DNA from: Raillietiella orientalis
Taxonomy: Eukaryota
Direction of reading: 5' to 3'
Assembly: GCA_036172245.1 (NCBI GenBank)
Contig: JAYWIR010000045.1
Location: 1,178,001-1,242,000, forward strand
DNA: 64,000 bases
In this document: piece by piece, positions 1-64,000 of the stretch
Position numbering within the stretch: the stretch's first letter is position 1
How the letters are laid out: every line of letters starts with the position of its first letter
Program-made: the position numbers and the translations under genes
Notes under the pieces: generated by a model
The model's input: only the letters and a program-made list of their open reading frames with translations
The model's database searches: none
What the model was told of the DNA's origin: nothing

Positions 1-666
1 CTGCATTTCCACTTGAAAACTTGCTCGTTACTAGGCGGATTGCAAATCAGGATTTCTTGGGAAAACCTGAATTCGAATTGCAAGTTTCTGTTTTCGGATC
101 TGAATGCAGAGATTTCGAGTTTGAAATCCAGCCTTAGTGCACGGCTTCTCAGCAGTACACACTTGGTCAAAAAGATTTCTTTCGAAGCAGTGACCCTCCG
201 TTGAATTTTGCGGTATGAGGACTGTCCTGAAGAGGTGAAAAGAGCCTAAATATTCACGAAACAGTGATGTGTGTTTCCGTCCGCGGAATTCGATATATTG
301 CTAATACTGTTCGATTCCAAAAGCGGAACGAGGCTGCGGATAGTCCGGAGGTAACGATCAAGTTAACATGTAGAATTTCACATCACCAATCATAAGCTAA
401 ATGTAATGAAATTTAGTCCGTCACTCCCCATGTGAGATGTGATGCCTCTTCCTTCAATCGTTACATGCTTGGGTGCTTCGGGTGAATTTCTCGTAATCGC
501 TGTAATCGGAAAAAAGGAAGTTACCCAGAACTACTCTTGCGTGTGTGTGTTTTTTCTTATGGTTCGAAAACACCTGAGGAAGTTCTGTACTTTATGCAGA
601 ATTTCTTCTATTTGTATTCTCCAAAATATTTGATAACTATGGTTGACGTAGCAATTATCTTAATAG

Positions 667-3600
667 CAAATCCCAGATGTATCCCCAACTGGAAGGTATA
701 CAACTTTAATACCATTAATTTTTATATTGACCATCTCAGCAATAAAGGAAATTATTGAAGATGTTGTAAGTAATCATTTAGGATGAAGGAACATGTTAAT
801 ATGCAATTACAGAAGCGTCATTATGCTGATAAACAAGTCAATAATCGAAAAATACAAGTACTTCATGAAGGGGCTTGGCAAGTGATTAAATGGAGTCAAC
901 TTGAAGTCGGCAACATTGTAACGGTTTCCAATAATAGTTACTTCCCAGCTGATCTCATCTTGCTGGCTTCAAGGTATGATATTGAATTTTTGAAATCTTG
1001 TTACCTTCCAAAAATTATGCTCAGTGAGCCAAGATCTATGTGTTATATTGAAACTGCAAACTTAGATGGAGAAACTAATCTGAAAATCAGACAGAGTCCT
1101 CCACAAACTTCTCAGTTTGTGAATTTTACAGAGCTCTCTACTTATGATGCAACTATCGAGTGTGAAGTCCCTAATAGACATTTATATGAATTTGTTGGCA
1201 ATTTAGTGCAATCCAGTGGACTGTAAGAATTAGCACTTTTTTGATCATTAATAACATTATTGATGTAGAACAACTCCTCTTGGACCAGATCACCTCCTCC
1301 TTCGTGGTGCAAAACTTAAAAATACAAAATGGATTTGTGGTGTTGTAGTTTATACAGGATCAGATACTAAATTGATGCAAAATTCAATGCCTACACCTTT
1401 AAAGATGTCCACAGTTGATCGGATTACAAACAAACAAATTATATTCCTTTTCCTTATGCTTATTACTATGGCTATGCTGAGTGCACTGGGTAGTGAATTA
1501 TGGCTACACGCTCATTTGCACACCAATTGGTATCTTGGGATAGATGGTAAGATGAATTTCATTCTTTTGTTTGTGTGGTGCATTTAGTTTTAGATATTTG
1601 TTCTCAATGGTGGAATTTGTATCTTCATGGCACTGTCCCTCTTATCCCTCTTCCATCTAAGTGCCATCGACCTTTGTCTATTTTTATTATAGAAGAGTTT
1701 TTCCCTTTAAAAATGACAGGTAGCAGCTGTATTTTGCTAGCACTGGTTTTTTATTATGTGCTAGTGGCTTTTTTGCTGCGGTGTATTACCTGCTTATGTT
1801 GGGATTATTCTTAATTTTTCACATTTGCTTGCTTGAAGAACTGGTTTTCATTCTAATTGTCTCTGAGAATAAATTCCTGATTTCAGATTTCAACAGTCCT
1901 ACCCTTGGCTACAGTTTGCTTACTTTTATTATTCTCTACAACAATTTGATTCCTATTTCGCTGCAAGTAACATTGGAGATGGTGCGCTTCATTCAGGCTT
2001 ATTTTATAAATGTTGATACGGATATGTACTATGAAGAAACTCAAACCTTTGCTGTAGCTCGTACTTCAAATTTGAATGAAGAGTTGGGACAGGTGGAATT
2101 TAGTAAATTAGAAATGTGTTGCTAATAGTATCCCCATTAAGGTCAAATACTTGTTTTCTGACAAAACAGGAACATTGACTTGCAATGTCATGGTTTTCAA
2201 GAAATGTTCAATAATTGGCCAGTTGTATGATGTAAATAGCTCTGATGCAGAAGAGAGAATGCTAGCAGTATGTTATTCCAATTTTCAAGAAGGTTAATAT
2301 GGCTTTGTTCAGACTCTGAATGCAGGTGGCAAACCATCAGAACTTATCAGAGATTTCTTCATTCTCTTAGCAATATGCCATACAGTTATCCCTGAAAAAG
2401 ATGAAGATGGCGTTGTCTCATACCAAGCAGCATCTCCTGGTCAGTGAATGTCGAGACACAATATTTGAGATGAATTTTTCTGATGTTGCAGATGAGAGGG
2501 CATTGGTCATGGGTGCTCAGAAATTAGGTTTTGTTTTTATGGAACGTGGTCCGGATTCTATACTCATTGAGATTCCTGGACATATACAGCAGCAGTATGA
2601 CATCCTTAATGTTCTTGAGTTTACTAGTGATCGGAAACGAATGTCTGTCATTGTGCGTGGGCCTGATGGTGTTATTAAGCTTTACTGCAAGGGAGCTGAT
2701 AGTGTTATATATGAAAGATTGGGTGATCAGCAAGGATATGAACAGGAGACACTACATCACCTTGAAGTGTTTGCTTCTGAAGGCTTGCGAACACTTTGTT
2801 GTGCTGTTGCAGTTATCCCACCCCGTGTATATGAGGTATTATTCCCATGCAGATTTTCTTTGAGTGCAATTTAACTCAGGAATGGAATATTACACATCAG
2901 AAGTCATTATCTGCACTACAAAATCGTCAGAAAAAGACAGAACAGTCAGCTGAATTTATAGAAAGAAATTTGAAAATCCTAGGTGCAACTGCAATAGAAG
3001 ATCAGTTACAGGAAGGAGTGAGTGATTTGATATTTTCATTTATTTGAAAATTATCAGTAGATCCTTTTAATTAAACGCATTCTGTTAAAGAAAAGACATA
3101 AATAGTTTGCACATATGTGTATACAAAGTTTTTGAACAAATCATTTCATGATATGAACCATTTGAAATTCTTGTAAAAACAAAGTGGTTAAAGAAGAAAC
3201 GAACCCATAAGAATTAGTAGTTTTCAAAATGTGATGAATAATGTGATGAATGTGAACCTTCATCTCCATTGCACACTCAAATCACTGAATTGATGTGATT
3301 TTTATTATTAGAGTATTATTTATTAATTATTGTCATGGAAATGCTGCAGTAGGCATTACAATTTTTGTATTCAAAACAAATTATTGATTCATTGATTGTA
3401 CATATGCCTAATTATATGCAGGCGAGTTGCTGTCAATTAGTCTTTTGATGAGTCAGATTATCTGAAACTATAAAGCAGTTGTGATATTGAATCTGTTTTG
3501 ATTTTTAGAAATGCTTAACAAATTACTTAGAATTATAAATCAAACACGCCTATCAGTATGGAAGTGCATCTGCATTTCCATACTGATATGGTCAATAACA

Positions 3601-6461
3601 TGCAGCTGTGTAAAAAAAAAAAAAAAAAAAAAAAAAGTTACTGCTAAGTAGTGTAAAGTGACTTTTCAAATTGAGGAAGGCTGTATTCTTAAGAAAGCAG
3701 GCGACATTCGAACGAAATGAAAAAATAAAGTAGGTATCTCATAGATCAGCTTAATAGCTAGTAGAATCCTTTATTGCAGGTGGTACAAATTAAACCATTC
3801 TTTAACTAATAGTTAGTTGAGTTAAAAATACACCTGGAAGTATTTACTAAAGAATACTCTTTTGTGGCAAACAGAAATAAATGTTTAGAATACGTGTCAG
3901 AATGTGGTAATAAAATCAGATTTAATGGTAGCTTGTGCTGATTTTGATTAAAAGGTAGTTGTGACATTGTTTTGATTGTTTTTTATAGTTGATTTACTTG
4001 CAAATCAACTATAAAAAATTAGGGTATCTCCAGTAATACTACCCAAATATCTTGCAGTTGCTATTCCCATGGAAAATAGAAATCCTAGTCAAGCAATCCA
4101 TTCCTTCCTAGATTGTGCAGCAATTCATGGTCCTAAGTTAATTCATGTATCGTATCCCTTCACCCTCATTAGATCTGATGACCAGTCAAATGTCGTTTCG
4201 TGTTACTGTATGGGGTGGATTTCCAAATCTTGTTCATAGGGAACCAGTTGGACTTTTCGTCTCCGGCGTGATAAAATTCGTGAACTTAGTTTTGTTCTAT
4301 GTTTGCATGTTGCCGTGCACTTGAATTCGGTAAGAAATTCAGGTATTCATGAATAGAAATAAACTGCAAAGCATTGTTCCACTTTATGGGACTCACATAC
4401 TTTCATATGTTTTGTTTTGTTTTGTTTTGTTTTTTTTTTACTTTTGAATTTGTTTAAAAAATTGTGTCTGAGTGATTTGCTCGACCAGCTGGTGTGATTT
4501 AAGCAATTCAGCCGTTGAATCCTTGAAAATTTTTCAGGTACCTGATACGATTAGTTCACTGACGAAGGCAGGTATCAAGATTTGGATGTTAACTGGTGAC
4601 AAAAGGGAAACAGCGGTTAATATCGGATATTCGTGCAAATTATTCACGCCTGACATGCAGCTGATCATTTTAGAAGGTGGTGGACTTGATGTAAGCATTT
4701 ACAAAATAGTTCTTCGTGTAATTTTTGTGTGTATTTCCTTGTGAAGACAATAAGAGATTCCATCAATAGACATACTATGGATTTTGGTGAAAACCTTTTG
4801 AAAGAAAATGAATGTGCCCTGATCGTAGATGGAATTAGCCTCAAGTGTGCTTTGATGCCAGATTTGCGGCATGACTTCCTTAATTTATGCCTCTCATGTA
4901 AGGCTGTAATATGCTGCCGTGCCTCTCCAAAGCAGAAAGCTGAGGTTTGCTATGCATCCAAGAGTGATTTAAATGCCCTTTGGATTCGTGTAGATTGTAG
5001 ATCTACTTAGTAAAGAAACAAACTCCGTCACGTTAGCTATTGGAGATGGAGCTAACGATGTAGCCATGATCCAACGAGCACATGTAGGCATTGGAATCGC
5101 TGGTGTGGAAGGTTTGCAAGCAGCTCGTGCTTCTGACTATTCCATTGCCCAATTCCGGTACCTCAAAAAACTACTTTTGGTGCACGGCGCATGGAGTTAT
5201 TCCCGTATATGCAAGATGGTTTTGTATTGTTTTTATAAGAATGTATGTCTGTATGTTATCGAACTGTGGTATGCAATGGTTTCCGGTTGGTCTGGTCAGA
5301 CCTTGTTTGAAAGGTGGACCATAGGTCTTTTCAATATTGTAAGTTAGCTATTATGTTACCGTACATTTGATTGACTCTTTGATAGTTGTTTGCAGCGGCT
5401 CCCCCATTTAGTATAGGAATATTCGATCGTGTGTGCAGCCAGGAAACCATGTTGCGCTTCCCGGCTCTCTACAAGCCATCTCAAGAATCGTTGCATTTTA
5501 ACGTTCGTGTATTTTGGTTCTGGATTTTTTGTGGACTGTTACATTCTATTCTTTTGTTCTGGCTGCCTATGCTAACCATGATTCAGGATGTGTCTTGGAA
5601 AAATGGACGTGACGGCGGTTATCTCGTCTTGGGAAATTTGATTTACACGGTAAAGTTTTATCCCGATCATTCAAGCCTTTTCTTCATTTGCAAACATTTT
5701 TAGAATGTTGTTGTTGTTGTATGCATTAAGGCTGGTCTTGAAATCCATGCTTGGACTTGGCTAACACACCTATCTATTTGGGGGAGCATTGCTGTATGGT
5801 TTTTATTTCTGTTAATATATACAAATATGTGGCCATTTTTTTCGATCGCTGCTGACATGCTAGGGATAAGTATCATGTTATTTTCTTCCCTTTTGTTCTG
5901 GTTCTCAGTGGCATTCTTCCCATTCGTAACACTGTTTTCCGATATAGTTATTAAAGCGTAAGTGGATTTGCTACTAAAGTATCGTTTAAAGCACTTAATT
6001 CAGTACCAGCAATACTGTATTCAAAACTTTGACCGAAGCTGTTCGTGAAAGTGAAATCCAAAATCATGATCCTGGTACAATAATTACATCAGTTACAAAA
6101 AATAGGTGAGAGTCCAACGCAAGTAGTAGTATACCAATACGTTTCTGTTGTTCATAGTCCGACACTGACATGTTTTTAGACTCAATGAAACGGCAAGACT
6201 TTTAAAAAATGTATTCCGTCGAACCGCAACACGACCTGCTACGGACGTGGAGCTTTCACGTGAGTACCACGGGGATGCCTTCCTTGTTTTCTCCCTTTGA
6301 TGCTTTGAATTCGTGCCGCTCTTTACTGGTCGTCCTAATGCTTCCTGTTGTGTGTAGATGGATATGCATTTTCTCAAGAAGAAGGAGGCGCCATCTCCCA
6401 ATCCGAAATCATCAAAGTTTATGGCAGAAATGTTTCCAAAAGGAATGGTTCATCTCGTTAA
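667..6461 (+). CDS. ATP8A1: P4-ATPase phospholipid flippase, ATP8A1/ATP8A2 type; 5' exons lie upstream of the window. Exons: 667-765, 813-973, 1025-1222, 1269-1546, 1887-2092, 2142-2267, 2313-2439, 2492-2835, 2880-3017, 4538-4690, 4747-4944, 4994-5338, 5386-5649, 5704-5957, 6004-6105, 6180-6259, 6358-6461
   Basis: Spliced frame stays open across GT-AG introns and contains [37 protein letters not shown] (phospho-Asp), [16 protein letters not shown] and the C-terminal GYAFSQEE motif; stop TAA at 6459-6461. Confidence 0.95.
3551..3588. repeat. Near-perfect 38-nt palindrome in an ATP8A intron
   Basis: tatcagtatggaagtgca-tc-tgcatttccatactgata: 18-bp arms with one G-T pair. Confidence 0.85.
3979..4018. 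repeat. Near-perfect 40-nt palindrome in the same ATP8A intron
   Basis: ttttttatagttgattt-acttgc-aaatcaactataaaaaa: 17-bp perfect arms. Confidence 0.8.
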
Positions 6462-6949
6462 CATGGACTAGTGTGTGCTCGACTGCTTGTCCCTGGCGCG
6501 TGAATGCCTAAAATCTGGGAGGACAAGGATGATCGTGGTCATCATCGACGTCTGCCGATGCTCACCCGTAGTGTATTGAAGACCGCGAGTGGTTTTTGTC
6601 TATGTGCGGAAAGAAAATGCAAAAGTCCATATATGCTGTTTAATGTATGTCGTATGACTTCGTAATTTTTCACGTGTTTGCCGTTATGCGGACTTTGGTT
6701 GGTATTTCACTGGCATTTTCACATGCAAAGCTCTTTTGTCTGAAGTTCACTTATGCTCTTTGAAGGGTACAAAGAACATTTGGTTTACAAATTTGATTTT
6801 TTGTTTTCTCTATTTTCTCGCAAAAATTTGTTTGCCTTAATATCATCGCTGTGCCACCCTGGAAGCAGGGTTTCAATAAAAACGGTACATCTTGTATTTA
6901 TTGTATTTCAAGTACAGTGGATGTGAGTTTCTTGGTGGGAGCGATGCCG

Positions 6950-6982
6950 ATATATATATATATATATAGATAGATATAGATA
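6950..6982. repeat. (TA)n / TAGA microsatellite
   Basis: atatatatatatatatatagatagatatagata. Confidence 0.8.
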
Positions 6983-8799
6983 TGTATGAAAATATTTCGT
7001 TTGAAATTGATTAGATAAGCAAAAGAATAAAATTGTCTCTGGTTTCTGTTTAACATAAGATTCTGTTTATTTACTGCAGAACAGGTCCCCCATAGATGTA
7101 CAGTACGAAGTCGCGCGTTATGCTAACAAGCGTTCCTTTGATGGAATGTAAGGCCGCGTACACTGGCCATGTAGATCATCTCTAAACTACATTTGTTTAC
7201 AATTTTTGCGTTGTGTTCTGTAGTGTTTCAGGCATTTCAAATGGAACGTGCTTCCCAGCATGCATTCTTAACTTCGTTGATGATTTGTCATGAAGGCAAA
7301 GAATTCAGTGGTCGCGATCGTGTCTCCGTGTTATGAATGAATTCGCAAATGTGTTCGTTGATCCTAATTCCGATGGTGGGGAAAGGTGCACACCATAGCT
7401 ACATCACGTAATTATTTAGCTGATTTGGGAGTACACTGTTTGTGTACTGCACGTAATAGTAAGAGCAACCCTTTAATGCTTATCAGTGCCTTCTCGATTT
7501 ACTTGTTGTAGTCCGCAAATTTCCCCCCGTTGAGTTTGAACAACGATCTGCGTGATGCGAGGATGTGACGGTTTCGTGTTGGTTCCAAATTTTCCTAAGT
7601 GAGAGTGATTTCTAGAACATACTTGCTATGATGTCGGTCTTTCCCGAAGATCTTCAGCTTTGATGAGGTGCTCGCACGTTATCAGTTTCCGCAAATCCTG
7701 GATTTCAAGACAAACCGTACCGCATCTCTTTCATACCGATAAAGGCGAGTGCCTTGAGGGTGAACGACGTTTGTGTACATGAATATCAGGTGCTCATTGA
7801 CCTGGGGTTTTTGGTGGTTTGCATGGGGTGATCGCGTTGACAGGAGCGTGGAATTCGGGAGCTCAATTCGTTGTTTTCTGTTGATGAGGTGCGTCACAGA
7901 AATCATGAGGGCGTGCATCTGCGTGGGTGCTCAAGCCGCGTGTTACATAGGCAGATGAATTTTTAGAATAAGCAATGCGGCATAAATTTGTGTCAACCCT
8001 AAGACTTCCTAGCTTTTATTACCATTATGATTATGTGTTAACAAGCAAAAAGCATCGTTTCGAGGCACGTCTAAGTTTTCTGTAGTATTCCTTGATCTTT
8101 TCACAGCGCCTGATTTCGACTGATTCGTTTCAGATAGACCTCTCATATGTCCAGTCGGCCGGACGTAATAAAGATTCTGACACCTCTTTGGAATTTTGCT
8201 AATGACCCGTATCCACAATTGGAAAGTGGTTGTTAGCGCAGGGCAGTGTTTTCAGGAATGGACACGTACGTGTCCGTAATTCGATTCAGGGAGGGTATTT
8301 TTGTTGTTTGAATTCGAGGCAACTTTCAGAATCTTGGCAGGTTTCTTTACTTAGGTAACCACACCTTCGGATTTGACCGTTGGGATGATTCCGAGTTCCT
8401 GCATTTACAGTCTCGCCCGAAGATATTTATGCATGTGGATAGGTTTCGATATCCCGGAAGTATCCTTGTTCGAGAATGTGTATGCTTTTAAAATTCGCCG
8501 TGTGACGGAACGTAACCGGCTGTCAGGAGTGTGCAAATGCTGTCTGATAAATTGCAATTAGGTTACTTGTAAGTTAAGATGAGTGAGCATCTCGTTTTAG
8601 AATTTCACGTGTCTGTAACACGTGTAAATCGATAAAGTGTTGCATATTTATTTGCCCACGCATACGAAACCTCAGGTGGAATGCAGATAGTAATCATTTG
8701 AAACGTCAGTTGTAATCGAAATTTATGCGTTAACCTGTGTTTGTTATTTTTCAGCTGAAATTCAAAACCTTCTCTCCTAGAAGGCTTATATATGTGTAG

Positions 8800-11700
8800 A
8801 TGCATTGGTCAAAGCAAATGGTTCAGTCCATAATTAGGAAATTAAGCCTGCCCTTATATCCTAAAATCCCACATGTGCATTACAATTCTGTGAAAACGAT
8901 TGCTTCACACATAAGGCTTCCTGGCAAGAAAAATTTCCCGAAGATTTCGTCCGAGAATGACGTCGCTCATGCCGTCATAGAGCGGTACGGAAAGAACACA
9001 GTTGGGCCATCGATTGAAACTCGAAGACTGCCTCAACCCGTCCTTGACATGAAGGATTTCTCTCTCTTGCGTGAAACTAAGTTGCCGTCGGAATTTCTGC
9101 GTTACTTTGAAAAGATATCACTTTCCGCAGAAAGTTTTCACTCGGTATACACAGATGGCTTCCATGATATCACGAAATTACTGTGCAGATTTGCCAATCA
9201 TTTTAGTGATGAGGAACTAGTAAATGTGCTCAAGCTGTTGTCCCTGTGGGTAGGAACAGAGTTCTTTTCTTCCGGTTCTTTTCGTCAGATCCTGGAAGTG
9301 CTTAGTTCGCAGTGTGGTGATCGCATCAAGTCATGGAATCGTCAGAAGTGCTTTCTCGTTTTGGACTGCTGGTATAACCTTCGTGTCAGCCATGTGACAC
9401 CATTCGTGTCACAAACTCTTCGAATTATTAGTGAGCAGTTGAACTCATTAACGTGCTCGGAATTGGTCCAATTTATGTTTCACGTCAGTGTGCACCGAAA
9501 GTTGCCCGCGAACATCGACCAGGAGCAACTGGAGGAAAAAGTGCTTCGAGAAATCTATAACTTGGGGGTTGATGAAATCGCTATAGTGGCTTTGGGATTT
9601 TTCAAATCTGGAGCACGTGTGAAAAATCCTATCCTGACATGCATCATAATGAAGGAAACACAGAGTCGTTTAGATGAAATTCACGATGTACTGCTGAATG
9701 CTCTTTTAAAGCTGATCCGACGTAGCTGTCAGCCCGAATTTTCAGAAGTTCTGTTCACTTTCCTACGTTGCTTGGTTCCTCAGCTTGCTCATAGATCACA
9801 TTTTGTGGCTGCTCAAGGATTATTATGTGCAGCAGCTAACCAATTGATGCATAAGGAATTCTTATTACCAGCATCCCTCGTTCTGATGAATGCTCTCTCA
9901 GAGCTCCGTTTAAAGGACCTGGAAAGTTTGGTCTTCATCTTATCTTGGTTTACCATCCCGTTTTCTGAACGCAGGTACATTTTTTATCGGATCGCTGACG
10001 AAATGAAAAGCCCAAGACGTAAGGAAGAGAGAATTTCGTATCCTAAGAGCTATGTAAAGCTGGTTGCTGCATTTGTGATCGAAGGATTGTATTTCGAGCA
10101 CCTGATGCAGCCACTGTTCGGCGGTTTCTTATTGGGAGCAATCTCAGGTAACCTATAATTTGTTTTGCTGTTTACGAATTTTCATTATGTGAACTTTTCT
10201 CCCGAAGCAACTCGGAATCCTTGCAATTGCAGTTTTTTCAGTAGCTCCAAAAGTTCGAATGCAGCTACTTGTAATGTACATATAATGAAGTCACCAAACT
10301 CATAACAGGCAGATTTAACGTGCAGTGTTGGCTGTTGGTTGATACACTAATTATTCTGTGGATTGTATAGCGTTCCTGGTCGTCAACGAAAAATTTTACA
10401 TGTGCATCACTTTAACGAGAAATTCGTAGCGCAGGATGTCCTTTATCGTATTTTCTGCATATCCTTTACCGTGCACCTTCCGTCAGTTCGTTGGCCGTTT
10501 TAAAGTCTCGTTAATGATGTTTTCGATGCAATCATTTTTCTATCTGTGGGTCCATGGCTGATCTCAGATTTTTGCACTTCCCCACGGTCATGGTTTGGAG
10601 TGTGATGATTTCAGCCAAGTCTCCATGGCTTGTTTTCTGCCACTTGGGCATTTTTGTGTTTAATTTGCTTTGGATACAGTCACTTCTCACCAGTAGGCGT
10701 TTACGGTTACTGAATAGGATGCAGATGGTGATGAGTTGCGTATGTATGTACCTAGGGACCAGAAAAAAGAGTTCATTGCTCGGTCGACTCGTTATTACTG
10801 TACAAAGATTAGCATTTTGTTAGGATTCAGAGGAATTACTATGGAAACATTGAAATTACTCTTTTAAATAAATTGTGTAGCATTTGTACGGCAATTTGTT
10901 AAATTCAAATTGGTAAAGTACCGTCATAGATATAGATAATGCTGTTTTTTTTTTTTTTCTTTTCTATTTATCTGTGACCAACTTTCCTCAAGAGCATTCG
11001 CAAAACTGCACGAATCCTATGGCGTTTAAATAAGTGTCTTTTGAATGCTTTAGGCAAATCAGATTATCAGTTCTCCTAAGGTTCACTCCCCCAAATGCTC
11101 TTGTTCCCTTTTTAGAATCGATGGAAGTGTACAGATTAATACTGTTTATAAGCAACAGCGTAGAGATTGAATTTCGTGGCCATAAAAGTCTTCTAGAATC
11201 AGAGTTTAGGAAAAAAATTGTCGATGTGAGTATTTAGGAAGCATCGTATAGTGATATTTTTTTGTTTTAGAGCGTTCTAAACAAATCAAACCTCACTCGG
11301 TCCAGTGCAGCTAGCTCTCACTTCGAAAGAATTTCCGCCAGTGTCTCTCATTACTTGAAAAAGATATCGGGCGGCTTAGATGTTTGGACTGGCAGAATTC
11401 TTCCCCATTTTTACCACCCTGGTATGCGTACGGAGGAAAACTTTTGCATTCTTCATTCGACCTTTTCAGATTTCGTACTTCGGTTTGATCACCATGGCTG
11501 TGTACAACCTGTACCGCCCTGTTACAAGACTATGGAATCGGATGCAATTAGGCATCCTCTGAATGATAAATGCTTGTGGTTCTGCATTTTGATCGGATGC
11601 CAAAACATGTACAATAAATTGGATCGATCACCTTGTGGTTTACTTAAGGCCAAAGTAAGGCAGTTGATGGCATTAGGGTACTTGGTTGCAGAGGTATGTG

Positions 11701-11836
11701 ATGATTATTAAAACCACTTTTTTCATAAAAGTTTCGTTCATTCCAGATTCCCTGGTTTGAATATGAGCATCTGAACAGTCAGCAAAAGGAAGCATACATC
11801 ACAAGGAAATTGAATGTGAGAAACCGGATTCCGTGA
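8800..11836 (+). CDS. FASTKD5: FAST kinase domain-containing mitochondrial RNA-binding protein, FASTKD5-like, with C-terminal RAP domain. Exons: 8800-10147, 11116-11225, 11271-11421, 11470-11693, 11747-11836
   Basis: Long helical-repeat exon (GVDEIAIVALGFFKS, LRLKDLESLVF), then SVEIEF, RILPHFYHPDFVL, and RAP-type KVRQLMALGYLVAEIPWFEY...KEAYITRKL. The basic N-terminus resembles a mitochondrial presequence. Start codon choice is uncertain. Confidence 0.8.
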
Positions 11837-14571
11837 TCGGTGCTTTCATCTCTCAGAAGTACGGATGTTCAACACGTCATGGAAGGCATGATTCAATAAA
11901 TTGTAAACATCGGAAGTACCTGAGGATGCATTCTCACATGCGATATACAAAGTCAAATATATGATAACTATCATAATAGAATAATAATAATTCATCTGAT
12001 GTGTTCATGAAACGAGGCGCCTCAGTTGTTTTTTCTTGCCAAGTTCTTTCGATTTGTGCAGAGGCAGATTCACGAAGATGTTTGGCGGATGTTTACGAAA
12101 CCAGCCTGGGATAGAAATTGTGCACATGTTTACACATCCTGTACCTTGTGCAAAACATGATGCATTTTTAGAAGTAAAGATCGCTTGTCCAACTGTCACA
12201 GGAAATCGGTGCATAAAATCGGATAATTTCCGATATGGTCTGGGACTTGGTGTCTTGACATCGTCTCGATTTCGTCTTTCCATTTTGCCTTGCCCGCCTC
12301 ATAGACCGGGCCTCCGTTGCCCTTGATGAGCCCTTGGAGTGTGCGGCTAAGTCACACGGGTTTTGAGTTGAATGTTTTTCAGCTCACTAATACATCGTTG
12401 TGCAAAATTGTGTACCGATATATCGAAGTCGCAATATCAAGGTGTACTTGTATCTTCAGATTCTCATGCTTGTGAAGGTGTTAGTTTTTTTTTTTTTTTT
12501 TTCTTTCAAATTTAAGGCCACTTTCAATATAACTTGCTGCAAACCTCGAGTTATTCTTATCGATGACTTTATATTCTTACAGTCTCCTTTCCTAAAACCT
12601 TTTGATTTGTTGAAGGATTCTTCTAAAAAGATTTCCTGTTTTAACTTTCAGAAATGCAGTATGTAAAAGTAGAAGCCGAATATTTTCAAATTTTTGTTTG
12701 TTTTGATATCTATGCGGAGGTTGGTTGGAATTAGGTTTGAGATTTCATGGAGTATCCGAGTGGTTATTACAAAGCTCCATCCTCTTGGCTGAGATGAGAA
12801 AAGATCTAACTGGATTTAATTGTTCTTCCCAGAAGCTTCCTGCAGGAAGCCGTGATTTGTCGAAAATTTTTGCGACAAAAATTGCGTTTAACAGTTCACA
12901 TGCATGCAGTCCGATACGAGTCCAAGAGGTGCGACAGCAGCCTGGGATTCGAGAGGTGTGTAATCCTTCCGATTTTGGCAGAAGTAACATGTATGTGCAA
13001 GATACCAAAAATACGCAATATGCGTTGGCAATGGAGAGGGATCTAGGAACTCATCCATTGCTTTAGAAGTATTCCATTTTCGAATTTCACCCTTTGCAAC
13101 CATTCTGCATTTTCACTTCCCGTGGGAAAACTTCAATGGTGGCCGAAGACAGACATCAAAAGCCAATGTACGGCAAAAAGCGAAGATTAAGAGGAATACA
13201 ATAATCGCTTCAGATAGTTTACATTGCCATTCGTAATCCTGGAAACCAATTCAGTAAAAGCACCATCGTATTTCAAATAAAAGTTCCTGAATAAATACAG
13301 TTGCATTCTAACGATTAAAAACAATACTTTGAAAATGGAAAAAATGCCTTGCATCATGTGAACTTGTATGGTCTTTATAAGAGTACATGAAAGTGAAAGA
13401 CGAAATGAAGAACGGCATCAACAACAGCAGTCGCAAATAAAATCTTGCGTTTTTACACTTCTCTTTATTTGGCTGCTCTTCAAGCTAAAGTGTACATCAA
13501 GCTGAATGCTACTTGTTTGAATGCTTGAATCCGAAGCTGTATTGGATGTAGAACATGATCGTGTGTCAACTGTTTACAAAATATCTTGGAGCACTCCCCT
13601 TTTATATTGAGGCGCTTCAAAATAATACTCCCAAAAGGGGGAATGCGACTTTTCTGTAGGTTGGAAACTGCCTCTGTATTTGTGCTGCAAATGCTATCCC
13701 TCTTATATAAAAAATGTCTTTTGATAAAATCGAAAAATGAAGCAACGTAAATGTTGGATCAGAAACATTTTCTAAACTGAGGGTTTTTCGTTAAACTTCA
13801 AATTGCATCACTATATCCGTTGTAAGCAGACAGCCATCAGCAGCTTGTTCAAATTTGGAACCACACTAGCTGAATTTCTAGTTACATCTACATTCGATGA
13901 AAAATTCAAACTATTTTTTTCCTTGACTTTCATTCATCAGTGATATGGCCAAACAATGTTTGGTTTGAATTGAATTCATATGGGATGAATAAAATGGATC
14001 ATGGATAAAATTTATGCTTACGTATACATGTCGGTCTAGTATTGTTCCACAATATCTTGATTACGGGAATTGCATGAGTTTCAGAAAAGATTCGTGATTA
14101 TCTTTGCACGTAAGAAGTAAAAGTTATATTTAGGCAATCATTGAATTAGTTTTGCTATTTTAATTTTAAACTCTTTTTATAAATCCCAAAATCGCTATAT
14201 TTGGTGACATTTATTCGCGACATACAAAATAAATATCTAATTTAAAATTTGAAAATTTGATGATGAACTTTCGAATTAATTGAATTCAATAGATCAATTA
14301 TGTTTTAGTAGAAAAAAATTTCTTATCTCAAATTTTATTAATGTATTAAAATTTCGGAAGAGTTCCAAAGAAAGAAAACTTTGTAAGTAAACTAATAAAA
14401 TGCATGCCGAAACGTGGTATTTGTGCTTGTAGTTGTGTGCGTGCACAGTTAGCTGTGAAATGATGGTGACCATATATAATTGTATGATAAATTTTATAAA
14501 AAGTATTTGTTTGGAGTTCAAGAAAAACTGCAATAATGATTTAAAGCACTATTCCTGAAAGTGTTGAAAAT

Positions 14572-15759
14572 ATGTCTGGCGAGTGGGGTAAAAATATTTT
14601 TTGCCCGTTTTATTATTCATCTTGCTGGAATTGTATCATCATCATGCAAATTTAAAACGCATTTTAGCCTAGAGAACAATTTGCTTTTTGTTGAGTAGTT
14701 GTCGTAGAAATAATGTGCTATTCTAAGTTAAAGTATCATATGATTGAGTTTGAAAAATTGTTGAAGTATTTCGTGATAGTTGTTGCTCATACGAGTGCTT
14801 TCTGAAATTCCAGACGCAGATGAAGGTATTGAGGAGCCAACTGTTGCGGTTGAATCCAAATGGGAAGGCGAGGATGATGATGATAACGTAAAGGTAATCT
14901 CGTGTAGTTTTACCTTCAGTATGTGTGGTGTCTGGTAATTAATTTTCACTTAATGTATTATTCTTTGTGAATTCTTTTTTGTGAGTCATTTGTCATGGTA
15001 ATTTGAACAACTGCTTTGAAAATGGATACTAATGCATTAGGACAATTGGTTTGATGAAGATGAAGAGCAAGTGATTCCTACTGAGGAAACAAATATACCT
15101 GAGCCGATATTTCCTAAGAGAAAGACCAATTTAGATAAAGGTGAAGAAAAAGAGTTTGAGGAAGATTTTGATAAAAAGGAGTTGACTCTTGAAGAACAGT
15201 TGAAAAAAAAATTGAGAATTCAAATGATACAGGAAGAAGCAGACTTAGAACTAGCAAGAGAAACATTTGGTATTGTATTTCACAAATGTGTTTTTGCATT
15301 TTTTTTTACTGTTTTCTTAGGTGATTGTCAGAGTGAATCATCAGTCAGTTTAGGAGATGCTCTTGTAAGCAAAAAGGACTTTGATGAATTTCGAGAAAAA
15401 TTAGTGGAGAAGCTGAAAAATAGCAAAAATTCCGTTTTTTTTATTCATTTCATGGAAGATCTATTGAGAGACATATGTCTTGATTGTAAGTTCGATAATA
15501 AGTGTATCAGTTTTTACAACTACATCTTCAGTGCCTGCAGATGATATCAAAAAATTGTCAAATTTAATAACTGTTGTTCACAATGAAAAACTCAAGCAAA
15601 GCAAAACCACAAAAGGAAGAAAGAAAAAAGCAAAAGTGTATATGGGAAAGGAAGTAAGTTGTGTTTGGTTTGGATATGTGGTAATCATCTAATGTTTGAT
15701 TTCAGACTGATATTGAACAGTTAAATGTAGCTCTGGATGATTATACAGATTTTTTTTAG
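14572..15759 (+). CDS. EIF3J: Eukaryotic translation initiation factor 3 subunit J. Exons: 14572-14587, 14814-14893, 15041-15269, 15321-15485, 15532-15653, 15706-15759
   Basis: MSGEWD...KWEGEDDDDNVKDNW, KLRIQMIQEEADLELARETFG, DDIKKLSNLITVVHNEKLK, and C-terminal DDYTDFF*; all junctions GT-AG and in frame. Confidence 0.93.
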
Positions 15760-15849
15760 CATCATCAAAATCTGCCTTAAATGCAGTGTCTTGTATTTTG
15801 ATTTTTCTGTTTTTTTTTTGTTTTTTTTCATTTCTGATAATTATCGAAT

Positions 15850-17560
15850 TGCAAAAGAAATTAATAAAAGCTGATACACTTGAAAGAAAATGATGCTTTA
15901 CATACTCTGTCATTTTTAATTAGAAAATCATTTGTGAGTAGGATGCAGCTGATGAACCTTTTTTCATTTTGTACTATTAATCGAGCAGCAGTTTTCTCTA
16001 TGGCTGCTTCTCAGAATTAATGGAAGAAAATGGATGATGTAACACAAGGCTTCATCAAACATTCATGCAAGACTCAGTAAAGTTGGGTGCATTTGGCATA
16101 CAAGAGTTCACCAATAGCGTGATGTTTTCATTGTGTTCTCATGTGGCCTTTAAAGAATTTATTAAAATTCATCTAAATATTAATGTCTGTTAGAACAATA
16201 AGCTTTTTCAAAACTTAACATTAATTTCAAACGTAATAGGTTGTATTGCTTTTCAAAAAGTGTAGCATTACTCAAAAGTATCCAAAAATCGCAAGTAGCT
16301 AACTGATTACAAATTATTGTGTTTATGATATCGTGGCGTGGTGCGCGAGAGAATTTGTGCGAAGGTAAACTATATGCACAATGGGACATTTACACTGCAA
16401 GTTGAAGGTACCACTTTGAAATCTGATTGAGGCGGCAGATTCCCCCTAAGTGTTCAAAAAAAAACCGTGCAACTTTTCAAGACTGTAATCTTGCATCCTC
16501 AACTAGCCCGCAGCATCGTAGGTGAAATGACGTCAATTCAAATCAAATTCAACAGTTCAGTTCAACACCTATTTGGGACATTGAGGTATTCGACTCTGAA
16601 ATGGGATACTTGGGATTTCACCTCGAAGAAGGAATGAATTTCAGTGATTAGTGTAGTTACACAATGAGTACCTCCTAGATGTGTACTGTCTTGGCATCAC
16701 TTATCTCGAGCCTTACATTCATCTACGAGGGAAAAGGGGTGTTGTGTCGGAAAGATTCGGATACGCTTCTCATGAGGTTTATGTCGGTAAATCTCAGCCA
16801 AGTCAAACAAAACGCACAACTGAATTTCTAAAGTGAAAACGAGTTAAACTGACCATATGAGAACGAGACCTTTGCATGTGTAACACGTGGCATGGAGAAT
16901 TTCGTTAGAAAGTTCAGGAGGAATGAAGTATTTGAAGATACTCTGAACATGAAGTTCAGTATGCAAGCTGATGAAAAGAAATGTGGGAAGAGTAGAGTAG
17001 AAACAAAACTAGCTCACAAATACACTTGAAGTAAATAGGAGATAATATTTGAGGTTTCGAAAATTAACTGTTTCTTATTATTTTAAGCACTGCTTATTAA
17101 CTGTCATGTATTCTTTACCGATTTAAATAGTAGATCTCGACATAACCATCTAAAGTAGCACACATTACACGTACAGCCGGTTGGGCTGCAAATACTGAAT
17201 CTCTTTGGTCTTCGGACTCGCTATAAGATGCAGACTATGTGGATTACATTGGTAGGCAAGAAAGGTTTAGCTCACTATTTGTACGGTCAACATTCTGTTT
17301 CCTAGCTTAAGGTACTCTAGAAGCGTGAGTGATGAGGATAGCTAGCTCACTATTTCAACAGTTACGACGTTCATTTAAATTTCTATCAGTATCCATAACC
17401 CCAAGCATCCAAGGACACAGACACAAACGCAGATCCACCAAATGATTAACCATGGAGGGAAATTCTCGAGTTTTTTCAGAAAAACGAAACAGCAGTACAG
17501 ACCGTTTAGATTAGGAAGATTTTTGGATACACTGCTTCTTTTGTACACCGGTGACATCAT
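15850..17560 (-). pseudogene. RAD17: Heavily decayed RAD17-like (9-1-1 clamp loader) relic; boundaries approximate
   Basis: Motif remnants in the correct order on the minus strand, separated by stops and frameshifts: SELAI (17337-17351), degenerate Walker A SICSPTGC...WLCRDL (17131-17196), KITVLKS (16472-16492), KCPIVHIV (16368-16391), NATLFEK (16249-16269), HAIGELLYAK (16092-16121). Confidence 0.55.
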
Positions 17561-17857
17561 GTGGTCGAGTATTTGTAAGTAATTTAACTTCCACCTGTAT
17601 TAAAGGTTTTTAAATACAAATGTAGTTTTTTGCCATTTGCCGCTCTTGGCAGTAGATTTAAAAAATGGTTTCCAAAATCTTTATATCATATTACTTTTAA
17701 TGAGGACTAATTATATTATTGACTCCTAAATTGCTAAGTTCTTGAATTTTCATTTATTCTTGTAATAGTGTTACTTACTTGTAAAGAAAAAAATTCAATT
17801 ATCCGATCTTTCTGAATTTTGGATTTATTAGCGGAATTTCCTTCTTGTTTCTTTTTT

Positions 17858-20112
17858 ATGCTCTTTCGAATACGTGTCGGCTTAAGTTTTCCAGAATTAG
17901 CAAAAAAAATGGGGCGGGAGTTTTTGCGAAAGCCGAAAAGAAACAGGGGAATCTTGACGAAATGTGTACTGCTTTCGACTGTAGGGAATGAGGATGAATT
18001 GTTCTCATAAGATATTCTACAATTATGGCTGTTGAAAAACTCTCGGCCCGTGGAGACAGTCCTCTCCTGTATTGCATGCAAATGGACTGTAAAAAGTGCA
18101 GCTCCTTGGGGAGTTGTACTCTGATGTTACTTGGGCGGTCGAAAGGTCGAAGAGGGTTGTCGAAAATGGGGATTAGGATGCGTGTACTACGTAGTGCGGC
18201 TTAAATAGCAATAGCGGTGTGATAGTGATAAATATGCTTATAACGTCGAAGACTGTTGTCAGCCTAAAGCTAAAAGAGTCAATTGCTGCATTCTAACTGG
18301 TTTCTTTTGTTTTGTACCAAGGAATTTTCATTTTGGTTTTAAGCATGCATAAAAGTATTTCTCATAAGCAGAAGTTGGAATATTTGGGACCATATTCCAT
18401 CATGCACCCGAAAACTTCAATAGAAAGAGCCTGTGTGGTAGAACAAGTAAGAATTCACTCATTTTTTTTTTGTTAATTGGTGTCATTTATCAATGTCTTT
18501 CACAATTCCCTTGTATTTTTGTGTGAAGATTATTTTTTCCTCGTGTTTCAATTGCCCTTACGAATTGTGAACATGATAATGGGATTCTTTGTAATGTCCT
18601 TCTGCAAAAGCAATATGCATGAAATTTCTTGCTACTCATTTTGTATTCACGTTTGCGTCGCCCCTTCGAATTCTGTAGGGAAGAAAATAATCGATTTATA
18701 AGCTCATAACAACTGTGAAACAGAAAGGGATCGTAAACTTTTGCATATGTGATTATTTAAAGGTTCTGAATAGTATCTGATGAGCTTGAAATCCAATGCT
18801 AATTTTACACATAAAAAAGTTATGATAATTCCTGGAATCCATGCATTATTCGCACAAAACAACTGTAGGGACAGTATTTTTATAAAAAGAATAGATCAGG
18901 AATTTATCTAAATATTTCACTGCATAATAAACGTACTTTAGGAAATGCACAATATCTTTGCAAATTTCAGCACACAATACTTCTAGAATAATACATCTGA
19001 GAAGCATTATCATTTGTTCCAGCAACTGTGATCATGCGTTAGCTCATGATCACTGAAGATAAATTTTGAATAATGTTATAAATTGCATGAATTAACTTTC
19101 TGTTGAGAATTCGTGCATTTTATATGAAACCGAATTAATAAGTCATTTATACTTTGCTATCCAATACAGTGATTACAATATTGATGATCAGTGCTTAACA
19201 AAAGTGGGAAGCAATAACAGCCTTAATAATAGAGAAGAGGTGTCCATATGACGTACTTTAAATCAGAGGGTGACTGGAGATTATTAATTGCTATAATATC
19301 TGTATTTGAAGAAATTGATAACTACAGAATGTGAAAGTAAGAGCTGTTTGAACTACAGTAAGAAACTGATGAAACTTAAATGCAATGATAAGAAATATTA
19401 TAGCAAGGGGATATCAATAGAATAAAATACAGGAATTATTTGAAGCTAAGTTTTTTAGAACAGCAAACTAAGTTCTGGCTCGGGTCCGCATCTGCATCAA
19501 ATATTGGTAACAGTAGGTGTAATTATCCAAAATGAAACCACTTGCATCTAAGTGTAACTTGAAATTACATTTTCAGACTTTAGATTCAGAGTGGTAGGAA
19601 GTGCAACCTTTAATTCAAATAAATGCAGATAAATTTACAGTGAAAGCAAGTATGTAATTTATATATAGCTTTCATCTGAGTCAGAAATGAAGTTCCAAGG
19701 TATTCATGATTAAAGGTGGTCAAATCGAGACAAGAAGGTGACTTGAAATACATAACTTTCATGCTCTTTGCTTTCTAAGATTGTATGTATGGACCATAAC
19801 TAGTAAGGGCACACTTGGAATTCCCAATACATTATCAATACATTTTCTCCACCCATTTTGTCTGTGTCTCAGTATTATCAAAGGTGTTGTTTTTTTAATT
19901 GCAAGCACTTCTGATCAGAAATATTGACGAAAAAAACAACTTTAAGAAATTTCATTCTTATTTTTTTGCTGCACAGATCTGTAAATTATTGGATTAAGGT
20001 TAATCCTTTGTTTTGTTATAGTTTTTATGTATTCGTGTGGTGGTGATAAGCAAACCTTAAACAATTTGTGTATAAATGGAAACAATTGCACATATTACTT
20101 ATACATAACTAG
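17858..20112 (+). pseudogene. Decayed N-terminal (BRCT and linker) part of the SLF1-like gene
   Basis: BRCT-like remnants in shifting frames: ELAKKMGREF, STIMAVEKLS, ETVLSCIACKWTVK, GGRKVEEGCRKWG (compare SLF1 EKFLAACAAGKWILT and SGRWLDETTYEWG). Later exon-like blocks carry in-frame stops. Confidence 0.45.
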
Positions 20113-21067
20113 GCTTCAGAAGCACGATGCAGTATTTTTGGAGAATATTTAGCTGCTGGAAATTTGAAGCAAGCTCTGATGTACATTTATAGCATGACAA
20201 CACAGCAAATGTATCCACAAGCTGTTACTGTACGGCAACTTATGCAAGAATGCATTTTGGTGAGCACAGTTACTGTAGTTTTTACTCATAAATATTCAGA
20301 ATTCCAACAATACAGCCGTGCAAAGAGAAGCACTTTCTTATATTCGCAAACTACTAGACCTATATCCTCCTTTAGAGTGTAGTCTGAGAGGATTGTATTC
20401 AGAAATCTTTTTTGGTTACAATTATCGATCAGTGGATTGGAATTCTTGGGTGAGAATGCATTCACAAACTTGTATTCTGTTATAGCATTCACAGAAACCT
20501 TGGAAGGTTCTAGAAGAATTAACAGAAAACTATCAGAAATCAGAACACAATACTAGGTTTCTGTGTTTATTAAATATTTTAATAGATTTTCTGGAATTGG
20601 ACTTAAGACACTGGCTTACCATGTAAGTATATTATGATTTTGTATTGAACGTGCATGTGATTATATATACAAGAGATGAACAGCTTAAATGGCAGGATGA
20701 AAATCTTCCTCTGTTGTGCTGGATTTATTGGAAAAAATATAGCATAGGGTTAATTAATGTTGCTGTGAAATACCTTTTGAAATTATTAGTACATCTACTT
20801 CATGCTAAAGAAATGTATTTGATGACTTGCATCCAAGTAAGCTACTGCTAGTGCTACTCATCAATTATTTTTGTGTAGAGACTAGTTGCTATGCTGGCAG
20901 AAATCATTCGTCTCTGTGAGGCAAAAAGTTCAAAATGTCTTCTGTTAGTTCAGGCATTAACAGCACAACTGTCCAAATTGCCAGTTTCATATGAGATGTT
21001 AGATTGTCTGTATCCCTTATGGTTGCGCCAAGAAGTTTTGGAGTCACTAAATTTTCGATCCACATAA
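20113..21067 (+). CDS. SLF1: Intact 5-exon frame (about 261 aa) encoding the Nse5-like helical domain of SLF1/SIMC1-type SMC5/6 loaders. Exons: 20113-20259, 20300-20449, 20486-20622, 20674-20836, 20879-21067. Start codon unresolved
   Basis: No stops after splicing. YPQAVTVRQLMQECIL, KLLDLYPPLECSLRGLYSEIF, PWKVLEEL, LLNILIDFLELDL, PLLCWIYW...GLINVAVKYLL and LYPLWLRQEVLESL line up in order with the SLF1 segments YIPPVCVLHALL, LLHLHPPW...YYLELF, LLEIFW...VNMLL and SSWLQMFVAEAV (recalled, not searched). Confidence 0.65.
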
Positions 21068-21548
21068 CTTGTTGAACCTTTAGTTCAGGACATCTTTTGT
21101 TTAAAGGGCTTCAGATTTATCAAGATTTACATAAAAGTTGTAATAATTAATAAGAAAAGTCCAAGGTATTACAGCATAAGAACTTGGAACAAACATTTAG
21201 GCTCTTAGTATCTTCAAAATAAATTATTTGATTTATGTAATTGTTTATTGATAACAGTGTATCAACAAACTAAGAACAAACAGTTCATTGAACAAAATGG
21301 TTGACAGCACAATTTCATGGCTGACATATTGACTACAGTATTTTATCCAGCTAAGCAAATTTGCACTGGGAACTGAAGAATTTAAGAAACTCAAATATAA
21401 AATGCAAGTGGACAGCTTAATTGCCATGTTTAGTTCGAGATAAATCTGACTATACACTCACACTCTTTCTTGGTAAAATCTTTAATTCATATTTAACAAA
21501 TTCTTAAATTGGATATTTTGTTAATTTGCTTGTAAGAAAATAATGCTG

Positions 21549-23285
21549 CTATAATGTGCTTTCTGATATGATGACAACAGGCTGAACTGAAATCACAGTA
21601 CAGTAACGGAAGTATTTTATAGATGGATGCGCTTACCTTTCCGGCAGTGTTGTAATGAAGAAGAAAGCAATCCTACAAGTGCAAGTAATAAACTACAGAT
21701 GCCAATAATACTAAGAATGAATTGGTGAAATGGCATGAAAATAAAGAAGTCTTTTCTGAAAACATAGTGAAACACTTTTCACATCAATTATACATACTGC
21801 CTAGAGTATAGGTATTCAAGAAGCATAACAGCTACACCATTTGATGCTTTGTCCATAAAACTCATAACACCATAAATAAAACCAGTATTGCCTGCATAAT
21901 CAACAACAAGGTCTGCTGTGAATGCTAATGAAGTAATGAGAACAACAGAAGAAGCTATTCCCATTAAAGAAACAGCACCATACAATCCAAATGACTTGTA
22001 AAATTGACTGTTGTCAAACCATACCCATAGGCATGCACTAATGCCTACTAAGATACCTATAAAGTAACTGGCTCTTTTACCAGCCCAAGCATGTAATGGT
22101 TGTAAAGGAAAAGATGCCACCATGCCAGTGACATACAGTAATAAAGGTAGACTTGCCACAGTTGTACTGGGCAGGCTAAGGGTGCTTTGCAAATACAGTG
22201 GTAGATAGACTTGTGTCAAATTCACATATAAACGAGTGCCCACATACAGCATGCAAAGGGAATAAAATTCAGGTTTCTTGAACCATTCCCAGAAACTTAT
22301 GCTGTTAACGTTAGTGTGATTCACAGCAGTGCCAGGCAAATTATCTTGTACTTCTTTGACACCCAAATGGAATATGAAAGAAAAAAACAATCCTATTCCC
22401 GTAATGGAGCACACAACCACCTATTTGAAAGAATAATTCATCATTGTTAAAAGATTCTTACTTGAAAACTGTGTTTATGCTCTGGAGCAATTTTGTTATT
22501 TCCATTTCTCAAGCCTAATGCCAGCCAAGTGATAACAAAAACCATAATGTTAGACAAAGCAGTGAATGCATACCTAAAATTGGATTACAAACATAATGAA
22601 TTACATGTATTTTTACCGAATTGCTGTTAGCTGAGTGCGTTCTTGATCACTTGTTGACAAATAAGGTATTAAAGACAAATGTGAAATTTGAACAGCTGCC
22701 CAGCCAAATTGAAATATTATTACAAGCACTGAATAATAAAAAGCTTTGGCCCAATCTTCTGAATGTTCACATCCATAACATTCAGCAAAAATAAAAGGAA
22801 AGCTACCAACAATGCAAAAGGTACCTTCAACATAAAAACAAAAAATATGGCAAATCTATTCATGAATTTCTTCAAATGCTTTTGATTTGCATAGTTTATA
22901 GCTTTTAAAATACTAATAGTTTGCAAAATTATTTACAGCAATCATTCATAAGATTCATTGTAACCTGACCTCTTAGGAAGCATAAAAAATTTCACTCACC
23001 AATTAGGTGCAACATCTTTCTTCGTCCAAACTTACACGTACTAAAGTAATTACTTCTATTTTGATCAATTTCTAAACCCACTATCACAGTAGAAATAGCA
23101 TCTGCTATCTGACCCACTAGCATAACTAATCCAGATAAAGTACCTTTAAATTTCAACACCATATTAAAATATAATAAAAAGTAAGTGAACCATTGTGAAG
23201 CACAAAGGTCATTGTATACATGTCCTACACCATATGATAATTTCTGGGTCAATGAAAGACTCCCAGTTGATTTGAATATTGTCAT
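21549..23285 (-). CDS. MFSD12: Major facilitator superfamily domain-containing protein 12. Exons: 23285-23000, 22824-22617, 22573-22462, 22420-21798, 21755-21637, 21586-21549
   Basis: SYGVGHVYNDLCASQWFTYFL, GRRKMLHLIGTFC..SFPFIF, FQFGWAAVQISHLSLIP, TRLYVNLTQVYLP, FIYGVMSFMDKASNG. The last small exon is less certain. Confidence 0.92.
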
Positions 23286-25649
23286 TTTTGATTAACTAGG
23301 TCTGCCTTGTGTGCAGAATGGCAAATGTGTCCGTTAAGATTCGGATTTCTTGACCCGTACTTGGTTGACAAAAAGTTTTAAATACTTTCTCTTGTCAGAT
23401 ATCCATACTGCAAAACTGATATGGAAAATAATGTTTTCACTTATTACATTTAACATACACAAAAGTGGCACACAAAAAGCTGATGGCACACTCAACGTAA
23501 ACCCAAGGTATTAAATATTCGAAACATCACTTTTCGCGGAAGCTTTTTAAACATTTTAACATAGACCCATCCGTCTCTTGAAAACAAATACGTACTTTTA
23601 TCAGGAAAAGTCTAAAATACGAACATGACCTTATCGCTAGCATTGTATGTGAGTACACGTATAGTATTTAAATGCACGATAACGTCTTAATAACCTTGAA
23701 AAGTCCAACTTTGTTGCACGTCGCACCAATGCACCGTTGGATTTTCCACAGTCAGGAAAGTAGCGGTTACCTGGTATTTATTTCGAACCTTGGCATAAAT
23801 CTGGTTTATCGCTTATCTCTATGACGCTCATCTTCAATGTGATCTCTCCTACGAAGTACAAAAAACTGGTCCGAAAAACGTCACCGTAGCAAAAAGTCAT
23901 TCATCCTATCTGCTGTGAAAACGAGAATATTTATATATGATTAGTAACGTTCTTCAATCCTGTGAAATCCTATACGATGCAGAAATCTGATGATACATAT
24001 CGAGTATCAGCTAAGGTTTCAGCGTTATTCGACGTTCTCATTTACTTCGAGATCCTTCTGTTTCGGTAATCTGAAGAATTACCTTACAACTCATCAATAA
24101 TCCAAGCCACGAGAGACTGAGTGATGACTGAAAGATCCTTAATCAGAAAGTGAGGATAAAAGTAAATATGAAACAGTTATGGAGGATTCACTTCAATCTT
24201 TAGAAAATTCACACCGAATCAAGTACATCCAGAAGTGGATGTATAAAGGAAAGAAACCGAATTATGTTGTCGGAAAGTTTGATTGGAAACAATTAAAGCT
24301 AATAATTCCGAATCACATCTCTAGTGCACCTTTGCTGTCTACGTTCCACCATCTTCAGAGGTGGAGATGGTCCTTTATTCGATAATGGGATTTAATGAGG
24401 CCAAAATTGCTTCTAAATCATATCGTAAAGCAAATTACAGATGCACGGCAATTAATTTATCACAACTTCGCCTATCAGCTCACTTCAAAATACGTGCCGT
24501 AAAGCTTGTTTCAGATTTATGTCGTAAACGATACATGAAGTGGAGACTACGGGGCCCATCACCAACGTCCGCATCGGTTACAGGATACCCATCGACTCAT
24601 TCTCAACATGCGAAGCGCGCACATAGCAACTTCGATTAAGCAGTAATTGCATCAGAAAGGGAAAAGAAGAAATCTGCCATTAGGTTTTAATACATTTATA
24701 AATTAGCTATCCTGTTTTGCGTTCAAATCACTTTCTGTGTAACAAGGCAATAAAATATGTGCTTGCTTAATGTTCAGAAGATGAAGTCGAAAATTTTTAA
24801 CCGTAAAAATCTTGAATCAAAAATATAGTTCCCATAATTCAGCTTAATTCACTTTATCATCTACAGTAACTATTGCATTATTTTTCTCTTGAAATTGTCT
24901 TAAACTGAATGCATCCTTGCCAGAAGTAACTTTCTTTCTGAATGAAATTAAAAGTACTGACAAGAATCTCTCATTACAGTCGAATACTATAGCTTACCGA
25001 TCTTCTCATTTAGTACCAGGGCAAATATCCAAGTGTGATTTTGATGATGATTTTTCGTTTTTTTTCAAGGTCCAAAGTTAATGGCATCCAACAAATGGTC
25101 TCATAGTTTTAATGTTGTTGGGAATTATCGTTTAGTCTTTAGAATAATTTACATTCTTAGCTCTGATATACCATTTTCTCTTTGGTAAATGCAACTCTAT
25201 CTATTTTATGTTAATTTATTTCCAAATCTTTACTATTTTTCAAGTATTGTTCATAATTATTTGTAACACGTTCAAGCAAACTTAGAGCTGAATTCAAAAG
25301 ATGTCTTTATTTTGATGAATGTGTTGGGAATAAAGTTTTTACTACGATCTTCGTTTATGTGATGTGTATGCACTAGACAAGTGCCTTATTCTTGATTTTT
25401 TTTACACATATCTGGCATAACTCTATGTGGAATTACGTAGTTTGCTTGTCATTCAACGGGATGAATAATCAGCATTTAGTTCATCATATTTATATTATTA
25501 TAGCTTTCTTAACATTGTGTGTCCAAGCTATTCGAATACTGTTTGATCAAAGCATCTGCCACTGTTGGATCACAACTGATCTAACTGCACAAGTCATAGA
25601 ATTCAGCCAGTCATCTTTCGGACACCTTTGAAAGCCTGCATAGGTTTAT

Positions 25650-26200
25650 CAACCCTAATACGTGATGGAAATCTTGCAATACCTTGAATTAGACGGCGCC
25701 ACTGTGTGTTCAAACTGTCCGTGAAGAATGCACTTATGTGTTGGCCAATAATCGATCTGTCAATGACAAATCAACCTCCCGAGTCGTGGATTTTCCTTTG
25801 CTAATGATCTAACTGACAGCTCACAGCTTGATCATTGACTTTCCTGTGGTGCAGCCAGATCTTTTCTTGAGGTTGCATTTCCTATGCAGCTAGTGTGGGA
25901 TATACTGGCAGGTAGCTTGAATTTTGGGGAAATAAGAGGATTCCACACCAGCCCTATTTCATAGCATTCCACAGTTTGCAAGATATACTGTCATTCTATC
26001 CATCTTCCTCAATTCTTTCTAGATTTTCTTGTGGCCTTGTTTTCCTAAAGGAAGACTAGCATTCTCTTGTTTGATAGTTTTGCATCTCCTGGTCCCAATG
26101 TTTTCCATTCTTGTGGTATCTATGTAGTGAGTCTTGAGTTTATTTGGCATAAAGTCCAGGGATCACCTGGAGTCTTGATTGTATCCGAAGGTCCAGGGTC
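25650..26200 (-). mobile_element. Possible degenerate non-LTR retrotransposon (AP-endonuclease) remnant
   Basis: Broken motifs MENIGTRRCKT (compare IGTWNVRT), KTR (compare ETR) and AGVG/ILL in order, with many stops; weak. Confidence 0.3.
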
Positions 26201-26379
26201 CTTGTATGTCAAGTCCAAACACCAGCTGCACAGGAGTGCAACTTAAACTACCTCGAGCAACATATGTGCTGCATCAAAAATCAGATCTCACAGTTCGAAG
26301 ATGAAGATCCATGCACAATGTAAACAAAAACGAGTGGAGGCTGTCTGTCATGTCCCACATCCGAATTCCGTTAACATTT

Positions 26380-26480
26380 CCGTTAACACTTTTGTGTGCG
26401 CATCGCTTCACCCCGCCGGCGTGTTGGGCTTCAGTGCGGAGCGCCGAGCCTTCCCCACGGTTCGGTAAGTACCGCCCCAC
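26380..26480 (+). promoter_or_regulatory. GC/CpG-rich patch with a strong donor (cg|gtaagt at 26465); probable non-coding first exon or promoter of the septin gene
   Basis: Local GC richness in an AT-rich background, upstream of the acceptor (tttttcag, 27662) that precedes the septin ATG. Confidence 0.45.
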
Positions 26481-27678
26481 CTTCTCAAATGGTGTCTGAA
26501 GTGTGTGGAAGTCATCATATCCTCGCCTGCTGCAGTGTCATATTATATAGCCGTCCGTTGGTAAAGAGAGTAAGTTGCAGGTCGTGACTGTTTTTGTGTC
26601 TGTGTGACTCTAGGGAGCCGTTCCATGCCCTCTCATTTGGTAGTCACACACGTAGATGCCGAGATTCGAACAGTGACGTTCATTGTATGGCAGTGAGCTT
26701 TCCCTTGTTTTTGACATTTTTCACAGAGTGTCTTTGCATGCATCCGGACGTGGTCTTTGAAAACATCTGATTTAACATCTTCACCATTTAATAATTTCAC
26801 ACCCTTGTGCTTTCGAAGTTACGTGTGAGAGTGGTAGTTGACGAGTGTTAGTGGATTAAAACACAGATTTGGCAAATTCTTTGTGCAGTGCTTAAGTAGT
26901 TTTAGAATCCCATATTGCAGTTTTCTGGTGTGCGCTTGGGAAAAATGAATGAATTCTGAATTTTTTTCGCTCCGACGAAACATAAACTCGCAAAAATCAG
27001 GATTTAGAAGAAAGTTTCAATTCTGTTCTTTAAACACTTCGAAAGGTACTTTATAAAACGGGACACACAGGCAGTATGTATATTATATGCAAATCTGCCT
27101 TCGCGTGTATGTATGCATACATGCATGTGTGATACAATGAGACACGGTGAATACTTTTCAAATGCATGTATTTTTCAATAGTTTTGCTTTCAGGCAAATT
27201 CTGTTCATAAATAACAGAATACAACCGAAGATCGGCATGCCAGGAGCCATTATAAAGCAGGGGTGTTAGCCTATGTTAGGTTTTGTTTACATTGGTACCA
27301 CTTTGTTTTACTAAAGGTAAGGTTTCATTTGGAGGATTTCATATCAGTAAGTTTGATTCTTTCATGACATTAAATAGCACTACAATTCATGTGCTGCTAA
27401 TCCAAATTCAGGAATTGATATGGCTAAATAAGAAGTGATATGGTATTCCGTTGATTTTAGTTAATGTTTCTATTAAGACTGTGTCTGATATTATGTAGCT
27501 AGTAAAATTTATTAATTTACGTGCATCACTGTTGAGGTGAGCAGTGTATTGTAGGAATTAGAAGCTTTGTAATGAAGTGAATGTGTGAATGTTTAAGTTT
27601 GCTTTCAAAATTTATTTTTTAGATTTAGAACACGTAATGCTAACTGCTCAGATGTTTTTCAGATCAACAATCTGAGAG

Positions 27679-30135
27679 ATGTCTGCAGTTGATGTCCACA
27701 AACCACTCCATAAACCAGACCATCTTATAAATCAGGTATCCTTAAATTGTCTCGTGTTGGAAATTTCAATTTTTTATTGATTGTGAGACCTACAACTAAC
27801 ACTCTAGAAAGGCTGGATAAATGCTATCAGTTTTGTAGTTGTTATTTTATCCTGCAACATCTCATGTGCTGAAAAAGATAAAAGACTGTATTCTGTTAAA
27901 GTAACAAACAAATTAAAGATTATTGCAATTCAAACTTTATTGATGTAAAGCTTGTAAGTGGATAATACTATTTGTGCACATTTTTTTATGCTGCGTTTTA
28001 TGCTTATGTATTCCCTTGGACCAAGTTTTAGTTAATATGTTGCAGTAGTTTTCCTTCCATGGGAAGTGTGCATAGCCTCATCATTGTTTTCGATTATTAA
28101 ATGAATACGCATTTGAAAGCAATGTTTGCTTTGGCCATTTGCTCTCCGGAGGTGTCAACTTGAACAAGCTTTCGCAGTTACTTTAGCATTATCTTATTTT
28201 TTTTAAAGTATTGCTGACATTCGTTTTACACTTGAATTGCTTTCTTTAATTTCTCTGCATCATGCAAGTTTTTTTTCTGCTATTTTTTTTCTTTTTTTCT
28301 TTGAGTTTGTTATGCATTTTTGTTCATAACATTAATAATGATTTGTTCATGACAATGCAATAGGTATCGATAGTATTGATCTACCAAAAACAAGGATTTT
28401 GCCACAGTGAACCATTTTAACCAGTTTGTATTTATGTACGAATAGATGCAAATTTTTTCTTCAAGATTTATAACTAGTATAATGTTGAAAAGATCTCTTA
28501 AGGACAAATGTAATTGAAATGAAAAAAATGTTGAAATTTCATAAGTGTTAAATCAGCACTTGGCTTTTGGTTCTTTATATACTTTTGTATAAATTGCTGT
28601 GCTTACAATTTTTTTTGTTCCTTTGTTATTTTAGAATAAAGTGCAAACTACTATTGAGAATGAAATACCAGTATTAAAATTACTAGGTCATGTTGGCTTT
28701 GATACTCTTCCTGATCAATTAGTGAATAATACAATTTCTCAAGGATTTGTTTTTAACATACTGTGTATTGGTAAGTGCAAACTATTCTTGAGGTTTGTTT
28801 ACCTTAAAGTGTAGGGGAAACTGGAATCGGAAAATCCACTCTAATGAGTTCTTTATTTAATACAAATTTTGAATGCACTCCAGCCTCTCATGATATGAAA
28901 GAAGTGTCACTTAAGTCAAATGTTTATCATCTTAAAGAAGGCAATGTCAAGTTGAAGGTTTGTTATCCAGGTGTGTTATTGCGTTACCCATGTTAAAACA
29001 TAAATTCATTTCAGCTAACTGTGGTGGATACAGTTGGTTACGGAGATCAAGTCAACAAAGAAAATAGTTTTAAGGCAATTGTTGATTACATTGATGCGCA
29101 GTTTGAAAAATATCTGCAGGAGGAATTGAAGTTGAAAAGAGTATTCTCTGTTGATAGTGACTCACGAATACATGTGTGTTTATACTTTCTATGCCCCACT
29201 GGTCATGGGTGAGTTCAGGTGAATTATTATGTAAGTTGATTGCCTTATCAGTTTAAAAGCTATTGATCTCGTATGTATGAAGCATTTGCAAAATCGAGTA
29301 AACATTATTCCAATTATAGCTAAAGCTGATAGTATTGCCAAAAATGAGCTTCCAAAGTTCAAGGTAATTTGGTACTTGTTTCATAAGAGCCCATCAATAT
29401 CCATTCTATTCTAGCAAAAGATAATGTCTGAACTGACCAAAAATGATGTTCACATCTATCATTTTCCAACAGATGATGAGAACATGGGTGAATTTAATCA
29501 TACCGTGAATGCTCTCGTTCCATTTGCTGTTGTTGGAAGTACAGATATGATTAGAAATGGTTCTAAGTTTATAAGAGGTCGTCAACTTCCATGGGGTTTT
29601 GTGCAAGTGGAAAATGAGGGCCACTGTGATTTTATCAAACTACGTGAATCACTCATTTACATAAATATGGAAGACTTGCGTCAACAGACTCATGCAATGC
29701 ATTATGAGCTTTATCGCTGCAAACGATTGGTGGAAATGGGATTTTCTGATGCTGAAAGCAACTCAACATCATTTCAAGAACACTGTGAAAGAAGACGTAA
29801 CGCTATACATATTGAGATGCAAAAACGAGAAGAAGATATGCGCAACACATTTATTTCAAAAGTAAAGAGTAAAGAAGATGAGTTAAAAGAAGCAGAAAAC
29901 GAGGTGAGCAATCCTAGCATCGAGTTTAATTCAAATGTTTATTTGCTAGCTGCAAGCGCGTTTTGAAGCTCTCAAAAGAGAACGTACTGAAGAGAAAAAG
30001 CGTTTAGATGAAGCAAGGAAAAAACTAGAAGACAGTATTGCAGAATTCCAAAAGTATAAACTCCAAATGTTATCTCCTAGTGGAGGTCATCACACCCTGT
30101 CCCTTGGTACCTTGGGCAAACAGCGCAAAAAATAA
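27679..30135 (+). CDS. Sep2: Septin of the SEPT6/8/10/11 group (Drosophila Sep2-like). Exons: 27679-27735, 28635-28770, 28815-28957, 29015-29208, 29252-29363, 29415-29903, 29950-30135
   Basis: [78 protein letters not shown]-terminal coiled coil; stop TAA at 30133-30135. Confidence 0.94.
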
Positions 30136-31809
30136 TTCTTTCTATTTGCCCCCCCCCCCCCCATTTTTTCGGTGAAATCTTGCAATTTTCCTATAAATGA
30201 TTTTTTCTAATAAAAATTAAATGACTTGAAGTCTCGTAAAAACTAGTTGCAGTTTTTATTACTCCTTTGTTGTACTAGTCAAGCATCTCAGGTCGCCTTC
30301 ATGGTTAAAGCGATTCGTGATTTGGATCGATTGTACAAATTTGGGACTACTACTGCTAGGTTTATCTAAATGGTTTGTCATTTTCTAATTCCTTCCTTTC
30401 CCCCATTCTCAAAGGGCGAAAACAAAAAAATCACGCAAACTGTTTTTATCAGATGTAACTGAAGTCGTCAAAGTGCCAGAAGAAAAGGAAATGTAAATGA
30501 AAATAAGTTTTTCCTACGACGAGAAACCTTATTTTGTTTTAGCCATTTTTTCCAGAGCACTCCCTTGCTGTTCTAATACTTTTCTAAGCATCCATCAACG
30601 CAGCTCTTGATGTTTCGTTTGTGTTTAATTTCATTTAATGATTAGCTGCGTGAAATTTCATTCTCACAGTAGTGAAGCTTTCGCCGTTTTCTTTCCTCTT
30701 GTTTCTACTTCTAAAGTTGGGCCATGTCTAGTTTTCCTTCGAAATTTTAGTGGCCACGCTATAAGCAGCGCACCATATTATCAATGAGCGATGTATGCAT
30801 CCCTACGGCCGCCCTTTCCAACTTCGTGAACTCTGCACCTTTGGTTCATTTATTTAATGGCTAATGTGGTGAACTACTCTGCCTACTGTCGTGGTCTTTT
30901 TGTTTGCTTCCTAAGAACCACGCGTGAAAAACTCTTGAGCGTGGATTCGGAACGTTCAGTGAAATCCTTTTAAATTATGCCGACTGTGATTACGAAAGTT
31001 ATACCAAGTTTCCTGTGGTTGTAGGATGATCAAGATAGGTATTCTTCCTAGTTAGCTAGAAACTGCAGTCCCTGCACATTTGTGTGCATACTCAGCTCCC
31101 TATGGTACCAGTTTCAAAATGTGTCAAAAGGTGTTACTGCGTGCAGACGGATGCAAAAGTAGATTTGAAGGATTCTCATCCCGAAACATTTCCTAAGGAA
31201 CTCTAATGGAAACGTTAAACATTTTCTGTTTTCAAATGAACTTTGTTGAAAGCAGCAGACAAGCATCCTGCATTTGTGAAGAGTTTGGCATTCCTTTGTA
31301 CTGAAGTAAAGTGACGATAGAAGAAGAAGGAAAAAAACGTTCATTGCAAAGTCTTCAGCTGCCGAATCGAAAGCCAAGTTGGAACGCTTCCCTGATTGTG
31401 CCGCCTCGGTTTTATTCAACTTCATCCGACCGAGTCGCTGTACCTTTCCGATCGATGCATCGATCTAATTTCCATTCCCCGTGGCTCCCTTTTGAGTTTA
31501 GGGACCTCCGAACGTTGCAAAGAAACCTCTGATCGTCGTTGCTGTGGATTCTAGCATCCGGTTACAGCTTCTCAACCACTCTGTAGAGTTTCGAAAAATT
31601 GATGACGGTTTTCGCTTCTTTACTACAATTTTTGACGGAATACATTCCAATAAAAGTCCCTGCGCTGTAATATCAGAAAACATGTTTTTATTTACTGATA
31701 TCCTAAACTCATGTAATAAGTATGTGTTTATACTATTCACACCTGCATCCATGCCTAAGGAATTTACCAGAACATTAACTGTTTGCCATAATTCTGCATG
31801 GTTTGGTGT

Positions 31810-31846
<37 letters not shown>

Positions 31847-33169
31847 CAGAGAGAGAGATATATATAATGCTAGAAGAATAACCAACGTAAGTGACATGAT
31901 GCATAATTAATTTTGGTTTGAGCGCAGAAAAGTTGCGGATGACCACACCTTTTGAATCCCGATGGAATACCCCCACGGGGGACATCGTAGTAACAGAAGC
32001 AAGTTATCATTTTCATCCCTTTGACACGATCAGGGAGGAAAGGCAACAGTGTTCTTTTTCGGTTTACGTGAAAAATCCGAGCTGTAATCAGCCAAGATAC
32101 TCAGACGGCGACGTACATCGGAGAAGCGCAGATGAGAATCCCTCGTGGTCACTCAAGCCCCAACTAAACGCAGTTCTCAACACAGGAAATCACAGACTGC
32201 TGATGTGAGTTGTAATTTGATGCTTGCAGTTTTTCACAGGTCGAATCCACAGTGTCTTGAGTTTGTATCGTTTGTTCAAGTGACGAACAGATCTCATCTC
32301 CCGAGAATTCTTGTTTGGGTTCGTCTCCACTAACTGCCAGCTCGCAAGTGATCAGCCGACGGTTTCCGGAGAAGGCTCCCTGGGCCAGGTGGCTTCCTAA
32401 GGAGCAAACGTAATAAACCCAAGTAGCTGTTGACTTTGGAAAGTAAGCGATAACCTTTCACTCCACTAAAAAGCAAAGGTCCATGCGATCTAATCACGCC
32501 TACTGCTTTGCAGTAGCGAGCAGTCAGCATACAGAAAGCAAGTTTCGTGCTTTATAGACCGCTCCGTACCTAGGAAGTTCTAAAAAAAGAAGAGCGAGAG
32601 AGAGGAGCGAGAAAGAAACAAAGCTGCGGATCCCGACTTTCCAGCTTTATAAAGTCAACCATTCTATGGAAATAGGGCTGTCTAGTAGCTACCTATTACT
32701 TCGAGTCGAACGTTTGAATGCAATCGTGGGTTTTAGTAGAAAGTAGTCAAGCGTCCAAGGACCGTTGCAGACAACATGCAAACTTCGCAGCCAAGTTCCC
32801 AACAAGGCTTGCTTCACTCGTTTTTTCCACTTCTAATAGCCAACTGAAAAGATTCCGCTCTGGGGTCGAGAAAGGGGGCTAAAATGAGGAAAGTGCCCCT
32901 GAAAATTCCGAAATGTTGCTCTGAGAAACGCATCCACCGGCCGTACTTACGGGTGTTTCCCCCTTTCATCCGTAGGACTTGGCAAAAGGAAAGAAGGCAT
33001 GTTGCTTGTTTGTAGCAGCATTCTACACTAAATTTATTTGTGGGAACGAAAACGCATATATACCATACTCAAACACGTCGATGCAAGTAAAGTTGCTCAC
33101 ACGAAGCAGAAAACTTTGATAAGGGAGATCCTTCCTTGGTATCAGGTTTGGAAATGTTATCGGGTAAGA

Positions 33170-36100
33170 TCAATAGTATTTCATTTGAATGGGCTGGTAT
33201 TGGTCCAGATATTCTGTTCTCAAGGTTTCCTCTTTGCCTTTTGTAAATCCTTGTACGGAACCATCATGTGTATCCCATTGCAATCCCTTTTGCAAGAAGA
33301 ACTGCTCCCATGTTTTCGTTATTTCATCCGGGATGTCTTGCCCAGCTTCCTTATAGTACTTCAGCACACGCAGATCTGCTCCTATGATCTTGAAACGTCT
33401 TTTAAATATTTCAATGGTGGCTCCTATAAGAACCAGAGAGGATTTACTGGATGGAGTCTGATCAAATACCTGGCAAGAAGTGGCAAGGTCCGTAGTATTC
33501 GTCTCCATTGGCATCGGCTGCTTGTGCGTTCGGCTTCGCGACACGGCTTCTCTTTAGAAACCGAGAGCCCCCAAATTCGTTTACTTGTATCGTGGAATCC
33601 GACAGATAGTAGCGCAAAATCATTCTGACACCTTCGTCATGTGGGCTATCATCAAGCATCACTTCGTAACGAAGGAACTGCAATTATCATGGCATTTTTT
33701 ATAACAGTTGCACTTTCAAAGTCTAAGAATGGTATCAGGACCATTCCTATCCTCAGGGCACGTTGCGTTCGGTGCACTGAGACCAATTAGAGGGAAACTG
33801 TTAGCTCACTTTCACAGTATATTGAATGAAGTTGTCCACCTATGTGAACTGCCTGATTACACTCATTCTAGCTTTGTCCGACTGCTGTCTCCCCTGTCGT
33901 GGCAAGTGCTTCCGCACAGAACCAGGAAAGCCCTGGGATTCAGCAGCTTTTGTGGAATACTCAATTTCTTCGCCCCCATGTAACATACACCTAGTCTTGG
34001 AAATGTTGAAGAAAACTCATCCGAGTCATGAATGAATTGAAAGCTAACTCGGGTGTTTTTTTTTTTTTTTTTTTATCAGAATTTCTTTCTAGCTCCAGCC
34101 TGTGTTCCCTTACATGGTACCACGGGAACTTGTAAAAGAAAGCAAAACAAAAACAAAAGACAGGTACAGATTCTTGGCGGCCGGAATATACCAAATTCGG
34201 AGAAAAGGACTACCCTTTCACGCTGCTCAGAAAATCCCAAAGAAAACCATCATTGGAAAAAGAAAAACAAGCTTTCCGCAATTCATGGACCCTTTCCCTA
34301 AACGAGCAAACTGACATTACCTTGTGGCCATCTTCCAATTTAGGAAGAGGTCCTCTCGTTTTGGGTGGAATTTTCGAGCTGGTATCTTTTATTTCTTCTT
34401 TCAGGCCTCTCTCCTTCATGAATACACCCTGAAATTTTTATGTAAGGCATCGTTCGTTCTTCGTTCGGAGCACTTGAAAAACAAATGTGGTGATAATTTG
34501 CTAAAGTGCTAGGTGAATATTAAAAAATAAACCCCGAAGCTTGCGGAGAAAAGAAGTGTACCATGTTATCATGTTAAGCATGCCAGAAGCAATGTACACA
34601 CAATTTGAAATCGCTGTATGCGCTAATCAACTGTACAGAAACAAGGCAATATTTAGAGGCTAGCAACACTCATAATCCAGAATCTTAAAAACAGCCAAGC
34701 CATAACAACATGAATACCTTAGGCAGTCGCTCCAAAGGCAGTTCCAGCATCTCGAATTTCGACATGGTGCAGGACTCGGTACAATAGTCTCTGGCTGCTT
34801 CATCGCAATCGTAAATCACAAATCTACACAGGAAAAACGAAAGCATAATTCCATGCACCCCTCAAAAAGAGGTTTTCGTTTTTGGTTTTGAATTCAGAGT
34901 CATGTTTTCGGGGGGTTTCGACTTTGGGAAATTCGAATTACTCTCTTAAAAAGAATCAGCTTCATCAGAAAATTTAAAAGCCATCTTCATTTTCTTGGTT
35001 TGCTGTTTGAGCAGCAGTCGCTTTAGGCTCTTGGTGATTGCTGAATCACTTTTCGTTAAAACTGTGTTTGCTCTTTTGGGCATTCCTGGATTTCTACGGG
35101 AACTCTCCCATAGAAAATCATGATGGATAAACGACTGTGATTAAATTTGCCGATACCTAAGCTAACCAAGTCCGGTTCAGCAAATCACTTCAATCAATTT
35201 AACTTACTGGAACTTTTTAACTGAATGGAATTCTCAGCACCATTGCTTACTTGTGGGGAAGAAAAACAATAAATAATTAAAAGTAGCATGTTTTTGAAAT
35301 GAAAAACGAACAAATCTTAAGTGTCATAACAAAATAGTGTTTGTATTTCGTGTTATTGGAATCCTTACTTTCTTCCATAAACATCAATGAATCGACCGAT
35401 GCCAAAATCTTCGACAGTATAAAATTCATCTTCATCGAGAGCATCCCATTTGCTTTTGGCTGAAGACGCAAAGTTTCGTTTAATTCTCTGAGGAACAACC
35501 TATGCTCACCAGCGTAGAAGTAATTTTTAGGTAACCTTTGTCTTTTTAACAGCAATGAATGCGGGTCTTTGTTATCAGTTTGCACCTGTTTAACCTCGAC
35601 GGTATCATCTGATAAAAAGTATTGCATGATATAGGGATGTACTTCTGAGGGACTTATTGGATCGTCCCAGAAACAGTAGAACCTAAAAAGAAGAGTAAAA
35701 TCAGTACAGCAATTCACAATAGCTGAATAATGAGAATCCACAGAGTCCTTAGCTGTTGAGTGAAACAAGGAGAAATTTGGAAGTCTTGTTCGAGACATGG
35801 ATGATTTATGGCATCACCACAAAAATCTAATAAGATGATTAAGTGTCCAAGGTTATACGAGAAAAAAGACAAAAAAAGGCACAAAATTTATAAGGTTTTT
35901 AATCCACTCACTAAGTGTATGCAAAATCACACCGCTTCCGTGGGATGACTTAATAAAGAGTTTCCTCAAAAGTTGGCAAATTCTTAATCCACTGGAAATT
36001 CGTTACGTGTTTTGAAGGAAATTGAAATCGGTAAGACGCCAATTCTCTCATTGGCATCCTTTTAAAAAAAAATTTTTTTCTTCACTTTGGAAAGTTTACC

Positions 36101-39100
36101 GAGTCCTGCGATTGGAGATCCCATTGCGTTCGTCTTCCCTTTCGGCTAGTCCTTTCCAGAACTTCTCGTGCTATAGTCCCATCACTTTGAGACATTCGAA
36201 TGACATGCCCATTGTACTTTGTTTTTTTTCTCTCTCTCTCTCTCTTTTCTTCCACTTCCATGAAACCACCCACTTACCGACCATTCGCCAAAGCATCTCG
36301 ATTGGCATCAACTGCAGTTCGCCACTACCCTTTGCTACGTAATGCTTCGTAGTTGCAGTCTTAGAGAAAAACATCGGGCCACGCAGTATAGCAGTCAGTT
36401 GCCTTCAAGAACGTGGGAGGATCTTCACAGGGATGCTGAAAATGGCTTCCTCGACGGATTCCGCATGGAACACACGTCATGGTAACATGCGTCACATGCT
36501 TCAGTTTTCCACATTTCATTTCAAAAACAAATTTATGATCACATTTTATCTTGTTTTTCATTTGACATACAGCGTATCAATGAATGATGATCGACAAACT
36601 TTAACCAGCTCATGGAAAACTTTGAAGCGCTCCATTTCCACGAATTAGTGGTGGATATAACCATAACTTTACTTTCATAGGTGACTTAGAAACAAAATCC
36701 AGAAACATACGAAAATGTTATTCTTCTTGATCGCTCAGTGAGATACTGATTTGCTTTCATGTAGTGTATTTCCAACGATGCTAAAATAGAAAAGAAATCA
36801 GAAATCATTTTCACCATTTTCTTCAAAAAGCTTTTCGCCTCGGAATTTATCCCAAAGTGGAAGATAACGCCTTTTGGATTCATCTATGAATCATCATGAA
36901 TGGAAGCTGTAGGTGTATTTTTGCAAAAATTGAACATATATGAACATAAATTTGCTCAACATCTTAGCTTGGCAAGTTCTGCAGACTCTTAAGAAATTTG
37001 CATTTTCATAACCAAACCTTGGGAATTACTATGAAAGTTGAAAGTTGTACTCCAAGTTTCGAACAGTTTGTTAAGCAGATACGATGACTGAATGATATCA
37101 CAGTCGAATACGCAGCTACGTGTCGGAGTTAAATACATGAATGTTTTGAATGCTGACAAAAGTGTTTTTCTCCATTTCTAATAGGTCCTCCTACATGGCA
37201 AAAGTGCATTACTTTAATGATCAAAGTCTGGTTGTCAGGGTACTTGGTGCTTTCTTTAGCATCAATTCAGAAACGCCGATCAGAACAAGGCAGAAAACGC
37301 CCACCCTTACTACCAAATAACCTGTTATACTCTTGGTCTGGTATCTGCAATCACTTAACCTAATCACCTCATTGCATCGATTACCACCTGTGTGCCACCC
37401 ATCTACTACATCGGTTTACAGTACGGATTCGTTTTATTAGGTTTCCCCAATTCAGCATACATGTCTGTAGAAATAATTTGAAAATGTAAGCTCGCTTTTC
37501 GATTTTCTCCAGCCACCTTCACTCAAACTTGATAGCACAATACACATTCTCTCTGGAAGTTCCTTATTTTCGGAGTAATCGGGATTCGATGATTAAATTG
37601 CTCTATCTTCATATTCTTACATATGAAACGGCCTGAGAGTAGCATTTAAAATTCATCGATGTCAGTACCTTTCGAACCTAATATATCAAGACACATTTTA
37701 AAAAAGATTGTCGTTTAAAGGGCAAATTATTGATGTGCGTTTCGCCTGTTCCTAGAGAAACTGCTTGCTAGTTTGTAGCACGGACCCCCTCGACAAAAAA
37801 TCTGGACGTCAAATCCGACATTGCACTCCTCGGTGGAAGCATCGAAAGCACAAAGAATATAAAAGGCATTACTTAAACTGTTTAAACAAAACGAATGACA
37901 AACGTGTACAAAACTACTGCGTTCAACTTTTCTTCTAGTACTAAGTTACAAGTTATCAGAATCAGGAAACGCATTCAAAAGTCCTTGGTTCTTTTTTCGT
38001 TCAGGTTTGAAGAGTACTATTGTATAGTTTACTAATCATTTGATACACAATCACGATCAAGTGCTTAAAAGTGCTTGCTCGCACGTCTCAAGACAAAAAT
38101 CTGAGTACGTCACAAGATCCTTAGAAATCAAGAAATTCTTTTGAAATCGTTTGCATAGAAAGCGCATGCAACGCTTTATTGATAAAAAGTGCATTCAAGA
38201 AAGAAATTGGTTTTGAATTTCAGTCATCTTTCAGAGATGCAGAAAGTGGAAGGAATTTATGAATCTTCCCTACAGTTTCAGAGGCCCCATACATCAATCA
38301 AAATTTCACAAGTTCAACAGAGACTGGAAGTTTGTTATTAGATTTTACCTCAAGGTTTTCGAATCATCCTTTGGGTAGCGCTTCAATCTTTTTTGTGAAA
38401 TAGCTTTCGAATGCTTCGTCAGTTGGCTTTCCTTTTTCCTGCAAGCTGATTCCAAGTCCTCTGTTTTAAGGGGTTCATTTAATTCTAATCCTCGAGAAAG
38501 TAAAAATTCCTGGTGGAGGGAGGGGGAGAAAACAAAAATTATTGCCCTTCTGATTCTTTCCTAGGTATCTTTTTCGTCACCTTCGTCCACGCGTCGCAGT
38601 CACAGATTTTGTAAGTGATGCCACAAATGTAAATATCCGTGTTGAGGTTGAGATCCCTCCATGTATATGTTCTCGAATTGTCTTTGGTAAGAACTTTCTG
38701 ACGGTGTAATATTTTACCTTGTTGAAGACCAGAATTCTTCACTTATTATTTATTACAAGCTGAATGTGGAATTTTTAGAAACTTACATCAACTATGGACT
38801 CAGTAATGGAAATGGTATCATCTATGAGATAATACAAAATAATGACATTTCGTCTGATCAGTGCATTAGCATCGTAATGCTCCCCAGTACTGCTCAGAAA
38901 GTATGCTTTAAACTTCAGCACTTTATTATCAAGTGTTACAAATTTAGGCACAAACAGTTTTACTTTGGGGCGTTTCTTAATACCATATATTACTTCCGGA
39001 TCAATTCTAAAACAAACCAACAGCTGTGATTTATTAATAAAAATGCAAAAAGATATACATTCGTACGTATGCACACACTTGTTAAGTGCACAGGTTTCAT

Positions 39101-42100
39101 ATCAGCTCTTTCGATACTATTTGAATCTCAAAAAGTGGGTACTCATATTTGAACTGAACACTGAATTACTGTTTTGACTGTTTCCATTCGAACAATAACC
39201 TGGCACTCAGAACAAAAGGAATTTGAGAGTACAAGTTTACGTATGAATGCATTAATGGATAAAAAGGGGATCATTGAAGTTCTCCGACTTCATGTTGGCC
39301 ATGCATATCAACAAAAACAAGAATGAAAATCACCATCCTGAGATCACGTAACTCATAATAATTATAAATAGTCATTACAAAAGTCAATTTCAAACTCAAA
39401 TCACATGAGCTCCAGTAGGCTGCTTAGTCTTTTATAGCCAATCACATTAAGCAAGCCAAAAAACTGAGCATGCACTTCCAAGAAGCTTTATTGGTGAAGT
39501 TTTCAAAAATTAAAGAATAAAGTACACATGCCAATGAATAAGAGCAAGTGCAGTTGCTGCTCTTATTCTACATGCAGTTGCATGGGCTGCGATGCTGAAG
39601 AAAACATAGTTAAGCACGATTCTTGTTAAAACAGATTTGAGAATATCAAGTGTAATTGTATGGCTGCGATATCTATGCTTGAACTGCAGTGGAAGGTTCG
39701 GGTCATCACTGGGTAAGCGACTTTTTTTTTTTGTGGCAAATGGAAAAGGAAATTCAGGAATAGAAGAAATTCTTCGATCTACGTCAAGAGTTTTATCAGT
39801 AAAACCTACTCTGTGTAGATAACCAGAGAAATGTAGTGAATAATCCGAAACAAGTTTTTTTTTTTCTTTCGATTCATCAGTTTACTACACTGATTTCATC
39901 GTTTACTTTACAAGAACCTAATAAAACTTTGCTCTAAAGCCACTGCAAATTGAAGATACGACACATGGCGAAGAGTCTAGTGAGTGGGTGGAGGAGAAGC
40001 ATTAGAAAGACTTCGCTGTGTCTGAAGCACGGAGTTTCAACAGAGCAAATTACCATAGTAATGATGGAGAAAAGATCAAAATGTATACATTCTGCATGGC
40101 GTATCAAACGATATTCTCGATGATAACTGTTAATGGCATGTACTACATACGAACTATATAATCAGTAACCTACCTGTGTTAATCACAGTAATCTGCAAGC
40201 CGACTTTTAAACGAAAGTTGTAAACGTTATCTCTTGGAATCTTTATGCGTGAATGGTTCAAGGTATGGTTCAAGATAGTTGCTGGCTTAGCAGAAATTGA
40301 TGGATAATTTCGCAAATGCAGGTAAACCAACAAGCATCTTTGCTCACGGGCAATATTATAGCCGAGGAGGGAAACTGAGGCGTAATTATTACCAGCTGAA
40401 AACAAACAGCTGAGGTGCAACTAATTATAATCCCGTTTAAACTTTTGCCGATTTCAATTACAGTAAAACGTTTCTGATAAAAGTGTTGCAAAATTATGAA
40501 TTCGGATTACAATAATGATATCCGATAAATTGATTGCAATAATGTCTGACCACAAAGCATAATATGATTTATATATTTGACAAGACGATGAATATGCACC
40601 TTTCCCATTACAGAAAACTGCATTCACGCAATTGTTCAGTCCACATGCTTTAAACAAATCACGCACATTCCAGATCATCGGTTTTAGATAACTGTTCCCA
40701 TTGATATTTTTTCATAAATTTAAAATCCGTATTTGATATTTCTATTTCTTAGTCTCCAACTAGGCATACGTGGGAACAAATTCAAATCAAGTACTCGAGG
40801 ACAGTTTCAAAGTTCACGGCATCAATCGATTCTTAAAAGGGAAGATCGTCCACCTCGGTGACTAAATTTACATCACATTCTATGCACACTTTGTAAACAG
40901 TACAAAAATTTTAATTTCTTGCACTCATCCATGTTTGATGCTGCTCATGTAAACATGATGTACTTTAATTCTCATTGAACTCAACACTCCCCTTCATCCT
41001 CTCCTTCTCACCCACCCGCCCCCTCTTCTCCCCAAATAACGGCATGTGTGTCTGACAATTTCGTTGGTTCCGAGGGTCCCGAGCCCTACGATCAAAACTC
41101 AAGTCCTTCAATACTGTAATCAGACGCATGTAAAAAATAATGCTTACTGTAAAAGTTTTTCCATATCTTGGCTAGATGTATCCGTAAAAGAACTGCGAAC
41201 GGGCTCACCACCAATTCCATGGGTTATCTTGACAGCATTGCGAAAACCATTTTTAAATACCAAAGTATGTGGTTTATGATAATTGAGTTTCTACAAGCAG
41301 TGATAGAATTTTGTGATTAAGTCAATCAAGTTGATTAAAACCCACCATTAAACAAGCTATAATAACTGGCATAAAAATAATTAACTAAAATTTCCCTTTT
41401 AGAGGACAATACCAGTTGACAAATATAGCAATAAAAATAATGTACCCAGACATGAATCCAAATCAGTTTCACTTAATATACTACGAATTTACTGGCACCA
41501 TCGCTGCTGACTCTCAGAGAAGTTGGAGAGGAGTTTTAAACAGCGGTTTAAATCATATCGTCAACATTCAGCCTAGTTTACATGCATTGACATGCATTGG
41601 CATTCCTGCATTCACAGCGACATTTTAACCCTTTGCACTCCACTGGCTCTTTCGAGGGAACGTTCAGAATTGCCACCCAGATCCACTGGCTCCGCTGAGG
41701 GGACATGCCTTCTGGTCCCCTCAGCAGAGCCATTGGACATGCAGTCTGGCACAACTCCGGTTCCAACGCACTGCTGAGGCATTCGAGTGGGGGACCAGAG
41801 TTATGCATTTTGTACACTGCAACCCGCTCGTCGGCATGCAAAGTGCGTGCAGGCAGCCGCCGTGATCGTTCACAGTTTCTTGTTACAGATCACTGTTCTG
41901 CAAACAGTACACATTGTACAGTGACAACCACGACTTCTTGAAGTTTGTTTTGAACAGGACTTCGACTTGCTGCTCTGTCACTGCCATCAGTCAGTTGCAA
42001 AGCAATGTGCTAAACATGGACAACGAGGAAAGGGATTATGAAAATTTTGAATTGAGTGAAAGTGAAGAAGAACTTCATTTACACCTAGTCGATGACAATT

Positions 42101-43365
42101 TAACTGATGTTGCATCTGAAGATAGTGCAAGTGATGATGATTCTGGAATTCGTTCTAGTGATTCTCGGAATTATTGCGAAAAGGCGACGAAGAATCGGAA
42201 TTACCGAGAGTGAAAACTCTTCCGGAGAAGATGAATGGGTCGATATAACGGATAGCAAAAGGATTCCAAAAAGGATTCATTTTACAGTATCGCTCAGGGT
42301 CACTGGACCACAGATTGCACCTAACATTGTGGAACCAACAGCATTGCAAAAAGAATAATAGAAACACCTGAAGAATGAACATTTATATATTTTTTTTCCC
42401 TATCAAAGCGAAGCCATTACTTTTCACATTTTCGATTGCTAAAGTGTGCTGGGGAGTTGCTGGTCGGCCGTGTCAACAAACGCTTGGAGTGCAAAGGGTT
42501 AATTTTGTCACTTGCATGGTTTCAAATAGTATTTTTCTCTTGAAATCGAAACCTCGAGCTCAAAGCATGATCTCGAGATTAAGAAGAAATACGGATAAAA
42601 TACGGAGGATTTTTTTTCTTTTTTAAAAAAAGGACAGAGCTACTACCATTACCACAACGAAAGGACATTTTAATGATCTTCAAGGAAAACGTTAACTTCA
42701 ATGTACGATTATAAAGGCACAGTCCAAAGAAGAGATTCAGTTTTATTGCGCATTAGATACTTGAAAGGATCAAGAATTCCAACTACAGGTGTTTAGAAAT
42801 GTACTCTTGCACGTGCACTTCGAAACATTTGCCATTCAAAACAGACTGCAAAGCAAAAAAAAATTTCGAAAGATCATGGGTCATATTTCTTGCATCACTG
42901 GAACTGAGTTTACATTCATCTTTTTATCGCGGAAAACACAACAGTGTACTCGAGACTTCATGTACATCTTTCATAGGCGAAATGGAACCTGGAAACTGGA
43001 ACTAAAAACAAATTCGAACATTTAAGTGGGTGGGATATGTTTGGAAAGCGGAACTTTTCGTTACTCCTGGCTAATTTCACATGGAGCTTCTTGCATCCTC
43101 CTCAGTTTCTCTCCCAAAATGAATGAAACGTTTCTCCCCTTTGTAACATAATGTTCGAACTAGGTAAATTGTGACCAAATATGTCACGATTTACAAAGTT
43201 CGGGCTACGTATTTTACCCATACTTTTTTCTTAAAAGAAAGTGTAACAGTCCGACGTATGCAAAGTGTGAGTTATTCTGTAGTTATTTATCTGCATTTGA
43301 TAGTGATATGAGATTAAAACGAGTTTTATCGTTGTTTCGATGCTCAAAACCTTTCCCCGGAAAAC
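33170..43365 (-). CDS. EFHC1: EFHC1/Rib72-like axonemal protein with three DM10 domains. Well-supported exons: 39006-38787, 38736-38581, 38509-38349, 35682-35510, 35459-35369, 34823-34718, 34428-34321, 33677-33470, 33423-33170. Probable upstream exons: 43159-43081 and about 43365-43322. First exon uncertain (possibly ATG at 43716)
   Basis: PKFVTLDNKVLKFKAYF, YYLIDDTISITE..NSGLQQGKILHRQ, YTWRDLNL, LRFYCFWDD, YFLSDDTVEV, FLRYEVML..YYLSDSTIQV, GATIEIFKRRFKIIGAD. Upstream FPGKGF...KT and RTLCYKG resemble the EFHC1 N-terminus; splice phases are consistent. Confidence 0.88.
39640..41500 (+). pseudogene. Decayed kinesin motor-domain gene nested antisense in the large EFHC intron; 5' boundary approximate
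   Basis: Ordered kinesin motif remnants: LMDNFANAGKPTSIFAHGQ (IFAHGQ at 40336-40353; compare IFAYGQTGSGKT), IIP, YNNDIR (40508), HALNKSRTFQI (40644), DNFVGSE (41054; compare DLAGSE), ELRTGSPPIPW..LTALRKPFL (41190-41255), SLNILR (41469). The P-loop is destroyed and there are many stops. Confidence 0.6.
41629..42498 (+). mobile_element. Non-autonomous, internally deleted piggyBac-superfamily transposon, 870 bp
   Basis: Perfect 14-bp TIRs (ccctttgcactcca at 41629-41642 and tggagtgcaaaggg at 42485-42498), TTAA on both sides (41625-41628, 42499-42502), and a frameshifted acidic N-terminal transposase-like remnant (MDNEERDYENFELSESEEE...SSGEDEW). Confidence 0.9.
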
Positions 43366-44554
43366 TTCAATTCATGGCACTACAACTAAAGCAGATGCGT
43401 TGTTTCACTGAACGTTTCTGAAAATTAAAGATGAGAAGAATGTGCAGCATTCACCATTTTTGCCAGCCGCAAAGTTCTCGACAAAATGGAATTCAATGCA
43501 GTTCCAGTAAATTCCGAATAGGGTTCCTTTAATAAGCTCCGGTGGTGACTTTTGTGAACAGCATCTCGTCAAACACTCACTGTTTTCCGTGGAAAGTTCG
43601 TGTGGCTTCCTGTCTTTTTCTTTTTTTTTAAGAAAAAACAAAACAAAACAATTGGAAAATATGCTCCTTTCGATGTGTGAGAGATGGTACGAATCTTTCG
43701 ACTCGGGAGGTTGCATTTGACTACGCGGGAGCCTCGTTTCCTTTTCTCCATCTCAGCGAGTCGGCCATCGTCAAAATCAAATGTTTAACGTATTGAATTG
43801 CCCTCGCGTATCCCTCCTTTTCCAGGGTGCTTTTTCGCTTCACACATTTGGAAATCGCTAGCAAAGCCTTCCTTCCAAAAAAAGCCATTCTCAATCGAGT
43901 GATGTAGAAGGTAATTTCATTAGTGAAAAGTACAGTATGCTAGTTATTCCAAAGTAACGACCAACATAGCATTTTTTGATTTCTCATTACAAATGATATC
44001 AATTTAACGTGTGTTATTACTGAAAACTAACTTAAGAACAAAAAGATTGTAATGGGGAAAACTGAGCGAAGTTTTTCGAGAAAAAAAGCCTTTACCGTAT
44101 CGAAATTCTACAAAAGTGAAAGTTTTTGCAAAATTCTTTTTTCTTTTTTTGTAGTCCCTTTAGAGTTTATATTACTTGCGAACGTATATTCAGAGTGGGT
44201 ACTCAACACCAATGAAATGTGAATATTTCTAGAAAGCGATGAATGATTGAATATTTAGGAGTCATAAGAGTTTATTCCAAAGGAGAAAAAAACGCGTTAC
44301 GCAATCCGTTTGCAACACATCGCTGGCGTGAATCTTTCCCATAAATATGGATAAAACGAAACTTCAGCTGAAGATTGCTGCTTTTTCCCTATCGATGACA
44401 GATTTCTGCGAGTCTTCGAAATAAGTTCATCTGATACATCACTTGATCATGATAAGATCCAAAAATCAAACATCTCCAGAATATGCAATGGTTGCCTGCA
44501 TTATACAGTGCGATAAAGACTGCGCTGCATGATGCAATCGAAAAATCGCTGATG

Positions 44555-45647
44555 TACTGCTTCGTCTGAATTTCTCTTTATGAACATTTGCGTTACATTC
44601 ATTCCCTTACGGCGTATCGAACAAGGGGAGAATTGGGTAACGACGAAGTACGAACAACGATAGAAACAGCTAAAAATTCAATCCATGAAGACCTCTCCGA
44701 TTTTTAACAAAGTGGGCAAATCGTCACTTGTGATGCAAGTAATTAATCGTCAGATTGATCAATAGTGTGATTATTAGCTTTAACACTGAGCACCAAAATA
44801 TTTCAGTACTTACCGTGGATTCATAATTATAACCAGGTAGAAATGGTGGCTTAATTAAACTGGGTATCCTTGTCATTGTAGACTGCTATGCTTTTAATAC
44901 TGTAATAAAGACTGATGCTATAAAAATGAAAATAATTGTATCACTAAACAAAAGAAATGTTCTTCGTTGCCTGTTTCGTCGTAAATTAGGAAAAGATAGC
45001 CAGCCGTTACTAGGAAACGGTGTCAACAATCTAACATGATTCATAACTAGATTTCAGGAAGATACTATTATTATTATTAGTGATAGTAAACGAAAATGAT
45101 CCTTCATGGTATAACCCTCAAATATGTATACATGTAGATACATAATAGTATAATGATTTTGTATGTATACAATACATATATATGCATATATGTGTGTGTA
45201 TATGCCTAAATACTATACGTATATATGTGTATACACATAGGTGTATATATTAAATATGCATATATAATCGTCATACCATGTTTATACATACCCAAATACG
45301 TGTTTAAGGATTTTGATAAGAAATCTAGTAAGTAAAATCAGCATGAAATAATGGACTTCTCGATGTGTATGCTTGAATTTTGAACTTCACTACTCTCATT
45401 CTGTGTTAAAAATAAAACTGAGATATTACTCAACGTGATCAATTTTCCACTAGTCATGAATTAAATTTTTCCTTTGCTCAATAAGATAATTCAGAGCAAG
45501 AGATAAATTGCAGTCAAACTGAAATACATTCAACAGCCTTTGTTAGAGAAGAGAGCAAATAGAACCCAATTCTCCCCTTGTTCGATACACCGTAAGGGAA
45601 TGAATGTAACGGAAATGTTCATAAAGAGAAATTCAGACGAAGCAGTA
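44555..45647. repeat. 84-bp inverted repeat pair (44555-44638 and 45564-45647) with a 925-bp spacer
   Basis: The arms are reverse complements with two mismatches; both outer ends are TA; the spacer includes a TA/TG low-complexity tract (about 45120-45290). Confidence 0.9.
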
Positions 45648-45649
45648 AA

Positions 45650-46700
45650 GGTTGCATGCCATTAATCTGAACAGATTATATAGCATCATTACAAATTTAG
45701 CTCAGGTTGTCTGAGAAACTTAGAAACCAAGAAAAAGGTTGTGATATCGAAACAAGGATTCAAGAGAAAAGAGCTGTTGGAATTTTCAATCTCATTATCA
45801 ATTCTTGAGATTTACAGAAAAACAGAGAAAGTAATCCATCATTGCATTCTAATTCATCATCGACAACGAGATCTTTGGAAGCTTCTCTGTCACCTTCTAA
45901 AGCTTTATTTTGATTATCTTATCAGACCTTTCTTCAAGCAAATTCTGTGAAAATAATTTTCGAATATCAGCCAATTCAGCTGTCATTCCATTAATATTTG
46001 TTCGGGGTTCAAAGTTAATACTGCAACCCTACTTGATTGCTATTTTGGCAAATGCTTGTGCATATCCTTGGCATCTTCATAATGAAGTTTCCTCAGCTTA
46101 TTTCTTTCTATATGTAGTGTTTTGTGTATGTATTTAAAATATGGACACTGTATAAGAGATTTTGTACCTAAGGTTTCTCTATTTGCACTTCGTCATCAAT
46201 TCTCAGCTTATTAGCTTTTCTTGTGAAGTGCACAGTTGTGGACCAGTGTGTGTCCATTCCTAAAATCTCTGGTGAGACATCATCATTTGCTTCTTTGTAA
46301 TTTGAACCGACAGAATAAATAAGGACATAAGCTGGAGAGAATGGTATTCATGACTAACTCTTTATTTTTGAGGCACACTGATTCATCACTTGGTATGCAC
46401 TGATATGGGAGGTCATATCTTGGTTCCTGTCTGAAGGAAAGGATGTACCATCCAATCTGACGAACAAAACGTCTCAAGCTGACGTCAAGATAAATTCTTT
46501 CTGAAATGGTGGATTTCTCACAAAAAGCACAACGAATACAAAAATATTCGCGCTTACTTGATCTCAAGAAAGGTTCTTTCAAACAAAGATGTTGGTCGAT
46601 CAGAATTAGCCATACTGAAATTGAACGTTTAACTTCAGTCAATGATTCATATATCCAGTTCTTGTATTGTGAGAATAAATCGATCTATTTCGCATAAAGT
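45650..46700 (-). pseudogene. Probable decayed DBF4/chiffon (DDK regulatory subunit) relic; boundaries approximate
   Basis: In order: EPFLRS|KRIYLDVSLRRFVRQ and NQDMTSHIS (motif N-like, RIYLDVSL at 46475-46498), KLRIDDEVQIEKP* (motif M-like, 46171-46209), HYEDAKDM../QAFAK (motif C-like but lacking the Cys pair, 46043-46084). Retains GT-AG intron-like gaps; several stops and frameshifts. Confidence 0.4.
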
Positions 46701-47161
46701 TCACTTTACTATGCATATACCTGCACTTCATCTTATAATTAGGAAGCGTTTTTCTTTCGAAAATTGATTTTTCTCAAAGAAGTCATTTTTGGTGGAAATT
46801 TGCATACAGCTCTATTTTTTTTTTTACTTTTAACTTCAGAAGATTTCAAAAGGTGCAATACAAAGACATCCAACGCTTTTTAAAATAAGTTTATAGATCT
46901 CGAGTTTGCTGGTGAAATTTTAAACACCAGTTAACTTATAAAAAGTGCTGTAACCCATGAATGAATAAATTTTTCGATTTATTATTTATCTTAATGCATT
47001 TGTTTATTGGATTAATTTAAATCTAAAAGTCATAAGTGTACGCGATGAAGGTTCTGCGTGACTTCTGAGAAGCATGTTATATGACTGTCCTCGTGTTACG
47101 CTTATGTGACATGTGAAGGCAACTTTCATAGGCATGTTTAGCGACGAGAAGAAAATAAATA

Positions 47162-49968
47162 ATGACAACAAAAGATACGCTTACAGTTGGTCAACCCCAT
47201 CTAGCCAAACAGGATTTAAAAAATTTGGTACTACTTTTTATCATTTGTCTAGTAAAAAGCAAAATAGCATCGTGATTGTAAAGTATCATTATAGAAATAG
47301 AATAGTGTCAAATTCCTTGGTAGTTATTTTGTTTTATTCTGTAGGTGATATCTAAACTTCATCCATGTTCTCCAGAAGTAATTAGCAGGCAGGCAACAAT
47401 TAATATCGGTTAGTGATGTAGTTTGGATTATTATGATAAGTAAATTCTTTATTAAAGTGTTTGATGTTAAAAACCCTGCAGTATACCGTGCATTTGTTCT
47501 TCTCTTTAAATAAAATGGAAAACTATCAGATTAGAAGAGTAACAACCTGTTGTATTAATGATTATGTACAAAATGAATTCCCAAATATCAGTTTTGCGTT
47601 TTTCAGTGTTTCAAGTTTTTGGTCAACACAATTAGTTTAAACATTTAAACGAATCTTCTTTATTTAAAAACGGCATGCTTACATGGTGTAGTAGCATTTT
47701 AGCATAATAACCCACGGAGTAAAAAACAGATTGATCCTCGGTTTAATTTGCATGTAGTAATCATGGAAATGTGCAATTCGTTTTCTTTGCTGAATCAAAA
47801 TTTTTTAAATGATTACTGTATAAGTCAGAAAATTTCCTGAACTATTGGATTTTGTTTCATTTCTTTTTTTTTTTTTTTGTAGGTGAATCTGCATTTAATT
47901 GAATTTGAGTTTTGTTTTACCATTTTTTTTTTATAATGTTGCCATTACTGAAGTTTTTAGACTGAATTATTCGTCGTTATAATGTGTATCTTTTTGTGTT
48001 CAAATTGCTTTGACTGAAACTGTAAGTGATGAGAGGCATTCAAGTTTAATTAATAAAAGAATCTTTGTTCTAACTTCTTATTTTCTTTGTAGCATGTTTT
48101 GTGTGAGGCATAGAAGATTATACAGGATTATTAAGTATTTGAGCATTTTTCCACAAATATCATTTAGTTTTCTATATTTATATTTACATGTTTATTTTTT
48201 TAATAGCAAAGCAATAATTCAGGTTATTTGCATTGGTTTGCTTCCCTTGTTAAGACATTTCATATTAACTGCCACCTGAATGAAGGAACCTTTTTTATTT
48301 TAGTGATTGCTTCGAATAGATTTTTTTCCCTCTTCATAGTTTATTCACATAGTTTAAAATATTTCATTTTTCAAAATTATTTTTTCAATTGTAATGGATT
48401 CTTTTAAAAAGCATTCTTTAGATTGTTGTATTTTTTCAAAATAATTTGTTTTCCTCTGAGTTTAATTCACAATAAGTGTTCAGGAATTATAGGCATCCTA
48501 GGATTCCTGTTTTGTGATCATATGATCTTATGTGTGGTGATGTACTTTACTTTATTTGATGTAAGGAGAGCCACAAATAAACAATCTTGTTACAGTCTTT
48601 GAAAATTTAGACATTTTGGATATACTTATTAAATATTAATTACCATTTTTGTTATAGAATCTCAGTTTAATAGTTTCCATTTTACTTTGATGTCCAAAAA
48701 TGTATTATGCATTTAGATCTAAATTTATTCAATTCATTATTTTCAGTGTTGTTACATCAACAAAGTTGATGATAACTTTAAGCATCTAATTTCAGGTGTT
48801 TATATAATTTTGTGTTGTTTCCGCATGGAGCATTTGAATTTATGCTGGTGAATCTTTTTTCATACACTTCTCACTTATGCAGTGGAAAGGCATGAATTCA
48901 TGAATAATGTGTATGCATGCTTTGGTTCAAAAGAAGCAAAATTTTCAAAGTAAAAACTTAATACTCCACTACTATTGAATTTAGAGTATGATTTAAACTG
49001 GGTATTTTCACAATATAAGCCATTTGTATAAAGTGCTGTACAATGACCTTTTCCCTGGAATAGTACAGTTAATATGCATTGTTTTCTAAGTGTTCAACCG
49101 AATTAATTTGTGTTTAACACTCAGCATTGTTTGATTCATTGTTAGAAGATTTCTTTCTGAATTCAATTTCTTTAGCGTGCACATTTTGTAGGGTAGTTTT
49201 CGAGTTTTGAATCAGGAAAGCTCCATATGGAAACAGTGCAGTCACCTCAGGTTTAAATCAATGATATCAATGTGTATGGGGATAATCTTTCATGTGTTTT
49301 ATTTTTATTATAGTTGCATTTTCCAGCAGAAATTAATGGTTAATGCCTATGCTCTTAAATCTGATTTCAGGAGATGCACCTAATGTAGTTCACACATGAT
49401 GAACTTAATAAGTTTGTATCATGTTTAGAACATAGTCATGTTCAGAACATAAGTATCAGTTTTAAAAAGTAACTCAAAAATCAGGAATTTTCCACTGATA
49501 GAAATATTATTTGGTTATGAATTTTGCAGTAATTTATGATTTTTATTCAATAAATTGGCTGCCTAGTCTTAGTATTCTGCTGCCGTATTTGTGTTTCATG
49601 TGAAAACTGTATTAGTAATTTTCGTCTGAATATGTTAATTAGTTTTCATGTTTTTGTATTTTATCTAACCAATTTTAAAGCCACTTTCATGTGACTTATT
49701 TCAAACATGAATTCATGTTATATAATCGATTATGTTATTTTGTATTTATTCTATTATGTGATGGCATTATGAATTATCATTTTGAATAATTTTATTTTTT
49801 GTGCCTTCAAAGGTACCATAGGACATGTAGCCCATGGGAAGTCAACAGTAGTAAAAGCTTTATCTGGAGTTCAAACTGTTCGTTTCAAAAATGAGTTGGA
49901 GCGAAATATTACCATAAAACTAGGTAAAAATGCATGGAGGAAGTGGTCTATTCAGCTTAAATGTCCAC

Positions 49969-49999
<31 letters not shown>

Positions 50000-51392
50000 G
50001 ATAAATGTGCTAGACCAAACTGTTATATATCAGCGGGCTCCTCAAAAGAAGATGTATTTCCATGTTTTCGTCCAAATTGTAAAGGACACTTCTATCTTCA
50101 GAGACATGTCTCATTTGTTGATTGCCCTGGCCATGACATTCTCATGGCAACCATGCTGAATGGAGCTGCAGTAATGGATGCTGCCCTCTTGCTTATTGGT
50201 AAGTTTTCAGAAAGGAGTTTTTACTCTGTACAGCAAGAACAGAGTACAGCTGGCAATGAATCCTGCCCACAACCACAAACATCTGAGCATTTGGCAGCCA
50301 TTGAAATCATGAAATTGAAGGATATCCTTATCTTACAAAATAAAATCGATTTAATCAAAGAGGCTCAGGCACAGGAACAATACGAACAGATTTCCAAATT
50401 TGTTCAAGGTATAATTGTTACAGTTTAATTGCATCAAATAGTACTTTTGTATAAGGCACTGTGGCTGAAAGTGCACCTGTTATTCCCATCTCTGCACAGC
50501 TGAAATATAATATTGAAGTCGTCTGTGAATATGTTGTCAAAAAGATTCCCATTCCTATTAGGGATTTTCAGTCTGCTCCCCGACTTATAGGTAAGTACTG
50601 TTTCACTGATTTTTAAAATGAGTGCTGCTTTAGTCATTAGGTCATTTGATGTAAATAAACCTGGTTGTGAAGTAGAAGATCTTAAAGGTGGGGTAGCTGG
50701 GGGCAGTATTTTAAGGGGTGTCTTGCAAGTTGGACAAGAAATAGAAGTTCGTCCAGGAATTGTAGCTAAAGATCAAGAGGGAAAACTTTCATGCAAACCA
50801 ATTTTCTCTTGTATTGTGTCACTGTTTGCAGAACAAAATGATTTGCATTTTGCTGTGCCTGGTGGCCTTATTGGTAAGTGCATTTTTTTTTTTTTTTTTT
50901 TTTTTCCAGCTCAGATAAGCACCTATCTTGTAGGAGTAGGTACCAAGATTGATCCTACACTTTGTCGTGCTGATAGATTAGTAGGACAAGTACTTGGGGC
51001 AGTTGGTTCCTTGCCTGACATATTTACAGAAATTGAAATTTCGTATTTTTTGCTGCGTCGTCTTTTAGGAGTAAAGACAGAAGGTGAAAAAAAAGCTGCT
51101 AAGGTAGAACCAATCAATATAAAAATAGGTTTTATTCTGCTGATTCCATTAACAGGTGCAAAAACTTTCCAAGAGTGAAGTGCTAATGGTTAATATTGGC
51201 TCTCTGAATACTGGTGGTCGTGTGTTAGCTGTTAAAGCAGACATGGCCAAGATTAGCTTAACCAGTCCTGTATGTACTGAAGTTGGAGAAAAAATTGCTC
51301 TCAGTAGAAGAGTAGAAAAACACTGGCGTCTTATTGGGTGGGGGCAGATTCGTAGAGGTGTTACTATCAAACCCACCATCATTCGTAAATAA
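47162..51392 (+). CDS. EIF2S3: Eukaryotic translation initiation factor 2 gamma. Exons: 47162-47227, 47345-47408, 49813-49923, 49971-50198, 50250-50408, 50456-50590, 50634-50873, 50934-51103, 51156-51392
   Basis: [81 protein letters not shown]. Confidence 0.97.
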
Positions 51393-51446
51393 CCATCATA
51401 GCCTAAAAATTTTTGCCAATCAGTTTTTTTTTTTTTTTTGTATTCT

Positions 51447-51452
51447 AATAAA
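51447..51452 (+). terminator. AATAAA polyadenylation signal of eIF2-gamma
   Basis: Canonical hexamer 54 nt after the stop codon. Confidence 0.6.
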
Positions 51453-51574
51453 ATAGAAACTGACTCCAGAAAGCGGTTTTGAAATTCCGATTACTTTTAT
51501 GGGAAGGGATGGGGTGAAAATGCAAAAAAAAAATCCATTGCATAATTTATTTTGTTTTTTAGTGCTGTGCTGAC

Positions 51575-51850
51575 ATGGCATTTCGACAAGTTTATAAAAT
51601 ATTTGTCACAAACTTACCCTGGACAATTGGTAGCCATGAATTGTTGCAGTTTTTTAGTAAATTTGGTGCTATGAGAAGTGCTCGAGTTTTGTTTGATGAA
51701 AATACTGGTTTTAGCCGTCGTTATGGTTTTCTGAATTTTTTGGAATTTGAGGCCTACAAAACAGTTCTTCAACAAAAGCATATTCTTGATGGCAGTCAAG
51801 TAATTTTGCAACCTAGTGTAAACAATGACTATAGTGGAAAACGCCTTTAA
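51575..51850 (+). CDS. SLIRP: Small single-RRM protein, SLIRP-like (mitochondrial RNA-binding partner of LRPPRC)
   Basis: 91-aa ORF with KIFVTNLPWTIGSHEL (RNP2), FDENTGFSRRYGF (RNP1) and HILDG; preceded by an acceptor ttttttag at 51562. Confidence 0.8.
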   Translation: MAFRQVYKIFVTNLPWTIGSHELLQFFSKFGAMRSARVLFDENTGFSRRYGFLNFLEFEAYKTVLQQKHILDGSQVILQPSVNNDYSGKRL

Positions 51851-54379
51851 CACGTCGTTCATTATGATCATTCAGAAGTTTTGGTCTTAACCTGGTGTCT
51901 AAAAAGTTCCATGAAGTGCTGTGAGTGATATCTCTGATCCGACGGCAAAATAAAAATCAGATTTGACCATCTTACCAAAATCAGTTTTTTTTTTTCTTGT
52001 AACGCAGAAGCTGTAGAAATGAATTCCCTTGCACCAACAAGTAACGCAAGTGTTCGGTCCTGCATTCGAAACCAATATCTTAATTTCAAGTCACGTTGAA
52101 ATTTTTGAATCAAGAAGTCGTGCCATGGAGTTGCACCACTCAATGGAACGAACGTGATGACGAGTTTACAGTTTCGTGTTGGTGTCGGTGGTAAAACATT
52201 TTGAGATTTGCTTCAAGCATTTGTGTTGACCGCATTGTTTTCACGCGTATGTCGGTTGACTGAACTGCAATACCCGGAAGCACTCCGTGTGGTGGGGTGC
52301 TTTTATAAAAGTCTATCCCAGGGGTGTTCTGGAACAGCCATCAGCAACACTTCATAGCTAGGCCAGCGTGATTTCGACTTGAGATGTAGGTGTGCACTTC
52401 AGATTGGTTCGTTGTTTTTCATCCCCAAGATCCCGGTTTTCGGCTTGTCGTGGAACATGCAGTTGATCCTCTTACTCAAGGCCAGTTTCATTTGGAAAGA
52501 TCCCAAAATACTGGTGGAGACGTAAGAGGATTTAATTGTTTTGAGGCATTCAGTGTCACGTGGAAAAACCGCAATAAATGAAATTCTCAGCTGCCTTTTT
52601 TATTCCAATTATCAGTCAGCGAGCAACCAGTCACGGCTAAAATTATTAAATCAGGCTGATGTTCTACCGGAGCTTAATAAAAAAATTCTGTTACATGTAA
52701 TGTTTATAATAATTTAAATTGGTTAGCAGACGACTTTTGAAGAACAAATGATCGAAGGGAAACGGTTGTGATCAACAAGCAGGTGTTCTGTGCGGCGGTG
52801 AATTTTGGATTGTCATTCGATGTGATGCCATTCTCAACGGTGATGAAAGCTGTGCAGTTTTCCGTTGCAAATAAGCTGAATTTAAATGCTCAAGAAGTCT
52901 CCACCAAATTATAATAATACATTATGTAGGCCACTGGCAAATAGAATATGTACAAAGCGGAAACAAAATACATAAACCCGAATTCTTAGACATAAAAAAC
53001 GTTAAGCGCTGTTAACGTGGAGACAGATGTATGTCCCAAGAGATGCAAGGTGCCAAAAGTTACACCTACCAAGAATGTATGAAGTGGTATCGTAAGGGAA
53101 TAAATAAGAAATATTGCACTTGCACTTCGTTCCTAAAGTTTATGGTTTACGTAAGGTGCAGAACTATATTCAATGTGAAATCACCTCGGAACCATACGGA
53201 GATCATTGCATTTTTTCGGCCTTTCTGGAATCAAAGCAGAAAAAGGACCTTTTAAGAACAAGCCGACGCGTTAGTGGGGTTTGGGATACGCCTGATAACT
53301 TGTGCAAAATTGGGAAATTCATTCAGCTTTGGGGAGTGTTTCTGCACAAGTTGTTTTCCAACCATTTTATCGATTGATTGGCTTTCACGCCACATTGGTT
53401 TGTTTTCGAAACAGCAGTTATGATGAGGAATTAACCAAGTTTCTTCTTCAAATGTACGATCGTCTACATGTATTTTGTATACATGTGTGTCGATCTTTAT
53501 TTCGTATTCTTTACGAGATATTCTGGGGGGGGGGGGGGGAGGGGGACAGATTTGTAACGAAGATAATAAAATTGCCGCTCCCGTGGGATTTTATTGAAAC
53601 TGTGCTTCCCGCCGGAAACAACAACATGCAACAAATAATTATGATCCCAATATGTACGCACTTGTAAGTGAAAATGTAGTTATCCTCCGCCTTTGAAACA
53701 TTCCAATTCAATTTCATTTCACTGAATTAAGGTAATTTCCAAGAAGTCAAGGACTGAAGACAAAACAAAAGAACTTTTGGGAAAGAAACCCTAATTATAA
53801 TTTTTGGAAACGACACTAACAATGAAAATCCCTGGGAGTCATTAAAAAAAAAGAAAATCAATTTTATGCGAAGTTTCGATGCTACTTATTATCCCCCCCC
53901 CCCCCCCCCCCAAGGGAAAGATGCACAAAGGAATTCGGTTCCTTTGTGCAATATGCTAACGTTGTCAAGTAACCTGATATTTCAATGCCTCGTTCCCCGA
54001 AAATGCTTTCTGGGAAACCTGGAAGAAATTCACACCTCTGGAAGTATTACAGCGAAATCGTGTGAACAAAACTTTTCAACGGAAAAGAATATACTTTAGG
54101 TGTTCTGACGGTTTGAAATGTTCGTATATGCCTTTGCTACCGGAGTGTCCCTTTGGATTTAGTTTTAGAACCGTTTGATAAAGGTTGCGTGTACGGTGTT
54201 TTTCGTAAGCTGCTAAAATGGGTCAACATCGAGCTGGAGGGTGTTTGTTGTCAAATGATGGAAACTTGAAAAACGGAAAAATTATTTTAAAAGTCATATT
54301 ACTGTATGTCCATTACCGACAAGCGTTCGACTCGTTTCCACTTTCGTCCCTAAGATCCTATCGATGACGTGCTCCATTT

Positions 54380-54591
54380 AGGCCGTCCACATTTTGGATG
54401 CCCTCTTCTGCACCGCCCAAGGACCTCGGCCGCTGCGGGCCGCCCGTGACACGCGGAGTCGTCGCGCGCGCCGGAAGGGTTCACGCCGCCCCCGCAGGAA
54501 GCGGTCAAACGGCCGCGCACAATGCTGCCGACACACTTCGGCTTTGTGGTGTAGTTCCCGGTCCGCAGCTTTTTGCAAAGAACACGAACAC
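54380..54591 (+). promoter_or_regulatory. CpG-rich island; candidate promoter or first exon of PRMT1
   Basis: Strongest GC/CpG patch in the window, followed by a possible donor (ac|gtaatt at 54592); the next recognisable plus-strand gene is PRMT1. Confidence 0.35.
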
Positions 54592-57500
54592 GTAATTTAA
54601 GCAGGTTGAGTCATGTTTTATTCGAACTTGCGTGTATAAAATAGTTCTACCAACTGAAGTAGTATTTTTCAGTAGCAGGAATGATGGACCTGAAACTATA
54701 GAGTCGTTTCAGTGGATTAAACACGAGCAAGGCTAAAGCACTTTTTTTTCTCGTTTCCAGGCTTCATAATAAGTAGATAGACACTTTGGGGACTTTCCGC
54801 TTTAAAGTAAAATACGTATTTCGACAGTTTGCTGTTTTTACTCGTAGATACATTGCAAATCCTTTATAAATGCCATTGCATTATCCGTGTATGAGGCATG
54901 TGGCTCGTCTTGTACAAGGATCCTCCGGGTAATGAGGATGTTTTATCATAATCGTGTGGAATGACACCAGAAACCACCATGTTTTCAGAGTATTTTAAAG
55001 TTCCGAAAACTTGCGTGTAATAAGCACAGAAGTAAGTAAGCACACAAACGGCCTCTTGAAGTTGCTTAGCACCTGTTGAAACAAGCTTTCATCTAACGGA
55101 ACATGATCATTTTATTGGGATAGAATCATTCACAAGTCGAAATCAATGGAGATCATTTAATCGCCAATTAGCATTAATTTATGTGTTTCATTTTCTTCAT
55201 GCATTCAGAGGTTTTTTTTCCACCGCCTTCGACATCGTCTAGGCTATCTCTAAAACGATCCTGGAAATTGTGATTTTATAGCAAAATCCGTTCACTTGTG
55301 CTGCATATCTTGAAAAACGCATTTATCCACAAATGTTTGTAGCACAACCGAACATTCCTTGAAATTCACATCCCAATTTTCACATTAATCTTCGTGTTTT
55401 GAACTCTAAAGATAAGTCAGCGGGCTCGTGAAATCCCATAAAACAAGTAAAGAATGGGATGGCTTTTGCGTGATTGAAAAATCTCCCAACGATTAAAGAA
55501 ATCGGGATTGCAATTACTCAAACAGTAAAAATTTATGGTTTATGAACGCACGAGATCAGCAAAAGATCCAGGCGTAATAGGTGGCTGCTCCTGAGATTCA
55601 TTTTCATGCGGGTCGTGTTGTAAACACGTCATTAGTTCACATTCTGAGTTCATGAGATGTTTAATATCTGAATTTTGTGAATTTTCCAACTCCCCACGTG
55701 CCAATGTCGCAAATTTATTTTAAATGCAAAGCACATTCGAATGAATGGAAATCTCTGCTGGGTGCCAGAAATCGCTCCCGGTTATTCCTACTCCCATCTC
55801 GTAGTTTGCAGAATGACTTATTTATCCTCATGCCTTGGAATGCGTACATATACTACAGATGCAAAGTTTGCGGTGGATTCACCTTTTGGTACTCGTTGCT
55901 GCCACTGAGACAAAAGCAGTCCTGATTAACTTGCTACTAATGAAAGCCCTGCTATTGACTGATGTTGTAATGACAAATGAAAAACGCGTGTGTTTCATAA
56001 CTGTGAAACATAACCCAAGATAAGTTACTGATAATGATGATGAGACAGCCTAACACGCTGCGCTAACCGCAAAAAGTAAACTCGTTTGCTTTCATTCTTT
56101 TCCAGTCTTTATCCAGGTTGATGATGATGTCAACTTTCATTTGTGGCAGAGTGACGAAAAAAATTCTTATTGAGCGAAGTCTTCAGAGTGCTGACTTCAA
56201 CTGCTCTACAAGCGCTCTGTTTCTGGTTCTTGGAAGGATAACGTCTTTGTCATAAGATTTTCATTTGCGCGCATCCATTACATGGGGTGGGGAGGGGGGG
56301 AACACAAAAAATCATTCTATCTTCTTATTCCGAATTCCTTGCGAAACATTCATGCAAAACTTTAATCAAGACTTTGGAAATGCTGTATTGTGCTTGTGAA
56401 AAAAAAAAAAAACAAGAGAGAGAGAGAGAAAAGGGCCATTAAAATGTTGCATATCTGTTTGCGAATGCGGACCCTGAAAATCACCCTAGCAACCAAGTAG
56501 CTTTTCCTATCTACCGCTCAAGCTCGCTAAATTTTTCGAATCTGTGTGCGTATTTTGTTGGTTCCTTTGTTTCCTAATTTGCTGTAATTTCTTAATATAG
56601 AAATTCGTCAGTACAACTGTACATTTTCAGGTTTCTAGAACTTTTATATAACAGTTTGTTAAAAAACAAAACACACACACACACACAAATTTTGCACATT
56701 TATTTGTTTTTTTCTTGATATTTGTTGCCCCAAAATAAAAATGGTTCGATCATCATGTAGTATTACTGTCCCTAAATGCTAAGCGAAATCAATTATTTCG
56801 AAATTCGATCGCACCATCAATCAATCTATTTGCATCTCGGTGAGCTCTCTTTTCAGATTACTACTGTGAGTCGGCTCTTGGAAACTGATCCTAAATCGCT
56901 ATCACTCCCTTTACTCCGCCTGGAATAATTTTTGAAATTTAGGCTTCCATTACACTTTTCACTGACCTTTACTTTGTTACAGAATATATATTTATCAGTT
57001 TTACAGACAGCTATGATGTTCATAAATAAGGGAGTATCTAAACTCTCACAGAATAAATACTATATAAAATGTAGGCGTCTGTATGTATGTATATATATGT
57101 ATGTGGAAATACTAATAGCATTTCAATGTATTTGTGACACACAATATGTACCAATACGTCTAATTTAATGAGATGAAACTTCCCCGCCACTCGGAGCGCC
57201 TTGTAAGAAACAAAGTTTCGTTTTTTCTCGAGTTGGGCAGCAAAGTTTTTTAATTGCCTGTCATTCTTGAAAGCCACGGAGCAATTTTAGAGTGCAGTTC
57301 GTGGTGTGTGGCTAGCAGGCGTTAGACACGTTCTTAGTTTGAAAGTTTGGGTCTCTTTGCCTTTTTCACTTGGCTGCACAGTTGATCCGTTTAATAAAAT
57401 CCTGACGGTTTTGTAAGTGTGCTCATCCACATCCCCATTCCTGTTGGCCACGCAATGGCAGATGTGTTTTTTCGAGTCACATGTGCTGTTCCCGTGGGAT

Positions 57501-60500
57501 TCTTCGAATATTATGTAATTCAGAAATGCAGTGCAATCGACAGTATTATTGTAACTATGAGCGTCAGCAATAATGCAGAGTTTTTCTTCTTCTTCTTCTT
57601 CTAGGGATGAAGAAAATTTTGAAACGTCGTTTGTTATTCGAAATGATAAGACGAACCAATGTTGAATATTTCACTTGAAACCGAGTTAAATAGCTCGAAC
57701 CAAACCAATCGTTTATTTTCATTTGCCTGTCGATGGCATGCAATTTAAAACAGAAGTTTGTAAAGGCGTTGCAAAATTGAGAGCAAAGATGCAGACAAAG
57801 TACTTAGCATCCTCCGGAGAAAGAGATTTTTAAACGTTCTTCCAAATGGCACACAGCTTTCTCACATGTTTGCTTATTTACACCGTTTCGTCGATTTTGT
57901 TTGCTGTGGTTAGGAGAGCTGGTCCACAATAAATCCACCGAGTTTTCAGTGGCTTGGATTTAATTACCGTTCTTTGAGACACACGGCATAGTCCATGGGC
58001 ATGAAGGAAATAAATTTGTGCGTGCAATTAGCACGTGGCAAAATTATCATTTAAAAATTCAGTGTGGTTATTTTGCAGACTTAAATAGGATGTCTTCCTA
58101 TGTTCGGCCGTCCTTCCCTGCCGTCCGTTCATTTTTCCTGTCTTTCCATTTTCCATTTCCCTGTCAATTAGATATTCCGACTCTTTCCATGCTTGCAGCC
58201 TGTGATCCATGCAGAACGTTGCAGGAAAGGCGTGAATTGTGAAAGTACGGTGTTTGAATTTTGCTTGCCAGTAATTAGGTTTCGAATTAAGAAATGCGTG
58301 TTAAGTGATTTGCGTAAATACGTTCATGTTAAAAAAAAATATTTGATCGGACCGTTGTTCTTTGCCAGTTCAACAGATCATGTCGGCTTCAGTTATTTTT
58401 GAATTCGTGAGAACTTGCATATCGGAAATTCTGCAGTCAGTATTGAATCGGAATAAAATTAGCCAATTTCTCCCATTTTCATCGTTTCGTACGAAGCACA
58501 TATTAATAATATCCATGTTCGCGGTTATAATTTTAAAATCCTGACAGGTTTTTTTCCAAAATCGTCGTCATTACTATCTGCACGTAATAAATTGGGCGGC
58601 CCAATTTTTAAGCACAAGCTTTGGAGCTCGTGTCTATAAATGATTTATTCATTAGGGAGATATCATCGAGGATGTTATAAAGTCTGTTTTTGCAGTCTTA
58701 ATAATGATGTATTATTGGTTCCAGTAATTGCTTGCAAAGTTGACTGAAAACGGTATTTTTATATAAATTCCTAACCAATTAGTTTTATACCTCAAAAGTT
58801 AATTCTGTGTATTAACTAGGACGCATGTATTAATCCAATTCCTTTGTATGCATAGTTAAGTAGACATCCAAGATTCAAAATCTTTTTGTACATGCTATTC
58901 GTATAGTGTTCTATCAGAAACCAGTTTTCCCACAATATTTGGTTGGTAAATATATGTCTTTAATCGAACGACGTCTGTACTTCTGTTTTACAAATCATGT
59001 TTGGAATAGATGGATACAAAAATTAGTTTTGACAGCAGCTATGTACCTTTTTTGATAGTGAGGCGAATTTGTTCTGTTTGTAACTTATTCTGTTGTATAC
59101 ATATTTATATAGAAAATATTTTATCATCATTTAACATAGGAATCGCAGATTACTTTTGCAGGTTTTGTATTTTTGAAGAGAAGTAAATATATTAACAGCA
59201 AAAAATAGTAGAGCTATTTAATCATGTTGAGAAAAACAACCCAGGAGAAATGAATATTTATCCATTCATTTCCCTATGTTCTTTTCATATCCTCCAAGGT
59301 TTTGAGAATCATCTATGCTATGTTGGCCAATCCTGATTCTTTGCTTAGGTAATTTTATTTGTGTAATGCAACTTGTACAATTCTATTTTTCAAATAAAAT
59401 TATGTTTGTAAAGTGGATGATACTTCACATTGTTTTGTGAGTATTAACTATTGTTAATGAGGAATTACCCTATTTCCTTTTTTCCAAAGGATGTATTTTA
59501 TTTGCATGCTGCAGGTAAGATAAAATAGAGTCATGAAACTATATGTGAGTTTCTTTATCCATCAAAAAGCCATTAATCTAAGCGAAAAATAGTAATATTG
59601 CAATATACACAAGTATCTACCTCTTTATTTTTACTGGATTGCTTATTCTTTGTTATTGGTTTTTATACGGTTTTGTAAGATGACTTGAAAATTTTTTTAA
59701 AATTGGAAAATCATAGATTGTAGTTATCATTTCAGTGATTATTAATCTTTAGATAACTATACATTTGTTTTTTGAGTTCCTGCTTTCAGTGAATTTCATA
59801 ATTCTTCACCTCAAAGTACTCAAGTTAGCCTCATTTTCCTACCCTTTTTCTATAATCACATTATGTATCATTTGGCTGTTTAACACAATCAATGTTATCT
59901 CTCTTGACTGATGTTTTATCTTGAGTGACTAGTTTGCAAATTAGTTAAAATAAGAGTAAGATTATAGTTACATGTTCAGCTTGATGATGCAATCAATAGG
60001 GATGTGTAAGTTTTATTTCATGAAAACAATTTAAGAAAACCAGCTTTTCAGATTAAATGCATAAAGGATGCATTGATAACTAGCAGTCAGTTTCTTATTT
60101 GTTAAAGTGCTTGATTTTTATAATTTATGGAAGATTGCATTCTGACCTGAATGAATAAAAAAAAAAATCCAATTTATTAAATATCATGATTAATAAGTAA
60201 ATTAGAATAAGTACATTTTAAACTAACTTATCAATTGTGTGCTTTGAGATAGTTTACATTTCCTGTTTAGTATTGTTACCTGAAACAACTATAGTCATGT
60301 TTGATATAAAGTTCAAAATTGTCGCGAATTTGCAGAATTTATGATAAATGTTGAGAAAGCAGCAAATGTTCTCAGCACTTTATTCCAAAAAGATTTGAAT
60401 ATTGCATGCTGTACGAAGTTATAAGCACTGTAGCAGTGTTTTATATTACACTGTTTTACTTTTGAAAATAAACGTTTTAGATTTGAATTTTCAATGATGA

Positions 60501-60665
60501 ATTGTTAAAAAAAATTTTTGTTTTCATGTTTACAGAATCATTTATTGATGTGCCCTAGAACGTAGTTGTTTTTCTGTTAAAAGCATCTGAAGGACATCAT
60601 TATGGATGTGAGAACTTTGTCTGTTTTTGCCATCTTTTAAAATGCATGGTTTTTTAAAATGCTAG

Positions 60666-61983
<1,318 letters not shown>

Positions 61984-62005
61984 TTAAAAAAATAAAAATG
62001 AACAC

Positions 62006-64000
62006 CTAATCTAACTGCAAATGACGATGCACAGGTGTCCTGAAAGGCTTGTTTGTTGTGGGAGTTGAGGTTAAACTAACAGAACAAAGTGCTGGGGCAG
62101 GGCCGTAACATGACAACTTTTCAAGCTTCTGCTTGATTGATGAGTTTTGAGAGACATGTTCAAGGGTTTGTGGGTAACGATGATGCCTTTGGAACACTGG
62201 AGACGTATTCTTTGGAGACGAATTTATGTTTTCATCAATTGCTTTATTTGCCTCAAGTAACAGTGCTTGCAAATCCTGTATCAATATTAGTACTACGTAC
62301 TTGACTTCCAACTCACCTGTATGTCATCCTCCATATGTTTTAGTGCTTCAATGAGTTGGCGTTGTTTTGGTTGCTGAGTAAATAGACTCAGATGTCCAGC
62401 ATATAAACAAGCAATACACCCAATGGGGCCTGTTCTTCGTTGCAAACTTGTTGCTACTACACATTTGCCTACTTTGAGTACATTTGCCGCTCCATATATC
62501 TGACGAAAAATTCACTACACGTTTTTTAAAGGGGGATTACTATTTCTTACTGATAAACCATTCCAGAATTTTATCGCTAAAAGATTTCCATTGCTATCTG
62601 TTAAGTGAACTGTTTGGAAAGAACCAGGTTTAAAAGGTCCAACTCGTATTACTACTCCTACTAAATCCACTTCATCAAAGGGAGGCGAGAACAAAGGATT
62701 ATACATTTCAGCAATGGGTGTGACTTTTCTTGTTAAATCCAGAGAGACTGAAGATTTCTTTAAAATTGTGTACCGTGACTGACATCTTGTTCCCAAAGTG
62801 AGCTCAGTCCATTCTTTGCGTTTTCTAAATATTTAGGTTAGAATGAATAGTGTTTCAAATGCATTGAAATACAGACTTATGGGCTGTGCAAGAGATATAA
62901 AATATTCTCACTTGAGTACCTTCACGAAATAATTGCAGTAATTCTTCTGTAGGTTTCCACACAGTTAAAATAGCACTTGTACAAGGTTTGTGGTCATGCA
63001 AGCAATTAAGCCGTACCTATCAGTTATTAACAATATATATCTGAAAAAATCTCACCTTCAAACATGGGATCACTGTGTTTGCACTGCTTTGCAAGTGTTC
63101 TTTCCAGCGACGATCTACTTCTTTCTGTAAGTGCAATTCCAGATCTTCCTGCTCATAAATAGCTTTCACTTCTCAACTAATACTGTTACCTTTGTAATTG
63201 GAGAGTTTATTGAAGAATCACAATCTAGTCTCTTTGACTGCATATCTTGAAGTACCTGTTTTTGTATATGTTCATACATTTCTTTGCTTGCTTCCTCCCG
63301 TTCTGACTGATTTGCTTGCCACACATGGTGACTATGGAAATCTAAAGGTGCATTAAATACTATTATTCACACTCCACACGCACATGTTTGTCCCTCATTA
63401 TTTTTTTCCATGCATTGTAGGGGATACACGTAGCAGACAATTACATCTAAACAACTAATAAGCCCACCATCAGGGAAGATGGAGTGCAAACAGCTGGAGA
63501 AAATCCGATTCTGTTTACAATAACCAAGTTTGGTCCACCAGCGTGCTCGTCTCAAAGAGTTGGTGTGCAATTTGATTTTGTATTTCAGTGCTTCTTCCTG
63601 ATCTTACTTCATGCAGTTATTCTTTAATGTATTCCAACCTCCAATGGTGATGCACCATCACTTGGTCCTATCAGTTCACTTCCATGTACCACAATTTTGC
63701 AACCTAGTGATAATTTTCTCTCTATTAGAAGGCGTTTAAATGCGGTATCTACTTCTGCAGCTATGCTATACCACCCATCACTAACTTGCACAGAATACTC
63801 GGATGGATTTTCACATGACTAAGGATCAAATTTTCTATTCTTACTTCTTACTCCAAATATTAAAATAATAACCTGAGCAATTCTTGAAATGAATAGTACC
63901 AGAGTTCTACTTGGAGAATCATCTTTCTCCAAAATTTTTCTTAAACAGGATCTTTTACTGCGAATGATTTCCGAGTCATAACGCAATTTTAATTGTTTCA
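62006..64000 (-). CDS. BRCA2: BRCA2, 3' portion (end of helical domain, OB folds, C-terminal tail); continues beyond the window
   Basis: QLKLRYDSEI..SKRSCLRKILEKDD...TLVL, VSDGWYSI, HTNSLRRARWWTKLGY, FPDGG, VYPLQCMEK, PPFDEVDLVGVV, and a TR2-like tail YGPAPAL...NKPFRTP; stop at 62006-62008. Confidence 0.93.

What the first reader, a model, noticed from the sequence alone, without database searches (positions are those of the whole stretch)
17858..21067. Half-dead SLF1-like gene: BRCT half decayed, Nse5-like half intact, no ankyrin repeats seen
Seen: five exons (20113-21067) splice into about 261 stop-free codons, while the upstream 2.2 kb holds frameshifted BRCT remnants. The frame stops at 21067 and I see no ankyrin repeats in the roughly 480 bp before the MFSD12 stop. 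Known: vertebrate SLF1 has N-terminal BRCTs that bind RAD18, an Nse5-like domain shared with SIMC1, and ankyrin repeats. Inference: the gene may have been trimmed to a minimal Nse5-like SMC5/6 loader subunit with a new start, uncoupled from RAD18 recruitment.
Basis: partly seen in the sequence, partly recalled or inferred. Interest (0 to 1): 0.7.

Follow-up and report, generated by a model that had tools for sequence, protein, structure and literature searches.

The report
SLF1 gene trimmed at both ends
An invertebrate DNA-repair gene has let its front (RAD18-reading) domains rot and stops before its back part, yet keeps a clean 261-codon middle, and the RAD18 partner gene could not be found in the same genome, so this looks like a stripped-down helper of the SMC5/6 complex whose identity and expression still need proof.

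Summary
The observation largely holds. Five GT-AG exons (20113-21067) give 261 stop-free codons with the coding signal of live genes. Upstream lies a broken tandem-BRCT relic of the TopBP1-7/8 / SLF1 type (joint score beaten by 0 of 140 tiles; weaker or absent in other settings) that no canonical splice path repairs. No ankyrin was found. Two corrections. No tool confirmed the Nse5-like identity: it rests on the BRCT relic, architecture and recalled motifs. And the domain is not 'intact': 261 residues match only SLF1's N-terminal half, and the human C-half is needed for SLF2 binding (PMC9708086). New here: an in-frame start at 18345 can splice into the exons (295 aa); SLF2, SMC6 and Nse1 genes are present; RAD18 was not found in four searches. 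Best reading: a live SLF1 orthologue trimmed at both ends after RAD18 loss (0.5). Rivals: dying gene, unrelated ORF, assembly error. No reads or relatives were available. The scan earlier noted ankyrin loss in elephant-shark SLF1 (other DNA, unchecked).

The parts
17800..18300 (+). CpG-rich 5' zone, probable ancestral promoter / first exons; one E2F-like word at 17913 (consensus recalled, chance not assessed)
   Evidence: CpG o/e 1.03 for 17858-18300 against 0.15-0.49 in 500-nt tiles over 19001-21500; motif position
17858..18176 (+). Decayed first BRCT (TopBP1-BRCT7 / SLF1-BRCT1 type): frameshifts near 18012 and 18034, TGA at 18122-18124
   Evidence: coding score 5.7 in the motif frame at 18041 despite the stop, 99th percentile of background 5.3; no DNA-level likeness to TopBP1
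18223..18335 (+). Relic of the inter-BRCT linker and start of the second BRCT, frameshifts near 18282 and 18335 in the best alignment
   Evidence: alignment path; individual positions uncertain
18322..18446 (+). Open exon-like piece in the second-BRCT region; holds ATG 18345 and 18402; good phase-0 donor at 18447. Candidate first coding exon (34 codons from 18345)
   Evidence: BRCT8 likeness alone weak (14 of 254 tiles); Atlas no hit
18447..20112 (+). Candidate 1,666-nt intron; contains coding-like relic pieces (19096-19422) that may be the old linker or alternative exons
20113..20259 (+). Core exon 1 (49 codons, helical hairpin-like); acceptor weak (2.4), a stronger phase-1 acceptor lies at 20120
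   Evidence: PDB gives only designed PPR hairpins, Atlas an RFC C-terminal helical family at 0.93
20300..20449 (+). Core exon 2
20486..20622 (+). Core exon 3
20674..20836 (+). Core exon 4 (coding score marginal, 0.1)
20879..21067 (+). Core exon 5, ends in TAA 21065-21067
21068..21443 (+). Tail: probable 3' UTR with AATAAA at 21218; the frame stays open 46 codons after the stop and has an intron-like 43-nt piece (21166-21208); possibly a decayed C-half of the solenoid (by eye only)
   Evidence: 146 of 2388 non-coding runs are 47 codons or longer; no Pfam hit
21549..23285 (-). Convergent neighbour, MFS transporter (MFSD12-like; name by eye), clean exons
14572..15759 (+). Upstream neighbour eIF3 subunit J, clean exons

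Best explanation
This is the genome's SLF1 (Nse5-like) orthologue, still alive but trimmed at both ends. Shown: a broken tandem BRCT of the SLF1/TopBP1-7/8 type upstream, a clean 261-codon spliced frame downstream, no ankyrin, no splice past the stop. Inferred: RAD18, the only established ligand of SLF1's BRCTs, was lost in this lineage, the BRCT exons were released from selection and decayed into 5' leader sequence; translation now starts inside the old second-BRCT exon (ATG 18345 or 18402) and splices to the core exons (295 aa from 18345); the protein is the N-terminal two-thirds of the helical solenoid, the end that faces SMC5/6, and still pairs with the intact SLF2 as a reader-less Nse5/6-like subcomplex, recruited to chromatin by other means.
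For: Coding score 0.043 per base against 0.041 for held-out genes, shifted frames -0.171 and -0.071. Donor scores 6.0-7.6 within the 4.8-11.0 range of 21 neighbouring introns. 286 open codons against at most 128 in 38 tiles. With 2-5 disablements per 140 relic codons, zero in 261 has Poisson probability 0.024 to 9e-5. CpG depletion over 19001-21500 like the bodies of eIF3j, the MFS gene and eIF2-gamma, with a CpG-rich 5' end at the relic. BRCT relic 0 of 140 tiles, 0 of 60 shuffles; this genome's TopBP1 BRCT7-8 matches human SLF1 BRCTs at E 1.2e-18. No second SLF1-type BRCT in 1 + 6 family matches, no paralogue of the core. SLF2-like gene with an open 641-codon path, SMC6-like and Nse1 genes. 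RAD18 not among 17 of 17 RING matches, 13 of 13 SAP matches, 2 of 2 UBZ4-pattern matches, 0 RING-pattern matches. PMC9708086 section 10: the N-terminal end of SIMC1/Nse5 is the conserved end and yeast Nse5's last helices do not touch Nse6. PMC2656531 section 5: Rad18 is lost from several ecdysozoans.
Against: No tool ties the 261 codons to SLF1, SIMC1 or Nse5: PDB sequences, Pfam, 1.84 billion representatives, Atlas on exon 1 pointed to RFC C-terminal helices. Human SLF1 without its C-half did not bind SLF2, and helices 14 and 17 carry interface residues (PMC9708086). The BRCT signal depends on scoring settings. Twelve ATGs lie between 17858 and 18234 upstream of the proposed start, the acceptor at 20113 is weak, and 234 to 9312 open 5' paths exist, so the start is not determined. 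RAD18 searches read exon by exon, score only top candidates and used recalled patterns; the UBZ4 pattern missed the FAN1 gene that is present. CpG depletion is a historical signal.
Confidence: 0.5

Rival explanations
1. The gene is dead or dying: it lost its ends stepwise and the last loss (the C-half, by the stop at 21065) abolished SLF2 binding; the core is clean only because that last step is recent.
For: Human C-half requirement. Frame open 46 codons past the stop with an intron-like piece behind it. No secure start codon. Nse5/Nse6 are patchily found among species with SMC5/6 (bioRxiv 10.1101/2024.01.07.573240, passages).
Against: Zero disablements in 261 codons and four intact introns; the partner SLF2-like gene keeps an open path; if the tail is a relic it holds several further stops, so decay there began long enough ago to have hit the core too (tail identity is by eye).
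Confidence: 0.2
2. The 261-codon gene is live but is not (or no longer works as) an Nse5-like subunit: an unrelated helical protein, or an SLF1 fragment with another job, lying behind an old BRCT relic.
For: All family, sequence and fold searches failed to name it; exon 1 resembles generic helical hairpins.
Against: Same strand and order as SLF1 (tandem BRCT, linker, helical domain); one continuous CpG pattern from the relic into the core; an in-phase donor joins the BRCT2 exon to the core; Nse5 orthologues are known to escape direct sequence search; the word-index search also missed TopBP1 homologues; motif order resembles SLF1/SIMC1 as I recall them.
Confidence: 0.18
3. Assembly or haplotype artefact: the real gene has intact BRCTs and a longer C-terminus, and the breaks are local sequence errors or a defective allele.
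For: No reads could be laid; several breaks are one- or two-base shifts; the 5' DNA is single copy, so no second haplotype could be compared.
Against: eIF3j, the MFS gene and eIF2-gamma in this window read cleanly; breaks include in-frame stops and a missing GT donor, not only homopolymer slips; the clean core starts 1.6 kb away; the apparent absence of RAD18 is independent of this locus.
Confidence: 0.12

Closest known systems
Human SLF1 (ANKRD32/BRCTx): tandem BRCT, split Nse5-like solenoid (410-725, 936-1058), ankyrin insert (726-935)
   Same: Order and strand of a TopBP1-7/8-type BRCT pair followed by a helical domain; SLF2-like partner gene in the genome.
   Different: BRCTs are broken, no ankyrin, no C-half in frame; product 261-295 aa; RAD18 not found.
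Human SIMC1 (SIMs, disordered N-terminus, uninterrupted solenoid 468-858)
   Same: BRCT-less and ankyrin-less Nse5-like subunit of SLF2.
   Different: SIMC1's solenoid is about 390 residues with 17 helices; this frame is about two-thirds of that, has a BRCT relic upstream and no long SIM-bearing N-terminus that I could find.
Stand-alone Nse5 of yeasts, plant ASAP1/NSE5, putative Drosophila Nse5 (CG5664)
   Same: Reader-less Nse5 is a known state; yeast gets BRCTs in trans from Brc1/Rtt107.
Elephant-shark SLF1 without ankyrin exon (earlier scan note e1-8039428, unchecked)
   Same: Reported decay of one SLF1 reader module with the rest in frame.

Membership tests
SLF1 | N-terminal tandem BRCT of the TopBP1-7/8 type, in frame | tested here: not met
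   Present only as a relic with frameshifts and a stop; 0 of 234 and 0 of 9312 open splice paths cross 18080-18100. Supports SLF1 ancestry, not an intact domain.
SLF1 | Ankyrin repeat insert | tested here: not met
   No Pfam ankyrin hit in 50 of 50 window frames between 16431 and 29399 (89 frames were listed, the longer and nearer ones were chosen); motif scan of 16000-29400 empty.
SLF1 / SIMC1 / Nse5 | Nse5-like alpha-solenoid by profile or structure | tested here: inconclusive
   No sequence hit; single-sequence model all helical but pLDDT 38, fold searches uninformative. Resemblance rests on recalled motifs.
SLF1 / SIMC1 / Nse5 | Complete solenoid including the C-terminal helices (14-17) | tested here: not met
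   Frame ends at 261 codons; donors after 21020 score -0.8 to -4.0 against 4.8-11.0 for real introns. Reference lengths from PMC9708086.
SLF1 / SIMC1 / Nse5 | Binds SLF2/Nse6 and regulates SMC5/6 | not testable with these tools
   Partner genes present; no spliced chain or alignment could be supplied for a complex prediction.
SIMC1 | Tandem SUMO-interacting motifs in a long disordered N-terminus | not tested
   The 5' coding path is undetermined; the upstream relic is BRCT-like instead.
TopBP1 fragment copy | DNA-level likeness of the relic to TopBP1 | tested here: not met
   Local DNA score 20 against tile mean 21.9, 140 of 158 tiles as high; genome DNA search finds only the locus itself.

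The most novel reading that the evidence does not exclude
A natural minimal Nse5: only helices 1-13 of the SLF1 solenoid, expressed from a new start inside a dead BRCT exon, still forms a working complex with SLF2 in an animal that has lost RAD18. It would show matched loss of a phospho-reader and its ligand caught in the DNA, and that the C-half required in human SLF1 is dispensable in another lineage.
Probability: 0.3. Interest if true: 0.65.

Novelty: new variant of a known kind. Interest (0 to 1): 0.45.

Why it matters
How SMC5/6 is brought to damaged DNA differs between lineages, and Nse5 orthologues are hard to trace. A gene that still shows its lost BRCT reader next to a preserved core, in a genome apparently without RAD18, gives a direct test of whether SLF1's BRCTs exist only for RAD18 and of which part of the Nse5-like solenoid is the irreducible SMC5/6-facing unit. 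It predicts a wider pattern (BRCT loss in SLF1 wherever RAD18 is lost) that can be checked across arthropod genomes. Reader-less Nse5 proteins are already known, so the kind is not new.

Tried and rejected
Sequencing runs: none was listed, so no reads were laid; this is no evidence either way. Word-index homologue searches: none for exon 5, and none for the TopBP1 BRCT7-8 control although PDB gives it E 7e-34, so these blanks are uninformative. 1.84-billion-protein search: 0 at E 0.001. Single-sequence AlphaFold2 model pLDDT 38; Foldseek no match at E 0.001; VIA-align best Z 5.5, generic helical hairpins, SIMC1 not among the 50 rows shown. One metagenome locus (L011) is the seed word plus an in-frame stop; rejected as chance. 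Designed-PPR hits to exon 1 are summed weak repeats of about 4 bits each; Atlas RFC C-terminal hit on 49 residues treated as a generic helical lead. Two averaged-BLOSUM BRCT profiles from nine in-genome BRCTs gave no signal. Relic as a TopBP1 copy: rejected. Ankyrin or C-half further downstream on the + strand: none. Non-GT donors were not enumerated; an intron of 34 nt or more could not in any case mend the adjacent frameshift and stop without removing core BRCT residues (inspection). A first impression of a decayed Mpv17-like gene inside the SLF2 locus was dropped when those pieces fell on the open SLF2 path. No complex prediction was run: only single exons without alignments were available. 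A bacterial promoter scan was irrelevant. Literature searches for BRCT-less invertebrate SLF1 or SLF1-RAD18 co-loss listed no such report; the library lacks most subscription papers, and the supplements of bioRxiv 10.1101/2024.01.07.573240 (Nse5 orthologue tables), which I could not see, may already hold short arthropod Nse5 proteins.

Full report
Setting. The window lies on contig C45 of a 210-Mb, 491-contig animal genome with short introns (21 introns of neighbouring genes: 39-226 nt). Earlier scan notes call it an arthropod; I did not test that. The locus sits between an eIF3j gene and a convergent MFS transporter (Pfam); these and eIF2-gamma read without frameshifts by inspection.

The 3' exons are real. 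Exons 20113-20259, 20300-20449, 20486-20622, 20674-20836 and 20879-21067 give 261 codons and a TAA. The introns are GT-AG, 40, 36, 51 and 42 nt; donor scores are 7.6, 6.0, 6.1, 7.3 against 4.8-11.0 for the training introns, acceptors 2.4, 4.6, 5.8, 2.0, 5.0. A periodic coding model trained on 17.7 kb of this genome's genes scores the path at 0.043 per base (held-out genes 0.041; shifted frames -0.171 and -0.071), and all five exons score best in the expected frame, exon 4 only marginally (the model penalises stops, which favours any open frame). A permissive splice-path search gives 286 open codons here, at most 128 in 38 of 38 non-coding tiles, and 75 and 76 in the two upstream tiles. CpG is depleted over 19001-21500 (o/e 0.15-0.49) as in the bodies of the neighbouring housekeeping genes and is at 1.03 over 17858-18300. 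I infer gene-body methylation behind an unmethylated 5' end at the old BRCT exons; this records history, not present expression.

The BRCT relic is real but faint. Pfam and PDB see nothing in any frame, also when stops are read through. I therefore used this genome's TopBP1 BRCT7-8, which matches human SLF1's BRCTs at E 1.2e-18. Plain tblastn gives 36% over 18032-18172 at E 8.7. Frameshift-aware alignment ranked the region 3 of 150 tiles with strict penalties, 1 of 252 tiles reached it with softer ones, the second BRCT alone was reached by 14 of 254, and two averaged profiles gave nothing. The joint BRCT7-8 alignment scored 101; 0 of 140 tiles (max 96) and 0 of 60 local shuffles (max 80) reached it. 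Several settings were tried, so take this as about p 0.01, not better. Independently, the motif frame at 18041 scores 5.7 in the coding model despite a stop (background 99th percentile 5.3, n 342). The alignment needs frameshifts near 18012, 18034, 18282 and 18335 and passes a TGA at 18122. No ATG-initiated GT-AG path to the core crosses 18080-18100 (0 of 234 and 0 of 9312 paths), so splicing does not restore BRCT1. The relic is not a DNA copy of TopBP1. With 2-5 disablements per 140 relic codons, none in 261 has probability 0.024 to 9e-5: the two parts did not decay together.

Start and end. Core exon 1 begins at an acceptor and its first Met is residue 23. An open piece at 18322-18446 holds ATG 18345 and 18402 and ends at a good phase-0 donor (7.3) that joins 20113 in frame across 1,666 nt, giving 295 aa. 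This is the simplest path, not the only one; twelve ATGs lie upstream and a stronger phase-1 acceptor lies at 20120. At the 3' end, donors after 21020 score -0.8 to -4.0, so the TAA is not bypassed, and AATAAA lies at 21218. The frame stays open 46 codons past the stop (146 of 2388 non-coding runs are 47 or longer), and by eye the tail could be a decayed C-half; that is untested. No ankyrin was found.

What the protein is. No tool named it; the single-sequence model was all helical at pLDDT 38 and its fold searches were uninformative. The word-index blanks carry no weight because the TopBP1 control was blank too, and even the SLF2 exon reached human SLF2 only at E 0.35. The assignment to SLF1 rests on architecture (a TopBP1-7/8-type BRCT pair followed on the same strand by a helical domain), on the absence of another SLF1-type BRCT among 1 + 6 family matches (gene names by eye), and on my recollection of SLF1/SIMC1 motif order, which comes from no call. 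PMC9708086 (abstract, passages, sections 6, 10 part 1 and 12) gives SIMC1's solenoid as 468-858 with 17 helices and SLF1's as 410-725 plus 936-1058 around an ankyrin insert; SLF1 without the C-half did not bind SLF2, while the N-terminal end is the conserved one and yeast Nse5's last helices do not touch Nse6. A 261-residue frame is therefore the N-half, not an intact domain.

The rest of the pathway. An SLF2-like gene lies on C4 (CANIN; E 2.7e-4) with an open 641-codon ATG-to-stop path, middle exons uncertain. SMC6-like and Nse1 genes are present (SMC6 named by eye). No paralogue of the core was found. RAD18 was not found: TIGR00599 gave 17 RING matches, all read, 14 assignable by eye to other genes and 3 with the RING late in a long frame; a recalled RING pattern gave 0, without positive control; the SAP family gave 13 matches, 10 other SAP proteins and 3 weak ones; a recalled UBZ4 pattern gave 2, SPRTN and polymerase kappa, and missed the FAN1 gene that is present. 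These searches are exon by exon and score only top candidates, so absence is likely, not shown. SLF1's BRCTs bind phosphorylated RAD18 and also DNA (PMC11551741, passages). Rad18 is kept in honey bee but missing from the other insects and the nematode examined (PMC2656531, passages and section 5). Nse5 orthologues evade direct sequence search, are patchy, and carry BRCT or ankyrin only in some lineages (bioRxiv 10.1101/2024.01.07.573240, passages; supplements not seen). PMC13167486 (passages) summarises BRCT supply in trans in yeast.

Verdict. Most likely (0.5) a live SLF1 orthologue trimmed at both ends, its RAD18 reader lost along with RAD18, working as a reader-less Nse5-like partner of SLF2. 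Rivals: recently dead gene (0.2), live but unrelated or repurposed protein (0.18), assembly artefact (0.12); no reads were listed, so the last cannot be closed. Reader-less Nse5 proteins are known, so this is a new variant of a known kind. I found no report of this state or of SLF1-RAD18 co-loss in nine searches. Interest 0.45.

Noticed in passing
G000 whole genome: RAD18 not found, while polymerase kappa, REV1, SPRTN, FAN1, BRCA1-, MDC1-, PTIP- and TopBP1-like genes are present (names by eye); raises the question of how PCNA is ubiquitinated here.
   Followed up: partly
L020:1315-5016, minus strand (G000:C4): The SLF2-like gene seems to start at the CANIN region, about 640 codons, without the long disordered N-terminus of human SLF2; its middle exons are uncertain and extra exon-like pieces lie at about 3400-3560.
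   Followed up: partly
window 1-64000: Sharp CpG depletion over housekeeping gene bodies and none between genes; a UHRF1-like gene is present (L017): a gene-body methylation signature usable as a gene finder in this genome.
   Followed up: partly
L012, L014, L054: COP1-, RBBP6- and RAD50-like genes lie in very long open frames (652, 1608, 1302 codons) although neighbours here have many 40-60-nt introns.
   Followed up: no
L013, L015, L027, L028, L042-L044: Several loci are strongly GC-rich with long open frames in all phases, unlike the AT-rich window; GC-rich compartments or DNA of another organism in the assembly.
   Followed up: no
window 18138-18170: Three copies of a six-base word (GTCGAA) within about 30 bases at the end of the BRCT1 relic.
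   Followed up: no
window 20450-20485: A 36-nt intron, shorter than all 21 neighbouring introns measured (39 or more); core introns 2-4 are all multiples of three and each holds an in-frame stop.
   Followed up: partly
window 8800-11700, 35280-39200, 62500-62900: Other genes in the window by eye: a 452-codon frame at 8800 (FASTK-like family), an EFHC1-like gene on the minus strand, a BRCA2-like OB-fold exon.
   Followed up: no
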